Shown one piece after another: positions 1 through 62,289 of a stretch of DNA of 62,289 nt. Source of the DNA: an uncultured Syntrophomonadaceae bacterium (lineage in GTDB: Bacteria > Bacillota > Dethiobacteria > DTU022); contig CAYXBB010000001.1 of the NCBI GenBank assembly GCA_964463285.1, positions 1-62,289 of the forward strand, in the 5' to 3' direction. The position numbers and the translations under genes were made by a program. How positions within the stretch are numbered: the first letter of the stretch is position 1; the number at the start of each line of letters is the position of its first letter. The notes under the pieces are model-generated. The model saw only the letters and a program-made list of their open reading frames with translations, did no database searches and was not told the DNA's origin.

Positions 1-321
1 GAAATTGCTTTCATCACGGTATAATCCCAAATGCCCTACCCTGGCAGTAGGGATAACGGTTAGAAAACCCTCCACCATACCCAGGCCGGCTCTAAATACC
101 GGCAGCAAAACCACCTCTTCTTGCAAAACTTTACCGGTGATGGGCGCCAACGGGGTTTCCACTTTTTGATCTCTTAAAGACAAATCGGCGGTTATTTCGT
201 AAGTCATTAAAATTGACAGCTCTTTTAACAGTTCCCTGAACTGTTTGGGTTTAGTATGCTTGTCCCTCAACAGGGTTACCTTATGCTGTACCAAAGGATG
301 CTTTATAAGCCTAATATTCAA
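1..321 (-). CDS. upp: Uracil phosphoribosyltransferase, N-terminal part; runs off the window edge
   Basis: Not in the ORF track. Manual translation from TTG at 321 (RBS TAAGGAGG): MNIRLIKHPLVQHKVTLLRDKHTKPKQFRELL...VLLPVFRAGLGMVEG...ARVGHLGLYRDE. Confidence 0.93.
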   Translation of the reverse strand, partial: MNIRLIKHPLVQHKVTLLRDKHTKPKQFRELLKELSILMTYEITADLSLRDQKVETPLAPITGKVLQEEVVLLPVFRAGLGMVEGFLTVIPTARVGHLGLYRDESNF

Positions 322-428
322 CTTGGCAGTTGCCTCCTTAATTAAATCCAGTAAAACTTTCCACCGGCAGATATGAAACAAAATGCTTTATTAATAATAA
401 TATAACCGGTTTAAGGGAGCAATTAAAA

Positions 429-459
429 TTTTAGAAGGTATCCAAAGTTTTAGAAGGTA
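429..459. repeat. Two exact 12-bp direct repeats TTTTAGAAGGTA (429-440, 448-459) upstream of upp
   Basis: Read directly from the sequence; 19-bp period. Confidence 0.7.
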
Positions 460-497
460 AATCGATCACCATTAAGTAAACGTACCATCTATAAATG

Positions 498-1148
498 CTA
501 ATCGAGACAATATGATCGGGTTAAATTACCGTGTGTAGAATCCCGGAGCTTCAGTTCAATTTCAATCTGTTTAATAACCGGCCCCGGATCCACCACGGTC
601 ACTTCTAAAGTTAACCTGTCAACCGCATCCGGTGATATTTCAGGGAAGAATCGGTCTATAAATTTCTGGTCGGGAGAAACAGTTTCAAAATGTATTTTAT
701 AGCCTTCTCCATTTTCCGGCACTAACTTGAATCGGGCAAAATCACCCTGCACAGCCTTAATAACTTCCGCGGGATGAGTGACAAAACTATTCAGGCTGTT
801 TAATTGAACTTTTTCTGCGGCTTGCCATTTCGTTTCATCTTCCGGTTTAACATAGAGTTTTCCGTCCTTACGGTGTACTTCCAGATGATGATCCCCGAGT
901 TTCCCCTTGATATCGTTACAATTTAAAATTTCACCTTTGAATATAAGCTGGTACCCCGGGGAATATTCTTCAATTACTAGGAGGTAACTTGCTCGCCCCT
1001 TCAATTCCTGCAAAGTGTTTTTTAATAGTTCCGGAGCGGTGGCCGGAAGGGAAAATCGAAAGATCAGCAAACCGAAAATAAATATGGCTACCATTCCCAG
1101 GAATACCATAAATAGTTTCTCTGGAATCCTGGTTTGCAATCTTCTCAT
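498..1148 (-). CDS. Hypothetical membrane-anchored protein (N-terminal TM helix; possibly LolA/LppX-like fold)
   Basis: 216-aa ORF, RBS GGAG, hydrophobic LFMVFLGMVAIFIFGLLIF followed by a soluble domain. Confidence 0.7.
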   Translation of the reverse strand: MRRLQTRIPEKLFMVFLGMVAIFIFGLLIFRFSLPATAPELLKNTLQELKGRASYLLVIEEYSPGYQLIFKGEILNCNDIKGKLGDHHLEVHRKDGKLYVKPEDETKWQAAEKVQLNSLNSFVTHPAEVIKAVQGDFARFKLVPENGEGYKIHFETVSPDQKFIDRFFPEISPDAVDRLTLEVTVVDPGPVIKQIEIELKLRDSTHGNLTRSYCLD

Positions 1149-1183
1149 ATAATCCCGCTCCTAATTTAAAAATCTTGCCACTC

Positions 1184-1212
1184 AATATATTCAGGGTCGG
1201 GCAAGAATATGC
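1184..1212 (-). promoter_or_regulatory. Putative sigma-E promoter for the 216-aa gene
   Basis: Minus strand GCATATT-N14-AATATATT, matching sigma-E spacing. Confidence 0.5.
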
Positions 1213-1275
1213 TTAGTCGCCGGGATTTATACTCCTAAATACTAAAATTAGCTTCCGGAAGCCTGTCTGATACTA

Positions 1276-2706
1276 TCACCTTTTTACTCCTTTTATAACT
1301 GCCACTGGGAATAACCGGGCCACCTTTTTGGTAAAACCTATCTCTACAAATGTATCGATTACCGCCTCAATATCTTTATAAGCCTGGGGAGCCTCATCTA
1401 AAAATACCTTGTGGTTCCGCCCCGGTATTAAAACCTCCTTCATCGAATCCTTGAACTCATTCAAATTTATTTTCCGACGGGCGGCTCTTCGCGAAAGCAC
1501 CCTTCCTGCACCATGGTTTACCGAGTAAAATGCCTCTGCCACCTTATCTTTTGCCAACATAACATACGAGGAGGTTCCCATACTTCCCGGGATCAGTATC
1601 GGGTGGCCGGTAGATCGATATGGCGGGGGATTACCGGGATGTTCCGGGGGTAAAGCCCTTACCGCTCCCTTGCGGTGAATCAATACCCGCCTATGGTTAA
1701 TTGTTTCGAACTTGGCGATATTGTGTGCCACGTCATAAACCAGCCCCAGATCGTAGCTGCTGTCTTTTCCCCCCAATACAGAGGCAAAAGATTTTCGCAC
1801 ATCGTCAGTGATCCACTGACGGTTGCAAAAAGCAAAATTCACCGCACAGGCCATTGCCGCCAGGTAGCTTTCTCCCTGGGAGGATTTAATCGGCACCGCC
1901 GACAGGCCGGCAGTAGGTATTTCAAGTTTTAACCTGGCAGCGGCGGCCAGCATTTTCGATGAATAGTCTGTGCAGATCTGGTGACCAAAGCCCCTGCTCC
2001 CGGTATGAATTAGCACGGTGAGCATGCCTGCTTGCAGCCCCAGCAGAGAGGCAGCTTGATGATCAAATTCCTCCGCTACCAAACCCAACTCGATAAAATG
2101 GTTGCCTCCACCAATCGTGGAAAGCTGTTCTCCCCGCTCGATAGCTTCCCGGCTGACCGCGTCCAGATCGGCACCTGCAAATGCTCCGCCTTCTTCAATA
2201 TAAAGTCCGTCTTCGGGGCGTCCGAAACCCAGTTCCAACAGGTGAGGCACTCCCAGGTGCACCAGTTGGCGAAAATGTTGTTTTATCAAGGCGGCATGTT
2301 TGCTTTTTTCCCCTATCCCGCTGGGAACCCGTTTTGCGATGTCATTTATGAGCCTTCTTAAAATCGGCTTGTCAACCATGCCGGCTTCGATATTGGTTCT
2401 GAGCAGCCGGACCCCGCAATTGATATCCATCCCTACCGCTCCCGCTGAAACCAGGCCCCGGGCGGCGTCCATGGCTGCTACCCCTCCTATAGGCAGGCCA
2501 AATCCAGTATGGATGTCCGGCATCCCTATAACCGGTTCCAGCACACCGGGCAGCGCGGCCGCATCCATTAACTGTTGTAGGGATTCGAGTTCGGAAAATG
2601 ATTGGTAAAGCTCCCGGTTCAAATAAACCATCGCCGACACATTCATCGATCCCTGCTGCGGGATCCGGTAGCGATTCGGCCCCGCTGCTTGTAACAAGGT
2701 TGCCAT
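1276..2706 (-). CDS. rtcB: RNA-splicing/repair ligase RtcB (archaeal-type length)
   Basis: Motifs PDIHTG, DINCG, GGNHF, HTGSRGFGH, HNIAK, HRKGA, HGAGR, DEAPQAYK all intact; start placed at ATG 2706 after RBS GGAG. Confidence 0.95.
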   Translation of the reverse strand: MATLLQAAGPNRYRIPQQGSMNVSAMVYLNRELYQSFSELESLQQLMDAAALPGVLEPVIGMPDIHTGFGLPIGGVAAMDAARGLVSAGAVGMDINCGVRLLRTNIEAGMVDKPILRRLINDIAKRVPSGIGEKSKHAALIKQHFRQLVHLGVPHLLELGFGRPEDGLYIEEGGAFAGADLDAVSREAIERGEQLSTIGGGNHFIELGLVAEEFDHQAASLLGLQAGMLTVLIHTGSRGFGHQICTDYSSKMLAAAARLKLEIPTAGLSAVPIKSSQGESYLAAMACAVNFAFCNRQWITDDVRKSFASVLGGKDSSYDLGLVYDVAHNIAKFETINHRRVLIHRKGAVRALPPEHPGNPPPYRSTGHPILIPGSMGTSSYVMLAKDKVAEAFYSVNHGAGRVLSRRAARRKINLNEFKDSMKEVLIPGRNHKVFLDEAPQAYKDIEAVIDTFVEIGFTKKVARLFPVAVIKGVKR

Positions 2707-2732
2707 GATCATCTCCTTCCCCCCCACCTAAT

Positions 2733-2868
2733 GGAGGTAACGGAGGGACGGTTCCTTTGTACATTTTCTCAAAAGGTTTTTTGTTCTGGTAATGTAAGCA
2801 TTATAATGTAAATGTAAGGGAATCTTTCCTGAGCTACCGCACAAAAGAACCGTCCCTCCGTTACCTCC
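2733..2868. repeat. 136-bp element bounded by 28-bp inverted repeats (27/28 match); REP/MITE-like
   Basis: GGAGGTAACGGAGGGACGGTTCCTTTGT (2733-2760) and ACAAAAGAACCGTCCCTCCGTTACCTCC (2841-2868). Confidence 0.85.
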
Positions 2869-2872
2869 TGTT

Positions 2873-3661
2873 TCAAGGAAGGCGATCCACGATTTTCGTC
2901 AATTCGGGTAGAAAATCATCGTTAGTCAGGTTAAAACAAACCGGAGTTATGGAAATGTACCTATCCATTACCGCCTGGACATCGGTTCCTTCACCGTTCT
3001 TTTCTTCCACCAGCTCGCCTGCCAACCAGTAATAAACCCGTCCCCGGGGGTCGGTTCTTCGCTCAAAAACATTGCGGTATCTTCTGCGCCCAAGCACCGT
3101 AGCTTTTACACCTTTTATGTCGTGTGTACCACTTGCAGGAATGTTTATATTAAGCAGGGTTCCGGAAGGAATTCTGGATTTCAAAATATGGGGCAACAGG
3201 CGGCGAATGAAACCTGCACCATATGAAAAATCATCCCCTTCGGTAAGTGATACCGCCAGCGAAGGAATACCCAGAATTATTCCTTCTACCGCCGCCGATA
3301 CCGTTCCCGAATATAGAACATCGGTGCCCAGGTTTGAACCGCGATTAATTCCCGAGATTACCAATCGGGGTTTTTCTGGAAGGATGGCCTCCACTGCCAG
3401 TTTAACGCAGTCGGAAGGAGTGCCGTTAACAGACCATCCTTCCAGCTCCGGGTTATGTAAAAACCGTATTTTCTCCGCCCTTAATGGACGGTGCATGGTT
3501 ATAGCATGTCCTACTGCACTCTGCTCATGGTTGGGTGCTACTACCAGGATATCATAACGGAGGTTTTCCGGGGGTGGGAAAAGTGTTTGACAGAGCACCT
3601 GAATCCCTTCGGCAAAGACACCATCGTCATTGGTAATTAAAATTGTTCCTGCCATAGGCAA
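2873..3661 (-). CDS. surE: 5'/3'-nucleotidase SurE
   Basis: ILITNDDG, APNHEQSAVGH, GTPSDCV, SGINRGSNLG, YSGTVSAA. Confidence 0.96.
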   Translation of the reverse strand: MPMAGTILITNDDGVFAEGIQVLCQTLFPPPENLRYDILVVAPNHEQSAVGHAITMHRPLRAEKIRFLHNPELEGWSVNGTPSDCVKLAVEAILPEKPRLVISGINRGSNLGTDVLYSGTVSAAVEGIILGIPSLAVSLTEGDDFSYGAGFIRRLLPHILKSRIPSGTLLNINIPASGTHDIKGVKATVLGRRRYRNVFERRTDPRGRVYYWLAGELVEEKNGEGTDVQAVMDRYISITPVCFNLTNDDFLPELTKIVDRLP

Positions 3662-3676
3662 ACTAAACCTCCTGCT

Positions 3677-4984
3677 TTATCTGCTCTTTACCCCGGTAAG
3701 CCGGTAAGCCCGCCTGGAAGCCTCAAACATGATCCGTTCCTCGTCCAGCACTGTCAATTGTCCGTTATCTACCAGGATCTGTCCGTCCACCATTACCAAC
3801 GAAACATCGGCGGCGGCGGCAGTATAAACCAGGTGAGCCAGCGGATCGAAGATCGGTTTCAGGTGAGGGGCGTTGCTTCTTATCCCTACCAGATCAGCCC
3901 GGTAGCCTTCCTTTAATTTACCCAGGCGGGGAATCCTTAGAACCTCTGCTCCCTCGGAGGTGGCCATCTTCAGAGCCACTTTGGCCGGTATGACAGTAGG
4001 ATCCTGATGAACACCCTTTGACAGCAACGCAGCCAGAGAAATTTCCTCCCACATATCCAGGTTGTTGTTGCTGCCGGCACCGTCAGTTCCTAGAGCCACC
4101 TTAATCCCCGCCTGCAAAAGGGCAGTCAGAGGTGCTATGCCGCTGCCTAGCTTTAAATTGCTTCCGGGATTATGGGCCACGCCTACCCCACGTCTTGCCA
4201 GTATGGGAATATCCTCTCCGCTTAAGTGCACACAATGAGCGGCTATAACTTCAAATTGAAACAGTCCAATATTTTCCATAAGCTCCACCGGTGTATAACC
4301 ATGTTCTTTGCGGCATCTTTCCACCTCCCCCGAGGTTTCGGAAAGGTGGATCTGCAACGGGCGCCCGGTTTGGGAAGCAAGGTCCATTACTTTTTCTAAG
4401 AATTTGGGGGGACAGGTATAAGGAGCGTGCGGGCCCAGCGCGGTATTTATTCGCCCGTTTTCCTTACCCTGCCAGTTATTTATCAGGTTTTTGGCCTCTT
4501 TTATCATTTTTCCTCCAGCCAGGCCCACTCCGGCCAGGCCCCGGGAAAGCATTGCCCGAATCTTGCTTTCCGCCACCGCTTCCGCTACCCGATCCATAAA
4601 AAAGTACATATCGGTAAAGGTGGTTGTTCCACCTTTTAACATTTCGGCGATTGCCAGCAAGGTGCCCCAGTAAACATCATCGCTGGTGAGGGAGTTTTCT
4701 GCCGGCCAGATTTTGTCTTCCAGCCATCTCATCAGGGGAAGATCATCGGCATAGCCCCGAAACAAAGTCATCGCTGCATGACCGTGAGTGTTGATCAACC
4801 CGGGTAGCACTATTAGGTTATTGCCCTCAATTACCCGGTCGGCCCGATTTGGATCTATCAGTTCCGGGCGGGCGACAATGGCGGCAATGTTATCTTCTTC
4901 CACCAGCAAATCACCGCAAAAGTGCTCCGGTTGCTGATCATCCATGGTCACGATAGTAGCCCCGGTTATCAATACACTTTTCAA
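3677..4984 (-). CDS. mtaD: 5'-methylthioadenosine/S-adenosylhomocysteine (5'-deoxyadenosine) deaminase, amidohydrolase family
   Basis: NTHGHAAMTLFRG, PHAPYTC, IHLSET, SNLKLGSG, GTDG motifs; adjacent to mtnA and mtnP. Confidence 0.85.
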   Translation of the reverse strand: MKSVLITGATIVTMDDQQPEHFCGDLLVEEDNIAAIVARPELIDPNRADRVIEGNNLIVLPGLINTHGHAAMTLFRGYADDLPLMRWLEDKIWPAENSLTSDDVYWGTLLAIAEMLKGGTTTFTDMYFFMDRVAEAVAESKIRAMLSRGLAGVGLAGGKMIKEAKNLINNWQGKENGRINTALGPHAPYTCPPKFLEKVMDLASQTGRPLQIHLSETSGEVERCRKEHGYTPVELMENIGLFQFEVIAAHCVHLSGEDIPILARRGVGVAHNPGSNLKLGSGIAPLTALLQAGIKVALGTDGAGSNNNLDMWEEISLAALLSKGVHQDPTVIPAKVALKMATSEGAEVLRIPRLGKLKEGYRADLVGIRSNAPHLKPIFDPLAHLVYTAAAADVSLVMVDGQILVDNGQLTVLDEERIMFEASRRAYRLTGVKSR

Positions 4985-5001
4985 TAAAAGGCCTCCTTCA
5001 T

Positions 5002-6054
5002 CTATGTTTGGTTAAACAAGGAGTTGATTTTATCTTTATCAGGTTGTCGGATTACCCCTTTTTCGGTAATCAGAGCGTCAATCAGGTTTGAAGGGGTAAC
5101 ATCAAATGCCGGATTGTAGGCTTTTACACCCCCAGGGGCGACCGCCTTCCCTGAAAATATGGTTATTTCCTTAGAATCCCGTTCTTCAATTATAATGTTT
5201 TCGCCTGCAGGCAGGGAGCGATCGATGGTCGAGAGTGGTGCGGCTACATACAGCGGAATACGGTGGTAGCTAGCCAGTACCGCCAGAGAGTAGGTGCCGA
5301 TCTTGTTGGCGGTATCCCCGTTGGCAGCGATACGATCCGCCCCGACGATAACCAGGTCGATTTTCCGATTGGCCATCAGGTGGCCGGCACAGCTATCAGT
5401 AATCAAGGTAACCGGTATCCCCTCCTGCAAAAGCTCGAAGGAGGTTAAGCGAGCTCCCTGAAGGACCGGCCTGGTTTCTCCGGCAAAAACCCGGGGCCGT
5501 TTTCCTTGGTTAAAGGCCGATCTGATTATTCCCAGCGCTGTTCCATAACCTGCGGTGGCCAGCGCACCGGCATTACAGTGAGTGAGTATAGAGGATTCCG
5601 GTGGAACCAACTCCGCTCCCAAATCCCCCAGTCGGCGGTTTGCAGCTAGATCTTCTCGAAAAATGGACAGCGCTTCTTTTTCCAGCCCGGCAGCCAGTTT
5701 TGGCAAGTCCGGGGAGGTGTTTTCCTCCAGGCAGTTCATAATTCGTTGCACGCTCCAGCTTAGATTTACCGCAGTTGGCCGGGAACGGCATAGTTTAGCC
5801 GCCACGGCAGACAAATTTGAATCAAATTCCCGGCGGGTGAGCGCCTGTTTCCGTTCCGCCGCCTGGTAGGCAGCCAAGACCAGCCCAAAAGCGGCGCTGA
5901 CACCTATCGCCGGAGCGCCCCGGACCACCATGGTTTTTATAGCCTCCGCCACCTGTTCTGCTGAATAACAGGTATAGTAAACCACCTCTCCGGGAAGCAG
6001 GCGTTGGTCCAACAGCTTCAAACAACGTCCCTCCCAGCAGAGAGTATCCGGCAT
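5002..6054 (-). CDS. mtnA: S-methyl-5-thioribose-1-phosphate isomerase
   Basis: LDQRLLP, VRGAPAIG, RPTAVNL, THCNAGALAT, ETRP, GDTANKIGTY. Confidence 0.95.
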   Translation of the reverse strand: MPDTLCWEGRCLKLLDQRLLPGEVVYYTCYSAEQVAEAIKTMVVRGAPAIGVSAAFGLVLAAYQAAERKQALTRREFDSNLSAVAAKLCRSRPTAVNLSWSVQRIMNCLEENTSPDLPKLAAGLEKEALSIFREDLAANRRLGDLGAELVPPESSILTHCNAGALATAGYGTALGIIRSAFNQGKRPRVFAGETRPVLQGARLTSFELLQEGIPVTLITDSCAGHLMANRKIDLVIVGADRIAANGDTANKIGTYSLAVLASYHRIPLYVAAPLSTIDRSLPAGENIIIEERDSKEITIFSGKAVAPGGVKAYNPAFDVTPSNLIDALITEKGVIRQPDKDKINSLFNQT

Positions 6055-6873
6055 TTATATCCCTTCTTCCTGATCTTCGGGATCCGCCGGCCAATGGCTG
6101 CCTGCCTGCCGGCAGCCACAGGATCTCAATAACGGGATTTCAGCCAAACAGCCCATCAGCAATAGATCTAGATCTGCTTTCCCTTGAGCCATAACTTCCA
6201 ACACTTCTTCGTGAGTTAAAGGATAGGAAGAGATGCCGGCGGCATAATTTGTTACCAGAGCTATGGCCGCATAACATAAACCGGCCTCCCGGGCCAGGAT
6301 AACCTCTGGAACGTTGGTCATCCCCACCACCTCCGCACCCAGGTAGGTAAATGCTTTTATTTCGGCAGGAGTTTCAAAACGCGGCCCCTGCGTACAGATA
6401 TAGCAGCCCCCGTCTATTACCGGCTGGTTCAAATAGCGGCCTGCCCTGATTATGGCAGCTCGCAACTCCGGGCAGTAGGGTTCAGTAAAATCAGTATGCA
6501 CCACCTGACCGTCCTGGCCATCATAAAAGGTGGAAGGGCGCCCCCTGGTAAAATCGATAAACTGATCTATAACTATCTTGCTTCCCGGGGGCATGTTTTC
6601 GTTCATGCTTCCTACCGCGGCAGTGGCTATTACTACTTCGATCCCCAACTTCTTTAAGGCGGCGATATTGGCGCGGTAGTTAACCAGGTGGGGAGGCGCC
6701 GAGTGCCGGTAACCGTGCCGGGCCAAAAAATAAATTTCTTGTTGCCGGTACTGTCCCGAATGTAACAGCACCTCACCGTACCTGGTAGAAATCGTCAACT
6801 CCCGGCGTTCTGTCAGTATGGATTGCTCGTAGACTCCAGTTCCGCCGATAAATGCTATTTTTTGCCGGTCCAT
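6055..6873 (-). CDS. mtnP: MTAP-family nucleoside phosphorylase, probably 6-oxopurine/methylthioinosine-specific
   Basis: IGGTG, LARHG, VNYRANI, GPRFETPAE, VGMT; substrate motif TNYA instead of TDYD. Confidence 0.85.
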   Translation of the reverse strand: MDRQKIAFIGGTGVYEQSILTERRELTISTRYGEVLLHSGQYRQQEIYFLARHGYRHSAPPHLVNYRANIAALKKLGIEVVIATAAVGSMNENMPPGSKIVIDQFIDFTRGRPSTFYDGQDGQVVHTDFTEPYCPELRAAIIRAGRYLNQPVIDGGCYICTQGPRFETPAEIKAFTYLGAEVVGMTNVPEVILAREAGLCYAAIALVTNYAAGISSYPLTHEEVLEVMAQGKADLDLLLMGCLAEIPLLRSCGCRQAGSHWPADPEDQEEGI

Positions 6874-6913
6874 CTGAAACCTCCCTCATTGCAAGCTATT
6901 CTAAACTTAATCA

Positions 6914-6936
6914 ATAAAAGCAGCCTTGAGCTGCTT
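6914..6936 (-). terminator. Intrinsic terminator-like hairpin after the TPR gene
   Basis: Minus strand AAGCAGC-TCAAG-GCTGCTT followed by TTATT. Confidence 0.5.
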
Positions 6937-7008
6937 GGCAAAGCCCCCTTGATCTATGTTTCGGTTTGTGAGGGTAAAATCCTGCCAAAAAGAAGAGATC
7001 GGCGAGTT

Positions 7009-8004
7009 TTAAGATTTTTGCTTTAACAGGCGGCGAGTCATTAGTCCGTAATGCCGGGCACGGTTTTTTCTTCCCAGCCGGTGGTAAATAAACGCCAGTT
7101 CAAAGGTAATTAACGGCTCCAGGGGATTGATGTTATACGCTCGTTCCAGCGCCTGCAGGGCCTCCGTGTAGCGCTCCAGGAAACCGTAGGCCTTGCCCCG
7201 GTGCAACTCTGCCTCCCAATCCGCGGGAGAAAGTTCTATAACTCGATTGAAATTTTCCACCGCTTCCCAGTAGCGTTGCAGGTTGTAATTAATTGCTGCC
7301 CGATTAAACCAGGGCTCAACAAGATCCGGTTCCTCCTCCGTGGCTTTTATAAAGTAGGGTAAAGCCAGGCGGTATCGTTCCCCGGCAGCCAGAATCACCC
7401 CTAAAGTGTTAAAAGCCATTCCGCGGATAAAATGATCCTCTTCCAGGGCCAGTACCAGTTTGAGCTCTTTAAAAGCTTCTTCGGTCTTGCCCAACTGGGC
7501 ACAGGCTATCCCCAAACAGAAATGACCCAGAATAAAATTGGGCTGCTGGCAGGTAACATTTTTAAATTCCTTGGTTGCTTCATCTACCATGGACAACCCC
7601 CAGAAACCCATCGCTTTTCTAAAAGATGTAATCGCCACCTCGCCGGTTAAACTTTTAAATTCATCTTCTTTCTGGATCTCATGGATCGAGTCGATTCCTT
7701 GATAATTGAGATCCTCGGCGCTATCTCCCGGCTTTCGTTCAAATACCGGCAGGTCTTCCATATCCAGTTCAAGTTCCATAAAACCAGGAGGAAAGCTATC
7801 AGGCAAGGAAAGTGAAAAACGCTCCTGGATCTGGTTAACCCTTTCTTCAAATTTAATCCAGTATTGCACACATTTATCCATGGTATTTCTTAAAGAGATC
7901 AGGGTATCAATGGTTTCCTGCCTCCGGGAATCATCGATCTCACCGGACAGTTCTTGTTCTATAGATGACAACGCTTCAAAAATGGCTGTAAATGTAGAAA
8001 ACAT
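7009..8004 (-). CDS. Tetratricopeptide repeat protein with an N-terminal helical domain
   Basis: Repeated TPR-like helices (GIACAQLGKTEEAFKEL, WFNRAAINYNLQRYWEAV, HRGKAYGFLERYTEAL); start ATG 8004. Confidence 0.8.
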   Translation of the reverse strand: MFSTFTAIFEALSSIEQELSGEIDDSRRQETIDTLISLRNTMDKCVQYWIKFEERVNQIQERFSLSLPDSFPPGFMELELDMEDLPVFERKPGDSAEDLNYQGIDSIHEIQKEDEFKSLTGEVAITSFRKAMGFWGLSMVDEATKEFKNVTCQQPNFILGHFCLGIACAQLGKTEEAFKELKLVLALEEDHFIRGMAFNTLGVILAAGERYRLALPYFIKATEEEPDLVEPWFNRAAINYNLQRYWEAVENFNRVIELSPADWEAELHRGKAYGFLERYTEALQALERAYNINPLEPLITFELAFIYHRLGRKNRARHYGLMTRRLLKQKS

Positions 8005-8127
8005 CCGCAATCCCTACCTGTAAAATTTGTTTTTGCCCTTTTTACTCCCTAATGATATTGTAAGAAACAACGCTAAAAAAATCTAACGAGGCCGCTGTGT
8101 CAACTCCTATAAAACCTTACCCAGCAG

Positions 8128-8156
8128 TTGACGCTAATTTTAAAATGCGCTATACT
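8128..8156 (+). promoter_or_regulatory. Sigma-A promoter of tRNA-Thr
   Basis: TTGACG-N17-TATACT. Confidence 0.8.
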
Positions 8157-8186
8157 ATTAATTGCCTTTCGGGGTTTTTTTATTCT

Positions 8187-8262
8187 GCCGACGTAGCTCA
8201 ATTGGCAGAGCAGCTGATTTGTAATCAGCAGGTTACCAGTTCAAGTCTGGTCGTCGGCTCCA
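8187..8262 (+). tRNA. tRNA-Thr (TGT)
   Basis: 76-nt cloverleaf, anticodon arm GCTGA-TTTGTAA-TCAGC, T-loop GTTCAAG, encoded CCA. Confidence 0.97.
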
Positions 8263-8327
8263 GTAACCTAAGGGTTTTCGGGCAGGGTGACGATATCACT
8301 GTCCGGTAACACACCCTGAAATAGGCT

Positions 8328-8356
8328 TTGACAACCCCCGCAAACTTTGCTAAAAT
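8328..8356 (+). promoter_or_regulatory. Sigma-A promoter of tRNA-Tyr/tRNA-Lys
   Basis: TTGACA-N17-TAAAAT. Confidence 0.85.
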
Positions 8357-8363
8357 ACGCGTG

Positions 8364-8390
8364 AGCTGATTTGTAGTTAGTAATTTACCA
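8364..8390 (+). repeat. Degenerate 27-nt copy of the tRNA-Thr anticodon arm (8212-8238) forming the tRNA-Tyr leader
   Basis: AGCTGATTTGTAGTTAGTAATTTACCA vs AGCTGATTTGTAATCAGCAGGTTACCA, 22/27 identical. Confidence 0.7.
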
Positions 8391-8391
8391 T

Positions 8392-8477
8392 GGAGAGGTA
8401 CCCAAGCTGGCCAAAGGGGGCAGACTGTAAATCTGCTGGCATCGCCTTCACTGGTTCGAATCCAGTCCTCTCCACCA
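8392..8477 (+). tRNA. tRNA-Tyr (GTA)
   Basis: 86 nt with long variable arm, anticodon arm GCAGA-CTGTAAA-TCTGC, encoded CCA. Confidence 0.97.
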
Positions 8478-8513
8478 ACGAACGTATGGCTGAAAAGCCA
8501 GCATATATTTAGT

Positions 8514-8589
8514 GGGCCATTAGCTCAGGTGGTAGAGCACCTGACTTTTAATCAGGGTGTCGAAGGTTCGAGTCCTTCATGGCTCACCA
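8514..8589 (+). tRNA. tRNA-Lys (TTT)
   Basis: 76 nt, anticodon arm CCTGA-CTTTTAA-TCAGG, encoded CCA. Confidence 0.97.
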
Positions 8590-8602
8590 GTATAAAACCA
8601 AT

Positions 8603-8633
8603 AGTGGCGGGGGTTTCGGCTCCTGCCGCTTTC
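8603..8633 (+). terminator. Terminator hairpin after the tRNA cluster
   Basis: AGTGGCGGGG-TTTCGG-CTCCTGCCGCT then TTCT. Confidence 0.6.
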
Positions 8634-8723
8634 TGGTAATAGCACTACCCGCCCCTGGGTTTGGCTGCCCCCCCTCCGCATTTCTCATGGTGGCTCCCAT
8701 GGCTGCAAACAAAGCGGAAAACA

Positions 8724-9254
8724 TCAGGAGGTTGTGTTTCCACGGATATATCGCTTTTCCTCATCACTTAGGAACCGTTCCGTAATATAGGCTATCAAAG
8801 CAATTCCCGGCAGATTAACCAGAAACCTGGTAATGGTAAATTGCCAGCCCATGGAAGAGGCTTCGAAGAGAAGCTGGGGTATTTTTGTGGTTGACCAGGC
8901 ACCGATCATGATCAGCACATTAGAAAATTTGCTCCCCTTATCTAAAAGAACTCCGGCGATGGGAAAGGCGGCGTAAAGCGGTCCCGCCGCTGCTGAGCCT
9001 AAAAAGAAAGCGATTGCTACCCCAAGAAGTCCCGATTTTTCCCCCATTAACTTGATCATGGTCCCCCGTTCTATCCAAACGTCCAACAAGCCCAGGAGTA
9101 CAAATATAGGAGGTAGAATGGCAATCATTTCCAGGGCATTTTTTCCGGTTATGCTGATCGATTTTTGCCCGATTGAAGGATAAATAATTAACAAAGCAAT
9201 ATTGAGCGCAGCCAGTATCAGAAAGAACCTGTACCTATTTATAATTCTCATCAT
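8724..9254 (-). CDS. Predicted permease (DUF318-like, half-size), subunit 2
   Basis: Multi-TM; GSAAAGPLYAAFP and GAWSTTKIPQLLFE motifs. Confidence 0.75.
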   Translation of the reverse strand: MMRIINRYRFFLILAALNIALLIIYPSIGQKSISITGKNALEMIAILPPIFVLLGLLDVWIERGTMIKLMGEKSGLLGVAIAFFLGSAAAGPLYAAFPIAGVLLDKGSKFSNVLIMIGAWSTTKIPQLLFEASSMGWQFTITRFLVNLPGIALIAYITERFLSDEEKRYIRGNTTS

Positions 9255-9733
9255 CCCAGCACCACCCCTATCACTAGGGCTACTAGATATGAAAAGATAA
9301 ACGCCATTCCATTCCTTAAAATTGTAGCCTTTTTTCCGAAATATTTTATCTCAACCGGTGCTGTAACAATACCCACCATCATCAGGGTGGATATGAATAC
9401 GGCTATTTGCATAAATCCGGCCCCGCTTTTAAGCAGAGCCGAAGCCAAGGGGAAGGCTACAAATCCGGGAATCAACGTAATTGATCCAATTAAAGAGGCG
9501 ATAGTCATGCCGAACCATCCCGATTGTCGGCCGATAAGCTGAGATATAGTTTGAGGGCTTAATAATGCCAGCAGAACACCAATTAGGATAAATATTGAAA
9601 GCAACTGGGGAAGTATGCTTTCAAAGGATTTCCAGGCTTTTTTTAAAGCCATTTTCGTCTTTATCCTGTCTTTTAGAAAGGAAAGCGCCAGCAAGCCGGT
9701 GGCCAATAGATATAAAATGAGTGTAAATTTCAT
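9251..9733 (-). CDS. Predicted permease (DUF318-like, half-size), subunit 1
   Basis: Multi-TM; GSITLIPGFVAFPLA and STLMMVGIVTAPVE; 4-bp overlap with its partner. Confidence 0.75.
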   Translation of the reverse strand: MKFTLILYLLATGLLALSFLKDRIKTKMALKKAWKSFESILPQLLSIFILIGVLLALLSPQTISQLIGRQSGWFGMTIASLIGSITLIPGFVAFPLASALLKSGAGFMQIAVFISTLMMVGIVTAPVEIKYFGKKATILRNGMAFIFSYLVALVIGVVLG

Positions 9734-9955
9734 GTTGTACCATCCCCTAAATTTGTCAGCGGTATCCGAATGATTTCAATTTGAATTGATCCGCAACTCG
9801 CCGGCGGTGTTTCCTAGTCGAATTTCTATCTGGTTGTTGCTCAGGCTCAGGTAATTTCTCTGCGCTGAACATTCGGTAGTTATTGCCGCCTGCTATGGCT
9901 ATTTCCTTTACACCTTTACAACACAATTTTATAGTAAAGCTAATGTTCATGCAAA

Positions 9956-9995
9956 AATATTTAAGGGCGGAATTTTATACCCGCCCTTAAATATT
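9956..9995. terminator. Perfect 15-bp inverted repeat; probable terminator after the amidase gene
   Basis: AATATTTAAGGGCGG-N10-CCGCCCTTAAATATT. Confidence 0.65.
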
Positions 9996-10011
9996 ATCTA
10001 TCTGCATGATG

Positions 10012-10038
10012 GTGACAATAGGTCCATCCCCATGTCAC
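10012..10038. repeat. Decayed REP-like hairpin (GTGACA...TGTCAC)
   Basis: Right part GGTCCATCCCCATGTCAC resembles the GAACCGTCCCC arm at 57327-57337. Confidence 0.4.
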
Positions 10039-10049
10039 GGTTATGCCGG

Positions 10050-10808
10050 TTATTTGTTCATCAGTTTATAAATATTTTGAGCGGTTTCATACCGGTTGGC
10101 CCCGCTTAAATCAATAATTTTGTCACCGATTATCCCCTCTGCTCCTCCGCCGGCGATATATATTTCCGTCGCCCTTAATTGACCCAGGGCTTTTCTTGAA
10201 AATATGGGAGCATTTAAACGCTGCGCCAGCGGTTCAGCTAAAACAAAATCCACAAAACTGCCGAGGACGATTGCCTTTTGAAATAAGGGCGCCTGTTCTT
10301 CTGATTTTAGAAAACCTGATATTTGGGCCAAAAAACCCTCCCATCCCCCGGCTCTCCCCCTGATTACTCGGGGGCAGTCTTTTCCGGTCCAGTGGTAATG
10401 TTGTTTCATACAGTCCGGATAGGCTAGCAAGGTGGAGACTTCGTTGATTAGCTTTGAACATAGCCAGGCTGCATTTTTTTCAGCCAATTCCCGATTACCA
10501 TCCTGGTTCTCGCATATTTCAATCCCGATACTTTGAAGATTTCCGGTACCGTTTGCGCCGTCTCCCGCATGCCAGCCGTGTTCAGTTAAAGGCAGTTGCC
10601 TAATAATAATTCGGTCGTCTACCGTAAAATGCCAGCTGGAGAAAAAATTCGGATCCGGATTGGTCCGTACCCAATGGGAATGATTTTTAGCATCGGCGCC
10701 GACATCACTGTTTCCGGTGTCATGGATAGTAATATATTTTGCGATCATGCGGATTCCGGGGCGGTTACGCCGTCCAACCGGAATAAGCTCCTCGATAATA
10801 TTTACCAT
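10050..10808 (-). CDS. N-acetylmuramoyl-L-alanine amidase (Amidase_2, XlyA/CwlA-like) with a C-terminal cell-wall-binding repeat 2-like segment
   Basis: ITIHDTGN, SWHFTVDD, WHAGDG, SIGIEICEN, KDCP; C-terminal LAEPLAQRLNAPI and DLSGANRYETA. Confidence 0.85.
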   Translation of the reverse strand: MVNIIEELIPVGRRNRPGIRMIAKYITIHDTGNSDVGADAKNHSHWVRTNPDPNFFSSWHFTVDDRIIIRQLPLTEHGWHAGDGANGTGNLQSIGIEICENQDGNRELAEKNAAWLCSKLINEVSTLLAYPDCMKQHYHWTGKDCPRVIRGRAGGWEGFLAQISGFLKSEEQAPLFQKAIVLGSFVDFVLAEPLAQRLNAPIFSRKALGQLRATEIYIAGGGAEGIIGDKIIDLSGANRYETAQNIYKLMNK

Positions 10809-11184
10809 CGGCTGCACTCCTCGTGGGTTTAATTTATGAAAAAAGTTGGGATTGGGTAGATACCCTTTTTGCAGTAATTATTCATATAATATGTTATGCC
10901 GGTTGACGGCACGATGACAATAGGTATACTCACGCGGGTAGATCTTTAAATCTCCTTTATCCTTTCTTTTGCAAGGATAGCTCCAAAACTATTCTACCGG
11001 CAAGTGTTGTAAAAACAGTTCTGTGGGAAATAATCGAGGTAGGGGCCGCTTCCGCCCTGAAGGATCCGACAACTTAGTAGCACACCCTGAAAAGTGGGCG
11101 GCCTGTTTGGAAATAGTATGGTCCAGCCTGGCACCCCCCTGCCCGGAAAATCCGTCAGGTGCGCTACCCTGGGGATAGCCCCGG

Positions 11185-11937
11185 TTAAGGTTTTCCATAA
11201 AAACATAAACGCCGGTATCCCAACAGGGCTACAATTCCGGCAGCGGTGGTACCGTAGAAATAAACCGGTTTGCCGTCAACTTTATCGAGCAGATCGCAGG
11301 CGGTACCGTTAACAAAGGTAGTCCCGGTAATCAATAGCAGTTCGCTTTTCTCGATCAGTTCATCTGTCCTGGTAATCCCATCCCAGATTTCTATTCCAAA
11401 ACGGCTCATTCCCAGGTTGCTCGTGTCCATATCGGTTACCCGGATCAGGTTTTTCCCCATCTCTTGAACACAGCCGGAGATAATACTTGGCTGGTAACCT
11501 ATAATGCCCACCGGCAGAAGGCCGTGTTTTCGCTTGATCTCCCGGGCCATTTCCGCTCCGCACCGATCCGGCTCACTATCCCGGCAATGAATGGTGGCAT
11601 TGGTAATTCCTAAATGATTTAGCACTGCATTCAAGGTAGCTACAAAAATGGCGCGCCGGCTATTGCTGTTTAAATCAAAATTTATAACTTCCTGCAAGAC
11701 CCCTTCATAGGTAACCGGAGAATTGGTGAAAGCCTGCCCCCTTCCGCTGAACACGCTGGCTTCCAAAAGCACTTCTTTGCCCCGCAAAAGCGGGTAATCG
11801 GTGCTTTCCGGCTGGCCGATAGCCTGGACGGGGGTGAGAGGTTTCGCTGAGACCGGAAATCCCTCCCACCCTTCTGCCGACACCAGAAGGTTTTTAAGTC
11901 GGTCCCTTATAGCATCATAGCCGAGGCCACTATCCAT
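11185..11937 (-). CDS. DUF364-family Rossmann-like protein (putative heavy-metal chelation)
   Basis: PQAIGQP...GKEVLLEA...GQAFT, RAIFVATLNAVL, LITGTTFVNGT, YFYGTTAAG. Confidence 0.7.
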   Translation of the reverse strand: MDSGLGYDAIRDRLKNLLVSAEGWEGFPVSAKPLTPVQAIGQPESTDYPLLRGKEVLLEASVFSGRGQAFTNSPVTYEGVLQEVINFDLNSNSRRAIFVATLNAVLNHLGITNATIHCRDSEPDRCGAEMAREIKRKHGLLPVGIIGYQPSIISGCVQEMGKNLIRVTDMDTSNLGMSRFGIEIWDGITRTDELIEKSELLLITGTTFVNGTACDLLDKVDGKPVYFYGTTAAGIVALLGYRRLCFYGKP

Positions 11938-11973
11938 TTATTTTTCCTCCTCGTAAGGCTTTCATATTTCATA

Positions 11974-12414
11974 TTATTTTTTTACTATTTCAACCGGATC
12001 ACCAGTTTTTACCTGCCCGCTTTTAATTACCCGCCCAAATCTTCCTTGTTCTGCAAGCAGACTGAATCCCCGATAAGAAAAGGTGTGCTTTGCGGGATCC
12101 TCCTTGCCGATGGCTGTAACCTCTATCAGGGCTTCTCCTATCTTTAAAAAGGTACCCCTGGTTACCTCCTCTCCCGAAAGGCCGCTTACCAGAAGATTTT
12201 CAGCAAAACTTCCCGGGTCCGGTTTTTCCCCCAGGGCCTTTATTACCGGTTCCATGAGTGGTTCCAGTAAAATGCTAATCTGCCAGCCCGAAGAGCCGGC
12301 ATGAGCGTCTCCCAGCAGCCCGTAGCCTTTTTTCAAATATCCGCTGCCCATATTATGCTTGGATTTACCGCATTCGTCAGAAACGCAAACTGCTCGGAGG
12401 ATCTCCTTGCCCAC
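11974..12414 (-). CDS. Small MOSC-domain protein lacking the conserved catalytic Cys
   Basis: AVCVS, GLLGDAHAG, PGSFAENL, LKIGEALIEVTAIGKE(D), GQVKTGD. Confidence 0.8.
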   Translation of the reverse strand: MGKEILRAVCVSDECGKSKHNMGSGYLKKGYGLLGDAHAGSSGWQISILLEPLMEPVIKALGEKPDPGSFAENLLVSGLSGEEVTRGTFLKIGEALIEVTAIGKEDPAKHTFSYRGFSLLAEQGRFGRVIKSGQVKTGDPVEIVKK

Positions 12415-12483
12415 GGTGCATTACCTCTTTTCGAAAGTATTCGCTTAAATAATTCTATCATCATTAGCCCGATTTACCACCGT

Positions 12484-12540
12484 TTACCACCCCCGGCGAC
12501 GGTTTCTTGTTCTCGTCCCCGTTCCATCAAAACCAGGCAT
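12484..12540 (-). pseudogene. 18-aa mini-ORF MPGFDGTGTRTRNRRRGW; DUF5320-like N-terminus, probably a remnant
   Basis: Strong RBS GGAGG 9 nt before the ATG; MPGFDGTG resembles the DUF5320 start MPxxDGTGP; below the ORF-track cutoff. Confidence 0.55.
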
Positions 12541-12582
12541 AGCATACCCCCTCCAGAGGGTTTTGGTTAAAGCAAACCGGGT

Positions 12583-12978
12583 TCATTCCTTAGTTGTAGA
12601 TTGGCCTCCAGAACGATTGCGTGAGCGATAATCCATTATCGCATAGAAAAGTGCTTCCGCTCCCAAATTGGAACAGTGCATTTTCGGGTCCGGCAGGCCC
12701 CCCAGTGCTTCAGCAATATCCAGGTCGGTAATCCGGAGTGCCTCATCCAGTGTTTTCCCCATCGCAATTTCGGTTAAAATACTGGTGGTAGCGATGGCGG
12801 CAGGGCAGCCGTAAACTTTAAATTTAATTTCACTTATCCGCCCCTCCGATACCCGAATAAATACCCGGAGATAGTCACCGCAGGCCGGATCTCCAATAGC
12901 TCCCACGCCGTCCGCATTGGGAATCAATCCTACATTTCGGGGGTGCTGGAAATGATCGATCAATTTTTCGGTGTACAT
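12583..12978 (-). CDS. iscU: IscU/NifU-type Fe-S cluster scaffold
   Basis: DHFQHPRNVG, PACGD, FKVYGCPAAIA, KMHCSNL. Confidence 0.9.
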   Translation of the reverse strand: MYTEKLIDHFQHPRNVGLIPNADGVGAIGDPACGDYLRVFIRVSEGRISEIKFKVYGCPAAIATTSILTEIAMGKTLDEALRITDLDIAEALGGLPDPKMHCSNLGAEALFYAIMDYRSRNRSGGQSTTKE

Positions 12979-12999
12979 CTCAGTTCACCTCGAAAAAGT

Positions 13000-13863
13000 T
13001 TAATTAAGCAGTTCCGCAGTCTTTATCCATAGCTTTTCTATATCCTTAGAAACCGGACCATCAGTATATTCCACCACCGGTATTCCCCGGGCGGTTGCTT
13101 CTACAAAGGCCCGATCGAAGGGTATTTTTGCCGCCGGCTCAAGAGATTCTCGTTGACAGTAATTTTCAATGGCCCGGGTGTTTTCTTCAGAAAGATCAAA
13201 ACGATTTATACATACCGCGGCTGGGATCTTGAAATGCCGGCATACGGATATAACCCGTTCCAGATCGTGAATCCCCGACAAGGTGGGCTCAGTAACCACC
13301 AGGGCCGCATCCACCCCGCCCAGAGAGGCAATCACCGGGCAGCCGATGCCGGGAGGCCCATCAATAATCAGATAGCGCTTTTTTTCTTCCGCGGCAATTT
13401 TTTTGGCCTTCTCCCGGATTGCCGTAACCAGCCTTCCGGAATTCTCTTCGGCCACCCCCAGGCGGGCGTGAACCAGTTTCCCGTATGCAGTTTGCGAGAT
13501 AAACCAGTGCCCGGAAACAACTTCGAGCATCTCGATGGCATTTTCCGGGCAGGCGCGGCTGCAGACTCCGCAGCCTTCACAGCTAACCGGATCAACACGG
13601 TAGCGGCTTGAAATGGCCTCGAAACGGCAAAGTTCACGGCATAGTCCGCAGGCATTGCAAATTTCAAGATCAATTCCAGCTTTTTTAGAAGCACGGAACT
13701 CCTGTTTTTCCAGCTGCCGGGGCCTGGTAATCAGGCTTAAGTTGGGAGCATCCACATCAGCATCCACCAACACCGCATCTCCTCCAGCCAGAGCGGCAAA
13801 GCAGGCGGTGAGTGTTGTTTTCCCGGTTCCTCCCTTACCACTGATCACTACCAGTTCATTCAT
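13000..13863 (-). CDS. MinD-superfamily P-loop ATPase with an inserted 2x[4Fe-4S] ferredoxin domain
   Basis: SGKGGTGKTT, DADVDAPNL, CNACGLCRELC, CEGCGVCSRAC, DGPPGIGCP. Confidence 0.9.
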   Translation of the reverse strand: MNELVVISGKGGTGKTTLTACFAALAGGDAVLVDADVDAPNLSLITRPRQLEKQEFRASKKAGIDLEICNACGLCRELCRFEAISSRYRVDPVSCEGCGVCSRACPENAIEMLEVVSGHWFISQTAYGKLVHARLGVAEENSGRLVTAIREKAKKIAAEEKKRYLIIDGPPGIGCPVIASLGGVDAALVVTEPTLSGIHDLERVISVCRHFKIPAAVCINRFDLSEENTRAIENYCQRESLEPAAKIPFDRAFVEATARGIPVVEYTDGPVSKDIEKLWIKTAELLN

Positions 13864-14767
13864 GATGCATCAACCTTCCCGTCCCCATAACTTGCTTCCC
13901 CAGATCGGTAAACACCTGTTTCCAGGAGTCAAAATGTTTGGCTGCCAGTTCGCCGCGAGCATAACAGGAAGCCAGTTCCCTATCAAATGGTATCTTTAGC
14001 AGAACCGGCACCCCTTCCTGGCGGCAGTACTGTTCAATGGAATTATTGTCACTGTTTTCCAGGTAGCGGTTGATCACCACTCCGGCAGGGATGCCCATTA
14101 CTCCTACCAGCTCCACCGCTAATTTTAAATCATGCAACCCAAAAGGGGTTGGCTCGGTTACCAAAAGGCAATAATCGCTGCCTTTAACAGTCTCCACCGC
14201 TGAACAGGAATTGCCCGGCGGAGCATCGATAATGGTCAGGCAAGCGGGATCCGTCATATCTTTGACTGCTTTTATCAAGGGTGGAGAAAGTGCCTCTCCC
14301 GGCTCAAGGCGCCCGTGTACAAATTGAACATCTCCATCTGCCCCCTGCCTCCCATTTCCTGTTCCCGTTTCCTGCCTCAGGTTTGTATAACCGGTTTCCA
14401 GTAGTCCGATAGATCTATCAATTTCAGTAATGGCTTTCTCCGGGCAGAAATAAGCACAGCCTCCGCAGCCGTGGCAGAGCTGTTCGAAAACCAACACGTT
14501 GCCCTTGGTCACCATTAACGCATTAAAGGCACATACCTCGGCGCACAGGCCGCAATATGTGCATTTTCCCATGTCTATTTCCGGCACAGGTATGGTTACC
14601 GGTCGACTGGTGTTGATCTCAGGTTTTAAAAACAGGTGGGCATTGGGTTCTTCCACATCGCAGTCTAAAAACTGCAACTTTGATTCGCTCTCTATCGTCT
14701 GCAATAAGTTGGTAGCCACAAAGGTTTTACCTGTTCCGCCTTTGCCACTAATTATACTAATAATCAC
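13856..14767 (-). CDS. Second MinD-superfamily P-loop ATPase with a 2x[4Fe-4S] ferredoxin insert
   Basis: SGKGGTGKT, DCDVEEPN, CTYCGLCAEVC, CHGCGGCAYFC, DAPPGNSC. Confidence 0.9.
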   Translation of the reverse strand: MIISIISGKGGTGKTFVATNLLQTIESESKLQFLDCDVEEPNAHLFLKPEINTSRPVTIPVPEIDMGKCTYCGLCAEVCAFNALMVTKGNVLVFEQLCHGCGGCAYFCPEKAITEIDRSIGLLETGYTNLRQETGTGNGRQGADGDVQFVHGRLEPGEALSPPLIKAVKDMTDPACLTIIDAPPGNSCSAVETVKGSDYCLLVTEPTPFGLHDLKLAVELVGVMGIPAGVVINRYLENSDNNSIEQYCRQEGVPVLLKIPFDRELASCYARGELAAKHFDSWKQVFTDLGKQVMGTGRLMHHE

Positions 14768-14814
14768 GGATATCTCTTCTTTCCAGGTTTGATAACCTGC
14801 CGGTTCCCATATTC

Positions 14815-14856
14815 TGTCTTTTTGAACTGAGGATCCTTTGCTCGCTCAGAATGACA
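14815..14856. repeat. Degenerate palindrome of the TGTCATTCTGAGCG REP type
   Basis: Minus strand TGTCATTCTGAGCGAGCAAAGGATCCTC; the opposite arm is decayed (10/13 match). Confidence 0.4.
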
Positions 14857-14959
14857 AGATTAGTTAACCGACCCCCGGCCTTATTTTTCCGACCGGGGCC
14901 GGATCTTAAATCTTCATCCATATCTTTAAGCGTTACATTTCCTTATTAATTATTAAAAA

Positions 14960-15340
14960 TTAGTTGCAATCGCAGCCTCCGGAGCCGTGTTCCCCGCTGC
15001 CGCGACCCTGGCCATGCTCACAAAGACTTTCCAGTGGTATAAGTTCCCCGGTTAAAAATGCCTCAACAGTTTGTTCCACCGGACCGGTAATGCCTATAAT
15101 TACCTCGATATTCTTTTGGTTAAACAGGTCAATAGCCCTTCGGCCCATCCCTCCGGCAATAATGCAGGATACCCCCCGCTCAGACAGGTACGCAGGCAGA
15201 AAACCGGGTTGGTGGCCCGGATTGGAGATAACCTCTTTAGAGATAATTTTATCTCCCTCCACCTCCACCAGCGTGTATTCAGGGCAACGCCCAAAATGCT
15301 GGGCCACATGTCCCTGTTCGGTACTGATAGCAATTTTCAT
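14960..15340 (-). CDS. NifB/NifX-family (MTH1175/Orange-protein-like) metal-cofactor-binding protein with a His/Cys tail
   Basis: HFGRCPEY, GHQPGFLP, IAGGMGRRA; C-terminal CEHGQGRGSGEHGSGGCDCN. Confidence 0.88.
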   Translation of the reverse strand: MKIAISTEQGHVAQHFGRCPEYTLVEVEGDKIISKEVISNPGHQPGFLPAYLSERGVSCIIAGGMGRRAIDLFNQKNIEVIIGITGPVEQTVEAFLTGELIPLESLCEHGQGRGSGEHGSGGCDCN

Positions 15341-15354
15341 TACAATTCCTCCTT

Positions 15355-15726
15355 CTACTGATTGGAACCAAAATGAGAATCGACTGTAGCGTCGGAAACC
15401 AGGGTAAGTTTGCCCTGGGAGAGCCGGTTGAAAGTTTCTTCTACCGTTCCGGCTATTCCGCTATAAATCTTGATTCCGGCCGCTTTGAGCGCGGTGACCG
15501 CGTTGGGACCCACATTACCCACCAACACCGCCTCCACCTTCTCTGAAAATAGCAGGCGGGCGGTTTGAGTTCCGGCTCCGCCGGAGGCAAGGGCACCGCT
15601 GTTGGGGATGGACTTGATTATCTCCCCGCTGTCCGAGTCCAGTATTACAAAGTAAGGGCAACGCCCAAAACGTTGATCTACCGGCGAGGTTAAATCCTCG
15701 CCCTGTGCACAGATGGCTAATTTCAA
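15355..15726 (-). CDS. NifB/NifX-family protein (Orange-protein-like)
   Basis: VDQRFGRCPYF, GGAGTQTA, GNVGPNA, C-terminal VDSHFG; TTG start after GGAGG. Confidence 0.88.
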   Translation of the reverse strand: MKLAICAQGEDLTSPVDQRFGRCPYFVILDSDSGEIIKSIPNSGALASGGAGTQTARLLFSEKVEAVLVGNVGPNAVTALKAAGIKIYSGIAGTVEETFNRLSQGKLTLVSDATVDSHFGSNQ

Positions 15727-15762
15727 TTTAAATTCCTCCCAAGTCAAATGTTAAAATTCGAA

Positions 15763-16584
15763 TTAATGGTGACTTCCATCCTTTTTTTCCAGAAGAGCAG
15801 GAATCCGGTGTAAAAAATCAACCCGGTAATCCTCGATCTCGCCTCGATCTCCCAGTTTGGAGATTTCAGGATCCAGCGGGATTTCCCCCAATCGCCGGAT
15901 TCCGGTGGCTGCCGATACCTTTTCAGACTGGCTTGGACCAAATAGTTCCAGTTTCTCTCCACAATGAGGGCAATGCAGGCCGCTCATGTTTTCGATCAGG
16001 CCCAGTATGGGAACCTCCAGCATTCGGGCCATGTTGATCGCTTTCTTTACTACCATTACTGCCAGGTCCTGGGGGGAGGTAACGATAATCAGCCCGTCCA
16101 AAGGGAGCGATTGCAGCACGGTTAATGGAGCATCCCCGGTGCCGGGAGGCAGATCCACTATCAGGTAATCCAGATTGCCCCAGAGCACATCGGTCCAAAA
16201 TTGTTTTACCGCTCCGCCGATTAACGGCCCTCTCCAGATTACCGGATCTTCTTCCCGCGGCAGCAGCAGGTTAAGCGACATTATTTTTATCCCCAGCCTG
16301 CTGGATAGAGGCACAATTTTTCCTTCCTTTATCAATGGTTGCTGGCGAAGCCCAAATAAGGTTGGAATACTGGGGCCGGTAATATCTGCATCCATCAGGC
16401 CCACCTGGAATCCGTCTCGGGCCAGGCTCACCGCCAGCAAAGCGGATACCGATGACTTCCCCACCCCTCCTTTACCGCTCATCACCGCAATGGTATGACG
16501 GATCTGGCTGTGTTCAGGCTGAGCCAGTTTTTCCAGCAAAGCTTTGCTGCAATCAGCGTTCATACAGGTTTCAGTTTCTTCCAT
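15763..16584 (-). CDS. Mrp/NBP35 (ApbC) Fe-S cluster carrier ATPase
   Basis: MSGKGGVGKS, DADITGPSIP, VIWRGP, DLPPGTGD, ENMSGLHCPHC. Confidence 0.93.
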   Translation of the reverse strand: MEETETCMNADCSKALLEKLAQPEHSQIRHTIAVMSGKGGVGKSSVSALLAVSLARDGFQVGLMDADITGPSIPTLFGLRQQPLIKEGKIVPLSSRLGIKIMSLNLLLPREEDPVIWRGPLIGGAVKQFWTDVLWGNLDYLIVDLPPGTGDAPLTVLQSLPLDGLIIVTSPQDLAVMVVKKAINMARMLEVPILGLIENMSGLHCPHCGEKLELFGPSQSEKVSAATGIRRLGEIPLDPEISKLGDRGEIEDYRVDFLHRIPALLEKKDGSHH

Positions 16585-18459
16585 TTAGATCCCCCTTTTC
16601 CAGGTAGAAATGCTTGATTTTGATATGGCCAGATCTTCCCGACGGTCAGAAGTGCCGCCAAAAAGCACTAGTATCATTATACCCAATCCGACAAGCAACA
16701 AAGCCAGTAAGGTCGGTGGCAGCACGGTGTCCAGCAATAAGTTTGTCATACTTCCCACTGCCAATGAGGTACAAAACATCAAGAGCATCGCCGCTCCCAG
16801 GTCCCTGATTCCCAGTTCCTTGTAAAGAACAATAAAGGTGGCCGCACAGGGAAAATAGGTAACCAGCACGATGGCTCCGGTAACAAACTGGCTGGCGTTC
16901 AAGCCCAATGGAACCAGCAGGGCCACCGCCACGTCTTTCCGCAGCAGGCCAATTATCAAGGTGGAGACCGCCTCCCCGGGAAGTCCCAGCATTCCCTGAA
17001 CCAAGGGTGATAAAACCGCCGCCAGGAAATCAATAGCCCCGGAGATATACAGGAGATTGACTAAAAGAATACCTGCGAATATAAAAGGCAGGGCCTCTCC
17101 CAAAAAATGATTTAGGCGCATCTGAAGCTTCTGAAGCTGGCTTTTAAGATGAGGCCACCGGTAAGGCGGTATTTCCATTATCATGGAGGGGGTATATCCC
17201 GGTAAAACCTGATCCAGGAACAAGCCCAGGGTAACCCAGATAAAAAACAGGGTAGCAAATATCACGCTTAAATATGCACCGCCGTAACGGCCCACCAGTC
17301 CGATTACCATGGACATCTGGGCTGCGCAAGGAATGGTTATGGAGATCAAGGTGCAGGCCAGGAATCTCTCCCGCCGGCTTTCCAGGCTGCGGGCGGATAT
17401 TATGGCCGGGACATTGCAGCCCAATCCCAGGATCATGGGAATGATTGCAAACCCGTGCAGTCCCAGACGGTGCATTATCCGATCAGCCATCACCGACAAC
17501 CGGGGGAGGTACCCGCAGTCCTCCAGGAATCCCAGGGCCAGGTAGAACATGATCAAAAACGGCAACACCACCCCGAATACGATAAATACCCCGGTAGTAA
17601 GCAGTCCCATGGATTCTTCCAATAAGATCCGGCCCTGGCGGAGATTGCCAATTAGCAGGTTGTGCAAAAAACTATGTTCACCCAGTCGCCGGCCCAGGGA
17701 ACTAATTGCCGGCAAATAGATCGGGTTAAAGAAGATGCGCAGCAGCAGTTCTTGAAGCCATTCACCCAGGCCGATAATAAGTTTAAACGATAGAAAAAGG
17801 ATAATAGCAGCCAGAGGAACCCCGGTAGACGGTTTTATACTGGCCAACTCCAGCTTTTCCAGCCAGGTGGGGTGGCGATGAGTAATCCTTTGGATCTTTC
17901 CTATTGCATAACCAATCCAGGCCCAACGTTCATCCGAAGACAAGGGATCAACCTTTCCGGCTACAGCCCGGTCCAGAGTAGCCACCAGTTGCGATAGCCC
18001 CTCCCCGCTTATGGCTACCGTGGGTATTACCGGCACCCCCAGCAGTTGCCGCAAGGCAGGGATATCGATACGCACTCCCTTGTAAGCTGCCTCATCAACC
18101 ATGTTTAACACTATTATCAAAGGAACCTTTTTCTCCAGCAGCTGGCGAGTCAGATAGAGATTTCGTTCCAAGTTGGTAGCATCTACAACATTTATCACTG
18201 TATCGGCTGATTCAACCAGGTTGGCCGTAACCTGCTCCGCCCGGTTGGAGGGATCCAGGCTGTACGTTCCCGGGGAATCCAGCAGCTCATATTCCCGGTT
18301 CTTAACGGTCATTTGCCCGCGGGTAAATTCCACCGTAGTTCCCGGGTAATTGGAGATCACCACCCGGGCTCCGGTAAGCTGAGAAAAGATCACGCTTTTC
18401 CCTACATTAGGGTTTCCAACCAGCACAATTTTTTTGTTTCTTACACTTACAGCGCTCAT
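16585..18459 (-). CDS. feoB: Ferrous iron transporter B (short 624-aa form)
   Basis: GNPNVGKS, NYPGTTVE, DSPG, NMVD, LEDCGYLPR, GLGCNVPA, IPCAAQ, YFPCAAT. Confidence 0.92.
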   Translation of the reverse strand: MSAVSVRNKKIVLVGNPNVGKSVIFSQLTGARVVISNYPGTTVEFTRGQMTVKNREYELLDSPGTYSLDPSNRAEQVTANLVESADTVINVVDATNLERNLYLTRQLLEKKVPLIIVLNMVDEAAYKGVRIDIPALRQLLGVPVIPTVAISGEGLSQLVATLDRAVAGKVDPLSSDERWAWIGYAIGKIQRITHRHPTWLEKLELASIKPSTGVPLAAIILFLSFKLIIGLGEWLQELLLRIFFNPIYLPAISSLGRRLGEHSFLHNLLIGNLRQGRILLEESMGLLTTGVFIVFGVVLPFLIMFYLALGFLEDCGYLPRLSVMADRIMHRLGLHGFAIIPMILGLGCNVPAIISARSLESRRERFLACTLISITIPCAAQMSMVIGLVGRYGGAYLSVIFATLFFIWVTLGLFLDQVLPGYTPSMIMEIPPYRWPHLKSQLQKLQMRLNHFLGEALPFIFAGILLVNLLYISGAIDFLAAVLSPLVQGMLGLPGEAVSTLIIGLLRKDVAVALLVPLGLNASQFVTGAIVLVTYFPCAATFIVLYKELGIRDLGAAMLLMFCTSLAVGSMTNLLLDTVLPPTLLALLLVGLGIMILVLFGGTSDRREDLAISKSSISTWKRGI

Positions 18460-18472
18460 AGTAGTTTTCTTT

Positions 18473-18718
18473 TTACCTGTTCCCGGTTTCCGGCTCTATA
18501 TAAATCCGGCAGGCCCGTCCATAACCCAGCGCTACCTGAGATCGATTGATCTCTATCACCACCGGCCCTTTTTGGAATACTGAACTTAATTTAGTCACCT
18601 TTTGTCCCGGATAGAGACCCAGAGTCTGCAATCTGGCCGCCATCCCGCATCCGCCGCCTATAGTCCTAACCGTGCCTGTTTGTCCGGGTTCCATTTTTGC
18701 CAGAGATACTAGTTTCAA
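18473..18718 (-). CDS. feoA: Ferrous iron transport protein A
   Basis: RLQTLGLYPGQKV...GPVVIEINRSQVALG; TTG start after GAGG. Confidence 0.88.
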   Translation of the reverse strand: MKLVSLAKMEPGQTGTVRTIGGGCGMAARLQTLGLYPGQKVTKLSSVFQKGPVVIEINRSQVALGYGRACRIYIEPETGNR

Positions 18719-18757
18719 TGTAAGCACCTCGTTCCGTAGCACCATCACAAAAAAATG

Positions 18758-18791
18758 TTAAGTTCAACTAACAGCCATGTTAATTATATCA
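18758..18791 (-). promoter_or_regulatory. Internal extended -10 promoter with a weak DtxR-like site upstream of feoA
   Basis: TGA-TATAAT on the minus strand (18783-18791); TTAAGTTCAACTAAC (18758-18772) shares both inner arms with the DtxR box. Confidence 0.45.
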
Positions 18792-19220
18792 CCTGCTATC
18801 AGGCTTTTCTCCCTCCGAAAAATTAAAGTTATTTGTGCAATATTCACCTTCCAACAAAAATTTAATCAGCCGTTCAATGGTCTCACTGCTTACCGCATGT
18901 TCCATCAGGCAGGCATCTCTTTCCGCAACCTGGTTATCAAGGCCCAGCACCTCCACCAAAAAACTTCTCAACACCCGGTGACGTCTTCTTACTATTAATG
19001 CGCACCTTTGACCTTCATCAGTTAGTTCTACCGGCCCATAGTAATTTTGTTTTATCAGCCCTTGTTTCCGCAGCAGTTTTAAAGCCTGGGCCACACTGGG
19101 CTTGGTCAATTTTAGACGCTCAGCAATATCGGTTACCCTCACCGTGTCCTGCTGAAGCGATAGATTCAAAATCTCCTCTAAATAATCTTGCAAGGAAGCG
19201 CTGATCGGCAACGGGGTCAC
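18789..19220 (-). CDS. DtxR/MntR-family metal-dependent repressor (short form, no SH3 domain)
   Basis: SLQDYLEEI, VRVTDIAERLKLTKPSV, RRHRVLRSFL, ACLMEHAVS; GTG start after AGGAG. Confidence 0.92.
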   Translation of the reverse strand: MTPLPISASLQDYLEEILNLSLQQDTVRVTDIAERLKLTKPSVAQALKLLRKQGLIKQNYYGPVELTDEGQRCALIVRRRHRVLRSFLVEVLGLDNQVAERDACLMEHAVSSETIERLIKFLLEGEYCTNNFNFSEGEKPDSR

Positions 19221-19282
19221 TGTACACACTCCTATTTGTCCGATTTCCCCGCAATTCGCAAGCATCGGTAGTGCAAGACGAC

Positions 19283-19334
19283 TTAAGTTAGTCTTACCTA
19301 ACTTTTTTATATCTCATATACCCTTACCTGTCAA
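19283..19334 (-). promoter_or_regulatory. Sigma-A promoter with a DtxR-type operator at the transcription start
   Basis: TTGACA-N17-TATAAA (19334-19306); TTAAGTTAGTCTTACCTAA (19283-19301) matches 16/19 of the DtxR consensus TTAGGTTAGCCTAACCTAA. Confidence 0.85.
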
Positions 19335-19378
19335 GTACTATTTATCCGGTCCTTCTGTGTGTTTCCTTTTTTCCAATA

Positions 19379-20395
19379 CTACAACTCCCTTTTGAAATGC
19401 TCCGCCACCTCCTGTAGAAGGGTAAACGAATTTTCTACAGTTTTCTCCCCGTCCAGGTTGACCAGGCAACAGCGCGCCGGTGCCAGCCAGGCCTGGGAAA
19501 GGATCTGGCGCCGCGGTATTCCGGAACGCTCCAGGCTTTCCCAAAGGTCGTTTAACAAATCAATCATGGTGTGGGCGCTTTCTTCCCGGAACTCCTCAGT
19601 AAGGGTAGGGGTTATTCCCCATGAAATAATTCCTCCACGATTTAAAAACTGTTTGATCTGATCTTTATAATGACTGAAAATATGTCCCCGGGCCAGTACA
19701 TCCAGGGAAAGAATGTTAAGCGGCAATTCCAACAGGAATGACCAGTCAGGATTGCCGCAGAGGTGTACACCCTTGGGGCCCGGAAAGCTGTCAAGGAAAA
19801 GCCGGTAATCCTCCCTGGCTTTTTTATCAGTGTAACCGGTAAAGGCCATAAAGATCATCTCCAGTCCCGGCTCATCCACCCACACAAACGCTTCCGGATG
19901 TTTGCACTGCAGCTGGTTAAACTGGGCCTGTAATTTTTTGGCCACAAACTCAAATATTATCTGCCGGACTTCTTCATGATAGATCATGGGTCGCCTGTGC
20001 TCATCGGTAATTTTCAGACCATAACTTACCGGACCGATGCTCTGTCCGCGAATGTAACGGTATTCGCGGAGATCCTTTTCCAGGAAACGATGAAATACTG
20101 CAGAATACCGGGGCGAGAGGCAAAAATATTCTTCATTATCCCACTGCAAAAACAGCTCTTCCAGTTCCCCATAGAATTTCTCCAAAGAAAACCAGACCAC
20201 CCTTTTATCCGGATCCAGGGAAACTCCCGGAAAATGTTCGGATATTTGGGCATACATATCTTCAAAAAAATTTAATCGAGGCAGCTGAGGCCAGAAAGGT
20301 ATGTCCAAGGATAGGGCCAACTGTAAAGCCTTTTCCACATCGGTGTGGGGCAAAATTCCCATAGCGGTAGTCTGACAATTTCCTTCCAGTTTCAT
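19379..20395 (-). CDS. Core (single-barrel) MetE-like, folate-independent methionine synthase homolog
   Basis: TTAMGILPH, FWPQLP, VDEPGL, Zn-ligand-like VHLCGN and PARCCL; start reset to 20395, just after the stop of the HD gene. Confidence 0.65.
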   Translation of the reverse strand: MKLEGNCQTTAMGILPHTDVEKALQLALSLDIPFWPQLPRLNFFEDMYAQISEHFPGVSLDPDKRVVWFSLEKFYGELEELFLQWDNEEYFCLSPRYSAVFHRFLEKDLREYRYIRGQSIGPVSYGLKITDEHRRPMIYHEEVRQIIFEFVAKKLQAQFNQLQCKHPEAFVWVDEPGLEMIFMAFTGYTDKKAREDYRLFLDSFPGPKGVHLCGNPDWSFLLELPLNILSLDVLARGHIFSHYKDQIKQFLNRGGIISWGITPTLTEEFREESAHTMIDLLNDLWESLERSGIPRRQILSQAWLAPARCCLVNLDGEKTVENSFTLLQEVAEHFKREL

Positions 20396-20399
20396 GCCT

Positions 20400-21629
20400 T
20401 TAACCATCCTCCCTAATTTCGCCGGCGCGTCCCCCCATGATTTTAAAATCTTGAAACATCCTCCCAAAGTTGATTCCGGCGATCTTTTTATCCTGGTAAA
20501 GGTTATAAAGCTCACGGTTGGCCTCATCGAGATGGGGCGATTTAATGCCGTGAGTGATCGAAAGGTAAGTTTCCATGTAGGCGGCCAGCTGATCACAGGC
20601 CCTGATGATCTCTCCGTCCAACGGGAAATAACGATCCTGGTTGTAGCGCTCGTTTATCTCAGTGGAAGTTCTAAAACGGATTTCTCCTCCTTCAATTATT
20701 TTGCTTTGAAATTCATTCTCAGTAAAATATTTGATCTCCTGATGCCAGGCAGGCGGCAATAAGGGGTAAATACGTTCCTCCATCTGCCATTGCTCAATCT
20801 CTTTGATCAGCTCGTCCAGACCAGGCACCGAGCGTTTAACCGGGGAAACAATGTCCCGGGTAATAACTTCCGGCAAATCATGAAACAGCCCGGCAAAATA
20901 ATTTTGGTAGCTCCTGACCTGGCAGGCTTCCATCTCCAGAGAGCAAAAATAGGCCAGGATAGCCACAATCAACATATGACCCATCACTGAGGTCCGCGGA
21001 ATACGAGGTGACTGTGCCCATCTCTGTTGAAATCGAAGCTGTCCGACCAGATCCAGAAAATGGCTGGTTTTTTTATTTAAGGTTATTTTTTGTACTCCCG
21101 CCAGATCGTAATGTTCTTCCAGTTGATTTTCAATGGCCTGTTTGGTTTCTTCCAATCCGTACAGATTAGCATTTAGATGGTAAATGATTTTAAATTCCCA
21201 GTTGGTGGCCAAATAATGCGCGGCCCGAAGGATTTTTCTTTCCAGGCAGTTCTGCCCCGAAAGGTTATAATATTGTTCCATTCGTTGCAAAAAGCCGCCT
21301 TTTAAGGGGGCTATATGCTCGCCTATTTTCTCCAGAACCCACCGGTTTAGCTGTTCTCCCTTCTCAATCATGAGTTTATGAAAAATGGGGGGCTTGATAT
21401 CGGTGAGCACGATCCGGTGAAGAAATTCAAACAGGCCGCCTTCAATTAAATTTCGCCAGTTAATAGTAAGGTTCCGATCGGTCTCCTCCATTTTCCCCAG
21501 AACATAGGCATAGATCATTTTATGAGCCTGCTTGTCCAGCTCCGTAAAATGCTCCGGCCTGATATGATCGTTCCAGCGCTGAATGCTGGCCGCTTCAAAC
21601 AAAAATTTAAGCAATTGTTTGCTGATCAT
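20400..21629 (-). CDS. Tandem YfbR-like HD-domain phosphohydrolase (first HD degenerate)
   Basis: IQRWND...KQAH and QQRW...SVMGH...FHDLPEVITRDI...ACDQLAA. Confidence 0.8.
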   Translation of the reverse strand: MISKQLLKFLFEAASIQRWNDHIRPEHFTELDKQAHKMIYAYVLGKMEETDRNLTINWRNLIEGGLFEFLHRIVLTDIKPPIFHKLMIEKGEQLNRWVLEKIGEHIAPLKGGFLQRMEQYYNLSGQNCLERKILRAAHYLATNWEFKIIYHLNANLYGLEETKQAIENQLEEHYDLAGVQKITLNKKTSHFLDLVGQLRFQQRWAQSPRIPRTSVMGHMLIVAILAYFCSLEMEACQVRSYQNYFAGLFHDLPEVITRDIVSPVKRSVPGLDELIKEIEQWQMEERIYPLLPPAWHQEIKYFTENEFQSKIIEGGEIRFRTSTEINERYNQDRYFPLDGEIIRACDQLAAYMETYLSITHGIKSPHLDEANRELYNLYQDKKIAGINFGRMFQDFKIMGGRAGEIREDG

Positions 21630-21710
21630 GTTAAGTCCCTCCTGATCCGGGTGAAATACCTTGCACGGCTCTATTATAACTAACCGGCATTCATTTTTGG
21701 CAAATTATAA

Positions 21711-21739
21711 TTAAATACCCCTTAAAAAGGGGTATTTAA
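21711..21739. terminator. 13-bp perfect hairpin after spoIVA
   Basis: TTAAATACCCCTT-AAA-AAGGGGTATTTAA. Confidence 0.7.
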
Positions 21740-21767
21740 GCTATTTTAACCGTAAAAATCCGTTGCC

Positions 21768-23243
21768 TTAAAGAATAATGGCTATTAAACCGCCGCTGCC
21801 TTCGTTAACGATCTTCTCCAGTGTTTCTTGAAGCTTTTCCTGGGCATTGGGGGGCATATTGCCCAGCTTGCCGGTAATACCGTCTTGTACCAGCTCATGG
21901 AGGGACTTACCGAATATCTGTGATTCCCAGATTTTTTTCGGGCTTTCTTCAAATTCATCCAGAAGGTAGTTGACCAGATCCTCACTCTGCCTTTCTGAAC
22001 CGACCACCGGGGCAATCTCAGACTTAACATCCACCCTGATCAAGTGCAAGGAAGGCGCGCTGGCCCGTAACCTTACCCCAAACCGTCCTCCCTGGCGAAT
22101 AATTTCCGGCTCTTCCAAAGCCATTTCTTCCAGCACCGGGGGTACTATACCGTATCCTACCTCCTTGACCTGGTAAAGGGCCTCCGCTATTTTGTCGTAT
22201 TCCCGTTTAGCTGATGAATAATCGCGGACTATCCTTAAAATATCCGCATCACCGGCTATTTCTTCGCCACAGTATTCCGTCAACACTTTTTCAAATAACC
22301 CGGCGGGGGGCGTCAGCTCAATCTCGGCTTCTCCTTTTCCAAGATCAATCCGCTTTAATAAGGCTTCTTCAATAAATGCATACTCCTTGAGCTTCTCCAC
22401 CAGGTTGTTTACTTCTCTTACCCGGCTTACCTGCGAAATATTTTCCGCGATGCATTCTTCATAGTTGCTCTTAAGCCAGTGTCCTTTTTCCAGGGTTTCC
22501 ACCCAGCCTGCCGCTCTCACCGCCACATCCCGCACTGGAAACTCATAAAGGGCCTCTTCCAATATTAGAGAAAGATCCCCCTGGCTGAGCTCCATGCAAT
22601 TAAGCGAAATGACCGGTACATCATATAGCTCCGCCAGTTCATCCTGGAGGGAACAGGCTTCTTCCGCCCCGGGGTGAACCGAATTAACCAACACTACAAA
22701 AGGCTTACCCAACTCTTTGAGTTCAGTGATTACCCTTTGCTCGGCTTCCCGGTAATTTTCACGGGGAATATCGGCAATTGTTCCGTCCGTGGTCACCACT
22801 ATCCCGATAGTCGAGTGATCGGTGATTACCTTCCGGGTGCCTAATTCCGCTGCCTCCTGAAAGGGGATATCGTAATCAAACCAGGGGGTGGAAACCATGC
22901 GAGGGCCTTCTTCATCCTGGTACCCGGAGGCTCCCACCACCGTATAGCCCACACAATCTACCATTCTAATATTCATGGTTATATTCTCGCCTACGATGAC
23001 CTCTACAGCTTCATCGGGCACAAATTTAGGCTCGGTAGTCATAATCGCTTTTCCCATGCTTCCCTGGGGAAGCTCGTCACGGATCCGCTCATATTCCAGG
23101 GGATCTTCTATTTTTGGCAGCACGAACAGTTCCATAAACTTGCGTATAAACGTCGATTTACCGGTTCGCACCGGTCCCACCACGCCTAAATAAATATCTC
23201 CTCCGGTACGCTCTACCAGATCATTAAACAGATCAAGCTCCAC
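21768..23243 (-). CDS. spoIVA: Stage IV sporulation protein A
   Basis: IYLGVVGPVRTGKSTFI, MTTEPKFVP, VDCVGY, C-terminal NEGSGGLIAIIL. Confidence 0.98.
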   Translation of the reverse strand: MELDLFNDLVERTGGDIYLGVVGPVRTGKSTFIRKFMELFVLPKIEDPLEYERIRDELPQGSMGKAIMTTEPKFVPDEAVEVIVGENITMNIRMVDCVGYTVVGASGYQDEEGPRMVSTPWFDYDIPFQEAAELGTRKVITDHSTIGIVVTTDGTIADIPRENYREAEQRVITELKELGKPFVVLVNSVHPGAEEACSLQDELAELYDVPVISLNCMELSQGDLSLILEEALYEFPVRDVAVRAAGWVETLEKGHWLKSNYEECIAENISQVSRVREVNNLVEKLKEYAFIEEALLKRIDLGKGEAEIELTPPAGLFEKVLTEYCGEEIAGDADILRIVRDYSSAKREYDKIAEALYQVKEVGYGIVPPVLEEMALEEPEIIRQGGRFGVRLRASAPSLHLIRVDVKSEIAPVVGSERQSEDLVNYLLDEFEESPKKIWESQIFGKSLHELVQDGITGKLGNMPPNAQEKLQETLEKIVNEGSGGLIAIIL

Positions 23244-23306
23244 AGCTTCATCCCTCCTTTCCTTTTCCTACCCTTGTGGGAGGTTAAAGATCTAATCTAA
23301 CATTAT

Positions 23307-23336
23307 ATATATATGTGTAGGCAAGCATATTATTAC
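23307..23336 (-). promoter_or_regulatory. Putative sigma-E promoter of spoIVA
   Basis: GTAATA-N15-CATATATAT; spoIVA is sigma-E-controlled in Bacillus. Confidence 0.45.
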
Positions 23337-23400
23337 CTCCCGGTTGTTCTAAAAAAACGCCTGCATTTTGTACAAACGGAATTTTTTATTTGCCTGGTTT

Positions 23401-23489
23401 AATAAGTGGAATACTGCGGTGGTAGTTTAGGCAGACAACCTGTTACAGCCATCTGCCGTTTGTAAAATAAATGGAATACTGTGGTGGTA
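23401..23489. repeat. Two 24-bp direct repeats (22/24) separated by 41 bp
   Basis: AATAAGTGGAATACTGCGGTGGTA (23401-23424) and AATAAATGGAATACTGTGGTGGTA (23466-23489). Confidence 0.8.
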
Positions 23490-23559
23490 AAAAAATGCTT
23501 TACACCGACCTAGATTTTAAATTATATTGCCGCCTGATCCCATTGCCGGCACCTGGAAG

Positions 23560-24576
23560 CTATTTTAAAGGGATATTTTCGCTCTCTTTTTTCGGATCCC
23601 GGAGCATTAGTTCCCGGACCGCCTCCCGAGGGGGTTTCCCATGGTAAAGCACCCGATATATCCCCTCCGTAATCGGCATTTCCACTCCTACCTGTTGGGA
23701 TAAATGATAGGCGGCCCGGGTAGTAACAATACCTTCCGCTACCGCCGCCATCTCTTGTTGGATTTTATCCAGGGGGATCCCTTTCCCTAATTTGTAGCCC
23801 ACCGAGCGGTTCCGGCTATGGCGGCTTCCGCAGGTTACAAACAGATCTCCAACCCCGGAAAGGCCGGAAAAAGTAGAAGCCTTGGCCCCCAAGGCCACTC
23901 CCAGGCGGGTTATCTCCGTCAGTCCCCGGGTAACCAGGGCGGCCTTTATATTATCGCCCAGTTCCAGCCCATCCAGAATCCCGGCGCCCAGGGCAATTAC
24001 ATTTTTCAGCGCTCCTCCCAGCTCTACACCGGTCAGATCGGGGTTAGTATATACTCTAAAATAAGGACCCATCATTGCTTCCTGAACTTGCCTGGCTGTA
24101 TCATGGTCCACAGAAGCTGCTACCGTAGCTGAGGGTAGACCCCTGGAGACCTCTTCCGCGTGATTGGGGCCGGAGATACTGGCCAGCCGTCGGTGATACC
24201 GCTGAGGCAGTTCCTGCTGCAGCACTTGAGATAAACGCAGGTAGGTGTTGTCTTCCAACCCCTTGGCTACATTAATGATCAAGGGTTGATAGGGCAAAAG
24301 ACCGGCAATTTTTACGGCAATTTGCCTGACTCCCTGGGAGGGCACCGCCAGTATGATCAGCTCTTTACCCCAGAGCGCCTCTTCCAAGCTCAAGGTGGGA
24401 CGGATCGTATCAGGCAATTTAACCCCGGGAAGATAGGTTTCGTTGATCCGTTTCAATAAAATAGTTTTATACAACCCGGTATTCCTGACCCAAAGATGGA
24501 TCCCATAACCCTTTGCGGAAAGAACTGTGGCCAGCGCGGTTCCCCATCCCCCCGCACCGATAATCGCTACTTTCAC
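23560..24576 (-). CDS. gpsA: NAD(P)H-dependent glycerol-3-phosphate dehydrogenase
   Basis: IIGAGGWGTAL, SGPNHAEEV, GGALKNVIA, GLSGVGDL, SRNR. Confidence 0.96.
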   Translation of the reverse strand: MKVAIIGAGGWGTALATVLSAKGYGIHLWVRNTGLYKTILLKRINETYLPGVKLPDTIRPTLSLEEALWGKELIILAVPSQGVRQIAVKIAGLLPYQPLIINVAKGLEDNTYLRLSQVLQQELPQRYHRRLASISGPNHAEEVSRGLPSATVAASVDHDTARQVQEAMMGPYFRVYTNPDLTGVELGGALKNVIALGAGILDGLELGDNIKAALVTRGLTEITRLGVALGAKASTFSGLSGVGDLFVTCGSRHSRNRSVGYKLGKGIPLDKIQQEMAAVAEGIVTTRAAYHLSQQVGVEMPITEGIYRVLYHGKPPREAVRELMLRDPKKESENIPLK

Positions 24577-25208
24577 TTGGCAGATCCTCCTCCCCGACGC
24601 CCCGGCATATCAAGCTTTTTGCCCAGTTTGGATTCGGTCCCATTTATTAACCGCCCGATATTGGCCCGGTGTCGGAAAATAACCAGTGCGGAGATGGCCA
24701 GTCCAAAAAAAATATTAACCGGTGGATACCCAAATCCCCATAGAAGTGCCGGAAAGGCCACTGCCGCCAGAATTGAAACCATGGACATATAGCGGGTTAG
24801 CACTATCACCACTCCCGCCAGGATCAGGATTATCCCCCAGACGGGTGCCCCCACCAACCCAAACAAAATGCCCAGGGCGGTAGCGGTTCCTTTTCCACCT
24901 TTAAAACCTAGAAATACGGGCCAGCAATGCCCGGTTAACACTGCCAGCGCCGCCAACCACCAGAAATGCTCCTGCCCGGTAAGCAAACGGGCCAACCCAA
25001 TGGCGGCAGTTCCTTTACCAACATCAAACAACAATACCAGCAGTGCTGCAGCAGGCCCCAGCAGGCGCATCACATTGGTAGCTCCGATATTGCCACTGCC
25101 GTAATTTCGGATATCTTCCCGTCTGAGAAATCGACCGGCCAGATATCCAAAGGGAACGGACCCCAGCAGGTAGGCAAGCACTATAGAGATGAAACCGCTC
25201 AAGGCCAT
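24573..25208 (-). CDS. plsY: Glycerol-3-phosphate acyltransferase PlsY
   Basis: YLLGSVPFG, GSGNIGATN, FDVGKG, GHCWPVFLGFKGGKG, RHRANI. Confidence 0.96.
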   Translation of the reverse strand: MALSGFISIVLAYLLGSVPFGYLAGRFLRREDIRNYGSGNIGATNVMRLLGPAAALLVLLFDVGKGTAAIGLARLLTGQEHFWWLAALAVLTGHCWPVFLGFKGGKGTATALGILFGLVGAPVWGIILILAGVVIVLTRYMSMVSILAAVAFPALLWGFGYPPVNIFFGLAISALVIFRHRANIGRLINGTESKLGKKLDMPGRRGGGSAK

Positions 25209-26530
25209 TCTCCTCTCCTGGATCTTTTATTTATAATGAATCGGATCGGCGTCCCGAAATATTCAAAGCTCTCCCGAAGGCGGTTTTCAAGATATCGCAG
25301 ATACGAAAAATGCATTAACCGGGGATCATTGACAAACAGCACAAATGTAGGAGGGCTTATCTTAGGTTGGGTGGCATAATAAATTTTCAGGCGCCGCCCT
25401 TTAACGGTGGGGGGAGGGGTCATAAGCACAGCGTCGGCTACCAGCTGGTTTAACCAGGAGGTAGGCAATCGCCGGCGTTGTTCTTCCCAGATCCGGTTAA
25501 TTAACGGAAACAGCCTCTCCACCCGGCGCCCGGTTAACGCCGAGATGAATGTAATCGGAGCATAACCGGCAAAGGCTATTTTATGTCTAATATCCTTCTC
25601 CAACTGCCGGCGGGACTCCTCTTTTGTCTCCACTAGATCCCATTTATTGACTACCAGTATCAGCCCTTTTCCCGCCCCATCGATATATCCGGCCAGTTTG
25701 ATATCCTGCTCGGTTACCCCCTCCGCCCCATCCAAAAGTAGTAAAGCCAGATCTGAACGATCTGCTGCGCCAAGGGAGCGGAGCACGCTGTAATATTCCA
25801 CCTTTTCTTTTACCTGGCTTTTCTTTCGTACCCCTGCAGTGTCAATTAATATGTAGTTTCGATTTTTGTACTGAAACCGGCTATCAACCGCTTCCCGGGT
25901 AGTTCCCGGCTGTTCACTGACGATAACCCTTTCTTCTCCCAGTAGGGTATTAACCAAAGATGATTTGCCGACATTCGGACGTCCCATTACCGCAACCTTT
26001 ATGGTATCGGGAGGGTAAAGCGGATCCTCCTGCTCTGGAAGAGCACTATAAATATTATCCAGCAGATCACCGATTCCCCGGCCGTGGGCGGAGGACACCG
26101 GTTGGGGTTCTCCCAGTCCCAGGCTATAAAATGAATACAGATAATAGTGGTCCTCCGGGGTGTCCACCTTGTTTACTACCGGAATAATGGGTTTACCGCT
26201 GCGGCGTAAAAAAGAGGCTATCTCTCCATCAAGCGGGGTAAGTCCTTCCCGGGCATCAAGGATCAGCAAAATTACCGCCGCCTCTTCGATCGCCACCTCT
26301 GCCTGCCGGCGCACCTGTTCGGAGAGTAAGTTTTCACGTTCAAAGGTAACTCCTCCGGTATCTATAATCGTAAACTGCCGGCCGCTCCACTCTACAAGGC
26401 CATAAAGCCTGTCCCGAGTAATTCCGGGCATTTTTTCCACTATTGCCGTGCGGGCGGAGGTCAGGCGATTAAACAAAGTGGATTTTCCTACATTGGGGCG
26501 GCCTACAATCGCTACCAGATTGCCGGGCAC
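25199..26530 (-). CDS. der: Ribosome biogenesis GTPase Der
   Basis: Two GRPNVGKS G-domains and a KH-like C-terminal domain. Confidence 0.98.
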
Positions 26531-26545
26531 CTAGCTTCCCCCTCT

Positions 26546-27898
26546 CTATCGGTTTGATTCTGGTTTTTTGTTGATGGCCCCGGCCAGTTTGCCAAGTTCT
26601 CGGGCAAAATGTATGGGACCGTTTACCGGAATTAGTGATATGCGCAAGCAGCGTTCAACTTGGTCCGGGGTTAAGTCGTCCAAAAACAAGTTCCCTCCGT
26701 TGTTCTTAAGCATGGCCGCAGGAAAAAATACCGTTTCACCCGGGATAACATTCCGCAGGCCATCTTTTAAATCTTTCCCGGTAAGCAGGCCGGCCGCCGT
26801 AACCGCCTCTCCAAAAAATCTATTTTTGATAACCAGCAGCTCGGCTTCCAGGCGGTTTATAAGCCCCAGTCTACCCAGCAGTTGTTCAAGCAGGTGAGCT
26901 GCTTCTACTCCGGTAACCAGGGTTATCTTTAAACGACGGGAAAAAGCGGCGGGCAGGGAGCTGTCTATTTCTGCCAATTCCTCTAAAAACAGGCGGGCCA
27001 TCCCCACCCCGTTTTCCAACTGGGGGAATCTTTCGTACTCTTCAATCTCCGGATAAGGGGTGTTTGCCAGGCGGTAAAATTCATCGGATAAAAAAACAAA
27101 CCTGCTTCCCCGCCCGTTTAAGAAACTGTTTTGCAGTCCCCGGATCTGTGCGATCACTTTGCAGGCCTCCACAGAAGTCAGGCGGCGCAGTATCGTGGGG
27201 GGCTCCCCATGCGCGGTTAATCCTACTGGAACCACGGCCACACTTAACATTGATTCGCCCATACTTTCCAGGTCTGTTACCGTTTTTAACAGATCCGCCC
27301 CCAAATTATACCCCGGGCACAGCACTATTTGGGCATGAATTTTTATCCCGGCGCGCAGCAAATATTTGAGATTTTCGAGACCGCGGCCGGCCTGTGGGTT
27401 CCGGAAAAGCCGACATCGCAGTTCCGGATTGGTGGAATGAACCGAAACATAAAGCGGAGAAAGCTGCAACTTTACTATGCGTTTCAACTCCCGATCGGTA
27501 AGGTTGTTTAAAGTAATATAGTTCCCATAAAGAAAAGAGAGGCGATAGTCATCATCCTTAAGGTACAGCGAATTTCGCATACCGGAAGGGTTTTGGTCTA
27601 CAAAGCAAAACAAGCAATGATTGCGACAACAGATCAGGGGAGCAATGGTGGGAGGGGTGAACTGCACGCCCAGAGGTCGGCAAGATGCCTTGTAAACAAT
27701 CATTCGGCGCAGGGGGCCGTTTCCGGTTTGTACCAGCAGGGACAGTCGTTCATCGGCTGCCCAGATCCGGTAATCGATTATATCACCCGAGGATCGCCGG
27801 CCATCCAGGCTCCATAGCCTATCCCCGGCAACTATCCCGGTCAAATCCGCTGGAGAACCGGGGGTTACTTTAGAAACCCTAGCCCCGTTCATGTTCAA
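26546..27898 (-). CDS. DUF512 / PDZ-radical-SAM-like protein (TIGR03279-like)
   Basis: N-terminal PDZ-like segment, CRNHCLFCFVDQNP, KDDDYRLSFLYGNYITL, QLENGVG, GNLFLDD. Confidence 0.85.
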   Translation of the reverse strand: MNMNGARVSKVTPGSPADLTGIVAGDRLWSLDGRRSSGDIIDYRIWAADERLSLLVQTGNGPLRRMIVYKASCRPLGVQFTPPTIAPLICCRNHCLFCFVDQNPSGMRNSLYLKDDDYRLSFLYGNYITLNNLTDRELKRIVKLQLSPLYVSVHSTNPELRCRLFRNPQAGRGLENLKYLLRAGIKIHAQIVLCPGYNLGADLLKTVTDLESMGESMLSVAVVPVGLTAHGEPPTILRRLTSVEACKVIAQIRGLQNSFLNGRGSRFVFLSDEFYRLANTPYPEIEEYERFPQLENGVGMARLFLEELAEIDSSLPAAFSRRLKITLVTGVEAAHLLEQLLGRLGLINRLEAELLVIKNRFFGEAVTAAGLLTGKDLKDGLRNVIPGETVFFPAAMLKNNGGNLFLDDLTPDQVERCLRISLIPVNGPIHFARELGKLAGAINKKPESNR

Positions 27899-27934
27899 TC
27901 TCCTTCCCGGAAATTCACTAGAAACGTTCTTTTA

Positions 27935-27964
27935 ATTATCACCGATCCCCGGGTTTGGTGTCAA
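27935..27964 (-). promoter_or_regulatory. Sigma-A promoter of the DUF512-der-plsY-gpsA operon
   Basis: TTGACA-N18-GATAAT. Confidence 0.6.
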
Positions 27965-28139
27965 CCGAAGGCCGGTGGCAAATTAACCAAAGGGTTGTTC
28001 TTGCCTCCTGTCCGCCGGGAATCACGGAGGCTGCATGGAATACCGCCCCTGCCTCATTTTTACTCGGACGGCCTAGTTCACCTTCAAGGATGGACTAGCC
28101 CTACCCCCGCAAACGCAAACAATTTGGAACCAGTACCGG

Positions 28140-28700
28140 TTAGCGGGTTAAGGCAAATAGATCGAATCGGTTTTCCAGCAGCTCCACCTGTTGAAGAAAC
28201 CTCCGGTAATTTAACCTTATCCCATAACACACCAGGAGGCGCCCGATAACCGTTATGCCCAGCCGGCGGGAAATAAACCCTCCGATGCGGGCTATCCAGT
28301 TTATTCCGGAGAAACAATCCAGGATCGCCGCCCTGCCGGGCGGCACCTCCAGCAGCGGCAATATTTCTTGCAGCAATCTTTTTATCTCTATTCTCCATTG
28401 CCTGCTACCCAATACATATATTTTATTACCACTTTGATCTTGACCCATGGGGTATAGGGAGCCTACATCATGGTTATTAATCCGATCAAAATAAGGCAAT
28501 CGGATCAATTCCTGATTAGTAGGGATTCTGTTTCGGGGAAGGAGATTAAGGTAAATTGAGGCGGCAATTACCGAGGAATGAGTTCCGCCGTAACATTGAA
28601 AAATCACCAGCTTCTCACCGGGTTTTTTTATCGCTTCCCTCAGGGAGGCCAGGGTCTTGAGGGCTATTTCTGCCGGGACCGCCGGAAGGGGCACAGTCAA
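28140..28700 (-). CDS. DUF3189-family protein (start uncertain)
   Basis: IFQCYGGTHSSV, GFISRRLG. Confidence 0.75.
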   Translation of the reverse strand: MTVPLPAVPAEIALKTLASLREAIKKPGEKLVIFQCYGGTHSSVIAASIYLNLLPRNRIPTNQELIRLPYFDRINNHDVGSLYPMGQDQSGNKIYVLGSRQWRIEIKRLLQEILPLLEVPPGRAAILDCFSGINWIARIGGFISRRLGITVIGRLLVCYGIRLNYRRFLQQVELLENRFDLFALTR

Positions 28701-28701
28701 T

Positions 28702-28896
28702 TCAATGCCGGACTAAAATATAAACCCCGTTCTCCAGATCATGGGCAACCCCACCGGTAATCCTGGAGAGATAGGCGGAAATCCGATCAAGCTCCGGCCG
28801 ATCCCGGGCAAAAAATATCGGTGCACCGCCGCCCTCCACCAGTTCAAGACTCAAGGTAACCACCGCCAGGATAGTTTGGTTTATTGAAATTCCCAA
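28702..28896 (-). CDS. Capping complex subunit for YIEGIA
   Basis: ILAVVT...GGGAPIFFA...HDLENGVYILVRH, next to YIEGIA. Confidence 0.8.
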   Translation of the reverse strand: MGISINQTILAVVTLSLELVEGGGAPIFFARDRPELDRISAYLSRITGGVAHDLENGVYILVRH

Positions 28897-28926
28897 CTTA
28901 GCTCATCGCCCTTCTTTCTTCCTCCA

Positions 28927-29817
28927 CTAATCGGCGGCCTTGTAACCCGCCCTGGATTTTAAGGGATAGGTAGTGGAGCTTTCCAGAACCGGCACCCTCT
29001 TGATCGCCATCAAAAGACACTCCATATCCATCTCCAGGGGAAAAATGATCATGGCCACCCGGCCGGTATCCAGATCTCTTCTCAGCAGCGGGGTAAATTC
29101 GGCGGTATCCATGTCTTTGTAAATCCCCAATTGAACAGAAGCATCATGGGCGATCGCCATTCTCTGACCGTTATTGCCCAGGATTTCCCGGGCATTATCA
29201 TCAAAGGGTTCCAGAATTACCCCCAGGCCCCGCTGCATTATCTTTTGGTGAACCTCTTCCCGGGCCAGATTGATCAGCTGGATATCTTCTACAAACAGGT
29301 TGGATCCTGCAAAGCGAATTTCTGCAGGACGAACCCGGGCTATTTCTTCTATAACCCGACCGTGCATTAACCGTTGAGCCACAGCCAAAACTAACCCTCC
29401 GATCAGCAGGCTAAAAATATAGTGAGCATAATAGGCCACCCCGCTTACCAGCAGGGAGATAAGTATAACCAGGTAGTTGCGGGCCTCAAACACCCGGGAT
29501 ATGCCTTCGATATAATCGGGCCCACGGGTGACCAGGTTGCCAAAATCGAGGGCAATGAGAGTCTTACGCTCCGTTTCCCGGACATCCCTGAATTGAGTGG
29601 CCGCCAAAGATAAAAATGTTACCGCGGTAAATTCTTTTTCTGCCAGTGCCGGAATGGCCAGCGCCCCAAGAACCGCTGCAATCAAACCCAGCGAGAGGTG
29701 GGTGATGTATCCGTGGGGGTATCCGGGGTACTGGCGGTAATCAGAGCGTAACAATAAATATCTTGCCGCTACCCCGAAGATAACTCCCAAACTAGTGGCC
29801 AGGATATACTTTTCCAT
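28927..29817 (-). CDS. YIEGIA-family membrane protein
   Basis: DYRQYPGYPHG, AATQFRDVR, YIEGISRVFEARNY. Confidence 0.9.
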   Translation of the reverse strand: MEKYILATSLGVIFGVAARYLLLRSDYRQYPGYPHGYITHLSLGLIAAVLGALAIPALAEKEFTAVTFLSLAATQFRDVRETERKTLIALDFGNLVTRGPDYIEGISRVFEARNYLVILISLLVSGVAYYAHYIFSLLIGGLVLAVAQRLMHGRVIEEIARVRPAEIRFAGSNLFVEDIQLINLAREEVHQKIMQRGLGVILEPFDDNAREILGNNGQRMAIAHDASVQLGIYKDMDTAEFTPLLRRDLDTGRVAMIIFPLEMDMECLLMAIKRVPVLESSTTYPLKSRAGYKAAD

Positions 29818-29838
29818 AATCTTTCGTCCAGCCGGTAA

Positions 29839-31041
29839 TCAGGAACCCGGCTCGTCATCTTTCCGTTTTCCCTTAGATTTAAACCCCTGGCTGAGATCGG
29901 CAAATTCACGACGGAAGAAAGAAACAATTTTCTCCCGCATCTCTTTCCAGCTACCGGCGGAGATCAACAGATAAATGAATACTGCCAGCACCAGGGCGAT
30001 TAACAATTTTAAAGCGCCCTGGGAAGCTATGCCGCCCCCCCCGGTTTGACCCTGTTGGGCATAAAGGTAAGTGTCCACTACATCGGCAAATAAAGCAACC
30101 GATTCTTCGGCTTGCTCTCGGGTGTTTGTATGCGCGCCTATTTCAATAAGGATGGCCCGGGGAGACAGATCCTGGTTATAGTTCCCCTGGGCCAGCAGGA
30201 TCCCCTTTATTAAACCCGGATGCCTGGAATCAGCCACCCGCTTTAGCTCTTCTGCAAAAAATTTATTACTACTTACATTCGGATTCTGGCGACCGACCAC
30301 CATCATAATCTGTACCAGATCACGGCCGTCTATATCCCGGTCATATTCCTCCGGTGGAACTGCATCCCGGTGGACATCAAACACCGCATCCAGATTGTCC
30401 GACACCAGATTTGTGGCTGTGCGCCGGGAACGGTTATAGGCCCCGGCATCATGGGGAACATGAGTTTCCTGTATATGCTCAACCGTTATCCCTTTGTTTT
30501 GTAGCGCTTCCCGGAAAGAGCGTCCTACCTTTATAATTCCACCGCCGGCATCATTGCTATCCACCCCATCACTGGGAACATAAGATTCTGCCCCATGGGA
30601 GTGATAAATGCCCACCGCTTCCCGGGCCTTCTGTACGGGTATAGCGGCCCCCCCTTTATTTTCAACCCCCGGATCCTCACTACTGGCTGCCGCATTCCCC
30701 CCCCTATCAGGTTTAGCCCAGGCGGTATCCTGATCAACTCTGGTTACCAGAAAAGATCTATTTTGATTATCAATGAATTGATCCCCGGCATGTAACAGCC
30801 GGGCGGTGTTCAAAATAACCTGGCCGGTAGTTTCATCTTTTAATACAAAATAGCCTTCTGTGCGTTCATCCAGATGATGTAGATCGAAATAATCGTTGTT
30901 AACCGCCTTTACAGGTGAAACCGGCGCTGTCATGATCAGCAATACCGCGGTTAGCAGCACAAATGTTGCCCGAACCCCGCCCATCGACAGTGGGTTAATT
31001 TTAACTTTCCTCCTCTGGTCAGCCTTGATCTTCATGCCCAT
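29839..31041 (-). CDS. spoIIP: Stage II sporulation protein P (autolysin)
   Basis: IYHSHGAESY, HDAGAYNRSRRT, FDVHRD, NYNQDLSPRAILIEIG. Confidence 0.88.
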   Translation of the reverse strand: MGMKIKADQRRKVKINPLSMGGVRATFVLLTAVLLIMTAPVSPVKAVNNDYFDLHHLDERTEGYFVLKDETTGQVILNTARLLHAGDQFIDNQNRSFLVTRVDQDTAWAKPDRGGNAAASSEDPGVENKGGAAIPVQKAREAVGIYHSHGAESYVPSDGVDSNDAGGGIIKVGRSFREALQNKGITVEHIQETHVPHDAGAYNRSRRTATNLVSDNLDAVFDVHRDAVPPEEYDRDIDGRDLVQIMMVVGRQNPNVSSNKFFAEELKRVADSRHPGLIKGILLAQGNYNQDLSPRAILIEIGAHTNTREQAEESVALFADVVDTYLYAQQGQTGGGGIASQGALKLLIALVLAVFIYLLISAGSWKEMREKIVSFFRREFADLSQGFKSKGKRKDDEPGS

Positions 31042-31705
31042 CTCCCTCCTCTCGGGATCCGCCCAGACTGCGCAGAAGCTCTTCCGGACGATCCATGCTG
31101 GGCCCCCCCGCCAGCCGTTCTCTTATTTCTCCGATCAGTTCTGCCAGCCCCAGGGCAATCAGCCCCGAAATAAGGACCGCATCAAATATGCCGGCTCCGC
31201 CGATAACCAGCTTGCTCGTTCCCCCGGTAAACCACAGTTCCAGTCTGGTCACAATATCGTTTAAAACCATTGCCCCTACACCGGCCATAAACGCGGAACG
31301 CCGGGAACGGCCGGAAAGATATCCCACCACTCCGGCCGCCAAGGCCACAATATAAAGAGGATCCAGTAGAAAGGCATAGGTGGGCTCCACCGGAAATATT
31401 TTCAAAACCCCATAAACCACTACGGCGGTAATCAATATCGCAATGGCCGCCCTGCTTTTCTCAGCGGTGGTCCCCGCTTTAACAAACAGGTAGATCACTA
31501 AAACTACCGGGATAATTCCCCCACCGATATTAATAGACAGGTTGGAGGTAAGCGGCAGAGCAGGTATAGCCCCCCCCACTATCATTGCTCCGATAAATAA
31601 CAGGGCTGTTCGATCTGTCAGTTGCAAACGATCCAGAACCCGCTGGGTCAACCCGAGAAAAACCAGCACAGATATAACCAGCAATATGATCATGCCGACA
31701 GGCAT
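31019..31705 (-). CDS. DUF1614-domain membrane protein
   Basis: QRVLDRLQL, NIGGGIIP, GRSRRSAF, GGAGIFDA. Confidence 0.8.
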   Translation of the reverse strand: MPVGMIILLVISVLVFLGLTQRVLDRLQLTDRTALLFIGAMIVGGAIPALPLTSNLSINIGGGIIPVVLVIYLFVKAGTTAEKSRAAIAILITAVVVYGVLKIFPVEPTYAFLLDPLYIVALAAGVVGYLSGRSRRSAFMAGVGAMVLNDIVTRLELWFTGGTSKLVIGGAGIFDAVLISGLIALGLAELIGEIRERLAGGPSMDRPEELLRSLGGSREEGDGHEDQG

Positions 31706-32048
31706 AGAAACCCCTCCTCGTGGGATTCATTGCTTTTGATATCTTTTCCCACGTTAACCTTATTATTCAGATTCAGGTTACGAGAGGTGCCCATGTTGGC
31801 ATTTTCTCTGAACAATTTTGGAGTGACAATATACAATATACTGAACAAAAATAATTCGCAGCCGGGGCCCCAGCCATGATATTCGTTCCCAGCGTAGGGG
31901 GCCACAGTCATACCGAGATAGAATTTACACCCATCGCGGATTGCTGGAGGGGTGCCAACGTAATGCTTCATACCATATTGAGGCTTGATAAATTTAAACA
32001 GTTGTAATTCAACGGCAGGTTAACAGGATATTAAAACCGGAAATCAAA

Positions 32049-33125
32049 TCAATCTATAGCCTCCTGAACGTGTGCCCGGGCCCCGGGATCTATTCCCCGC
32101 TGTCTGAGCCATTCGGCGGTAAAACCGGTAATAACCAGCGGAACGTTTTGTAGTTCCGCGAGGCTGCTCGCCCCGATCATAAGCATGATCGCTCGCAGAT
32201 CTTGTTCCAGCTTTCGAATTCGGTTCTGCAGGGCTATTCTTCCCTGTTTCAATAGTATGTAGGCCGGCCAGGCGGCCAGCCCCACCCCTTTTGCTCCCAA
32301 GGCCAGGGATTTGGCTAAATTCAAGCCGGAAGCCATCCCCCCGGCGGCAAAAACATCTACATTGCCGGCGGCGGCTAAAGTTTCGATCAGGCTGATCGCC
32401 GTAGGTATTCCCCAGTCCCGCAAATCCGGGGAAACCTTTTTGCTTTGCCGGCGGTGTTCAATCTCTATAAAATTGGTCCCCCCCTGTCCGCCTACATCCA
32501 GAGCGGCTACGCCCACGCCTTGCAGCTTTTGAGCCTGTTCCCAGGATATCCCGAACCCTACCTCTTTAACAATTACCGGCACTTTTACCCTGGAAACTAT
32601 TTCGGCCACCCGTTGCAAAATGCCCCGAAAACAGAAATCACCTTCGGTCATAGCTAGCTCCTGGGGAATGTTCAGGTGAATCTGAAGGGCATCGGCGTTG
32701 ATCATTCTCACCGCCCGGCGGGCTTGCTCCGGGGTGGCATACCATCCCAAATTAGCCCAAATCTCACCATTTGGATTAACCCGCCTTACCACCTGGAATG
32801 ATGAAATCGCCGGGGGATGGTGTAAGGCGGCCAATTGAGAGCCTACCGCCATCGGTAATCCACACTCTTTGGCTACCCGGGCCAGGCCGGCATTGATCCT
32901 ACCGGTACGGGGGGTTCCTCCGGTAATCGCGTTAATAAAAAGAGGTGACCGGTGTGCCTTTCCCAGGAAAGAAGTACTGATGGTCACCTCGTTTAAATTA
33001 CGTTCGGGCATACAATTATGGATGAAGTGTATATCGGAAAAATCGGCTTGTTTCGGGTGCTGCCGCTGATTTAATAAAATATGTTCTTCTTTACGGCGCA
33101 ACCTGCTGTCTTTATCCCTGTTCAT
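32049..33125 (-). CDS. fni: Type 2 isopentenyl-diphosphate delta-isomerase
   Basis: RKEEHI, INAITGG, VGSQ, QIHLN, VKEVGFG, GGTNF; start reset to ATG 33125. Confidence 0.95.
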   Translation of the reverse strand: MNRDKDSRLRRKEEHILLNQRQHPKQADFSDIHFIHNCMPERNLNEVTISTSFLGKAHRSPLFINAITGGTPRTGRINAGLARVAKECGLPMAVGSQLAALHHPPAISSFQVVRRVNPNGEIWANLGWYATPEQARRAVRMINADALQIHLNIPQELAMTEGDFCFRGILQRVAEIVSRVKVPVIVKEVGFGISWEQAQKLQGVGVAALDVGGQGGTNFIEIEHRRQSKKVSPDLRDWGIPTAISLIETLAAAGNVDVFAAGGMASGLNLAKSLALGAKGVGLAAWPAYILLKQGRIALQNRIRKLEQDLRAIMLMIGASSLAELQNVPLVITGFTAEWLRQRGIDPGARAHVQEAID

Positions 33126-35178
33126 CCTGGGAATTTGAAATTTCCCCTCCGATCTGTTCCTGGTTGTCCTCCTCGGCCCCGGCATCTGCCTGGTTTTCAA
33201 AAAGGCTTCCAAACACGTCTCCCAGGGTAACTCCCGAATTGTCGTTTTCCTCGGGCTGGTTCTTCTTTTCAGGTGGAACTGTATCCCTGGCCTCTTTTAC
33301 GCTAAGGCTGATCCTTTTGGCTTCCGGTTTTACATCCAGAATTTTAACCTTTGTTTCTTCACCTTCGGTCAGCACTTCCGAAGGATGTTTCACGTGGTAG
33401 TCGGCAATCTGCGAGATATGAACCAATCCTTCCAGCCCCGGCTTAATCTCTACAAACGCGCCAAAATTAACCAGTCGGGTGATCTTTCCCGTGATGATCA
33501 TTCCAGTTTTATAGTCCTGTTCTATACCGGACCAGGGATCCGGCAGGGCCTGTTTCAAGCTTAGGCTAATGCGTTCCCGCTCTATATTTACATCCAGCAC
33601 TTTTACCGAGATCTGTTCGCCAACTTTCAGCACTTCCTGGGGATGGCCCACCCGCTCCCAGGATAGTTCGGAGATGTGAATCAAACCATCAATACCGCCT
33701 ACATCTACAAACACTCCAAAATCCGTTAACCGGCGAACTGTTCCTTCTATAATTTCTCCCGCCTGCAAGGAGCTTAAGGTCTCGGTTTTTTTCTGAGCGA
33801 TCTCTTCTTCCAGTAGTTTTTTACGCGATAGGATTATCTTATCCTTTTCACGGTTGATTTCAATTACTTTGAACTGCATTATTTCATGTAAAAAAGGCTT
33901 GAAATCGGGGACATACCTGGTATCAACCAAAGATCCCGGCATAAATCCCTCAATTCCCGCGCCCAAATTTAACACCATGCCGGCAGGGACAACCTGCTTG
34001 ACCCGGCCTTCTTCCCGGGATTGGTTTTCCAGAGATTCCGCCAGCTCCTGCCAGCGTTTTTCCTTGGCCAGTCGCCGGTGGGATACCACTATTTTACCCT
34101 CCGCGTCATCGCTTTCGATTACTGTTACCTCTACCTCGGACCCCGGTGAAAAAAGATCGGCCAGGATCTCATCCTCGGTTACATATACCTCGGATCGCGG
34201 CAGCACGGCCTCGGTCTTGTATCCTATATCAAGCAGCACCTCGTCGGAGTCAACTTGCACTACCCGCCCCCTGGCTTGTTCGCCTACCAGAAAGGTTTTT
34301 ACCGAATCCGGGTAAGCAAATTGTTGTTCTTCGTTCTCAACTTCATAATTTTCGTTTTCCATTTTTTTAACAACCTCCTTAATCGTCCAATGGGGAGTAG
34401 ATGCACCAGCAGTTACCCCGACTATCTTGTATCGGTGCAAAAGCTTACCATTTAACTCCCCGGCGTCAATCACCCGGCAGGTTGGTTTAACAGAGCGGCA
34501 TTCTCTCACCAGAGACTCTGTATTGGCACTGGCAGCACTGCCCACTACCACCATTGCCTCTACATTTTGGGCTATCTGCCGCGCTTCTTCCTGCCTTAGT
34601 TTAACCTCCGGGCATAAGGTGTCAAACACCTGCCCTGCAGGCATTCTGGCTAAAAACGCTTCTTTGATCTGCTCAAAGAGCGCACCATTCCCGGTGGTTT
34701 GTGCTATCAGGGCCGCCGGATGTTCAATATCAGCCGCCTCAAGATCCTCCACACTGGAAACCACTACTGCTTTTCCACCGGCCCAACCTGCTATCCCTAC
34801 AACTTCGGGATGGCGGTATTGACCAAATATCACCAGGTTAACCCCCTCTTGGTTTAACCTGGCGGCAATCTGTTGAACACGCCTTACCCGTGGGCAGGTG
34901 GCATCCTGCAAGTTGATGGAAAGGTTCTTTATTTTTTCCATCAACTCTGGAGCCGCTCCATGGGCCCGGATAATCAGGGTGGTTCCTGCCGCCGGTTCGG
35001 GCTCTGCAATCGCTTCGATCCCTCGATCAGCCAGATAACTAATTACTGATTCATTATGAACCAGGGGGCCCAGGGTATATACCGGTTTATCTCTGGCTGC
35101 CTCTGCCAGGGCCATTTCCACTGCCCTGCGGACTCCCGGGCAAAACCCGGCATGTTCACCAACCATAACTTTCAACAA
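33112..35178 (-). CDS. ispH: Bifunctional IspH (HMBPP reductase) / ribosomal protein S1
   Basis: AGFCPGV, DATCP, HPEV, AQTT, DTLC, GASTP followed by four S1 domains (FGVFVDVGGIDGLIHISEL). Confidence 0.93.
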   Translation of the reverse strand: MLKVMVGEHAGFCPGVRRAVEMALAEAARDKPVYTLGPLVHNESVISYLADRGIEAIAEPEPAAGTTLIIRAHGAAPELMEKIKNLSINLQDATCPRVRRVQQIAARLNQEGVNLVIFGQYRHPEVVGIAGWAGGKAVVVSSVEDLEAADIEHPAALIAQTTGNGALFEQIKEAFLARMPAGQVFDTLCPEVKLRQEEARQIAQNVEAMVVVGSAASANTESLVRECRSVKPTCRVIDAGELNGKLLHRYKIVGVTAGASTPHWTIKEVVKKMENENYEVENEEQQFAYPDSVKTFLVGEQARGRVVQVDSDEVLLDIGYKTEAVLPRSEVYVTEDEILADLFSPGSEVEVTVIESDDAEGKIVVSHRRLAKEKRWQELAESLENQSREEGRVKQVVPAGMVLNLGAGIEGFMPGSLVDTRYVPDFKPFLHEIMQFKVIEINREKDKIILSRKKLLEEEIAQKKTETLSSLQAGEIIEGTVRRLTDFGVFVDVGGIDGLIHISELSWERVGHPQEVLKVGEQISVKVLDVNIERERISLSLKQALPDPWSGIEQDYKTGMIITGKITRLVNFGAFVEIKPGLEGLVHISQIADYHVKHPSEVLTEGEETKVKILDVKPEAKRISLSVKEARDTVPPEKKNQPEENDNSGVTLGDVFGSLFENQADAGAEEDNQEQIGGEISNSQDEQG

Positions 35179-35260
35179 CCTTCACTCCCTACAAATCCAA
35201 GGGCATCTACATTATTGCCCCACCTGAATTCCTTAATTCCGAATCAAACAGCTTTAGAAT

Positions 35261-35848
35261 TTAGTTTTGAATTAACAACTCCTTTATCCGGTTCATAATC
35301 ATTTCACTGGAGGTTTCCAAATAATCCTTGCGATCCCCTCCTTCCCGAGGAGGTATAAAAAACAAAGGGCCGAAGGTTACCTGCAAAGGTTTCCTCCAGC
35401 GGTAAGGGCCGGTAACCGCCACCGGCAGAATCGGTGCCCGGCTGCGAGCGGCAATCATGGCCGCGCCGGGATGAGCTGACTGAGGCAGCCCGTTTTTACT
35501 TCTTGTTCCCTCCGGGAATAAACAGATCACCCTGCCCTCCGCCAACAATTTCAGGGAAGTGCGAATGGCTGCATAGCCTACTCCTTTACGGTCGATGGGA
35601 AATGCGCCCATGCTCTTAATTATCGCCCCAAATAATAAGTTGTCAAATAGCTCCTGCTTGGCCATAAAATGTACAGTTAGTCTGGGCGGGACGGAACACC
35701 CTACCAGGGGGGGATCAAACCAACTGATATGATTGGAGCAGATAATGAAAGGTCCTGACGGAGGGATGTTTTCCAAACCGAAAATTTGCCACCGGTAGGC
35801 CAACTTAAAATAACCGCTGAATAACAAATGTCCCAGGCGATAAACCAC
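35261..35848 (-). CDS. plsC: 1-acyl-sn-glycerol-3-phosphate acyltransferase
   Basis: NHISWFDPP, FMAKQELF, FPEGTRS; GTG start at 35848. Confidence 0.93.
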   Translation of the reverse strand: MVYRLGHLLFSGYFKLAYRWQIFGLENIPPSGPFIICSNHISWFDPPLVGCSVPPRLTVHFMAKQELFDNLLFGAIIKSMGAFPIDRKGVGYAAIRTSLKLLAEGRVICLFPEGTRSKNGLPQSAHPGAAMIAARSRAPILPVAVTGPYRWRKPLQVTFGPLFFIPPREGGDRKDYLETSSEMIMNRIKELLIQN

Positions 35849-35849
35849 C

Positions 35850-36548
35850 CTACTCCTCCTCCACCGCCGTCCCACCAACAGTAACCCTGCGCAGCACACT
35901 ATCGACAACTTCCTCCAGGCTCAATTCGGTGGTATCAATTACTGTTACCCCAGGGGTTACCGCCAGTGGAGAATCCTGTCGCCCGGAGTCAATACAATCC
36001 CGTTTTTTGATTTCGTCCTTAACCTGGCCCAGCGATATCTTCATCCCGCAGGCCGCCTGTTCCTTCCATCGCCGTCGTGCCCTTTCGGCAAGTTCGGCCT
36101 CCAGATAAAACTTGTAAGCCGCCTCCGGAAGCACCCGGGAGCAGATATCCCGGCCTTCCATCACTATGCCCCGCGAATGAAGGGCAATTTCACGCTGCAT
36201 GGCGACCATCTTGCTGCGGATCAAAGAAATGCAGGATACCGCGGAAACTTTTTGATTTACATGAGGTTTACGGATTTCAGCGGTAACATCTTCACCATCC
36301 AGAAAAATCAAGTTGCCATTTTTACCGGAACTTAATTCCAACCTGGTTTGTTCGAGAATTTCATCCACCTTGGCCAAATCATCTAGATCTACACCCGCCC
36401 GGATCAGCTTCAAGGTGACGGCCCGGTACATGGCTCCGGTATCCAGGTAGTCCAGATTTAGCCGGCGGGCTACCTCCCGGGCCACCGTGCTCTTTCCGGC
36501 TCCGGCCGGCCCGTCAATAGCTATGGCAAGGCGTTGGTTTGATATCAT
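35850..36548 (-). CDS. cmk: Cytidylate kinase
   Basis: IAIDGPAGAGKST, LDTGAMYRA, MEGRDI. Confidence 0.97.
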   Translation of the reverse strand: MISNQRLAIAIDGPAGAGKSTVAREVARRLNLDYLDTGAMYRAVTLKLIRAGVDLDDLAKVDEILEQTRLELSSGKNGNLIFLDGEDVTAEIRKPHVNQKVSAVSCISLIRSKMVAMQREIALHSRGIVMEGRDICSRVLPEAAYKFYLEAELAERARRRWKEQAACGMKISLGQVKDEIKKRDCIDSGRQDSPLAVTPGVTVIDTTELSLEEVVDSVLRRVTVGGTAVEEE

Positions 36549-36634
36549 AATAGTAGTTTCGCGGTAAAACTAAAAATTCCCTTTTTAAATTGTTATTTAA
36601 CTAAATATTTGCCTCCTCCGGGAGAGATCGCCAA

Positions 36635-37000
36635 TTAATCCGGCGGGAAAAGATCCTCCCTCAGCCCCCTGGCATCTCCAAGGTAAACATGTTGCATCTC
36701 TTCGGATTTCAATTCGGTGTTGACCAGCATAAGCACTCGGATACAACGCGGTAACGCTCCGGGAACACTCATCTCTACCTGGCACATGAGAGGGATGTTA
36801 GCCCATCCCAGCTCCCTGGCTGCTCTGGCCGGAAAGGTTTTATTTAGATCGCCAGTGGCGGAAAACAACACGGCAGCGATAGTGTTTATCTCCAGGCAGT
36901 TGATTTCAACCATTTTTTTCAACAGCAGTTGCGTAGACTTAATAATCTCGTCGGCATCGTTAGCCGGTACGGTTGTCGCCCCCCTGATTCCTCTTACCAC
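36635..37000 (-). CDS. aroH: Chorismate mutase AroH
   Basis: MVRGIRGATT, FPARAAR, LPRCIRVL, HVYL...LREDL. Confidence 0.96.
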   Translation of the reverse strand: MVRGIRGATTVPANDADEIIKSTQLLLKKMVEINCLEINTIAAVLFSATGDLNKTFPARAARELGWANIPLMCQVEMSVPGALPRCIRVLMLVNTELKSEEMQHVYLGDARGLREDLFPPD

Positions 37001-37158
37001 ATGCCCACCCTCCCCAATTTTTCACAAACCACCTTATGTCGAATTTGCCGTCGCCCGGCTACTGAAGGGATAAGAAACCATCAGACACCCTTCAGAGGGC
37101 CGGTTATTTTTACCATTATAGAGGCCGGGCCGACAGAGTCGTCGGCCCCAAGTTGTTA

Positions 37159-37452
37159 CTACTGTCCTTGATTTGCCAACCCCGGCAGGCCGACATTTTC
37201 GCCATCCTCCCCTTTGAAAAGGAGGGATGGAGGTATTTTGGGAACAACGGCTTGCGGTTCCTGCCCCGGATCCGGCGGCCAGGGTACACCTTCCAGCGAT
37301 TCCACCGGGTTTAACAGCCGGCGTCCGGTTTCGAAGGCCAGTGCCCACTGGCCGGCCATCGTAAGAGCCAACGACAGCAAAATGGTTTTCCATAAAAGGC
37401 GCTCTATTTTTAGCGAAAGTTCGTTAAACCAGCATTGCAGCAAATTCATCAC
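37159..37452 (-). CDS. Small hypothetical membrane protein
   Basis: 97 aa, G-rich RBS, one TM segment, upstream sigma-E-like promoter. Confidence 0.55.
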   Translation of the reverse strand: MMNLLQCWFNELSLKIERLLWKTILLSLALTMAGQWALAFETGRRLLNPVESLEGVPWPPDPGQEPQAVVPKIPPSLLFKGEDGENVGLPGLANQGQ

Positions 37453-37467
37453 TGTTCCCCCCGGTAA

Positions 37468-37496
37468 ATTTTATGTCAGGGGGGAGGTTTTATACC
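37468..37496 (-). promoter_or_regulatory. Putative sigma-E promoter
   Basis: GGTATA-N15-CATAAAAT. Confidence 0.45.
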
Positions 37497-37511
37497 CTTA
37501 TTAGTCCGGTT

Positions 37512-38012
37512 CTAAATTTCCTCATGCTCTTTGAGTTTATTTTGAAGGGTTTCGCTAAATTTGTAAAGGATCCGTTCCAGTTCGCGGCTGGTCAGACTAA
37601 TCCGGCCGGGTTCAACAACCTGCAAACGTTTGAATTCATTGCGGCTTATAAATTGTAAGCTATCTTCCAAAGAATCCAGTGAAAGCAGCAGTTCTAAAGG
37701 GGCATAAGTAATCTCGGCTTCATCTTCATGGTCATAGACCGTATACAGATCCAGGTAGGCAATATCTTCTACCTGAATCCCTTGCAAGGGAACGTTTCGC
37801 CACATGGTAGCCTGTTGCTCTCGCCGCTCTTCGGCAACTTCTTTTGTTCCTTTACCTCCGAAAAAAAACCGGGCGGGGCGGGGCGTGCCCCGGTAATCAA
37901 AGCGGATTTTAACCCTTACCTTATCCAGCGGTTCCGCGTTTATTTCAATTTTTTTCGTATCCCCGGCTACACCGGTTTCCGGCTGCCTGGTATCAGTCTG
38001 TGTTACATGCAT
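37512..38012 (-). CDS. Hypothetical protein (166 aa)
   Basis: RBS, natural-looking composition (RVKIRFDYRG...FFFGGK...WRNVPLQG). Confidence 0.7.
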   Translation of the reverse strand: MHVTQTDTRQPETGVAGDTKKIEINAEPLDKVRVKIRFDYRGTPRPARFFFGGKGTKEVAEERREQQATMWRNVPLQGIQVEDIAYLDLYTVYDHEDEAEITYAPLELLLSLDSLEDSLQFISRNEFKRLQVVEPGRISLTSRELERILYKFSETLQNKLKEHEEI

Positions 38013-38044
38013 TATCTATTACCCCTACCTTTAACTTCTAACAT

Positions 38045-38116
38045 CTCAGGCCGTAAGCCGACTCGCGGTTGCGGCCTGAGCCTTAGGGTAAATTCGATAA
38101 TTATTATCAAAATCCT
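38045..38116 (-). promoter_or_regulatory. Sigma-H promoter with a long 5'-UTR hairpin
   Basis: GCAGGA-N17-GAAT (38118-38092); CTCAGGCCG...CGGCCTGAG stem (38045-38080). Confidence 0.6.
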
Positions 38117-38198
38117 GCATTTTTTTTAACGTAAGGCAAATTAACCTTTCCCCGGCAGTAGCGGGGCCTTTAGATCCGGGTTGAAAAATTGGTTTTGT

Positions 38199-39056
38199 TC
38201 AGATTCTCTCAGGGTTTTCCCCCGGCTCCTGGAGCTTTCGACGCAACATTTTAGTTAATTTGCCGGGCCGGCCGCTACCCACCGGGTATCCATTAAAATA
38301 AACCATGGGCATTATTCCCAGCAGAGAGTTGGTTAAAAAAGATTCCTCTGCTTTGCGGAAATCCAACGGATATATTTTTTCCTGGGCTACCGTTAATCCC
38401 AAGCGGTTTGCCGCCAACAGCACCCGGGCCCGCATTATCCCGGGCAGCAGCCCGCACTCCACCGGCGGGGTCAACAGCTTTCCTGCCATACTGAGGAAAA
38501 TATTGCTGGTCGTGCCCTCGGCTATTTCACCCCGATAGTTGCAGAAGATACCCTCGTCGGCTCCGGCAAGATCTGCTTCTTTCTTTCCCAAAATATTTTC
38601 CAGGCAGTTAATTGATTTAAATTTTACCAGCGGTGAAAGATGGCTGCGGGGAAAGCTAATCAGCTGAGATTTAAATCCCCGGTTATATAAATGTTCGGGA
38701 TACGGCTCTCCGGAATAACCCGTTATGACTGCGGTAGCGGCACCGCTCTGAACCGGAAGAAGTCCCCTTTTTATTGCCTTTCCCCTGGTCACCGTCAACC
38801 TCAACACTCCATTTTCAAGTCGCAAACAGGCTTCTCCCACACCCTTATCTACCTCTTCAGCCGGAAAAGAAATACCAAGCACTGCACATCCGTTACGAAT
38901 CCTTGCCAGGTGTTCTTTCCAATAAAGGGGGCGGCAGCAATCTACCCGGATTGTTTCAAATAACCCGTCTCCGTATAAAAAACCCCTATCCTGTACTTCC
39001 CAAGAAAGTTCCGGGGGATCTATGAATTTCCCGTTTATCCAGGCAATTACAGACAC
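38199..39056 (-). CDS. pabC: Class IV aminotransferase family; probable 4-amino-4-deoxychorismate lyase
   Basis: DRGFLYGDGLFETI, HLARI, KSINCLEN, EGTTSNIF, LLPGIMR; coupled to pabB. Confidence 0.75.
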   Translation of the reverse strand: MSVIAWINGKFIDPPELSWEVQDRGFLYGDGLFETIRVDCCRPLYWKEHLARIRNGCAVLGISFPAEEVDKGVGEACLRLENGVLRLTVTRGKAIKRGLLPVQSGAATAVITGYSGEPYPEHLYNRGFKSQLISFPRSHLSPLVKFKSINCLENILGKKEADLAGADEGIFCNYRGEIAEGTTSNIFLSMAGKLLTPPVECGLLPGIMRARVLLAANRLGLTVAQEKIYPLDFRKAEESFLTNSLLGIMPMVYFNGYPVGSGRPGKLTKMLRRKLQEPGENPERI

Positions 39057-40495
39057 ACTTTCACCTCCCCCTCATGACCCAGCGCTTTTAACAACGCCTG
39101 TGCCTTGGCTATGGTCTCCCGGTATTCTTCATCGGGCCGGGAGCTAAGAATAATCCCTCCTCCTACCTGCAAGTAAGCAGTTCCGGTTTTAACAATAATA
39201 GTTCTGATCACCACGTTTAAATCTACATTTCCGTCAAAGCCCAGATAGCCGATAGAGCCGGTGTAGATCCCTCTTTTTACCGGTTCAAGTTCCTCGATTA
39301 TTTCCATGGCCCGCTGCTTGGGATTTCCACTAATTGATCCTGCCGGAAAGCTTGCCTGTAGCAGGTCAATGATATCCTTACCTTCCGCCAGGCGACCCCG
39401 TACTGTGGATACCAGATGAAATACCGTGGGGTACTCTTCCAGGCGAAATCGCTCCTGCACCTTCACGCTGCTTTTGCTGCATACTTGCCGCAGTTCGTTA
39501 CGGACAAGACTGGTGATCATGTCCAGCTCGGCATGGTCTTTATCGCTTTGCAGCAGCTCAGCGCGCAGTCGCCGGTCTTCCCGGGCATCCTTTCCCCTGG
39601 GTCGGGTACCCTTGATGGGCCTGGTTTCCACATTTCGATCGGTAACTTTCATAAAACGTTCCGGTGAAGAACAAACGATATCCAGCTGAGGGTAATGTAG
39701 GTAGGCAGCAAAAGGAGCGGGGTTGATCTTGCGCAATCGCCGGTAGAGTTGCCAGGAATCTATTTGTAATTCACATGAAAAACGCTGGCTAAGGATCGCC
39801 TCCAGGATTTCCCCCTTGCTGATATAATCTTTTACCTGTTGAACCGCTGCGCAGTAAGTATCATAACTGAAATGCCCGCGGATCACCGGCATTTTCCCGG
39901 CTGTTTTTTTGCACCGATCATAAGTAAAATCTGAAAGATCTTCCTGCGGGCCGTATCCTTCACCGGTGTAGATATACCCTTCTAATTCCTGCAACCGCTC
40001 CCTGGCCCAAATATCAGCTTTTCCTCCCTGTTCCGGCAACCCCGTGGAGACAAGAAACATCTTGTTCTGCTGATGATCGCAAATTATCAGCCGGTCGTAA
40101 AAACCCAGGTAACAGTCCGGCAACCCCAGGTCATCCTGTGCTACCCGGGGTAGTTTTTCAATCTGCCGGCCCAGATCGTAAGCAAAATAGCCAAACGCAC
40201 CCGCCCCTGTAGGAAACCGGGGATCGCTTGGAGCACGGTATCTGGTTATTAGCTCACGCAAAATCTGAAAGGGATCACCTCTTTTTGTCTCCCGATTACC
40301 ATTTCTAAACAACTCCACCGTCTCGTCCTTGCATGTAAAGACCAGAAAGGGATCGCTTCCGATCATTGAATAACGCCCCAGGCGCTGGAGATCCATTCCG
40401 CTGTCCAGAAAAAAACTGTAGGGCCGTTTCCGGAAAGATTTAAATACCTCTGCCGGTTCCTGGCAAGATATTTCCTTGACAATCAAAATAAACAT
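39047..40495 (-). CDS. pabB: Aminodeoxychorismate synthase component I
   Basis: FFLDSG, NPAPFAAY, SSPERF, PIKGT (PabB-type Lys), FPAGSI, RGIYTGSIG; start reset to 40495. Confidence 0.88.
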   Translation of the reverse strand: MFILIVKEISCQEPAEVFKSFRKRPYSFFLDSGMDLQRLGRYSMIGSDPFLVFTCKDETVELFRNGNRETKRGDPFQILRELITRYRAPSDPRFPTGAGAFGYFAYDLGRQIEKLPRVAQDDLGLPDCYLGFYDRLIICDHQQNKMFLVSTGLPEQGGKADIWARERLQELEGYIYTGEGYGPQEDLSDFTYDRCKKTAGKMPVIRGHFSYDTYCAAVQQVKDYISKGEILEAILSQRFSCELQIDSWQLYRRLRKINPAPFAAYLHYPQLDIVCSSPERFMKVTDRNVETRPIKGTRPRGKDAREDRRLRAELLQSDKDHAELDMITSLVRNELRQVCSKSSVKVQERFRLEEYPTVFHLVSTVRGRLAEGKDIIDLLQASFPAGSISGNPKQRAMEIIEELEPVKRGIYTGSIGYLGFDGNVDLNVVIRTIIVKTGTAYLQVGGGIILSSRPDEEYRETIAKAQALLKALGHEGEVKVCL

Positions 40496-40513
40496 CCCCT
40501 TACACTGAATAAT

Positions 40514-40539
40514 AAAAAAACCAGTACCATGTACTGGTT
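40514..40539 (-). terminator. Intrinsic terminator in the pabB leader
   Basis: Minus strand AACCAGTAC-ATG-GTACTGGTT followed by a T tract, ending about 20 nt before the ATG. Confidence 0.8.
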
Positions 40540-40604
40540 CGCATCCCAGATATTCGCGTCTTAGAGGTTTAGTGCCGGGCACCGTTATTTAACTCTTGCT
40601 TTTT

Positions 40605-40633
40605 ATGTTTTCATAGATACAGTCCTTTGTCAA
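40605..40633 (-). promoter_or_regulatory. Possible sigma-A promoter of the pabB leader
   Basis: TTGACA-N17-AAACAT with extended TG; the -10 is weak. Confidence 0.45.
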
Positions 40634-40670
40634 GCAACTTGGGGGTTTCGAAAAATCTAAAAAAGAGGGT

Positions 40671-41420
40671 TTATATTCCGGTTCCCCCCATTTGCTCCCT
40701 TTTTAGGCCTGTCAGGCGATAAAGCCGGTCTACCTCAACACCGGTTAATCGCCGGTAGCGCCCTGTTTTTAATCCCTGAACATTTAGTTGGGCAAATTGC
40801 GTTCGTCGAAGTTTGATTACCGGGTGCCCGATGGCGGCACACATATTTTTTACCTGCCTCTTTCGCCCTTCATGAATTGTAATCTCCAGCCAGGAGCGCA
40901 AGGTTCCCTCCCGCTTTTTCAGCTTAATTTTCGCCGGGGCGGTAATATGGTCTTCCAATTTTACACCGTGGCGCAACTTCTGAATTTGCTCCCAGCCGGG
41001 AACCCCCTTCACCAGTACCCGGTATGTTTTGGAAATTTCAAACCGGGGGTGGGTTAACCGGTAGGCCAGTTCCCCATCGTTGGTCACCAGAAGCAGCCCT
41101 TCGCTATCCATATCCAGACGACCTACCGGATAGAGACGGGCCTCCAGGACCGGCGGAAGTAAATCCACCACCGTTTTACGACCGTGGGGATCGGTTACCG
41201 TAGAAAGGTAACCGGCAGGCTTATTTAGCATATAGTACATTTTGGCTTCCGGTTTAGACACCTTTACCCCGTCCACGGTAACTTCATCTGTAGGATTAAG
41301 CCGGGTAAAGGGTTTGGTTATCACGAGTCCGTTTATTTTTACCCTTTTCTCGGCAATAAGTTGTTCGGCTTTGCGACGGGAGGCTATCCCCGCCCGGGCA
41401 AGGAATTTGGTGATGCGCAT
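40671..41420 (-). CDS. rluB: 23S rRNA pseudouridine synthase, RluB/RsuA family
   Basis: S4 domain ASRRKAE, NKPAGYLST, YPVGRLDMDSEGLL, EGRKRQVK. Confidence 0.9.
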   Translation of the reverse strand: MRITKFLARAGIASRRKAEQLIAEKRVKINGLVITKPFTRLNPTDEVTVDGVKVSKPEAKMYYMLNKPAGYLSTVTDPHGRKTVVDLLPPVLEARLYPVGRLDMDSEGLLLVTNDGELAYRLTHPRFEISKTYRVLVKGVPGWEQIQKLRHGVKLEDHITAPAKIKLKKREGTLRSWLEITIHEGRKRQVKNMCAAIGHPVIKLRRTQFAQLNVQGLKTGRYRRLTGVEVDRLYRLTGLKREQMGGTGI

Positions 41421-41543
41421 CGCAATCGCCCTCCTGAAACCAGTAACTGTATATGAAATAATTATATATCAAAATGGTAAATAAAAACCCGGGGAGATGA
41501 CTTTGTTTGCCTGAAACATAGAGGTTTTTGGGGTACAGGCAAC

Positions 41544-41565
41544 GGGTGGACCGAGTCGTCCACCC
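41544..41565. terminator. 8-bp perfect hairpin, terminator or GTAG-type REP-like
   Basis: GGGTGGAC-CGAGTC-GTCCACCC. Confidence 0.45.
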
Positions 41566-41597
41566 CTAGGGGATAAGTCTGTAATCTGTCCGGCTTG

Positions 41598-42881
41598 TCA
41601 GGTGTTAAAAATCCCCAACAGGCCTTTTTTTCCCAGACGCAGCTTCAATTCATCGGGATCAATAGAGTAAAGCCTCTTCTGCTGCAGGTTTTTCCAGAGG
41701 GGACCACCGGAAAGAGTGTACATCTCTTGCCGGCCTTCCCGGGTGGAACCTAATTCCCGGGCATAGGCGATCAGTTCTCCGCAGGCGGTTTCCCTGGGTA
41801 GGGTTAACAATTTCCGCCCTTCGATTAAACACCAGGCATTGTAGCCGGCCAGGGTACCGGTAACCATGGCCTCCGTATGACCGACCATTAAACCTGCTCT
41901 TTCTCCGGCGGCAAACAGGTTTAAGAAAGGGGGTACCCTAAGGCCGGCTTGTACTTCAATGGAAGAGGTAAACCGGATAGAGTTACCCGTGCCTCCCCCC
42001 AGAGGGTCCCTGAACACTGCACCCTTAAATCCTTCCAGGCAGCGAAGCTTTTGCAAGTTGTAATAGGGGATCATGATTTTAATGGGCCCGGTATCCAACA
42101 AGATCAGGTTTTCTTCGAATTCCTGCAAAATATACTGCCGGCAGACTTTGGCCTTTAAAAGTGAGTGTCCCGGTTCCCCTGGGCGCAACTCCAGGGGAAC
42201 CGGGACACTCACCACTCCTTTTTCTCTTACCTCCGCCAGTAACCGCCCTTCCAGAGAACCGGGTTCCAATTCGCAGGAGCCGCTGAAAAATCCAGGCTGG
42301 AGGTCATCCCGGGTAATCATTTTCTCCCGGAGTCCTGCCTTGATGGCTATGCTGATCCGGGGTCCGAAGGTGGGGCAACGAAATACACACATACTGCAGC
42401 CGTTTCCGTACCTGCGACAGTTGGCCATGGGGCCCGCGGTGCCACTGGCATCAATAAAGACTTCTCCTTTTACCACGCTGCCGTCTGCCAGCCTCACTGC
42501 CGATATTCTTTTACCGGAAAGCTCCACTTCTACCGCTCTTAGTTCATGCAGGATCTCCACCTGCCATTGTTTAAGCAATGAAGTTACCGCCGGCTCCACT
42601 TTATCTATATCATACAGCCAGGCATGTCGATGCCCGGGAAAATTCAGGTTAACGTGTCGGGAGAGACAATCAGTAAGATCCACCAGCTCCCCGCTACCCA
42701 TCAGCCTGAGCTCTTCGGCGGCTGTAAACCGACCATTGTTACGCATAATCCCGCCTACCAGCCCCGAACCTAACAGGCGATCTGTCCTTTCAATCAAGGT
42801 TACCGACAGCCCTTTCTTGGCGGCTGCCAGCGCCGCCGAGCACCCGGCCCAACCGCCCCCAACTACTATCACTTCACCCAT
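41598..42881 (-). CDS. GidA/TrmFO-like FAD-dependent oxidoreductase with a Cys cluster; function unknown
   Basis: VIVVGGGWAGCSAA, DASGTAG, CRRYGNGCSMCVFRCP, FAAGERAG...GHTEAMVTG. Confidence 0.75.
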   Translation of the reverse strand: MGEVIVVGGGWAGCSAALAAAKKGLSVTLIERTDRLLGSGLVGGIMRNNGRFTAAEELRLMGSGELVDLTDCLSRHVNLNFPGHRHAWLYDIDKVEPAVTSLLKQWQVEILHELRAVEVELSGKRISAVRLADGSVVKGEVFIDASGTAGPMANCRRYGNGCSMCVFRCPTFGPRISIAIKAGLREKMITRDDLQPGFFSGSCELEPGSLEGRLLAEVREKGVVSVPVPLELRPGEPGHSLLKAKVCRQYILQEFEENLILLDTGPIKIMIPYYNLQKLRCLEGFKGAVFRDPLGGGTGNSIRFTSSIEVQAGLRVPPFLNLFAAGERAGLMVGHTEAMVTGTLAGYNAWCLIEGRKLLTLPRETACGELIAYARELGSTREGRQEMYTLSGGPLWKNLQQKRLYSIDPDELKLRLGKKGLLGIFNT

Positions 42882-42933
42882 TTGCAATCCCCCTGCCGGA
42901 AATTTTAACGGTAATGTTGATTTTTCACTGATG

Positions 42934-43470
42934 TCACCTGAATACTGCTGCGCAAATTATTGCAGAAGCAATGAACCCACAAAGATCACCGATCAACCCC
43001 GCCGCCGGGGCATGGCGAGATTTTTGAATCCCTACCGATCCAAAATATACAGTTAACACAAACAAGGTGGTATCGGTGCTCCCCTGCATGGTGGAGGCAA
43101 GCCTGCCCAAATATGAGTCCGGCCCGTCATGTTGAAGTATCTCGGCGGTAATGGCCAGGGCACCGCTCCCGGAAATAGGTCGCATAACCGCCAGCGGAAT
43201 AATTTCCGGGGGCAGGTGGAATTTCACCAGAAAAGGAGAGAGCATATTTATCAGGAGCTCCATGGCCCCGGAATCCCTAAGCAGCCCAATAGCCACCAGC
43301 ATCCCCACCAGGAAAGGTATCAATCGGACTGCCATCCCGAATCCCTCCCGGGCGCCCTCCACAAACACATCAAAAATATTAACCTTGTGATAAAGGGCAA
43401 AGAATATCACCACTGTGAGCAACGCTGGAATAACCCACTGGGATACCAAATTAACCAGTCCGGCAATCAT
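42934..43470 (-). CDS. spmB: Spore maturation protein B
   Basis: FVEGAREG, RPISGSGA, GSTDTTLFV; ATGA overlap with spmA. Confidence 0.93.
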   Translation of the reverse strand: MIAGLVNLVSQWVIPALLTVVIFFALYHKVNIFDVFVEGAREGFGMAVRLIPFLVGMLVAIGLLRDSGAMELLINMLSPFLVKFHLPPEIIPLAVMRPISGSGALAITAEILQHDGPDSYLGRLASTMQGSTDTTLFVLTVYFGSVGIQKSRHAPAAGLIGDLCGFIASAIICAAVFR

Positions 43471-44051
43471 CTGAATTTTCTCCACCGACGGAACAGACGA
43501 TCTGCCAGAAGCGCCATCAGACAAGAACAAGACGAGGCCAGCAGGGTGGTTCCCACTATCTCGGTAGGATTTAATGAACCCGTGGCCGCCCGTAAGCCGA
43601 TCACCGTGGTCGGAAGCAAACTTAAACTGGAGGTATTTATCGCTAAAAATGTGCACATTTCATCCGATGCCACCTCCGAATGCAGATTGAGAGCCTGCAT
43701 CTCTTCCATGGCCTTGATCCCAAAGGGGGTGGCGGCGTTGCCCATTCCCAGCAAATTGGCGCTCATATTCATCAATATAGCATTCATCGCGGGGTGATGG
43801 GGGGGAATGGCCGGAAAAAGCAGGCGGGCCAGGGGGCGAAGAAAAATTTTAATTACCTGTATAAGTCCGGAGCGTTCCACCAGCTTCATTATTCCCAACC
43901 AGAAAGTCATCACGCTGATCAGTCCGATAACCAGGCTTACCGCCTGCTCCGCCGCTGAAAAAATGCCGGGAGTAACTACCGAGATTTTTCCCGTCAGGCC
44001 GGCCACCAATATGCTTATACAGATCATTGCCGCCCAGAGATAGCCGACCAA
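43467..44051 (-). CDS. spmA: Spore maturation protein A
   Basis: FWLGIMKL, NMSANLLGMGNAATPFG, FLAINTSS. Confidence 0.95.
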   Translation of the reverse strand: MVGYLWAAMICISILVAGLTGKISVVTPGIFSAAEQAVSLVIGLISVMTFWLGIMKLVERSGLIQVIKIFLRPLARLLFPAIPPHHPAMNAILMNMSANLLGMGNAATPFGIKAMEEMQALNLHSEVASDEMCTFLAINTSSLSLLPTTVIGLRAATGSLNPTEIVGTTLLASSCSCLMALLADRLFRRWRKFR

Positions 44052-44088
44052 TTTAAAAACACCTTCCCCCCAAAAAAATTATATTCAG

Positions 44089-45216
44089 TTATAGCAGCAG
44101 GTGAACCTGCCGTATAAACCGTTCCCAGGCTGACAATCTCTTAACCTCTTGACCGGCATTTAGTTCCAGCCTCCCCAAAAAATAATCATCCAAATATATT
44201 TCCAACTCGCCCAGTTTCTCTCCGCAGCCAAGCGGAGAACAGTAACTACCGGCCAGTTTCCATTTATATTGCAGCCGTTCTTCTTCTCCTGGAAGCAGGG
44301 GCAGATGCAGATCCTTATTCACTACCACCGGAATATATTCTGGTTTTCCATCGACCACCGGAACCCGTGCCAAAATCTGCCCAGTTGAGAAAATTTTTTT
44401 CCTGGTATAAGTGCGGTAACCATAATCCAGAAGCATCATGACATCTTCCCACATCCGTGGTGCATCAAGAACCACTGCAACCAGCTGCCAGTTGTTTTTG
44501 GTGGCGGAGCCGGCAAGGCAGCGCCCGGCCTTTCTGGTCCATCCGGTTTTAATACCATCTGCTCCGGAATAAAGTTCAAGCAACCGGTTTTGATTGTTTA
44601 AAAACCGCCCTTCCGGGTTGCCCGGCCAGGTAATCACCCGGTGGTCGGTGGAAACGATATTCCGAAACGCCCGGTTATCCAAGGCCTGGCAGGAGATCAG
44701 GGCCAGATCGTAGGCATTGCTGTAATGTTGATCATCGGGAAGACCATGAGGATTTATAAAATGGGTGTTTCTTGCCCCCAGCTGCCTTGCTTTGCAGGTC
44801 ATCAGCAGAGCAAAATTTTCTTCCGTACCGGCCAGATGTTCGGCAATGGCTACCGCAGCATCGTTTCCAGAGCAAAGCATCAAACCGTAAAGCAGTTCCT
44901 CCAGGGTTTTCCTTTCTCCCTGCTCCAACCAGAGGGAGGAGCCTTCGGTGCCGGAGGCCTTTGAGCTAACTATCACCTCTTCCGATTGCTCGCCTAGCTC
45001 CAACGCCAGCAAAGCGGTCATAATTTTAGTTACACTGGCCATAGGCCGAGTCCGATGAGCATCTTTCTCCCATAGCACCCGCCGGGATTCCCGGTCTATG
45101 AGGATGGCAGATTCGGCGCTAATTTCAGTTTCCCAGGCCGGGGTTTTACAGGAGCCGGCCACCCCCAAGACTACCATTAAGAAGAAACAAACCGCACTGG
45201 TAATATATCTACTCAT
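44089..45216 (-). CDS. dacB: D-alanyl-D-alanine carboxypeptidase DacB
   Basis: MASVTK (SxxK), SGNDAA, IKTG; dacB-spmA-spmB synteny. Confidence 0.88.
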   Translation of the reverse strand: MSRYITSAVCFFLMVVLGVAGSCKTPAWETEISAESAILIDRESRRVLWEKDAHRTRPMASVTKIMTALLALELGEQSEEVIVSSKASGTEGSSLWLEQGERKTLEELLYGLMLCSGNDAAVAIAEHLAGTEENFALLMTCKARQLGARNTHFINPHGLPDDQHYSNAYDLALISCQALDNRAFRNIVSTDHRVITWPGNPEGRFLNNQNRLLELYSGADGIKTGWTRKAGRCLAGSATKNNWQLVAVVLDAPRMWEDVMMLLDYGYRTYTRKKIFSTGQILARVPVVDGKPEYIPVVVNKDLHLPLLPGEEERLQYKWKLAGSYCSPLGCGEKLGELEIYLDDYFLGRLELNAGQEVKRLSAWERFIRQVHLLL

Positions 45217-45257
45217 GCCTAAACCCCTGTGCCGGCCGGTTTAAATTGGTATAATTT

Positions 45258-45288
45258 ATTGTTATTCTGCACCGGAGCTAATTATGAA
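45258..45288 (-). promoter_or_regulatory. Sigma-E promoter of dacB-spmAB
   Basis: TTCATA-N16-AATAACAAT. Confidence 0.55.
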
Positions 45289-45363
45289 TTATCTCCGGCA
45301 GTTTTCTATCCGGATCTGCAGTATTCTTTCCTACAACCCCTATATTTCTTATACCTAGTAAGC

Positions 45364-45789
45364 CTAGTAAGGTTGTTCGGCGGAGGCTCGCTCCCGTTTG
45401 AACATTCCCTGAATCTGGTTGATCAGCTGGGGAGCCAGATCAATCAGCCGGTCCAGCATGGCATGGTGATGTACCGGCAGCAACCGCACCTGGCCCTGGC
45501 CGACTACCAGGAAAGCAACCGGCTGTACGGATACTCCTCCCCCGCTGCCTCCGCCAAAAGGAAGTTCTTGACCTGAAGAATTTGGCGAGCGTGGGTTGCC
45601 GGCAGCTTCCTCCTGGTTTTCAAATTCAGTGCCTCCGGCAGCAAACCCGAAGGTTACCCGAGAGATGGGGATAATCACATTGCCGTCCGGTGTTTCCACC
45701 GCATCGCCTACAATTTTATTAACATCCACCATCTCTTTTAAATTTTCCATGGCTGTTTTCATCAATCCTTCAATGGGGTGATCTTCCAT
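45364..45789 (-). CDS. gerW: GerW (YtfJ) sporulation protein
   Basis: HPIEGLM, DVNKIVGD, GFAAGG, PFGGGSGGGVS. Confidence 0.93.
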   Translation of the reverse strand: MEDHPIEGLMKTAMENLKEMVDVNKIVGDAVETPDGNVIIPISRVTFGFAAGGTEFENQEEAAGNPRSPNSSGQELPFGGGSGGGVSVQPVAFLVVGQGQVRLLPVHHHAMLDRLIDLAPQLINQIQGMFKRERASAEQPY

Positions 45790-45791
45790 GT

Positions 45792-46325
45792 TCATGGCCT
45801 CCTGCCTTTTTTAAATAAAGACCACAATTTTATCCACAACCAGATGGGAGCGGCCAACTCACCCACCCAATCAACTTTTAAACCGGTGTTTTGAAAACCG
45901 GGATTAAGCCTGATTTCGGGCTTCCTTTCGAATCGAAAGCAGCGATACAACAAAGGGAGAACCGCCCCCCCTAACGCCCAGGCCCCCCCGGCAGCTATTC
46001 CGGTGAAAGCGGGGTCTTTTAGGCCAAAATCGATCCGCAGAATAAATTTTTTCCAGATCAGATGTTTCCGGTAAGGCCTGCTTATATTAATAATTTCCTT
46101 TAGCCGATGAAGATTTAGTCCCTGCTCCTGATCATTTTGGGTAGTCGGCATAAAGGGGATCTTCCAGCGCCCCAGGGCCAGATAAGCCTTAAATTGAGCG
46201 TTATTATTTTCCCTAAGGTAATGAATAAATATTCGCTGCGGTAGCAAGTAATAAACCCCCGCAAGAAACAACAGACCCGGCAACAGCCATAAGCCTAAGT
46301 ATAACACCCAATGCCCCCGGTCCAT
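45792..46325 (-). CDS. DUF2953 / YtfI-like protein
   Basis: FGLKDPAFTGIAAG; directly upstream of gerW. Confidence 0.75.
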   Translation of the reverse strand: MDRGHWVLYLGLWLLPGLLFLAGVYYLLPQRIFIHYLRENNNAQFKAYLALGRWKIPFMPTTQNDQEQGLNLHRLKEIINISRPYRKHLIWKKFILRIDFGLKDPAFTGIAAGGAWALGGAVLPLLYRCFRFERKPEIRLNPGFQNTGLKVDWVGELAAPIWLWIKLWSLFKKGRRP

Positions 46326-46451
46326 ATAATTTCCTCCTTAAAGCCAAATTTGCTAAAACTTAACCGCCTGGTCTAGCCCGGCGGTTATAATTTGCCCTAA
46401 AATATAAAATTGCAGGTTTTCAGTACCCTGTCAGACTTACGGCCAGGTACC

Positions 46452-46516
46452 CATCCCCGTGACATGTTTTTCAAACAGTCTGCCGTCTCCGTGACAGAAA
46501 CTTCGTCCCCGCAACA
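46452..46516. repeat. Three decayed direct copies of a CGTCCCCGTGACA-like 13-mer
   Basis: CATCCCCGTGACA 46452, CGTCTCCGTGACA 46484, CGTCCCCGCAACA 46504. Confidence 0.5.
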
Positions 46517-46530
46517 CATTCCCTCCTCTG

Positions 46531-47040
46531 TCAGTCACCAAGGGGCGGCAGCTCTGAAAGATCATGGAGGGCGAAATATTTTAAAAACTCGGGAGAAGTG
46601 GAATAAATAAGCGGCCTGCCGGGCCCCGGTTTCCGCCCGCTAATCCGAATAAGCTTTCTCCGAAGCAGGTTATCCAACACATGGCCGCATTTTACCCCTC
46701 TGATTGATTCAATCTCTACCCGGATTACCGGTTGCCGGTAAGCGATAATCGCCAGGGTTTCCAGGGCGGCCCGGGAAAGATTGCCGGTGGTGTCATCGGC
46801 AAACAGTTTTTCCAGGTAAGAGGCCAGGTCCGGCAGGGTGCCCATCTGATAGCCCCCGGCAATTTCAAAAATCCTCAGTCCTCTCGACGAGGAGTCCAGT
46901 TCAGCTTTAAGTTCTTTGATTAGATTAACAATCTGTTCTCCAGGAAGAGGGATTATCCGGCTTAGCTGGCTAAGCTTAACCGGTTCCTCATACAAAAACA
47001 GCACGGCTTCAATCAGCGCTTTGGCTTTTACCGGATCCAT
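46531..47040 (-). CDS. scpB: SMC-Scp complex subunit ScpB
   Basis: IEAVLF, AGGYQM, LSRAALETLAIIAYRQP, GRPLIY. Confidence 0.95.
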   Translation of the reverse strand: MDPVKAKALIEAVLFLYEEPVKLSQLSRIIPLPGEQIVNLIKELKAELDSSSRGLRIFEIAGGYQMGTLPDLASYLEKLFADDTTGNLSRAALETLAIIAYRQPVIRVEIESIRGVKCGHVLDNLLRRKLIRISGRKPGPGRPLIYSTSPEFLKYFALHDLSELPPLGD

Positions 47041-47806
47041 AGCGGTCTTTCCTCCCATTGCGGCCAGTATACACCAGGATCGTTCCAAACAGGCGATCCT
47101 GAAACAAAATTACTTTCTGCCGGCGGGTCAGCTCCAACAGGGCGATAAGTGTATATATCAACTCTCCTTTTTCAGCAATGAGTGTTTTGAAGGTAACCGG
47201 TCCGCTCTGGTGGCGAAGCCGGCGCAATACCCCCGCAATCTTATCCCTTAAGGAATATCTTTCAGTAGGCAGATAGCCCTGAACCCGGGTGGCAGCCTGT
47301 TCCCGGTAGCGCTGCATAATTTCCTGAAGCGCCTGCGCTCCCTCCCAAAATGTATAGTAGGATTGCTGTTGACGGCTTGTCAGTAACATCTTTTTACCGC
47401 CGGTAGTTCGCAGGAACACCTTCTGCTGATCCGCTTCTTTTTCTTTTAGCCATCCGGCAACTTCCTTGAACCTGCGATATTCCTCCAGGCGGGCAAACAG
47501 CTCCTCCGGTGAGCTGAATTCAAATAACAGTTCCTCTCCTTCTTCTCCTTCCATATCCTCCCGAAGGGAAAACGGCAACAGCAGCTTCGATTTTAGGCGA
47601 AGCAGCGTGGCCGCCATCACCAAAAATTCGCTGGCCAGATCCAAATTGAGGGTTTTCATCGATTGCAGGTAGCTTAAGTACTGGTCGGTAATTTGGGCAA
47701 TGGAAACCGACCAGATGTCAACTTCCGCCTTGGTAATTAAATGAAAAAGGAGATCAAAGGGGCCTTCAAAATCCGGTAACCGGATGGTGCAGCTATACTG
47801 TTCCAT
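47009..47806 (-). CDS. scpA: Segregation and condensation protein ScpA
   Basis: FEGPFDLLFHLI, ITDQYL, EFLVMAATLL. Confidence 0.95.
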   Translation of the reverse strand: MEQYSCTIRLPDFEGPFDLLFHLITKAEVDIWSVSIAQITDQYLSYLQSMKTLNLDLASEFLVMAATLLRLKSKLLLPFSLREDMEGEEGEELLFEFSSPEELFARLEEYRRFKEVAGWLKEKEADQQKVFLRTTGGKKMLLTSRQQQSYYTFWEGAQALQEIMQRYREQAATRVQGYLPTERYSLRDKIAGVLRRLRHQSGPVTFKTLIAEKGELIYTLIALLELTRRQKVILFQDRLFGTILVYTGRNGRKDRYGSGKSQSAD

Positions 47807-47827
47807 GGTATTACCTCAGTAACCTGT

Positions 47828-48808
47828 TTATAGATGCATCGCTTCTCGAACCATTGCCAGGGTTTCCCGGGCTGTTTGGGCGGCTTTCTGATTTCCGGCC
47901 TCCAGGATTTCCTGCAGCAGGCGGGGTCTGCCCTGCCACTGTTGGCGTTTTTCAGCGAACGGCTCCAAAAACGAGCAAAGTCGGTGGGAAAGCGTCCCTT
48001 TGCACTGAACGCAGCCGATGCCCGCCCGCCGGCAATTCTCTTCGATCTCTTGCCAGCCTTCCGGGTTAAATACCTTATGAAATTCATAAACCGGGCATAT
48101 TTCGGGCCTTCCCGGATCCCGGCGCCGGGCTCTTTGGGGATCGGTTAACATTAACCGCACTTTTTGTTTTATCTCCTCCGGAGAGGCGGACAGCACAATA
48201 TAATTTTCGTAGCTTTTACTCATCTTCCGCCCGTCGATACCCGGAACCAGAGGCATGAACCCAAACAGGCTTCGGGGTTCGGGAAATATTTCCCGGTAAA
48301 GGTGGTTAAACCGCCGGGCAATCTCTCTGGTGAATTCTATATGCGGTGCCTGATCCTCCCCTACCGGAACCGCATCTGCCCGGTAGGCCAGGATGTCTGC
48401 CGCCTGCAGCAAGGGGTAACCCAGAAAACCGAAAGTGTTTATCTCTTTTCCTTCCAACTGCTTAAGCTGCTCCTTGAAAGTTGGACAGCGCTCCAACCAG
48501 GAGATAGGGGTGATCATGGCCAGCAGCAGGTATAGCTCGGCATGCTCCAGGACAGCCGATTGCCGAAAGATCACCGATCGCTCCGGGTCCAGCCCGGCAC
48601 TAAGCCAATCCAGTAGCATTTCTTGGATATTTTCAGTTAAGTTCTCAGTTTCCCGGTAACCGGTAGTCAGGGCGTGCCAATCGGCGATAAAATAATAGCA
48701 ACGATATTCCTCCTGTAGCCGTATCCAGTTTTGCAAAACACTGTAGTTTCCCAGGTGCAAGCGACCGCTGGGCCGCATTCCGCTGAGTATAACTTCTTTA
48801 TCATCCAT
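47828..48808 (-). CDS. trpS: Tryptophanyl-tRNA synthetase
   Basis: SGMRPSGRLHLGNY, YPLLQAADIL, VPVGEDQ, KMSKS. Confidence 0.97.
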   Translation of the reverse strand: MDDKEVILSGMRPSGRLHLGNYSVLQNWIRLQEEYRCYYFIADWHALTTGYRETENLTENIQEMLLDWLSAGLDPERSVIFRQSAVLEHAELYLLLAMITPISWLERCPTFKEQLKQLEGKEINTFGFLGYPLLQAADILAYRADAVPVGEDQAPHIEFTREIARRFNHLYREIFPEPRSLFGFMPLVPGIDGRKMSKSYENYIVLSASPEEIKQKVRLMLTDPQRARRRDPGRPEICPVYEFHKVFNPEGWQEIEENCRRAGIGCVQCKGTLSHRLCSFLEPFAEKRQQWQGRPRLLQEILEAGNQKAAQTARETLAMVREAMHL

Positions 48809-48836
48809 TGCTGATCACCTCAAATTGATTTACTGT

Positions 48837-49457
48837 CTAAGGTATAAATTGCAACGCCTGGAGCATCAACCGCTTAACTATTTCGGTAACCGGCCAGACA
48901 ATCCTTCCCAAAACGCCTGAAATAAGCAGTCCCACCAGGATTAGCGGAGCATAAGGTTCGATCCGGCGGTAAAGAGCAAGTGCAGATCCCCGGGCTAGGG
49001 TCGACAATATCTTGGAGCCGTCAAGAGGGGGTAAGGGAATAAGATTAAACACCCCCAAAGCAATATTTATGGATACCTGTGTATAAAGCAACAGCCAAAG
49101 GATATCTCCTCCGGAAAAATTCCATCGGCCCACCTTGAGTATCAACAGGCTGGCAAAAGCCAACAAAAAATTTGCCAGGGGGCCGGCAAAAGAAACCCAA
49201 AACATTCCCGAGCGGTAATCACGAAAGTTACGGGGATTTATGGGCACGGGCTTAGCCCAGCCTATTTTGAAGATCAACAGCATTAACGCCCCCAGGGGAT
49301 CCAGGTGCACCAGCGGGTTCAGGCTCAACCGCCCCTGCAACTTGGCGGTGGGATCACCGTAAAGATAGGCTACCCGGGCATGGGCATATTCGTGAACAGT
49401 GATGGCGATCACTAACACCGGAAGAAATATAATCTGCTGTTTCAAATTGCCGACCAC
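48837..49457 (-). CDS. Site-2 protease family (M50) membrane metalloprotease
   Basis: HEYAH, AGPLAN, NLIPLPPLDG. Confidence 0.92.
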   Translation of the reverse strand: MVGNLKQQIIFLPVLVIAITVHEYAHARVAYLYGDPTAKLQGRLSLNPLVHLDPLGALMLLIFKIGWAKPVPINPRNFRDYRSGMFWVSFAGPLANFLLAFASLLILKVGRWNFSGGDILWLLLYTQVSINIALGVFNLIPLPPLDGSKILSTLARGSALALYRRIEPYAPLILVGLLISGVLGRIVWPVTEIVKRLMLQALQFIP

Positions 49458-49460
49458 CGG

Positions 49461-51482
49461 TTAAACCTCCTTTTGGATAAATGAGCTGACAAAATTCCGC
49501 TCCTCTTCCAGCGAGCGAACCCGACCATCCAACACCGCCTCCTTTAATTCCTTCAGGATCCGCTGGAAAATCGGGCCGGGTGATAAACCCATTTTGATAA
49601 GATCATTTCCCTCCAGTCGGGTCCGCACCCGGCGAAGGGAATTTACATAAACCTCCAGGTTATCCCGTACCGTGTTGTTTTCCGCTAACGAATAGGCCAG
49701 CAGCAGCGCTTCCGGGGGCAAATCCTTGAGCAGGTTAACCAGGGTGCTGGGGTTCAGGTCGTCTCTTGCCAGCAAATGCAAAACCCGAGGAACCGCGCTG
49801 CAGGCGGTAAATATCCGCCGGGATTTACCTCGGGAAGGGTAAAGCTTTCCAACCAGTATTATCCTACTGTCCTCTTCCATATCATAGAGCAAGGCGGTTG
49901 CATAAATCGTTTCCGGATCTAAGGGATGCTCCCAATTCCAATGACCGGTCAGATCGAGCGACTGTGAAATCTGTTTCAGCCGTCGCCAGGTGGCGGCAGT
50001 GGTTTGCAGGCGGGGATAAAGAAATTTGAGAGCCCCCAGGTCATCTAGCCTTTTTAATACTCCGGGCGGATCCGGTTCCAAATAAATGGCGCTTATCTCC
50101 TGGCTTAGCCGCGGGCGGCTTACCTTTTCCAGGACCCGCCCGCTAATTGCTTTCTGCATACACCTCATAGTGTTGTCTTCCAGGCAAAAGGATAATCTTT
50201 TTTCAAAACGAATCGCCCGCACGATGCGCAAGGGATCGTCTACAAAACTTAAGTTATACATGATACGGATAATCCCGTCTGCTAGATCGCGGCGCCCGCA
50301 AAAATAATCATATAGCCGCCCGAAAGATTCCGGGATCAGTGAACAGGCCATTGAATTTATGGTAAAATCCCGGCGGTAAAGATCGGATTTGAGGCTGGAA
50401 GGTTCTATCCGGGGCAAAGAACCCGGCAAAGGATAAAATTCCTGGCGAGCGGTAGCCAAATCAAGCCGGTTCCCACCGGGCAAAAACAGGGTAGCGGTAC
50501 CCAGCTGTTCGTAGGTTATCAATTTTCCTCCCAGGCATTTTAACAGTTCCCGAGCCAAAGGAATAGCTTTCGGGATTACTACTAGATCGAGATCATTGAC
50601 CGGCTCCCGGCCCAGAAACAGATCCCTGATTACCCCTCCTACCAAAAATATTTCCGACTTTCGCTGCGCCGCAGCCTGGCCCACCAGCAACAGCTTTCCC
50701 CGGAAACGATCGGAGACTCTTGCCGCCAACAGGGGTAGCAAGCCATCCCGCTCCCTCCAGCCCGGCTGTTCTGAAACACCGCCTTTGAATTCCAGGTTGT
50801 CGCCCGCGGCTTGGCGATCTAAAACATCTTCCAGCGGCTGGGCTTCCAGGGAGGGGGTAGGGCGGTTGTCGTTTGCTGCAACCTTTTTTTTAAGGTCGGG
50901 TTTCTCCTCCCCAGTTAACCCGGCTTTGCCGGCATCATAGCCCAGGCCGGATCTCAGGATTTTAAGTTCAAGGCCGGATTCCCATAAATATTGAACTGCT
51001 GCTATATCTGCCGCAGTAGTGATCGGCGAGGTAAGGGCGTCCGTGCAATCATATATTCCCAAAGCCAACAGGCCGGCTTCCAGTTTGGTTAAGGAGATTT
51101 TTTGCCGGCGGATCTCCCCTATCAGGATGGTAGTTACCGCTGCTACCGGCTGAATGTATGATTCAGCCCTTTGAAATAAAATCCGATCTTCGCGACCGGG
51201 AGAATACAATCGGATATCAGTCGATCGGTTTAGCATTTCTTTTAAAGAGACCGGATCCACAGAGCAGCACGGCCCTATCAGCACCAGTAAATCAAGGTGG
51301 GCCTGTAAATCCCGGCTACCGGCAAATCTAAACAAATGGGGATGGGAATTCACAAATTGCTGAACTTTTAGAGCCGGAGGGTGCATAAACCACATTTTAC
51401 TGTCAGCATATATTTTCCCCGCGGCCAGCATCCCGGCCAGGGCATCAAAATTATTGGCCAAACATGAAACCACTAGCTCCAA
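49461..51482 (-). CDS. tRNA nucleotidyltransferase (likely A-adding type) with a degenerate DHH-like N-terminus; DHHA1/CBS region absent
   Basis: LVGGVIRD...DLD, TARQEFY..PGSLP, RRDFTIN, DDPLRIVRAIRF; TTG start at 51482. Confidence 0.82.
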   Translation of the reverse strand: MELVVSCLANNFDALAGMLAAGKIYADSKMWFMHPPALKVQQFVNSHPHLFRFAGSRDLQAHLDLLVLIGPCCSVDPVSLKEMLNRSTDIRLYSPGREDRILFQRAESYIQPVAAVTTILIGEIRRQKISLTKLEAGLLALGIYDCTDALTSPITTAADIAAVQYLWESGLELKILRSGLGYDAGKAGLTGEEKPDLKKKVAANDNRPTPSLEAQPLEDVLDRQAAGDNLEFKGGVSEQPGWRERDGLLPLLAARVSDRFRGKLLLVGQAAAQRKSEIFLVGGVIRDLFLGREPVNDLDLVVIPKAIPLARELLKCLGGKLITYEQLGTATLFLPGGNRLDLATARQEFYPLPGSLPRIEPSSLKSDLYRRDFTINSMACSLIPESFGRLYDYFCGRRDLADGIIRIMYNLSFVDDPLRIVRAIRFEKRLSFCLEDNTMRCMQKAISGRVLEKVSRPRLSQEISAIYLEPDPPGVLKRLDDLGALKFLYPRLQTTAATWRRLKQISQSLDLTGHWNWEHPLDPETIYATALLYDMEEDSRIILVGKLYPSRGKSRRIFTACSAVPRVLHLLARDDLNPSTLVNLLKDLPPEALLLAYSLAENNTVRDNLEVYVNSLRRVRTRLEGNDLIKMGLSPGPIFQRILKELKEAVLDGRVRSLEEERNFVSSFIQKEV

Positions 51483-51647
51483 AAAAACAAACCCCCGCCT
51501 GGCAAGCCCTGATCTTTTAATCATTCGGATAATTATACCATAAAACGGAAAGGGCATTAACCGTAGAAAACAACCGGACAGCCATTAAAAGAAATTGTTT
51601 GCCTTTATTCGAAGGATACTGTAGGGGCATTACTATAATGGATCTTA

Positions 51648-53144
51648 CTACTTTCGGGGATCTTTTAAGCGATCACTATCAATAGTTTTTAATAAACTGG
51701 GGCGAAAACGCTGGGCATAAAAAGGTTGCCGGTAAAAGATACTGATCAGTGCTTTTCCGTTAAACGGAATCAGCGGCCAGAGATAGGGAACTCCAAATGA
51801 TTTGGTGGTTGCCAATCCCAGCAGCGACACCCCCATCCCGAACAGCAATCCGGGCAGTTTGAACAACCCGGTAAGCACAATCAAGGCCAGCAGCACCACC
51901 CGGTTGGCCATGCTTAACTCCCAGCTGGGGGTGGAAAAAACTCCGATTGCAATGATACCGGTGTACAGGAGGACTTCCGAGGAGAATAACCCTACCTCCA
52001 CGGCAATTTGCCCGATCAGCAGGGCTCCTACCAATCCCAGGGCGGTGGCAAACGGGGTGGGGGTATGCACACTGGCCATTCTTATAAGATCCAGACCGAA
52101 ATGGGCAAATATAAATTGAATAAACAGGGGAATGCTGGCCTTTTCTTTGGGGCCGATGAAGGAAAGTGCAGGAGGTAGATAGCGCGGTTCCAGTACCAAT
52201 AGCAACCATACCGGTATTAAAATAAAGGAAAGCAGTACCCCGGCTATTCGCACCCAGCGAATATAAGTGCCGGTTAAGGAACTATGCCGGTATTCTTCAG
52301 CATGTTGCAGATGATGAAAGATAGTTGCCGGGGCTACCATTACCGAAGGAGAGGTATCTACCATGATCACCACATGCCCTTCCAAGAGGGTGGCTGCCGC
52401 CACATCGGGTCGTTCCGTATAACGAACTTTAGGAAAGGGATTCCAGGAGGATCCGGCTATACACTCCTCCAGCGATTTTTCAGCCATTGGAAAGGCATCG
52501 GCATCGATCTGGTTGATACGGGCCCGGATCCGCTCTACAATTTCGGGGGAAGCTATATCCTTGATGTACATGACTACCGCATCGGTGCTGGAACGACGTC
52601 CAATTTTAATTGCCTCCACCCTGAGCTGCGGATCTCTGATTCGCCGGCGGACCAAAGCCACATTAAAGATCAGGGTTTCTACAAAACCGTCCCTGGACCC
52701 CCGGGTTATTTTTTCAATGTCCGGTTCCTCCGGGGTGCGGGCAGGATATTCCCGGATATCGATAATAATAGCCCGGTCTTCTCCTTCTATAAATAAAGCT
52801 GTCTGGCCGGCCAAAACCTCCTTGATCAGGTCTTCCAGATCCTCCGACAGGGATATTTCCATATGGGGAAGCGCCTCTGCCGCCAATTTTTGTACAGGAT
52901 TGGGCAGCAGATCTTCCCTTTTAAGCCGGGTCAGGGTTTGCAACAGAAGGGTAAACACCTCGCCGTTGGTCAAGCCGTCCACGAACAAAAGGGCAGTTTT
53001 TTTCCCACCAATGATCAGCTCTCTGAGAATAACATCAAAATTTTCTTCCCCGATATCCAACCTTCGCTTTAGATAATCCAGGTTTTGTTCCAGCTTTTTA
53101 AATACCTTTTCTGTTTCCTGTCCGTCAACGGCCGCCATTTTCAA
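51648..53144 (-). CDS. spoVAF: SpoVAF / GerA-family spore germination protein
   Basis: GSRDGFVE, YTERPDVAA, DTSPSVM, RMASVHTP; follows spoVAE. Confidence 0.85.
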   Translation of the reverse strand: MKMAAVDGQETEKVFKKLEQNLDYLKRRLDIGEENFDVILRELIIGGKKTALLFVDGLTNGEVFTLLLQTLTRLKREDLLPNPVQKLAAEALPHMEISLSEDLEDLIKEVLAGQTALFIEGEDRAIIIDIREYPARTPEEPDIEKITRGSRDGFVETLIFNVALVRRRIRDPQLRVEAIKIGRRSSTDAVVMYIKDIASPEIVERIRARINQIDADAFPMAEKSLEECIAGSSWNPFPKVRYTERPDVAAATLLEGHVVIMVDTSPSVMVAPATIFHHLQHAEEYRHSSLTGTYIRWVRIAGVLLSFILIPVWLLLVLEPRYLPPALSFIGPKEKASIPLFIQFIFAHFGLDLIRMASVHTPTPFATALGLVGALLIGQIAVEVGLFSSEVLLYTGIIAIGVFSTPSWELSMANRVVLLALIVLTGLFKLPGLLFGMGVSLLGLATTKSFGVPYLWPLIPFNGKALISIFYRQPFYAQRFRPSLLKTIDSDRLKDPRK

Positions 53145-53193
53145 CCCCTTGATCTGCTATTTTTAATCACTCGCTATTGGTATATGCTATCTT

Positions 53194-53544
53194 TTACCCC
53201 TTGGGGTTAAATATGAATGCAATAATAAAACTAAATATAATGCCGGCGGCAATACCGCTGCTGGTGAGCTCGAACATCCCGGTAAGAACGCCGATAAGAC
53301 CGTGCCGCTCGGCCTCCAGTAGCACCCCCTTTACCAGCGAGTTGCCAAAGCTGGCTATGGGCAAAGAAGCGCCGGCCCCGGCAAATTCTATTAAGCGATC
53401 ATACAGCCCCACAGACCCCAGAATACCTCCGGCTACTACAAACCCCGATAAGATGTGACCGGGTGTAAAAGGAGTAAGATCAAACAGAATCTGGCCCAAA
53501 ACACAAATTAAGCCCCCCACTAAAAATGCCGTCAAATAACCCAT
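53194..53544 (-). CDS. spoVAE: Stage V sporulation protein AE (AEb)
   Basis: AFLVGGLICVLGQ, GAGASLPI, FNPKG. Confidence 0.93.
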   Translation of the reverse strand: MGYLTAFLVGGLICVLGQILFDLTPFTPGHILSGFVVAGGILGSVGLYDRLIEFAGAGASLPIASFGNSLVKGVLLEAERHGLIGVLTGMFELTSSGIAAGIIFSFIIAFIFNPKG

Positions 53545-53560
53545 CTTTTAAACACCTCCT

Positions 53561-54565
53561 TTAGTTTTCCAGGGCCACTGCATGGGCGATTGTCGGAATG
53601 CTATTGCCCTGCAAAATGGTTGTGGTACTATGCAGGGCCCCGGTAGCTACCAGGAGCACCCGGTTGAGTTCGCCTTCCAGCATGCGTCGATAGATATGCC
53701 CCAGAGCCACCACTGCCAGGCAGGCACAGCCGCTGCCCCCGGCACCCACCTGCTGCCGATCAAGATTATAAATCATCGTCCCGCAATCGTTGTAACCAGG
53801 AAGAGCATAGCCCTGGCGAGAAAGGATCTCTGTAAAAACCTGCCGGCCCGCCTTTCCCAAATCTCCGGTCAAGATAAGATCATAATAAGCAGGATCCCTT
53901 TGCAGCTCCTGTAGGTGGGCGACTACAGTGGATGCTGCTGCGGGAGCCATCGCCACCCCCAGGGCCCAAGGATCTTTTAACCCCAGATCCGCCACCTTAC
54001 CGGTAGTAATGGCGGTAACTTTGGGCCCGGCTCCCTGGCGGCTGATGATCCCGGCTCCCGCACCGGTAACCGTCCACTGGGCGTGAGGAGGTCGTTTAAA
54101 ACCATATTCCGTGGGGTAACGGTACTGTCGCTCGGCGCTGCAATTATGACTGGAGGTACCCGCCAGTATATTTTGAGCCACCCCGTAAGACACCAGCAAT
54201 GCTCCCAAAATGAGGGCAAGATTAAGGGTGGAGCAGGCTCCGGAAACCCCCAAGAATGGCATGGCCAATTTCAGAGCACAAAATCCGGAACTAGTTATCT
54301 GGTTTAACAGATCCCCGGCTATAAAATAATCAATATCCTCCCGGCTGATCTTGCCCTTCTTAAGGGCCAGAACACAACATTCTTCCAGCATCTTTAGTTC
54401 CGCGGCCTCATAACTTTTTTCTCCGGCGAAAATTCGATCGTAAATCCGATCAACATCAAAGGCCAGGGGTCCCTGGCCTTCTTTTGGTCCCACCACCGTG
54501 GCGGTGGCACTCAGGTAAGGTGGCGGGTTAAGCAAAACGCTCTGTGATCCAACTTTCTGGCTCAT
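53561..54565 (-). CDS. spoVAD: Stage V sporulation protein AD (dipicolinate binding)
   Basis: VGPKEGQGPL, GDLLNQ, GACST, ERQYRYPTEYG, GGSGCAC, IPTIAHAV. Confidence 0.96.
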   Translation of the reverse strand: MSQKVGSQSVLLNPPPYLSATATVVGPKEGQGPLAFDVDRIYDRIFAGEKSYEAAELKMLEECCVLALKKGKISREDIDYFIAGDLLNQITSSGFCALKLAMPFLGVSGACSTLNLALILGALLVSYGVAQNILAGTSSHNCSAERQYRYPTEYGFKRPPHAQWTVTGAGAGIISRQGAGPKVTAITTGKVADLGLKDPWALGVAMAPAAASTVVAHLQELQRDPAYYDLILTGDLGKAGRQVFTEILSRQGYALPGYNDCGTMIYNLDRQQVGAGGSGCACLAVVALGHIYRRMLEGELNRVLLVATGALHSTTTILQGNSIPTIAHAVALEN

Positions 54566-54596
54566 CTTCTGCTCCTATGAACGGCTGCTGCTTTTT

Positions 54597-55055
54597 TTAA
54601 AATAACAACGCCCTAACAATCCCCACCACGAACGCGGTTATCGCTCCAAATACTATTACTGGGCCCGCCAGCACAAACATTTTTGAGCTAAGCCCGGTCA
54701 CCAGGCCTTCTTTTTTAAATTCCAGGGCCGCCGAAGTCATGGAATTCGCAAAACCGGTTACCGGTACAGCCGATCCGGCTCCGGCAAACCCGGCAATTTT
54801 ATCATACAGTCCCAATCCTGTTAACAACGATCCGATAAATATTACTGTAGATACAGTAGCGTTGGCTGCCTCCTGAGTGGAATAACCGAACCCGGTGTAC
54901 AAATTTTGGATAAACTGCCCGATTAGGCAGATCGCTCCACCGCTAAAAAAGGCGATTATCGAGTTTCGAACTACCGGTGGTTTTGGTGTAGCCTTTTGCG
55001 CTATCTGATCAAACTCCTGTTGGGTTAATTTCAATTCGGAAGGTATTTTTGACAC
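54597..55055 (-). CDS. spoVAC: Stage V sporulation protein AC
   Basis: AFFSGGAICLIGQ, GAGSAVPVTGFANS, AGPVIVFG. Confidence 0.95.
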   Translation of the reverse strand: MSKIPSELKLTQQEFDQIAQKATPKPPVVRNSIIAFFSGGAICLIGQFIQNLYTGFGYSTQEAANATVSTVIFIGSLLTGLGLYDKIAGFAGAGSAVPVTGFANSMTSAALEFKKEGLVTGLSSKMFVLAGPVIVFGAITAFVVGIVRALLF

Positions 55056-55165
55056 CGGGGCACTCTCCTGACATTGGGTGAAAAATTATAACTCCCCTGA
55101 TTTTAACAAGGGAGACGCGGCCGGGTTTCCAGGTCCCTCCACTTTCCGCCTCCCCCCTCTTTCCT

Positions 55166-55249
55166 CCTGCTTCCTGCTTCCTGCTTCTTGCGTCCTGCCT
55201 CCTGCTTCTTGCGTCCTGCCTCCTGCTTCTTGCGTCCTGTCTCCTGCTT
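55166..55249. repeat. Tandem array of 12 heptamers with a 21-bp higher-order period
   Basis: (CCTGCTT)3, then CTTGCGT-CCTGCCT-CCTGCTT twice, then CTTGCGT-CCTGTCT-CCTGCTT. Confidence 0.92.
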
Positions 55250-55460
55250 AGCGCTCTTCCCGGACCCCAAACGCCAGCTTTAAGTTAACCTTGTATTCGA
55301 GGATCTCCCCTCCATCCAAGTTGGCGGTAAAGTTTGCTACCTCCACTCCGGTAAGGTTATCCAGAGTTTTACTGGCTTCCAGTACCGCTTTTCTCACGGC
55401 ATCATCCCAGCTGATTTCCGATTCTCCAACCAGTTCAATTACCTTGGCTATGGTGGACAT
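55248..55460 (-). CDS. Dodecin-family flavin-binding protein
   Basis: KVIELVGESEISWDDAV...EYKVNLKLAF; RBS GGAGG. Confidence 0.9.
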   Translation of the reverse strand: MSTIAKVIELVGESEISWDDAVRKAVLEASKTLDNLTGVEVANFTANLDGGEILEYKVNLKLAFGVREER

Positions 55461-55638
55461 TGCCGGTTCCTCCATTATCAATTAGTTTGATTGCTACCCC
55501 CTGCACAGGACGGGAGCGCAGTGGAGGCGCAGGGATCCGGTCAAACCATAGAAAGTAGGCCAGAACTCCCGATATGGAAAGTATCAGCAGTATAACAATA
55601 ACCGCCGGCACTATTTGCACCTTGCCTTCCGTAAACAT
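55435..55638 (-). CDS. Small hypothetical membrane protein (67 aa)
   Basis: G-rich RBS, single TM helix, directly behind the sigma-G promoter; 26-nt overlap with dodecin. Confidence 0.5.
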   Translation of the reverse strand: MFTEGKVQIVPAVIVILLILSISGVLAYFLWFDRIPAPPLRSRPVQGVAIKLIDNGGTGNVHHSQGN

Positions 55639-55668
55639 GCCTACCCCCCCGTGAGGTTATAGCGGTTT

Positions 55669-55698
55669 TAGTATGTAGTAAAGATATCTTTTCTATAC
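55669..55698 (-). promoter_or_regulatory. Sigma-G promoter
   Basis: GTATA-N18-CATACTA, essentially consensus. Confidence 0.8.
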
Positions 55699-55704
55699 CT
55701 CGGT

Positions 55705-56397
55705 CTAAATCTCTAAATATCGCCTGAGCTTTCCCAAAATCCTTTTTTCCAATCGGGATACCTGCCGCTGGGTCAAGGAAAGCCGTTCGGCGGTTTCTTT
55801 CTGGGTTTTCTCCTGAAAAAACCGGGATTTTATTAAAGCCCGCTCCAGGGGAGCCAGCCTGGATATGCCTTCATGGAGGCTGATCCGATCTACGAGTGCA
55901 GTTTCCTCGGATAGCTCCGCTGATAACGGAAGTATATCCTCCGAAAGCGGAACTACCGGTTGGGCGGCTTCCAGAATCAGCGCCATCTCTTCCGGAGAAA
56001 ATCCGGTCTCTTCAGCCAGTTCCGAGAGCGACGGAGAGCGGCCCAACTGCTGGCTTAATATTAAGCGGTGCCTTTCCACGGTTAGCCACTGTTCCCGCAA
56101 ACGCCGGCTAACCTTTATCGGCCCCAGATGAGAACGCCGGTACTGTTTTATCTCCCCCTGGATCCAGTAAACCGCATAAGTAGTAAATAAGGTAGGAGAG
56201 TTAACATCAAACCGGGCAGCGGCCTTTAACAGGCCTATTATACCCACCTGGTAAAGATCCTCCCGTTCAAAGGGTGGAGCCAGCCTGGCAGCAAAAGCCA
56301 TTACCAAAGGGCTTAACAGTTCCACCAGCTCTTTGCTGGCCCCTTCTTCCCCCCACTGCACCCGGGTCACCAGGGCCCTAATCTGTTCCCCGTTCAT
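55705..56397 (-). CDS. sigF: RNA polymerase sporulation sigma factor F (divergent)
   Basis: EDLYQVGIIGLLKA, FTTYAV, QVSRLEKRIL; third gene of spoIIA. Confidence 0.85.
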   Translation of the reverse strand: MNGEQIRALVTRVQWGEEGASKELVELLSPLVMAFAARLAPPFEREDLYQVGIIGLLKAAARFDVNSPTLFTTYAVYWIQGEIKQYRRSHLGPIKVSRRLREQWLTVERHRLILSQQLGRSPSLSELAEETGFSPEEMALILEAAQPVVPLSEDILPLSAELSEETALVDRISLHEGISRLAPLERALIKSRFFQEKTQKETAERLSLTQRQVSRLEKRILGKLRRYLEI

Positions 56398-56398
56398 G

Positions 56399-56851
56399 TC
56401 AATCCGACTCTGATAGAAAATCCCGGGAGCGAACATGCTTGACCAGGGTTACCGTGGTTCCCCGTCCCATTTCTGTTTGGACATTCATTTCATCCATAAA
56501 ATTTTCCATGATGGTGAAACCCATTCCCGAGCGTTCCAATTCAGGCTTGCTGGTATAAAATGGCTGGCGGGCTTGCTCTAAATTCTCTATGCCCACTCCA
56601 AAATCAGTAATCTCTACAGTTAATTTTTTTCCTTCCAGAAAAGCGGTAATTACAATTATCCCTACCCGATCCTCATAAGCATGAATTATGGCATTGGTTA
56701 CCGCCTCGGAAACAGCAGTTTTTAAGTCGCTGATCTCCTCCAGGGTGGGATCCAGACGGGAAGCAAACGCCGCCACCACCACCCTGGCAAAAGCCTCATT
56801 TTCTGAACGGCTGGGTATTTCCAATTTCATGAATGAACCCGATGCGATCAC
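56399..56851 (-). CDS. spoIIAB: Anti-sigma F factor
   Basis: [41 protein letters not shown]. Confidence 0.97.
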
Positions 56852-56877
56852 AGGGCAAATCCCCTCCTTGCCGGCGT

Positions 56878-57222
56878 TTACCGGTGGCTGACCGTTTCCA
56901 ACGCCTGTTGTTCACTGCCCAAAAAAGGAATTATTTTGGGCAAGCCCGAAATTTCCAGAACCTTTAGCACTCCCGGCGGGATCAGGCATAGCGCCATCTT
57001 GCCGCCCCGATCTTTTATCAAACGATAGCGACCTAAAATAACCCCTACCCCGGAACTATCCATAAACGAAACATGCTGAAGATTCAAAACCAAATTGCGT
57101 ATTTCCGGATCATTTAACCGGCGATCAATGGTCTGCCGCAGGCCGGTTGCGCGATGATGATCCAGCTCCCCGTTAAACCGCACAATCAAACTGTGGCGGT
57201 CTTGCTTAAACTTAATTTCCAT
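56878..57222 (-). CDS. spoIIAA: Anti-anti-sigma F factor
   Basis: [20 protein letters not shown]. Confidence 0.96.
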
Positions 57223-57253
57223 AACATACCTCCCACAACATACCTGGAAAATA

Positions 57254-57280
57254 GTTCTCTACTATTTAGTTATTCCCTGC
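57254..57280 (-). promoter_or_regulatory. Putative sigma-H promoter of spoIIA
   Basis: GCAGGG-N17-GAAC, two deviations from AGGA-N17-GAAT. Confidence 0.45.
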
Positions 57281-57288
57281 AAAAAATA

Positions 57289-57343
57289 AACACGGGGACG
57301 GTTCTCATGTTAAAAAATGAAACATGAGAACCGTCCCCGTGTT
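57289..57343. repeat. Perfect 23-bp inverted repeat of the GGGACGGTTC family
   Basis: AACACGGGGACGGTTCTCATGTT-N9-AACATGAGAACCGTCCCCGTGTT. Confidence 0.9.
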
Positions 57344-57348
57344 AGGGT

Positions 57349-58527
57349 TTAGCGGCCAAATTTCCACCAGTGGCCTAGCATCCTCTGGAAAAGGGTTAGC
57401 AATGAGCAGCGAGAAACTGTCTCGGCAGCCACCAGATCTAACTTGATTTCCTGTTGATCGCCGTAATTTATAATCATCTCACCAATAACTTGGTCTTTTT
57501 CTGCCGGGGCGATAAGTTCTTTGGGCAAGCAGATCTCCTGCCGGTATTCTTCCGACTCTCCTCGGGGCAAAAACAAACTTACTTTATCCGAAGCGATCAC
57601 CTTTACCTGCGGCGGACTTCCTTTTTCCACCGGCAGCTTAGCTATTAGTGCCCCTTTTTCCACCACCGGTACACTTTTATAATGGTTAAACCCGTAATCA
57701 AGTAGTTTAACTGCTGCTTCGTAGCGATCTTCTACCGTGGGAGCATCCAGTACCACTGCTAAAAAGCGGCCGGTGCCCCTTTTGGCAGTGGCAGATATCG
57801 AGTTGCCTGCTTCCTGGGTATAACCGGTTTTTAATCCATCACATCCGGGATAAAATTTAACCAGGCGATTGGTATTGCTTAAAAATACCTCTCCGGATTT
57901 TATCTTGTCTTTCAGATAGTGCTCATCCATCCAGATAGTAACATAGTGGTGTATCCGGGGATATTTTAACAAAGCACAACTTACCGTCGCCACATCGTGG
58001 GCGGTGGTATAGTGATCCGGATGATGCAAACCGTGGCAGTTACAGTAATGAGTCCCGGTTAGTCCAATCTGGCGGGCTTTCTCGTTCATCAGTTTCACAA
58101 ATGCCTCTTCCGAGCCGGCTATATGTTCCGCCACCGCCACCGCCGCATCGTTGGCAGACCCCACCGCCATGCCGGTTATCAACTCTTCCAGGGTGAGCCG
58201 ATCCTGCGGACTTAAAAACAGTTCTGTGCCGCCCATGGAAGAGGCCCGAGCACTAATCTCCACCTGATCCTGCAAGGATACCTTCCCCTGCTCCAACAGT
58301 TCCATAACTATCAGCAAGCTCATGATCTTGGTAATGCTGGCGGGATACAATTTTTGTTGGCTGTTCATCTCCCAGATCAGGGTTCCGCTCTCCACCTCCA
58401 TCAACAGCGCAGCCTCCGCAACTATTTCCTCCGGCAATTCGGTTTCTACAGCCCCTGAGGCCAGGGCAGTTGGCGAAACAAAACAAAGTAAGCCCACCAG
58501 CAGAAGAAGAAATCCGGTGTGTTTCAT
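57349..58527 (-). CDS. dacF: D-alanyl-D-alanine carboxypeptidase DacF
   Basis: PASITK, SANDA, DGLKTG; upstream of spoIIAA. Confidence 0.9.
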   Translation of the reverse strand: MKHTGFLLLLVGLLCFVSPTALASGAVETELPEEIVAEAALLMEVESGTLIWEMNSQQKLYPASITKIMSLLIVMELLEQGKVSLQDQVEISARASSMGGTELFLSPQDRLTLEELITGMAVGSANDAAVAVAEHIAGSEEAFVKLMNEKARQIGLTGTHYCNCHGLHHPDHYTTAHDVATVSCALLKYPRIHHYVTIWMDEHYLKDKIKSGEVFLSNTNRLVKFYPGCDGLKTGYTQEAGNSISATAKRGTGRFLAVVLDAPTVEDRYEAAVKLLDYGFNHYKSVPVVEKGALIAKLPVEKGSPPQVKVIASDKVSLFLPRGESEEYRQEICLPKELIAPAEKDQVIGEMIINYGDQQEIKLDLVAAETVSRCSLLTLFQRMLGHWWKFGR

Positions 58528-58557
58528 ATTGTTTGCCCCCATTCGCATTTTTTATAT

Positions 58558-58587
58558 TATGTTCTCCTACCGATTGGGGTTGCATAC
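58558..58587 (-). promoter_or_regulatory. Sigma-F promoter of dacF
   Basis: GTATG-N15-GGAGAACATA. Confidence 0.55.
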
Positions 58588-58711
58588 CACAAATCCGGGT
58601 AAAGAGGGCCGGGTTTGCCGCCCTGTGCTTATATTTTAAAGAAAAAACAACAGAGTTGGCCGGTCTGACTTCAAACTATTTTTATACAATAAAGGAGTGA
58701 GTGAAAGATTT

Positions 58712-59923
58712 TTAATACGGGGGTAAAAAACTGGATCCCGGGCCCAGGGGAGGAAGCCCCATCCATCCGGCAATGCCCGCAGCCATATCTGCCATGGTGG
58801 ATCTGGTGCCCAGGTTAACCCCTGGCGGAAGGGAAGGACTCCAAACCAACAGGGGGACATATTCCCGGGTGTGATCGGTTCCCGGAAAAGTGGGATCACA
58901 ACCATGATCAGCGGTGATTAGCAGCAGATCACCTGCTTTGATTTGCCGTTTCAACAACGGCATCCAGTTATCAAATTGTTGCAGTGCCCGGGCAAAACCC
59001 TTAACATCGTTACGGTGCCCGTAAAGGGTATCAAAATCACCAAAGGTAGCCCATACTAAACCTTCGGAGAGTTCTCCCATAAGCTTCTGCAGGCTATCAA
59101 ATATCTGTTGGTTATCCTTTCCGGGGCGGTGAACAGTAATCCCCCGGTGATTAAAAATATCGGCCACCTTACCGATAACCCCTACCGGTAGGCCATGCTC
59201 CTTAATTCGATCCAGAATGGTTTCCCCGGGAGGGGGCAGTGAATAATCTTTACGCCGGGAAGTGCGCCGGAAAGCTCCCGGTTCCCCCTCAAAGGGGCGG
59301 GCGATCACCCTTCCCACCGCATGCCGGTGTTGCAGGATCATGCGGGCGGCCCGGCACCAGGAGTACAGCTGCTCAACCGGAATTATCTGTTCATGAGCGG
59401 CAATTTGAAATACGCTGTCAGCGGAGGTGTACACAATCGGATAGCCGGTGTTTAAATGTTTCTGTCCCAGCCGTTCAATGATTTCAGTTCCCGAAGCAAC
59501 CACGTTTCCGAGCACTTTACGCCCCAGGGCCTGCTCAAACTTCCTAATAATATCAGAAGGAAAACCCCCGGGATAAGTCGGAAAAGGCCTGTCCAGCACC
59601 AGCCCGGCCAGCTCCCAATGACCGCTGGTGGTATCCTTTCCCGGAGACCGGGGAGCCATCCGGCCGTAGCACCCATTAATCGCCTTTTCTACCGGCAAAG
59701 CCGGAAGGTCAAGGATCAGGTGCAGGCCCAATCCGTAAAGGTGGGGTAGAGAGAGTTGCTCCCCGGCGGTTATTACCCCACGGAGTGTATTCGCTCCCTG
59801 ATCACCGTAATCGCCGGCATCGGGCGCGGCTCCCGCTCCTGCTCCATCCAAGACCACCACAATGGCCCGGCGACTTTTTTGAACCGGATTATGCTCGGGG
59901 GTGGGTTTTATCATATATTTCAC
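58712..59923 (-). CDS. deoB: Phosphopentomutase
   Basis: VVLDGAGAG, GKDTTSGHWE, YTSADSVFQIAAHE, DTLYGHRND, TADHGCDP, HTREYVP; GTG start after AGGAG. Confidence 0.95.
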   Translation of the reverse strand: MKYMIKPTPEHNPVQKSRRAIVVVLDGAGAGAAPDAGDYGDQGANTLRGVITAGEQLSLPHLYGLGLHLILDLPALPVEKAINGCYGRMAPRSPGKDTTSGHWELAGLVLDRPFPTYPGGFPSDIIRKFEQALGRKVLGNVVASGTEIIERLGQKHLNTGYPIVYTSADSVFQIAAHEQIIPVEQLYSWCRAARMILQHRHAVGRVIARPFEGEPGAFRRTSRRKDYSLPPPGETILDRIKEHGLPVGVIGKVADIFNHRGITVHRPGKDNQQIFDSLQKLMGELSEGLVWATFGDFDTLYGHRNDVKGFARALQQFDNWMPLLKRQIKAGDLLLITADHGCDPTFPGTDHTREYVPLLVWSPSLPPGVNLGTRSTMADMAAGIAGWMGLPPLGPGSSFLPPY

Positions 59924-60776
59924 GAATCTTTCTCCTGGTAATATGGGTATAGATCTGGGTGGTGGAAATATCGGAATGCCCCAGCATCTCCTGCACGGAG
60001 CGCAGATCGGCCCCGTTTTCCAACAGGTGTGTGGCAAAAGAGTGGCGCAAGGTGTGCGGGGTTATTTCTCCGGGTATTCCTGCATGACCGGCATATTTTT
60101 TTAAAATTTTCCAGAAGCCTTGCCTGGTAAGACGCCGGCCATGATGATTTACAAACAGTGATTTTTCGGCGGTGGTTTTAACCTGTTTTACCCGTCCCTG
60201 TTTCAGGTATTGTTGCACACAGCTAATGGCCGTATTTCCCACCGGGACGATCCGCTCTTTCATCCCTTTGCCGCGGCAACGCAAAAAGCCTACCTCATGG
60301 TTAAGATCAGCAGTATTCAGCGAGATCAGTTCCGAAACCCGGATACCGGAAGCATATAAAAGTTCAAGCATCGCTTTATCCCGGAGGCCTTTAACGGTGC
60401 TTACAAGCGGCTGGCTGAGAAGTTGATCCACCTCTTTCAAGGAGAGTACCCGGGGAAGTTTCTTCTCTATCCGGGGCGATTCCAGCTGCAATGCCGGATT
60501 GTCCGGAATTATATTTTCCTGGGCCAAAAAATTAAAAAAAGATCGCAGGGAGGCAACATTACGGGATATGGTAGTGCTGGCATAATTATTTGATTTCAGA
60601 TGGCCTAAATAATTTGCTATTATCGAGCGGTTAACTTTTCCCAGAGAGCGGATCTTGTTCTTGATTAAGAATTGCAGAAACTTCCGGATATCTCGCTGGT
60701 ACGATTCCAGAGTATTTTTGGCCAAGCCTTTCTCCACTGTAAGATAATAGATGAAATTACCAAGAGAAATATCCAT
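59889..60776 (-). CDS. xerD: Tyrosine recombinase XerD
   Basis: RDKAMLELLYASGIRVSEL, KGMKER, HTLRHSFATHLL, LGH, TTQIY. Confidence 0.93.
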   Translation of the reverse strand: MDISLGNFIYYLTVEKGLAKNTLESYQRDIRKFLQFLIKNKIRSLGKVNRSIIANYLGHLKSNNYASTTISRNVASLRSFFNFLAQENIIPDNPALQLESPRIEKKLPRVLSLKEVDQLLSQPLVSTVKGLRDKAMLELLYASGIRVSELISLNTADLNHEVGFLRCRGKGMKERIVPVGNTAISCVQQYLKQGRVKQVKTTAEKSLFVNHHGRRLTRQGFWKILKKYAGHAGIPGEITPHTLRHSFATHLLENGADLRSVQEMLGHSDISTTQIYTHITRRKIREIYDKTHPRA

Positions 60777-60819
60777 CTGCAGAAGCAACCCTCGCTAAAG
60801 TTGGCAAATCTTACTACTT

Positions 60820-60847
60820 ATTCCACAGTATATCCGAAAATTCCTTT
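60820..60847 (-). promoter_or_regulatory. Putative sigma-H promoter upstream of xerD
   Basis: AAAGGA-N18-GAAT; an overlapping TATACT could be a sigma-A -10. Confidence 0.45.
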
Positions 60848-60913
60848 AGAAGTGCGGGCAGTTGCAAATTATTTCATTTCTTATGCTGAGGTTATATAAA
60901 AGGTTCTCTCCAG

Positions 60914-61546
60914 CTATAGATACGGTACCAGCAATTTGAGGAATACCGGAGAGATGTAGGCCTCCACCAGACAGCCGGCCATCATAAGTACTCCCAGCAG
61001 AACAGTAATTGCAGTATAAGGAAACAGGCGTTTGCCGGCAGGATAGGGTTTCCTTTCCAAGTAACCCCTAAATTTAAACCAGGAAAAGGAAAATCCGGTA
61101 ACAGCTATTATAATCAAAACCGGTATGATCAGCAGGCTATGGGGAAGAATGGATCCCAAAGCAAACAACACCCCCCACAGTGCAGATCTTCGGACCAGGA
61201 ATCCCACTGCAAAACCCATGGAAAACCCGCGCCAGCCGATTAAAAACATGGCTACCGGGAAGCCAAACATAAATAAACCGGACAACCAGATCAAAAATAG
61301 GTATTGAAAATTGATCTTTACAGATTGTCCCAATATCGTCCTCCCTTCCGGAGCCTGGCTTTCCAGACAGTCGTTTATAAATTGATTAAAATACTGCAGC
61401 AGTGCCTCATGCTGGCTTCCTTCCAATCCCCTTACCAGAAGCGCTCCAATTAGCACACCGGCGCCAAACAGGGTGACAATAAAAATATATATCCCCATAT
61501 TTTCCTGAAGATATTCCCGGATCTCCTCCTTAATTCCGTGCGTCAT
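60914..61546 (-). CDS. spoIIM: Stage II sporulation protein M
   Basis: Multi-TM, GFSMGFAVG, VEAYISP; nudF-spoIIM-xerD synteny. Confidence 0.88.
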   Translation of the reverse strand: MTHGIKEEIREYLQENMGIYIFIVTLFGAGVLIGALLVRGLEGSQHEALLQYFNQFINDCLESQAPEGRTILGQSVKINFQYLFLIWLSGLFMFGFPVAMFLIGWRGFSMGFAVGFLVRRSALWGVLFALGSILPHSLLIIPVLIIIAVTGFSFSWFKFRGYLERKPYPAGKRLFPYTAITVLLGVLMMAGCLVEAYISPVFLKLLVPYL

Positions 61547-61570
61547 AAGCCCCCCCGCCTTAAATCAGTT

Positions 61571-61601
61571 ATGTTTATGCGAGAGGTTATCGGTTTATAC
61601 C
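61571..61601 (-). promoter_or_regulatory. Sigma-E promoter of spoIIM, overlapping the nudF 3' end
   Basis: GGTATA-N16-CATAAACAT. Confidence 0.6.
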
Positions 61602-62138
61602 CTGGCCGTCAGGGGCGGGGAACGAACACAGGCTCAAGGCGATAATTGTTTTGGCATCTATTATTTCTCCCTGCCGGATCATCTTAATTGCGGTGGATAG
61701 CGATATTTTTACCACCTCTATCTGCTCATGTTCATCCGGGTCGGCTGCCGTTACCTTCAGCCCGGTAGCCTCATACAGGCAAATCAGCTCATTGCAAAAG
61801 CCCGGTGAGGTATAAAACCTGGTCAGCAATTTCCAATCCTTTGCCCTGATCCCGGTTTCCTCGGCCAGCTCCCGGCGGGCACATTCCAGCGGTTCTTCTC
61901 CCGGTTCCAGCTTACCGGCAGGTATCTCCCACAACACCCGCGAGGCGGGATGGCGGTACTGCCTTATTAAAATTACCTGTTCTCCTTCCCGAGCCAATAC
62001 TGCCGCCGCTCCCGGATGTTCCACCACCTCCCACCACATCTTCTTACCTTCCGGAGACTCAAGATGATCCTCGCGCACTGTAATAATTCGCCCTTTAAAT
62101 AGCCGGCTGGAAGCGAGAATTTTTATCTGCGAATCCAT
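61587..62138 (-). CDS. nudF: NUDIX hydrolase (ADP-ribose pyrophosphatase-like)
   Basis: EVVEHPGAA, EIPAGKLEPGEEPLECARRELAEETG, YTSPGF, DAKT. Confidence 0.9.
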   Translation of the reverse strand: MDSQIKILASSRLFKGRIITVREDHLESPEGKKMWWEVVEHPGAAAVLAREGEQVILIRQYRHPASRVLWEIPAGKLEPGEEPLECARRELAEETGIRAKDWKLLTRFYTSPGFCNELICLYEATGLKVTAADPDEHEQIEVVKISLSTAIKMIRQGEIIDAKTIIALSLCSFPAPDGQGINR

Positions 62139-62289
62139 GGCCTATCTCCTCTCCCCTTTGTTCTTTCAAATCTCTTCTTATCTAATTCTTCCTGGGAGAA
62201 ACTTCTTCCTTTAGATTTAACGGATGAAGTAATAAGGTAGCGGGGGTGTCAGGGTGTGATCGTGACCTATTTGTTCTTCGGGCGGGGAT

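Follow-up and report, generated by a model that had tools for sequence, protein, structure and literature searches.

What does a bacterium do with a ferrous-iron importer, a set of orange-protein (Orp)-like cluster assembly genes and a metal-sensing repressor placed head to tail at one locus, and do these genes form a single unit? Surveying a 62,289-nucleotide stretch of DNA (hereafter the window), whose host is described as an anaerobic spore-forming bacterium, and assigning its open reading frames to families with Pfam and NCBIfam models, we found eleven co-oriented reading frames, all on the minus strand, between positions 11185 and 19334 (Table 1). In transcription order these encode DtxR, FeoA, FeoB, Mrp, two NifX proteins, two ferredoxin-MinD ATPases, IscU, MOSC and DUF364, with an 18-codon DUF5320 relic between IscU and MOSC, and the junctions from DtxR to DUF364 measure 40, 13, 0, 15, 14, 192, -8 (an overlap), 21, 168 and 36 bp. 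An earlier first-pass annotation of this DNA had given the same gene list, order, orientation and tight packing, which hold both in the position of the reading frames and in their families, as does its report that nif structural genes are absent, none being found among the scanned reading frames of the 62-kb window. We interpret the locus, with somewhat better than even confidence, as a single metal-derepressed operon that combines Fe(II) uptake with Orp/MrpORP-type assembly and delivery of Fe-S (possibly heterometal) clusters. As to the broader first-pass interpretation, the Orp homology, the DtxR control and the link to iron stand, whereas the MOSC/DUF364 module and the "complete line" from uptake to acceptor do not.

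Table 1. Features of the locus in transcription order, with window coordinates
Feature	Position	Strand	Basis
-35 hexamer TTGACA	19329..19334	(-)	Read from sequence; invariant in orthologous promoters of L174 and L175
-10 hexamer TATAAA, 17-nt spacer	19306..19311	(-)	Identical hexamer in L174 and L175
Predicted DtxR/IdeR-type palindromic operator TTAGGTAAGACTAACTTAA	19283..19301	(-)	4 nt after -10
DtxR/MntR-family repressor, 143 aa	18789..19220	(-)	PF01325 45.8 bits, PF02742 70.8 bits (Pfam)
FeoA	18473..18748	(-)	PF04023 59.6 bits
FeoB ferrous-iron transporter	16585..18459	(-)	FeoB_N 183 bits, Gate x2, FeoB_C
Mrp/NBP35 P-loop Fe-S carrier	15763..16584	(-)	PF10609 (NUBPL/Mrp, ParA) 310 bits; CPHC (CxxC) motif
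NifX1, Nitro_FeMo-Co domain, ORP/MTH1175 clade (Orp8-like)	15355..15747	(-)	PF02579 82.7 bits
NifX2, Nitro_FeMo-Co domain	14960..15340	(-)	MrpORP model; PDB 2yx6 and 1t3v
NifX2-ATPase 1 spacer, 192 bp	14768..14959	(-)	GC-rich hairpin about 14902-14868, no U-tract
Ferredoxin-domain MinD ATPase 1 (Orp3/Orp4-like)	13856..14767	(-)	CbiA, Fer4 x2
Ferredoxin-domain MinD ATPase 2 (Orp3/Orp4-like)	13000..13863	(-)	CbiA, Fer4 x2
IscU/NifU-type scaffold	12583..12978	(-)	NifU_N 145 bits; NCBIfam NifU_clost 163 bits
DUF5320 relic, 18 codons, MPGFDGTGTRTRNRRRGW then stop	12484..12540	(-)	ATG at 12540
Candidate extended -10 TGATAGAAT	12452..12460	(-)	About 40 nt upstream of MOSC; missed by consensus scan
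MOSC-domain protein	11974..12414	(-)	PF03473 38 bits (cutoff 22.7)
Divergent DUF364 (subfamily "A1")	11185..11937	(-)	PF04016 31.6 bits (cutoff 23), residues 142-233 only

The operon opens with a sigma-A-type promoter (TTGACA-17-TATAAA), whose -10 hexamer is missing from the output of our automated scan because that scan demands a T at the sixth position. The predicted operator, TTAGGTAAGACTAACTTAA, is identical to the TTAGGTTAGCCTAACCTAA consensus at 16 of 19 positions and is the sole site with three or fewer mismatches in 62 kb (chance expectation 0.03), confirming the sigma-A promoter and 16/19 DtxR box of the first-pass annotation, and TTAnGnAnnnCTAACnTA is kept at the equivalent position in the orthologous promoters of two other Bacillota genomes (L174 and L175). 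Matches to the sigma-54 -24/-12 pattern occurred at chance level (29 versus 27.5 expected), with none at the operon promoter, and an enhancer-binding protein gene (OrpR-type EBP) is not present; as had been proposed, the Orp-type genes here lie outside sigma-54 control, with a sigma-A-type promoter and DtxR-type operator in place of sigma-54 and OrpR.

The repressor possesses the Fe_dep_repress and Fe_dep_repr_C domains (winged helix and metal-binding dimerisation) without an SH3 domain, and its translation most probably begins at GTG 19220 (VTPLP..., 143 aa), like that of its orthologues, rather than at ATG 19265, to which the reading frame extends. These orthologues (L174 and L175) are 68-69% identical, and among solved structures the closest are E. 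coli MntR (1e-16) and IdeR (2e-14). Selectivity-diagnostic ligands in DtxR/MntR regulators are Met10/Cys102 for iron and Asp8/Glu99 for manganese. The ligand set in the window protein is a hybrid, pairing D27/E30 at MntR-like N-terminal positions with Cys-x2-Glu-His at IdeR-like C-terminal positions, and because of this hybrid set and the closest match to E. coli MntR, we infer iron sensing from context only.

Downstream of the importer lies a core that the first-pass annotation had likened to the Orp complex. The D. vulgaris Hildenborough Orp set comprises Orp3, Orp4, Orp5, Orp7, Orp8 and Orp9/MrpORP, with OrpR as regulator. Evaluating the window proteins, we found the resemblance to be one of homology: the NCBIfam MrpORP model is matched by Mrp over positions 2-231 (336 bits) and by NifX2 over positions 265-365 (111 bits), each below the equivalog cutoff of 450. 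The MrpORP fusion is absent, its domains being encoded by separate genes. By these alignments, the two are a predicted split MrpORP, with Mrp as the N-terminal half and NifX2 as the C-terminal "Di-Nase" half. NifX1 matches the ORP structure 2wfb (1.2e-12 over residues 9-116), gives stronger matches to 1eo1 (1e-20) and 1rdu (3e-19), and is nearer to MTH1175 than to ORP; it carries no tail, and NifX2, 32% identical to it, ends in about 20 His/Gly/Cys-rich residues (...CEHGQGRGSGEHGSGGCDCN). The paired ATPases, with their 2x[4Fe-4S] inserts, are paralogues (33% identity, 8-nt overlap), the first showing a GKGGTGKT Walker A and two CxxCxxCxxxC motifs and the second having at least 8000 relatives, the best among the matches listed coming from Bacillota. 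All three cluster-ligand cysteines are present in IscU (ACGD, GCPA and HCS motifs). A cysteine desulfurase (IscS/NifS) was found neither in the operon nor among the scanned reading frames of the 62-kb window, and because this sulfur donor is lacking there, a "complete" line of uptake, scaffold and carrier is an overstatement; the missing desulfurase also weighs against our own reading.

Conservation across genomes supports the joining of iron import to this core. Searching with the ATPase, and so independently of MOSC and DUF364, we recovered L174 and L175, in which the whole DtxR-FeoA-FeoB-Mrp-NifX-NifX-ATPase-ATPase block recurs with orthologous promoter and operator (58-77% identity across the eight genes) and with a tight FeoB/Mrp junction, the FeoB stop abutting the Mrp start in the window (0 bp) and the two genes overlapping by 1 nt in L174 and lying 2 nt apart in L175. 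At their downstream ends, the place that MOSC and DUF364 take in the window is filled in these loci by an MBL-fold gene, which IscU may or may not accompany, so that the earlier proposal of one syntenic set of DtxR, FeoAB, NifX, ferredoxin ATPases, MOSC and DUF364 is upheld there from DtxR to ATPase 2 and fails at the last two genes. The stretch from FeoB to DUF364 recurs in L087 (FeoB-Mrp-...-IscU-MOSC-DUF364), and ATPase-ATPase-IscU-MOSC-DUF364 in L081-L085, both in the order of the window. A different arrangement, NifX-ATPase-IscU-ATPase-...-DUF1847-MOSC-Fur-FeoA-FeoB, is seen in L106 and L107, and because other lineages in this way join Orp-like genes to Fur-FeoAB, we regard the link between iron and Orp-like genes, as first annotated, as real and recurrent.

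The two tail genes present a different picture. The window MOSC protein scores best on the MOSC half of the MoaC/MOSC model (76 bits), and its subfamily profile matches YiiM structures at 1e-7, yet the canonical C-terminal cysteine is absent, the window reading GKED... HTFSYRGFSLLA where short Cys-bearing MOSC proteins have GKEC/GKKC and YiiM has QPC. The YiiM alignment places a D at that position; the cysteine is missing across the entire subfamily, in which the N-terminal Cys10 is nearly invariant. The DUF364 subfamily is small and has an invariant H117-C118, C126 and C245 (HC...C...C motif); for the window protein, NCBIfam gave no match, the DUF4213 N-terminal domain went undetected and the profile search found no PDB chain by sequence. 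Its AF2 model (pLDDT 94) resembles most closely the DUF364 structures 3npg and 3l5o (probability 1.00, TM 0.48-0.58, 12-14% identity). P0404 and P0428 are fusions of IscU with a member of this DUF364 subfamily, the IscU cysteines and HC...C...C motif both being intact; other fusions are to a ModC-like ATPase (P0375) and FmdE (P0374). We regard the DUF364 protein as probably binding a cluster or metal itself, in partnership with IscU.

Neighbour counts were taken at 86 MOSC-anchored and 86 DUF364-anchored loci. The MOSC subfamily usually keeps company with Fur, FeoAB, DUF1847, DUF5320 or IscU (within 10 kb: Fur 20, IscU 17, ATPase 16, FeoB 12), and the DUF364 subfamily with molybdate/tungstate ABC or TauE transporters and Orp-like genes (ModC-like 31, TauE 26, ModA 20, ModB 17, Feo 3). 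That DUF364 adjoins molybdate/tungstate ABC or TauE genes more often than Feo is an observation that runs against an iron-centred reading. The first-pass view of MOSC and DUF364 as a conserved module, or as end-users of the clusters, is thus not sustained, since the two join the operon only within the window's own clade and prefer different neighbours; they are lineage-specific tail genes and not a conserved pair.

Both long gaps appear to have a history of DUF5320 genes. In many loci (L088, L095-L100) an intact DUF5320 gene comes immediately before a MOSC gene of this subfamily, and in P0137 the two are fused; the first eight residues of the 18-codon relic are identical to those of intact DUF5320 proteins, bearing out the remnant noticed earlier, and relatives have only 45 bp between IscU and MOSC, versus 168 bp here. 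At the NifX2-ATPase position, L177 and L178 have a DUF5320 gene and L175 a recognisable relic; the 192-bp spacer of the window shows weak similarity only and is possibly a decayed copy. The consensus scan called no promoter or terminator in either gap. The spacer hairpin (fold z-score -3.55) is strong, and TGATAGAAT is a possible internal promoter ahead of MOSC; either element could uncouple parts of the operon and so runs against a one-unit reading.

Taking these observations together, we propose that a metal-loaded DtxR-family dimer (most likely with Fe2+, alternatively Mn2+) would bind the 19-bp palindrome and block RNA polymerase, repressing its own gene as well, as the operator position and knowledge of the family suggest. 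At low metal, dtxR-feoAB-mrp-nifX1-nifX2-ATPase1-ATPase2-iscU-mosc-duf364 would be transcribed as one string, a step to which the 0-40 bp junctions and conserved gene order point. FeoAB would then import Fe2+, as is the function of its family, and IscU would assemble clusters with sulfur supplied in trans. Mrp, through its CxxC, and NifX2, as a detached Di-Nase domain, may carry these clusters and load the putatively heterodimeric ferredoxin-domain ATPases, which would partner the ORP-like NifX1, as in the in vitro transfer from Desulfovibrio MrpORP to Orp3-Orp4-Orp8, and power delivery to client proteins. The Cys-less MOSC and His/Cys-rich DUF364 would be add-ons of this lineage. By analogy, such logic, in which a cell short of iron steps up its import and switches on an assembly pathway reserved for that state, would parallel the Fur-controlled suf operon of E. 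coli.

We weighed three other explanations. The Orp-like machine, DUF364 and MOSC may instead handle Mo/W-S (or Mo/W-Fe-S, Mo-Cu-S) species, for example in formate dehydrogenase maturation, with Feo supplying the iron part only and the input transporter being swappable (FeoAB here, ModABC or TauE elsewhere). The gene order ModA-ModB-ModC/WtpC-like, DUF364 subfamily, Orp-like cluster in L062, L071 and L073 fits this idea, as do the ModC-like and FmdE fusions and the MoaC/MOSC match; moreover, the D. gigas orange protein holds a Mo-Cu-S cluster (as cited within PMC6345978), and in M. maripaludis a DUF364 gene belonging to a modABC operon shows cofitness with nifH (bioRxiv 10.1101/2024.03.05.583561). 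We nonetheless consider it unlikely: Mo/W transport and Moco genes were not found among the scanned reading frames of the window, the conserved L174/L175 core has Feo without DUF364 or MOSC, and the MOSC subfamily, devoid of its canonical cysteine, accompanies Fur, Feo and IscU rather than Mod genes. Very improbable, in our estimate, is an IssA/thioferrate-type store or detoxification system, in which NifX proteins, with Gly/Arg/Trp-rich DUF5320 peptides as helpers, would deposit the iron taken up by the cell along with sulfide. IssA belongs to the NifX family and carries a cationic Gly/aromatic tail, a composition that DUF5320 proteins of related clusters match, and MTH1175, the best solved relative of NifX1, is termed IssA-type (PMC5524996), but the DUF5320 copies in the window are decayed (the 192-bp copy possibly), NifX1 has no tail, that of NifX2 is short and His/Cys/Gly-rich rather than cationic, and repression by metal-loaded DtxR runs opposite to a store made in iron excess.

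A final, improbable explanation is that DtxR-feoAB, the Orp-like genes and MOSC-DUF364 are mere neighbours, separately transcribed and with unrelated roles. It draws on the two long gaps, with a stable hairpin in the first (192 bp) and the candidate extended -10 in the second (168 bp), and on the orthologous operons that lack MOSC and DUF364. Set against it are the 0-2 nt feoB/mrp junction conserved in three genomes, the identical order in L087, the arrangement in L106 and L107 that independently ties Fur-Feo to Orp-like, IscU and MOSC genes, the IscU-DUF364 fusions, the lack of any called terminator or consensus promoter in either gap, and the gaps being explicable as DUF5320 relics (the 192-bp one possibly). 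The preferred reading, one metal-sensing repressor over an iron importer and orange-protein-type assembly, would open a way to test experimentally a system that is widespread among anaerobes and specific to them.

Compared by description with the Orp system of D. vulgaris, the window shares an anaerobic host, two paralogous MinD-type ATPases with 2x[4Fe-4S] ferredoxin inserts, an Mrp/NBP35 carrier with CxxC, and NifX/Di-Nase proteins of which one matches 2wfb (architecture as in PMC6345978). In Desulfovibrio, MrpORP is a [4Fe-4S]-binding protein that passes Fe-S clusters on to aconitase and Orp3-Orp4-Orp8 (PMC6345978); that what the Orp complex does in the cell is itself unsettled (PMC8359166) weighs against our reading. 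Where D. vulgaris has two divergent operons under sigma-54, OrpR and IHF, the window has one operon with a sigma-A promoter and DtxR operator, MrpORP divided over two genes, Mrp and NifX2, on either side of NifX1, feoAB joined upstream, and IscU, the Cys-less MOSC and the divergent DUF364 joined downstream. As in DtxR/IdeR/MntR-controlled feoAB loci of Gram-positives and archaea, feoA-feoB is immediately preceded by the gene for a short DtxR-family repressor, and a 19-bp palindrome near TTAGGTTAGCCTAACCTAA overlaps the transcription start region; unlike them, the unit continues through eight cluster-assembly genes, and its repressor has hybrid MntR/IdeR ligands without the SH3-like third domain. 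With E. coli Fur-regulated suf it may share, by analogy only, a metal-loaded repressor holding Fe-S assembly off until iron is scarce, whereas the machinery is not homologous (no SufBCD or SufS/SufE) and the uptake genes lie inside the operon. The window DUF364 protein has the Pfam match and, at a TM of about 0.55, the two-domain fold of Dhaf4260 (3l5o) and PH1506 (3npg), unlike which it has the subfamily-specific HC...C...C motif, no detected DUF4213 and 12-14% identity; an association of this family with metal transporters was noted earlier (PMC2954201), and its only characterised member is Orf5, a SAM-cyclising methyl-azetidine-carboxylate synthase (PMC12930334). P. furiosus IssA likewise has a NifX/IPR003731 domain in an iron- and sulfur-handling context and comes from an anaerobic organism; it differs from the window in its long cationic Gly/aromatic tail, which decayed DUF5320 genes (the 192-bp copy possibly) might once have given in trans, and in its opposite regulatory logic.

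Domain models placed all eleven ORFs of the operon, which are co-oriented on the minus strand, in exactly the families proposed by the first-pass annotation: a DtxR-family repressor, FeoA, FeoB, an Mrp/NBP35 ATPase, two Nitro_FeMo-Co (NifX-like) proteins (NifX1 and NifX2), two MinD/CbiA ATPases (ATPase 1 and ATPase 2) with two [4Fe-4S] ferredoxin motifs each, an IscU/NifU scaffold, a MOSC protein and a DUF364 protein. The junctions between these genes measure 40, 13, 0, 15, 14, 192, -8, 21, 168 and 36 bp. As to function, FeoAB is an Fe2+ importer, IscU is a scaffold for clusters, and DtxR-family proteins repress when metal-loaded. The predicted operator agrees with the classical DtxR operator at 16 of 19 positions, as had been claimed, and is the sole site in the window with three or fewer mismatches, the chance expectation being 0.03. 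The repressor itself most likely comprises 143 aa, given the start favoured by orthologue comparison, and is without the SH3-like third domain. Its closest solved structures are E. coli MntR (1e-16) and IdeR (2e-14); Asp27 and Glu30 align with the N-terminal ligands of MntR (where IdeR has Met10), and a Cys-x2-Glu-His motif aligns with Cys102/Glu105/His106 of IdeR (the Cys being Glu in MntR). Metal selectivity is not readable from the sequence, and it is the cargo genes that suggest iron. Directly upstream of the promoter lies an ORF with zero Pfam or NCBIfam matches and no counterpart upstream of the orthologous operons in two relatives (L174 and L175).

Coordinates of the operon, its control elements and neighbouring features
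Feature	Position	Strand	Remarks
Operon	11185-19334	-	eleven ORFs
Promoter -35	19334-19329	-	TTGACA
Promoter -10	19311-19306	-	TATAAA; 17-nt spacer from -35
Predicted DtxR operator	19301-19283	-	TTAGGTAAGACTAACTTAA; begins 4 nt past -10
Repressor start	19220	-	GTG, favoured
Upstream ORF	19379-20596	-	about 337-405 aa; probably starts near 20392; overlaps end of HD-domain gene
HD-domain gene	20400-21629		
Hairpin in 192-bp gap	14868-14902	-	GC-rich, strong, no U-tract
54-codon ORF in 192-bp gap	14757-14921		weakly DUF5320-like
Candidate extended -10	12460-12452		TGATAGAAT; before MOSC gene, found by eye
Spacer after DUF364 gene	10818-11184		367 bp, non-coding, G+C-rich; reaches cell-wall amidase gene; short ORFs in several frames
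Split ArsP_1-type permease	8724-9733	-	two half-size ORFs, 176 and 160 aa, 4-nt overlap
Three tRNA genes	8187-8586	+	almost all other window genes on opposite strand
RtcB-to-phosphorylase group	1276-6873	-	RtcB, SurE, amidohydrolase, IF-2B-family (MtnA-like), purine/MTA phosphorylase-family

At the level of sequence, the proposed homology of the core to the orange-protein (Orp) system of Desulfovibrio holds. The two-domain MrpORP model curated by NCBI matched Mrp over positions 2-231 (336 bits) and NifX2 over positions 265-365 (111 bits), so that the Desulfovibrio fusion corresponds here to two genes with NifX1 between them. The hit of NifX1 to the orange-protein structure 2wfb had an E-value of 1e-12, with MTH1175 and TM1290 nearer still, and the two ATPases are paralogues (33% identical) with a Walker A motif and two CxxCxxCxxxC inserts, the same architecture as Orp3/Orp4 (PMC6345978). 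MrpORP is known to carry a [4Fe-4S] cluster and to load Orp3-Orp4-Orp8 (PMC6345978). The claimed departure from sigma-54 control also proved real: an enhancer-binding protein is absent, and a sigma-54 promoter was dropped as a candidate because its pattern matched at chance level.

Evaluating synteny with ATPase 2 as a query independent of MOSC and DUF364, we found that the joining of iron import to Orp-like genes recurs. Among five relatives examined on long contigs, L174 and L175 (ATPase 2 67% and 70% identical to the window's) carry DtxR-FeoA-FeoB-Mrp-NifX-NifX-ATPase-ATPase in the same order, with all eight core proteins 58-77% identical to the window's, feoB/mrp junctions of a 1-nt overlap and 2 nt, and promoters that align such that the -35, the -10 and the operator core TTAnGnAnnnCTAACnTA fall in the same place. 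The other three are without Feo and read (Mrp)-NifX-NifX-DUF5320-ATPase-ATPase-(IscU)-DUF134, which looks like the commoner Bacillota arrangement (NifX fusions also fell under the BLAST label DUF134, so its counts are to be read as NifX/DUF134-type). Elsewhere, a noisy, low-coverage contig (L087) holds FeoB-Mrp-NifX-NifX-ATPase-ATPase-IscU-MOSC-DUF364 in the window's order, and two environmental contigs from other lineages (L106, L107) hold NifX-ATPase-IscU-ATPase-...-DUF5320-...-DUF1847-MOSC-Fur-FeoA-FeoB. The same partners with another iron regulator and another gene order constitute a classical signature of functional coupling.

Within the operon, a scan for consensus promoters and terminators called none in the 192-bp and 168-bp gaps; we keep as a caveat the candidate extended -10 before the MOSC gene. 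The 168-bp gap contains an 18-codon ORF, MPGFDGTGTRTRNRRRGW*, which opens with the same eight residues as intact DUF5320 proteins, in agreement with the earlier description of a DUF5320-like remnant. In many loci DUF5320 lies directly upstream of a window-type MOSC gene, and the public protein P0137 unites the two in one chain, which accounts for a relic at this place; the IscU-MOSC gap of the closest relatives is only 45 bp. The 192-bp gap between NifX2 and ATPase 1 (whole-gap folding z -3.55) occupies the position of DUF5320 in L177 and L178, and the matching gap of L175 retains a recognisable DUF5320 C-terminus. The hairpin in the window could be an element for processing or stability, or what is left of a decayed DUF5320 gene. 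None of the three long spacers is repeated within the window or conserved among relatives. For the spacer after DUF364, Rfam gave no match even at E<=1; close relatives (L081) have FxsA, YolD and DinB-type polymerase genes at its position, and we rejected the idea that it is a relic of those genes. At gathering scores Rfam found three tRNAs only in the whole window, and thus no riboswitch or known sRNA is involved.

The tail of the operon fared differently from its core, as the proposal of MOSC and DUF364 as a conserved module did not survive the census. We counted neighbours within 10 kb of 86 loci anchored on the MOSC subfamily, mostly metagenomic, and of 86 anchored on the DUF364 subfamily, from many phyla. 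In the DUF364-anchored set the two genes adjoin each other at 10 loci, of which the window's own clade supplies 6; in the MOSC-anchored set they do so at 1 (a window-type DUF364 occurs near MOSC once in those 86). We rejected them as a conserved pair. Only the window's own clade has both inside the operon (L081-L085, ATPase-ATPase-IscU-MOSC-DUF364, proteins 73-89% identical); an MBL-fold gene replaces them in L174 and L175, IscU being present or absent. This single MBL-fold (Lactamase_B) family recurs at Orp-like cluster tails and also beside MOSC and DUF364 (L071, L073, L077, L079, L174, L175).

The MOSC subfamily, whose members range from 98% to about 40% identity, has GK[DE]....HTYSY.GFSLLA in place of the Cys-rich GKECH..C....G.C.MP of other short MOSC proteins, and alignment to YiiM structures puts Asp at the canonical cysteine position of the window protein. 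Its neighbours include DUF1847 (28 of 86 loci), MBL (27), DUF5320 (20), Fur (20), pyruvoyl arginine decarboxylase (20), IscU (17), ferredoxin-ATPase (16) and FeoB (12). A recurrent environmental string reads (arginine decarboxylase)-DUF1847-cysteine-less MOSC-Fur-(radical SAM, CDF-NifX fusion)-FeoA-FeoB, where DUF1847 is a Cys-rich family (L092, L093, L106, L107, L139, L145, L148, L151, L153 and others).

For DUF364, the Pfam match is marginal (31.6 bits, residues 142-233) and NCBIfam has no matching model; a profile search of PDB by sequence gave no match, so a fold search was needed, and the predicted model (pLDDT 94) revealed the DUF364 fold of 3npg and 3l5o (TM about 0.55, 12-14% identity). 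With 237 representatives at E<=1e-30 among 1.84 billion, this is a small subfamily, in which H117, C118, C126 and C245 are invariant. The DUF364 of the window itself has no entry on record, and the genome nearest to the window is a Syntrophomonadaceae MAG (73% identity). Neighbours in the 86 loci include ModC/WtpC-like ATPases (31), TauE (26), ModA (20), ModB (17), ferredoxin-ATPases (20), IscU (16), MOSC (10) and FeoB (3), the transporter type being modA plus a Mo_ABC_porter permease above NCBIfam cutoffs and WtpC at 343 bits; a loose association between DUF364 and metal transporters was already known (PMC2954201; bioRxiv 10.1101/2024.03.05.583561). Three loci (L062, L071, L073) read ModA-ModB-ModC-DUF364-(MBL)-Orp-like cluster. 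Natural IscU-DUF364 fusions (P0404, P0428) keep the IscU cysteines intact and both have the HC...C...C motif; in other fusions the partner of window-type DUF364 is a ModC-like ATPase (P0375) or FmdE (P0374).

The surroundings are those of an ordinary spore-former chromosome (SpoIVA, GerA, RtcB, SurE), with a sigF-operon-like sigma-factor/anti-sigma (HATPase)/STAS trio and genes resembling methylthioadenosine salvage. Because the genes at the start of the window, from RtcB to the phosphorylase, also flank a DUF364 homologue in L086, the chromosomal position of the operon end is conserved. The split ArsP_1 pair is found also in L062, a complete Syntrophomonadaceae genome, at 64-76% identity and about 8 kb from a DUF364/Orp-like cluster.

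To interpret these patterns, we propose that iron scarcity would derepress the operon, raising both uptake and a dedicated Orp-type route of cluster supply with sulfur provided in trans; DUF364 would partner IscU and bind a cluster or metal, and the cysteine-less MOSC would be an accessory of unspecified chemistry. The main rival, a heterometal (Mo/W) role, is suggested by the genomic contexts of DUF364. Storage of the IssA type (PMC5524996) is a poor fit: tails and DUF5320 genes are absent or degraded here, and the logic of control runs the other way. The wiring of Orp-like genes to Feo with a metal-sensing repressor in this operon, and elsewhere to Fur-Feo or to molybdate/tungstate importers, points to metal-cluster supply, not cell division, as their primary function.

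A joint reading, which we hold tentatively and think rather unlikely to be right as a whole, takes Orp-like clusters as a general anaerobic metal-sulfide assembly line with a swappable input, which may be FeoAB with DtxR or Fur, ModABC, or TauE. The HC...C...C DUF364 would then be a new cluster-binding enzyme that receives Fe-S from IscU and acts where imported metal or oxyanion is handed over to the Orp ATPase/NifX core, and the cysteine-less MOSC, DUF5320 and DUF1847 would be further uncharacterised members of one network.

In the literature searched, we found no description of a conserved operon uniting DtxR-feoAB with an Orp-like core, of Fur-Feo or ModABC joined to Orp-like genes, of a MOSC subfamily that lacks the cysteine and occurs in an iron context, or of the HC...C...C DUF364 subfamily and its IscU fusions. 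These observations provide first functional contexts, including the Rosetta-stone IscU-DUF364 fusions, for four poorly known families (divergent DUF364, Cys-less MOSC, DUF5320 and DUF1847). Orp clusters, MrpORP and DtxR-feoAB loci were already known; the Orp complex is anaerobe-specific per the literature and its physiological role unassigned despite the biochemistry of MrpORP (Fe-S binding, transfer to Orp partners), and its relatives are widespread in our analysis. The window operon is a variant of a known yet unsolved system, not categorically new. Whereas the Orp cluster of Desulfovibrio is sigma-54-controlled, here a promoter with a predicted DtxR operator takes that place.

What the first reader, a model, noticed from the sequence alone, without database searches (positions are those of the whole stretch)
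41598..42881. GidA/TrmFO-like flavoprotein with a ferredoxin-like C-x6-C-x2-C-x3-CP insert next to rluB
Seen: an FAD-binding GGGWAG, GidA-like C-terminal FAAGE..G...GHTEA, and CRRYGNGCSMCVFRCP. It lies between spmB and the rRNA pseudouridine synthase. Known: MnmG and TrmFO are folate/FAD tRNA-modifying enzymes without such a Cys cluster. Inference: an uncharacterised Fe-S flavoenzyme, possibly a new RNA-modification activity or a sporulation redox enzyme transcribed from the sigma-E dacB promoter.
Basis: partly seen in the sequence, partly recalled or inferred. Interest (0 to 1): 0.55.

Follow-up and report, generated by a model that had tools for sequence, protein, structure and literature searches.

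The report
Uncharacterised iron-sulfur GidA-type flavoprotein
This gene encodes a strongly conserved but unstudied flavoprotein, built like the tRNA-modifying enzymes MnmG and TrmFO and carrying an invariant four-cysteine loop that probably binds an iron-sulfur cluster; what it acts on is still unknown.

Summary
Window 41598-42881 (-) encodes a 427-aa FAD protein between spmB and an rluB-type pseudouridine synthase. The C-x6-C-x2-C-x3-CP loop is present in 77 of 77 relatives. C249 (77/77) and C205 (75/77) are also conserved.

It is neither TrmFO nor MnmG: both equivalog models score far below cutoff, the genome has its own MnmG, and TrmFO shows no anticorrelation. MnmG (Z 27.6) and TrmFO (Z 25.9) are nevertheless its closest folds.

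In the largest clade the gene is translationally coupled to a PyrK/NfnA-like FAD/NAD/[2Fe-2S] protein (PRK05802). That protein occurs only beside this flavoprotein (35 of 35 genomes). This argues the loop is an electron wire to the FAD. The window's Syntrophomonadaceae clade lacks the partner, so a ferredoxin-type donor is inferred.

The family is found in 112 of 401 sampled genomes, almost all SpoIVA-positive.

I tested and did not support three roles: TrmFO substitute, alternative dipicolinate synthase, and MnmL/MnmC1 analogue. The substrate is unresolved between RNA uridine chemistry and a small molecule.

The scan has flagged this family several times on other DNA. No characterisation was found in the searched literature.

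The parts
41598..42881 (-). Fe-S flavoprotein CDS (427 aa from ATG 42881; ORF open to TTG 42887)
   Evidence: Pfam GIDA PF01134 97 bits; AF2 model pLDDT 84, pTM 0.89
42889..42893 (-). GGGGG Shine-Dalgarno, 7 nt before the ATG
   Evidence: read from the sequence
42843..42860 (-). GGGWAG dinucleotide (FAD) binding motif, residues 10-15
   Evidence: invariant G10 G11 G12 W13 G15 in A1
42372..42419 (-). C157-x6-C164-x2-C167-x3-C171-P172 loop, probable [4Fe-4S] site
   Evidence: 77/77 conserved; low pLDDT 150-175 as expected without the metal; replaces the MnmG segment before GTPPR; weak ferredoxin-motif look-alikes
42273..42275 (-). Cys205 codon (SGSC motif)
   Evidence: 75/77 conserved
42141..42143 (-). 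Cys249 codon (K-x-C-x-Q-Y), near the position of the MnmG 'GPRYCPSIE' catalytic Cys loop
   Evidence: 77/77 conserved; hhalign with this genome's own MnmG
41868..41882 (-). GHTEA, C-terminal FAD-closing motif shared with MnmG and TrmFO
   Evidence: invariant G336 H337 T338 E339 A340; aligned to TrmFO and MnmG
44089..45216 (-). dacB-like D-Ala-D-Ala carboxypeptidase, first gene of the likely transcription unit
   Evidence: PF00768 205 bits + PBP5_C
43467..44051 (-). spmA-like (Gate domain)
   Evidence: PF07670
42934..43470 (-). spmB-like (Gate domain); likely start at 43470 overlapping the spmA stop; the ORF itself is open to 43656
   Evidence: PF07670; ORF listing; the start is inferred
40671..41420 (-). 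rluB/rsuA-family rRNA pseudouridine synthase, 177 nt downstream
   Evidence: S4 + PseudoU_synth_2; TIGR00093 179 bits
40518..40540 (-). strong terminator-like hairpin (10 pairs + T-run) after rluB, likely end of the unit

Best explanation
The gene encodes a member of a discrete, uncharacterised family of about 425-aa FAD enzymes that descend from the MnmG/TrmFO (GidA) fold. In this family an invariant C-x6-C-x2-C-x3-CP loop, inserted between the FAD domain and the insertion domain, most likely binds a [4Fe-4S] cluster. I propose that the cluster is the electron wire to or from the flavin, making the enzyme independent of O2 and of direct NAD(P)H binding. In the largest clade the electrons come from a dedicated, translationally coupled PyrK/NfnA-like subunit: NAD(P)H to FAD to [2Fe-2S] to [4Fe-4S] to FAD. 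In the window's Syntrophomonadaceae clade that subunit is missing, so a soluble ferredoxin-type donor or acceptor is inferred. Chemistry then occurs at the flavin, probably assisted by the invariant Cys249 (and Cys205), which lies close to where MnmG and TrmFO place their catalytic cysteine. Shown here: the fold, the conservation, the partner linkage, and non-membership of TrmFO and MnmG. Inferred: cluster type, direction of electron flow, and the role of Cys249. Unresolved: the substrate. My odds for the window's protein are RNA uridine chemistry about 35-40%, a small-molecule C=C or C-N redox reaction about 35-40%, and other about 25%. It is probably expressed with the dacB-spmAB sporulation genes.
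For: Fold: MnmG Z 27.6 (361 residues aligned) and TrmFO Z 25.9, against 20.6 or less for all other flavoproteins; Foldseek top hits are MnmG with TMq 0.70; Pfam GIDA 97 bits. Cys loop 77/77, C249 77/77, C205 75/77. Partner: PRK05802 at 400 bits, directly upstream on the same strand in 44 of 77 loci, about 20 of them with a 4-nt overlap. In 401 genomes PRK05802 occurs in 35, all flavoprotein-positive and always adjacent. The partner label needs one change on the tree. The partner has an 8-Cys N-terminus and a C-terminal CCGEGVCGGC...C 2Fe-2S-type motif. The insert's only PDB look-alikes are 4Fe-4S ferredoxin motifs. The family is discrete: 193 representatives at E<=1e-30; more than 6300 hits named only 'FAD-dependent oxidoreductase'. 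Local unit: 52-nt gap to spmB, no terminator until after rluB.
Against: No metal or cofactor was measured. Four Cys in 15 residues could bind Zn or a [2Fe-2S] cluster, or could be structural as in endonuclease III (recalled from memory, not tested). No model coordinates were available, so cluster-flavin and Cys249-flavin distances could not be checked. The window's own genome lacks the partner (best E 0.68), so the strongest argument for an electron-relay role is borrowed from another clade. Context evidence on the substrate is contradictory: rluB, GNAT and an MnmM-like methylase in some loci, against PLP, RidA, B12 and GntR genes in others.
Confidence: 0.5

Rival explanations
1. It is an RNA-modifying enzyme like every characterised GidA-fold protein. 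It would act on a uridine in tRNA or rRNA, with the Fe-S cluster supplying electrons anaerobically. Candidate reactions are dihydrouridine or m5D formation at orphan clostridial rRNA sites, or oxidative cmnm5U to nm5U demodification.
For: The closest folds are MnmG and TrmFO by a clear margin. rluB is immediately downstream on the same strand in 15 of 73 loci, with gaps of 19-177 nt. A GNAT and a PF06962 MnmM-like methylase follow in up to 13 loci. The family is basic, median pI 8.2. The window's 1.7-Mb genome keeps the gene although it lacks c1 and the PLP/B12 cluster. The genome has MnmG and MnmM but neither MnmL nor MnmC1. MnmC1 is O2-dependent and other enzymes are not excluded. Clostridial rRNA D/m5D sites are reported in C. 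sporogenes and C. acetobutylicum (PMC11317573).
Against: The dacB...rluB synteny exists in Bacillus without this gene (from memory), so adjacency may be inherited. MnmL is present in 31 of 111 flavoprotein-positive against 23 of 49 negative genomes, and whole families carry both, so there is no complementary pattern. TrmFO's folate-site H-R-N aligns to a variable stretch. MnmG's first catalytic Cys is Gly/Ser here. Paralogues sit in metabolic-looking clusters.
Confidence: 0.3
2. It is a small-molecule oxidoreductase of anaerobic amino-compound metabolism, for example an amine/imine or enoate redox step. The RNA-enzyme fold would be only ancestry.
For: In two-copy genomes both paralogues are embedded in one co-directional cluster. 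Its order is DUF6917 (in some loci also a Rid-family gene), a SelA/DgaE-like PLP enzyme, flavoprotein-a, a GntR/FCD regulator, a B12-binding protein, a KamB-type reactivase (248 bits over cutoff), a P5C-reductase-like protein, c1, then flavoprotein-b (c33 = Rid family). Dedicated PyrK-like subunits are typical of small-molecule enzymes such as DHODH-B, Nfn and sulfide dehydrogenase (established knowledge). Distribution is patchy, 28% of genomes, with up to three copies.
Against: The window's genome has neither the PLP enzyme nor the KamB-like protein, nor c1, yet keeps the flavoprotein. The PLP-linked genes form their own clade, distinct from the window's. That cluster also lies between dacB and rluB, so it could be an insertion into the ancestral site.
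Confidence: 0.3
3. It has a sporulation-specific redox role in the mother cell, co-expressed with dacB-spmA-spmB. This concerns its physiological setting and could hold together with either biochemical reading above.
For: Same strand, 52 nt after spmB, no terminator. dacB lies within four genes upstream in 28 loci, often with ytfJ and DUF2953. 109 of 112 flavoprotein-positive genomes have SpoIVA, against 3 of 75 SpoIVA-negative genomes carrying the flavoprotein.
Against: 217 SpoIVA-positive genomes lack it, so it is not core. The association is not corrected for phylogeny. The specific idea of an alternative dipicolinate synthase fails here, because dpaA and dpaB are present and adjacent. The sigma-E promoter is only a consensus-level match.
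Confidence: 0.2
4. The Cys loop is a structural metal site (Zn, or a non-redox Fe-S cluster), and the flavin is reduced directly by NAD(P)H as in MnmG and TrmFO.
For: 77 of 112 flavoprotein-positive genomes lack the PyrK-like partner. Compact four-Cys loops can be structural (from memory: endonuclease III, C-x6-C-x2-C-x5-C).
Against: A dedicated electron-transfer subunit co-evolved with the family. The C-x2-C-x3-CP ending is typical of redox ferredoxin sites.
Confidence: 0.12

Closest known systems
MnmG (GidA), tRNA U34 cmnm5 synthesis enzyme
   Same: FAD domain plus insertion domain fold (Z 27.6, 361 residues aligned). Pfam GIDA match. Shared GGG-x-AG, 'GG-x-M-x-RN' and G-x-x-EA motifs, and 347 columns aligned to this genome's own MnmG at 97% probability.
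   Different: It has no C-terminal MnmE-binding domain (427 aa; aligns to MnmG residues 4-459). TIGR00136 scores 33 against a cutoff of 525. MnmG's first catalytic Cys is replaced. A Cys-rich loop replaces the MnmG segment before GTPPR. A true MnmG is encoded elsewhere in the genome.
TrmFO / RlmFO, folate- and FAD-dependent m5U methyltransferases
   Same: Similar size (about 430 aa) and fold (Z 25.9). The C-terminal FAD-closing region aligns at 96% probability.
   Different: TIGR00137 scores 40 against 429 and NF003739 scores 43 against 262. The H-R-N folate site is not conserved. TrmFO has no Cys cluster. TrmFO co-occurs with this family in 85% of carriers against 87% overall.
Two-subunit PyrK/NfnA-partnered Fe-S flavoenzymes (DHODH class 1B PyrK-PyrD, NfnAB/sulfide dehydrogenase, dihydropyrimidine dehydrogenase)
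   Same: In the largest clade the logic is the same: an NAD(P)H-binding FAD/[2Fe-2S] subunit is translationally coupled to a catalytic flavoprotein carrying a Cys-cluster.
   Different: The catalytic subunit has a GidA fold, not a TIM-barrel or GltD type. The partner has an extra 8-Cys N-terminus. The window's own clade lacks the partner.
RdsA (YhiN), FAD/NADH-dependent 23S rRNA dihydrouridine synthase
   Same: A non-Dus FAD enzyme of the wider two-dinucleotide-binding-domain flavoprotein class that acts on rRNA uridine (PMC11317573). HI0933-family structures appear among weaker fold hits (3v76 and 2i0z; 4cnj Z 18.7).
   Different: A different family (PF03486). The match here is confined to the N-terminal Rossmann motif, 22 bits against a cutoff of 50. 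No Fe-S loop is reported for RdsA.

Membership tests
TrmFO | Scores above the curated equivalog cutoff (TIGR00137 / NF003739) | tested here: not met
   40.5 against 428.65 bits; 43.3 against 262 bits
TrmFO | Folate-site H-x-N motif (MHRNTF) next to the flavin | tested here: not met
   hhalign puts HRN opposite a variable stretch of the family; the window has SSIEVQ. Caveat: this is a low-identity alignment.
TrmFO | Catalytic Cys pair (ELVC-SNS and EGC-MPIE) | tested here: inconclusive
   The N-terminal region was not aligned by hhalign. Invariant C249 lies near the second loop by the MnmG alignment, but not at the same column.
TrmFO | Fills the TrmFO role (should be anticorrelated with TrmFO) | tested here: not met
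   TrmFO is present in 95 of 112 carriers against 349 of 401 overall
MnmG | Scores above the TIGR00136 cutoff | tested here: not met
   32.8 against 524.85 bits; the genome's true MnmG scores 799
MnmG | C-terminal helical MnmE-binding domain | tested here: not met
   427 aa; aligns only to MnmG residues 4-459, or 50-457 of the 676-aa own MnmG
MnmG | Conserved catalytic Cys in the 'CNP' motif | tested here: not met
   The corresponding stretch is 'LLGSG'; the column carries no Cys
GidA superfamily (PF01134 fold) | GIDA-type FAD domain plus insertion domain | tested here: met
   PF01134 97 bits against a cutoff of 22.1; Z 27.6 and 25.9 to MnmG and TrmFO
PyrK-partnered two-subunit Fe-S flavoenzyme | Adjacent PyrK/NfnA-like FAD/NAD/[2Fe-2S] subunit | tested here: not met
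   Not met for the window: no PRK05802 homologue in the genome (best E 0.68). Met in the c1 clade: 44 of 77 loci and 35 of 35 genomes.
[4Fe-4S] ferredoxin-type site | Four conserved Cys ending in C-x3-C-P | tested here: met
   77/77 conserved. The first spacing is x6 rather than the canonical x2. Weak PsaC-type matches.
[4Fe-4S] ferredoxin-type site | Actually binds an Fe-S cluster | not testable with these tools
   Needs metal analysis, EPR or a structure
Sigma-E (mother-cell) dacB operon | Transcribed from a sigma-E promoter with dacB-spmAB | tested here: inconclusive
   Co-oriented with 37- and 52-nt gaps and no terminator. There is only a 9/12 sigma-70-type consensus match upstream of dacB, and no sigma-E model was available.

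The most novel reading that the evidence does not exclude
The family is a new, O2-independent, Fe-S-wired class of RNA uridine-modifying flavoenzyme. Candidate reactions are the dihydrouridine or 5-methyl-dihydrouridine marks reported in clostridial rRNA, or an anaerobic cmnm5U to nm5U step. It would be fed by ferredoxin or by a dedicated PyrK-like reductase, and expressed with sporulation genes.
Probability: 0.3. Interest if true: 0.8.

Novelty: new variant of a known kind. Interest (0 to 1): 0.55.

Why it matters
All characterised GidA-fold enzymes (MnmG, TrmFO, RlmFO) are folate- and FAD-dependent RNA uridine modifiers that take hydride directly from NAD(P)H. A third, equally conserved branch with an invariant Fe-S-type loop and its own reductase subunit would extend the chemistry of this fold, whatever its substrate. 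The family is large (thousands of sequences), 76-100% identical among the closest Clostridium relatives of the C. tetani protein, present in pathogens such as C. tetani and in industrial clostridia, and has no assigned function. It is also a concrete candidate for several open questions: the enzymes behind the dihydrouridine marks reported in clostridial rRNA, alternative anaerobic routes in xnm5U synthesis, and unexplained members of the dacB-spmAB sporulation locus.

Tried and rejected
1. TrmFO substitute. The genome lacks TrmFO, but across 401 genomes TrmFO is as common in carriers (85%) as overall (87%). Rejected.

2. Alternative dipicolinate synthase. dpaA and dpaB are present and adjacent. 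Not supported.

3. Anaerobic analogue of MnmC1/MnmL. This looked attractive because the genome has MnmG and MnmM but no MnmL or MnmC1. However, MnmL occurs in 28% of carriers against 47% of non-carriers, whole families carry both, and many have neither. Only a weak negative association, so not supported but not excluded.

4. Tsac_1705 'NADH-FNOR' as a characterised member of the partner family. It is a true PyrK in the pyrimidine operon. Dead lead.

5. pI as an RNA-binding indicator. Uninformative: family median 8.2, TrmFO 5.7-5.9, MnmG 9.1.

6. ESM Atlas returned only 'putative FAD-dependent oxidoreductase' clusters.

7. Literature searches for PRK05802 and for GidA-, MnmG- or TrmFO-like paralogues with Fe-S found nothing relevant.

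8. Presence in C. sporogenes or C. acetobutylicum could not be settled. The best 120 hits to the C. tetani protein stop at 76% identity and include neither species.

9. In-frame stops flagged in some genome hits lie within open frames of about 430 aa. I took them as match ends running past the natural stop and did not follow them up.

Full report
**Observation**

The window carries an ORF at 41598..42887 on the minus strand. Its most plausible start is the ATG at 42881, preceded by GGGGG seven nucleotides upstream. The quoted motifs GGGWAG, FAAGE..GHTEA and CRRYGNGCSMCVFRCP are all present.

On the same strand upstream lie DUF2953 and YtfJ sporulation proteins, an S11 D-Ala-D-Ala carboxypeptidase (dacB-like) and two Gate-domain proteins (spmA/spmB-like). 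Downstream lie an S4/PseudoU_synth_2 pseudouridine synthase of the RsuA/RluB group, then pabB- and pabC-like genes.

The gap from spmB to the flavoprotein is 52 nt with no terminator-like site. The gap to rluB is 177 nt, AT-rich, with a hairpin that lacks a T-run. The first strong terminator-like hairpin on this strand is at 40540-40518, just after rluB. A dacB-spmA-spmB-flavoprotein(-rluB) transcription unit is therefore plausible but not shown.

**What family it is**

Pfam assigns the GIDA domain at 97 bits. The curated TrmFO and MnmG equivalog models are missed by an order of magnitude: 40 against 429, 43 against 262 and 33 against 525 bits.

An AlphaFold2 model built on 20 homologues is confident (pLDDT 84, pTM 0.89) except for residues 150-175, the Cys-rich insert. 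A search of about 48,000 PDB representatives puts E. coli MnmG (Z 27.6, 361 residues) and T. thermophilus TrmFO (Z 25.9) clearly above every other flavoprotein class, which score 20.6 or less. Foldseek agrees.

Profile-profile alignment with this genome's own MnmG covers 347 columns at 97% probability. It shows four things:
- The protein stops where MnmG's MnmE-binding domain begins.
- The Cys loop replaces the MnmG segment before 'GTPPR'.
- MnmG's first catalytic Cys is not conserved.
- The invariant K-x-C249-x-Q-Y lies a few residues after the position of MnmG's 'GPRYCPSIE' loop.

Against TrmFO only the C-terminal FAD-closing part aligns, and TrmFO's folate-contacting H-R-N falls opposite a variable stretch. 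The genome encodes a canonical MnmG (799 bits) and no TrmFO. In 401 genomes of the phylum, TrmFO is as frequent in carriers of this family (95 of 112) as overall (349 of 401). The protein is thus a third branch of the GidA fold, neither a TrmFO nor a replacement for one.

**Conservation**

More than 6300 database clusters match, all about 425 aa and named at most 'FAD-dependent oxidoreductase'. In a 1.84-billion-protein representative library the family is discrete, with 193 representatives at E<=1e-30. Within Clostridium the best 120 clusters matching the C. tetani protein are 76-100% identical to it.

In 77 full-length homologues from named genomes, the C-x6-C-x2-C-x3-CP motif is present in all 77, C249 in 77 and C205 in 75. 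The alignment of 20 diverse members also shows invariant GGIMRNN-R, FPGH-HA-LY and GHTEA blocks. The insert alone has no significant PDB match. However, nearly all of its weak matches are 4Fe-4S ferredoxin motifs, for example PsaC 'GCTQCVRACPT'.

**The partner**

I clustered the ORFs of 78 fetched loci. The commonest neighbour is a 327-aa protein directly upstream on the same strand, present in 44 of 77 loci and overlapping the flavoprotein start by 4 nt in about 20. It has no Pfam hit. It is NCBIfam PRK05802, a 'sulfide/dihydroorotate dehydrogenase-like FAD/NAD-binding protein' (400 bits against a cutoff of 313), with an extra eight-Cys N-terminus and a 2Fe-2S-type C-terminal motif.

In the 401-genome sample PRK05802 occurs in 35 genomes. 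All 35 carry the flavoprotein, and in every case the two genes are adjacent. 77 carriers lack it. On a tree of the family the partner-linked genes form one well-supported clade (SH-aLRT 99). The window's protein sits in a separate Syntrophomonadaceae clade that follows spmB (support 100). A third, partner-less clade (support 96) contains genes preceded by a SelA/DgaE-like PLP enzyme, with DUF6917 and/or RidA-family genes further upstream.

The window's genome has no PRK05802 homologue. The dedicated reductase subunit is the best evidence that the Cys loop is an electron relay, but for the window this argument is by homology.

**Distribution and context**

The family occurs in 112 of 401 sampled genomes (79 of 271 genera). 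All but three carriers, which are fragmented MAGs, have SpoIVA. Only 3 of 75 SpoIVA-negative genomes carry the family, while 217 SpoIVA-positive genomes lack it. This is an association with endospore-forming lineages, uncorrected for phylogeny, and not a core sporulation gene.

dacB lies upstream in 28 loci. rluB is immediately downstream on the same strand in 15 of 73 loci (gaps 19-177 nt), sometimes followed by a GNAT and a PF06962 (MnmM-like) methylase. In 29 of 73 loci the downstream gene is on the opposite strand. The dacB...rluB order is known from Bacillus without this gene (my own knowledge), so adjacency to rluB may be inherited rather than functional.

In genomes with two copies, both copies lie in one co-directional cluster. 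Its order is DUF6917, PLP enzyme, copy a, GntR/FCD regulator, B12-binding protein, KamB-type reactivase, P5C-reductase-like protein, PRK05802, copy b, rluB, GNAT. This looks like small-molecule amino-compound metabolism. The window's genome has neither the PLP enzyme nor the KamB-like protein with these queries.

**Specific functional hypotheses tested**

- Alternative dipicolinate synthase: the genome has adjacent dpaA and dpaB, so this is not supported.
- O2-independent counterpart of MnmC1/MnmL for cmnm5U to nm5U: the genome has MnmG and MnmM but neither MnmL nor MnmC1. Recent work shows MnmC1 needs O2 and leaves room for unknown enzymes. But MnmL is present in 31 of 111 carriers against 23 of 49 non-carriers, several families carry both, and many have neither. 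That is no complementary pattern.
- An rRNA dihydrouridine or m5D role: suggested by marks reported in clostridial rRNA. I could not test it, because presence in C. sporogenes and C. acetobutylicum could not be established.

**Verdict**

The best-supported mechanism is an Fe-S-wired FAD enzyme of the GidA fold. Electrons would pass through a [4Fe-4S]-type loop from a dedicated PyrK-like reductase in most lineages, and presumably from ferredoxin in the window's lineage. Chemistry would occur at the flavin with help from Cys249. The substrate remains open between RNA uridine chemistry and a small molecule, and expression is probably tied to the dacB-spmAB sporulation genes. First-stage readers of this scan flagged the same module on other genomes several times. 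Those notes agree with what I found but were untested.

Noticed in passing
window 38199-40582 (-): pabB-like (chorismate-binding, 511-aa ORF) and pabC-like class IV aminotransferase genes follow rluB. The pabB ORF as listed begins upstream of the strong terminator-like hairpin at 40540-40518, so its true start is probably later.
   Followed up: partly
G000 whole genome: This 1.7-Mb Syntrophomonadaceae-like genome, and 4 of 5 sampled members of its family, lack TrmFO, although 87% of the phylum sample has it. It also has MnmG and MnmM without MnmL or MnmC1.
   Followed up: partly
L090:178-11188, L091, L092 (other genomes): A conserved supercluster: DUF6917, SelA/DgaE-like PLP enzyme (no Pfam hit), flavoprotein-a, GntR/FCD, small ORF, 605-aa B12-binding-domain protein, KamB-type reactivase, P5C-reductase-like protein, PRK05802, flavoprotein-b, rluB, GNAT. 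It looks like an undescribed B12/PLP amino-compound pathway.
   Followed up: partly
L091:3699-4187 (+): A 162-aa ORF right after flavoprotein-a matches only the N-terminal 125 positions of PRK05802 (Cys-rich part). It is either a truncated or a stand-alone Cys-rich module.
   Followed up: no
window 45364-46325 (-) and 46531-47806 (-): YtfJ and DUF2953 (ytfI-like) sporulation genes and scpA/scpB-sized genes lie upstream of dacB. The same order recurs in about 20 fetched loci, so this is a deeply conserved sporulation and segregation neighbourhood.
   Followed up: partly
genome hits (e.g. G014, G175, G136, G281, G081, G097): Several flavoprotein matches are flagged with one in-frame TAA or TAG although the open frame is about 430 aa. 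They are probably match ends running past the natural stop, but an earlier scan note mentions an 'interrupted' copy in another genome.
   Followed up: no
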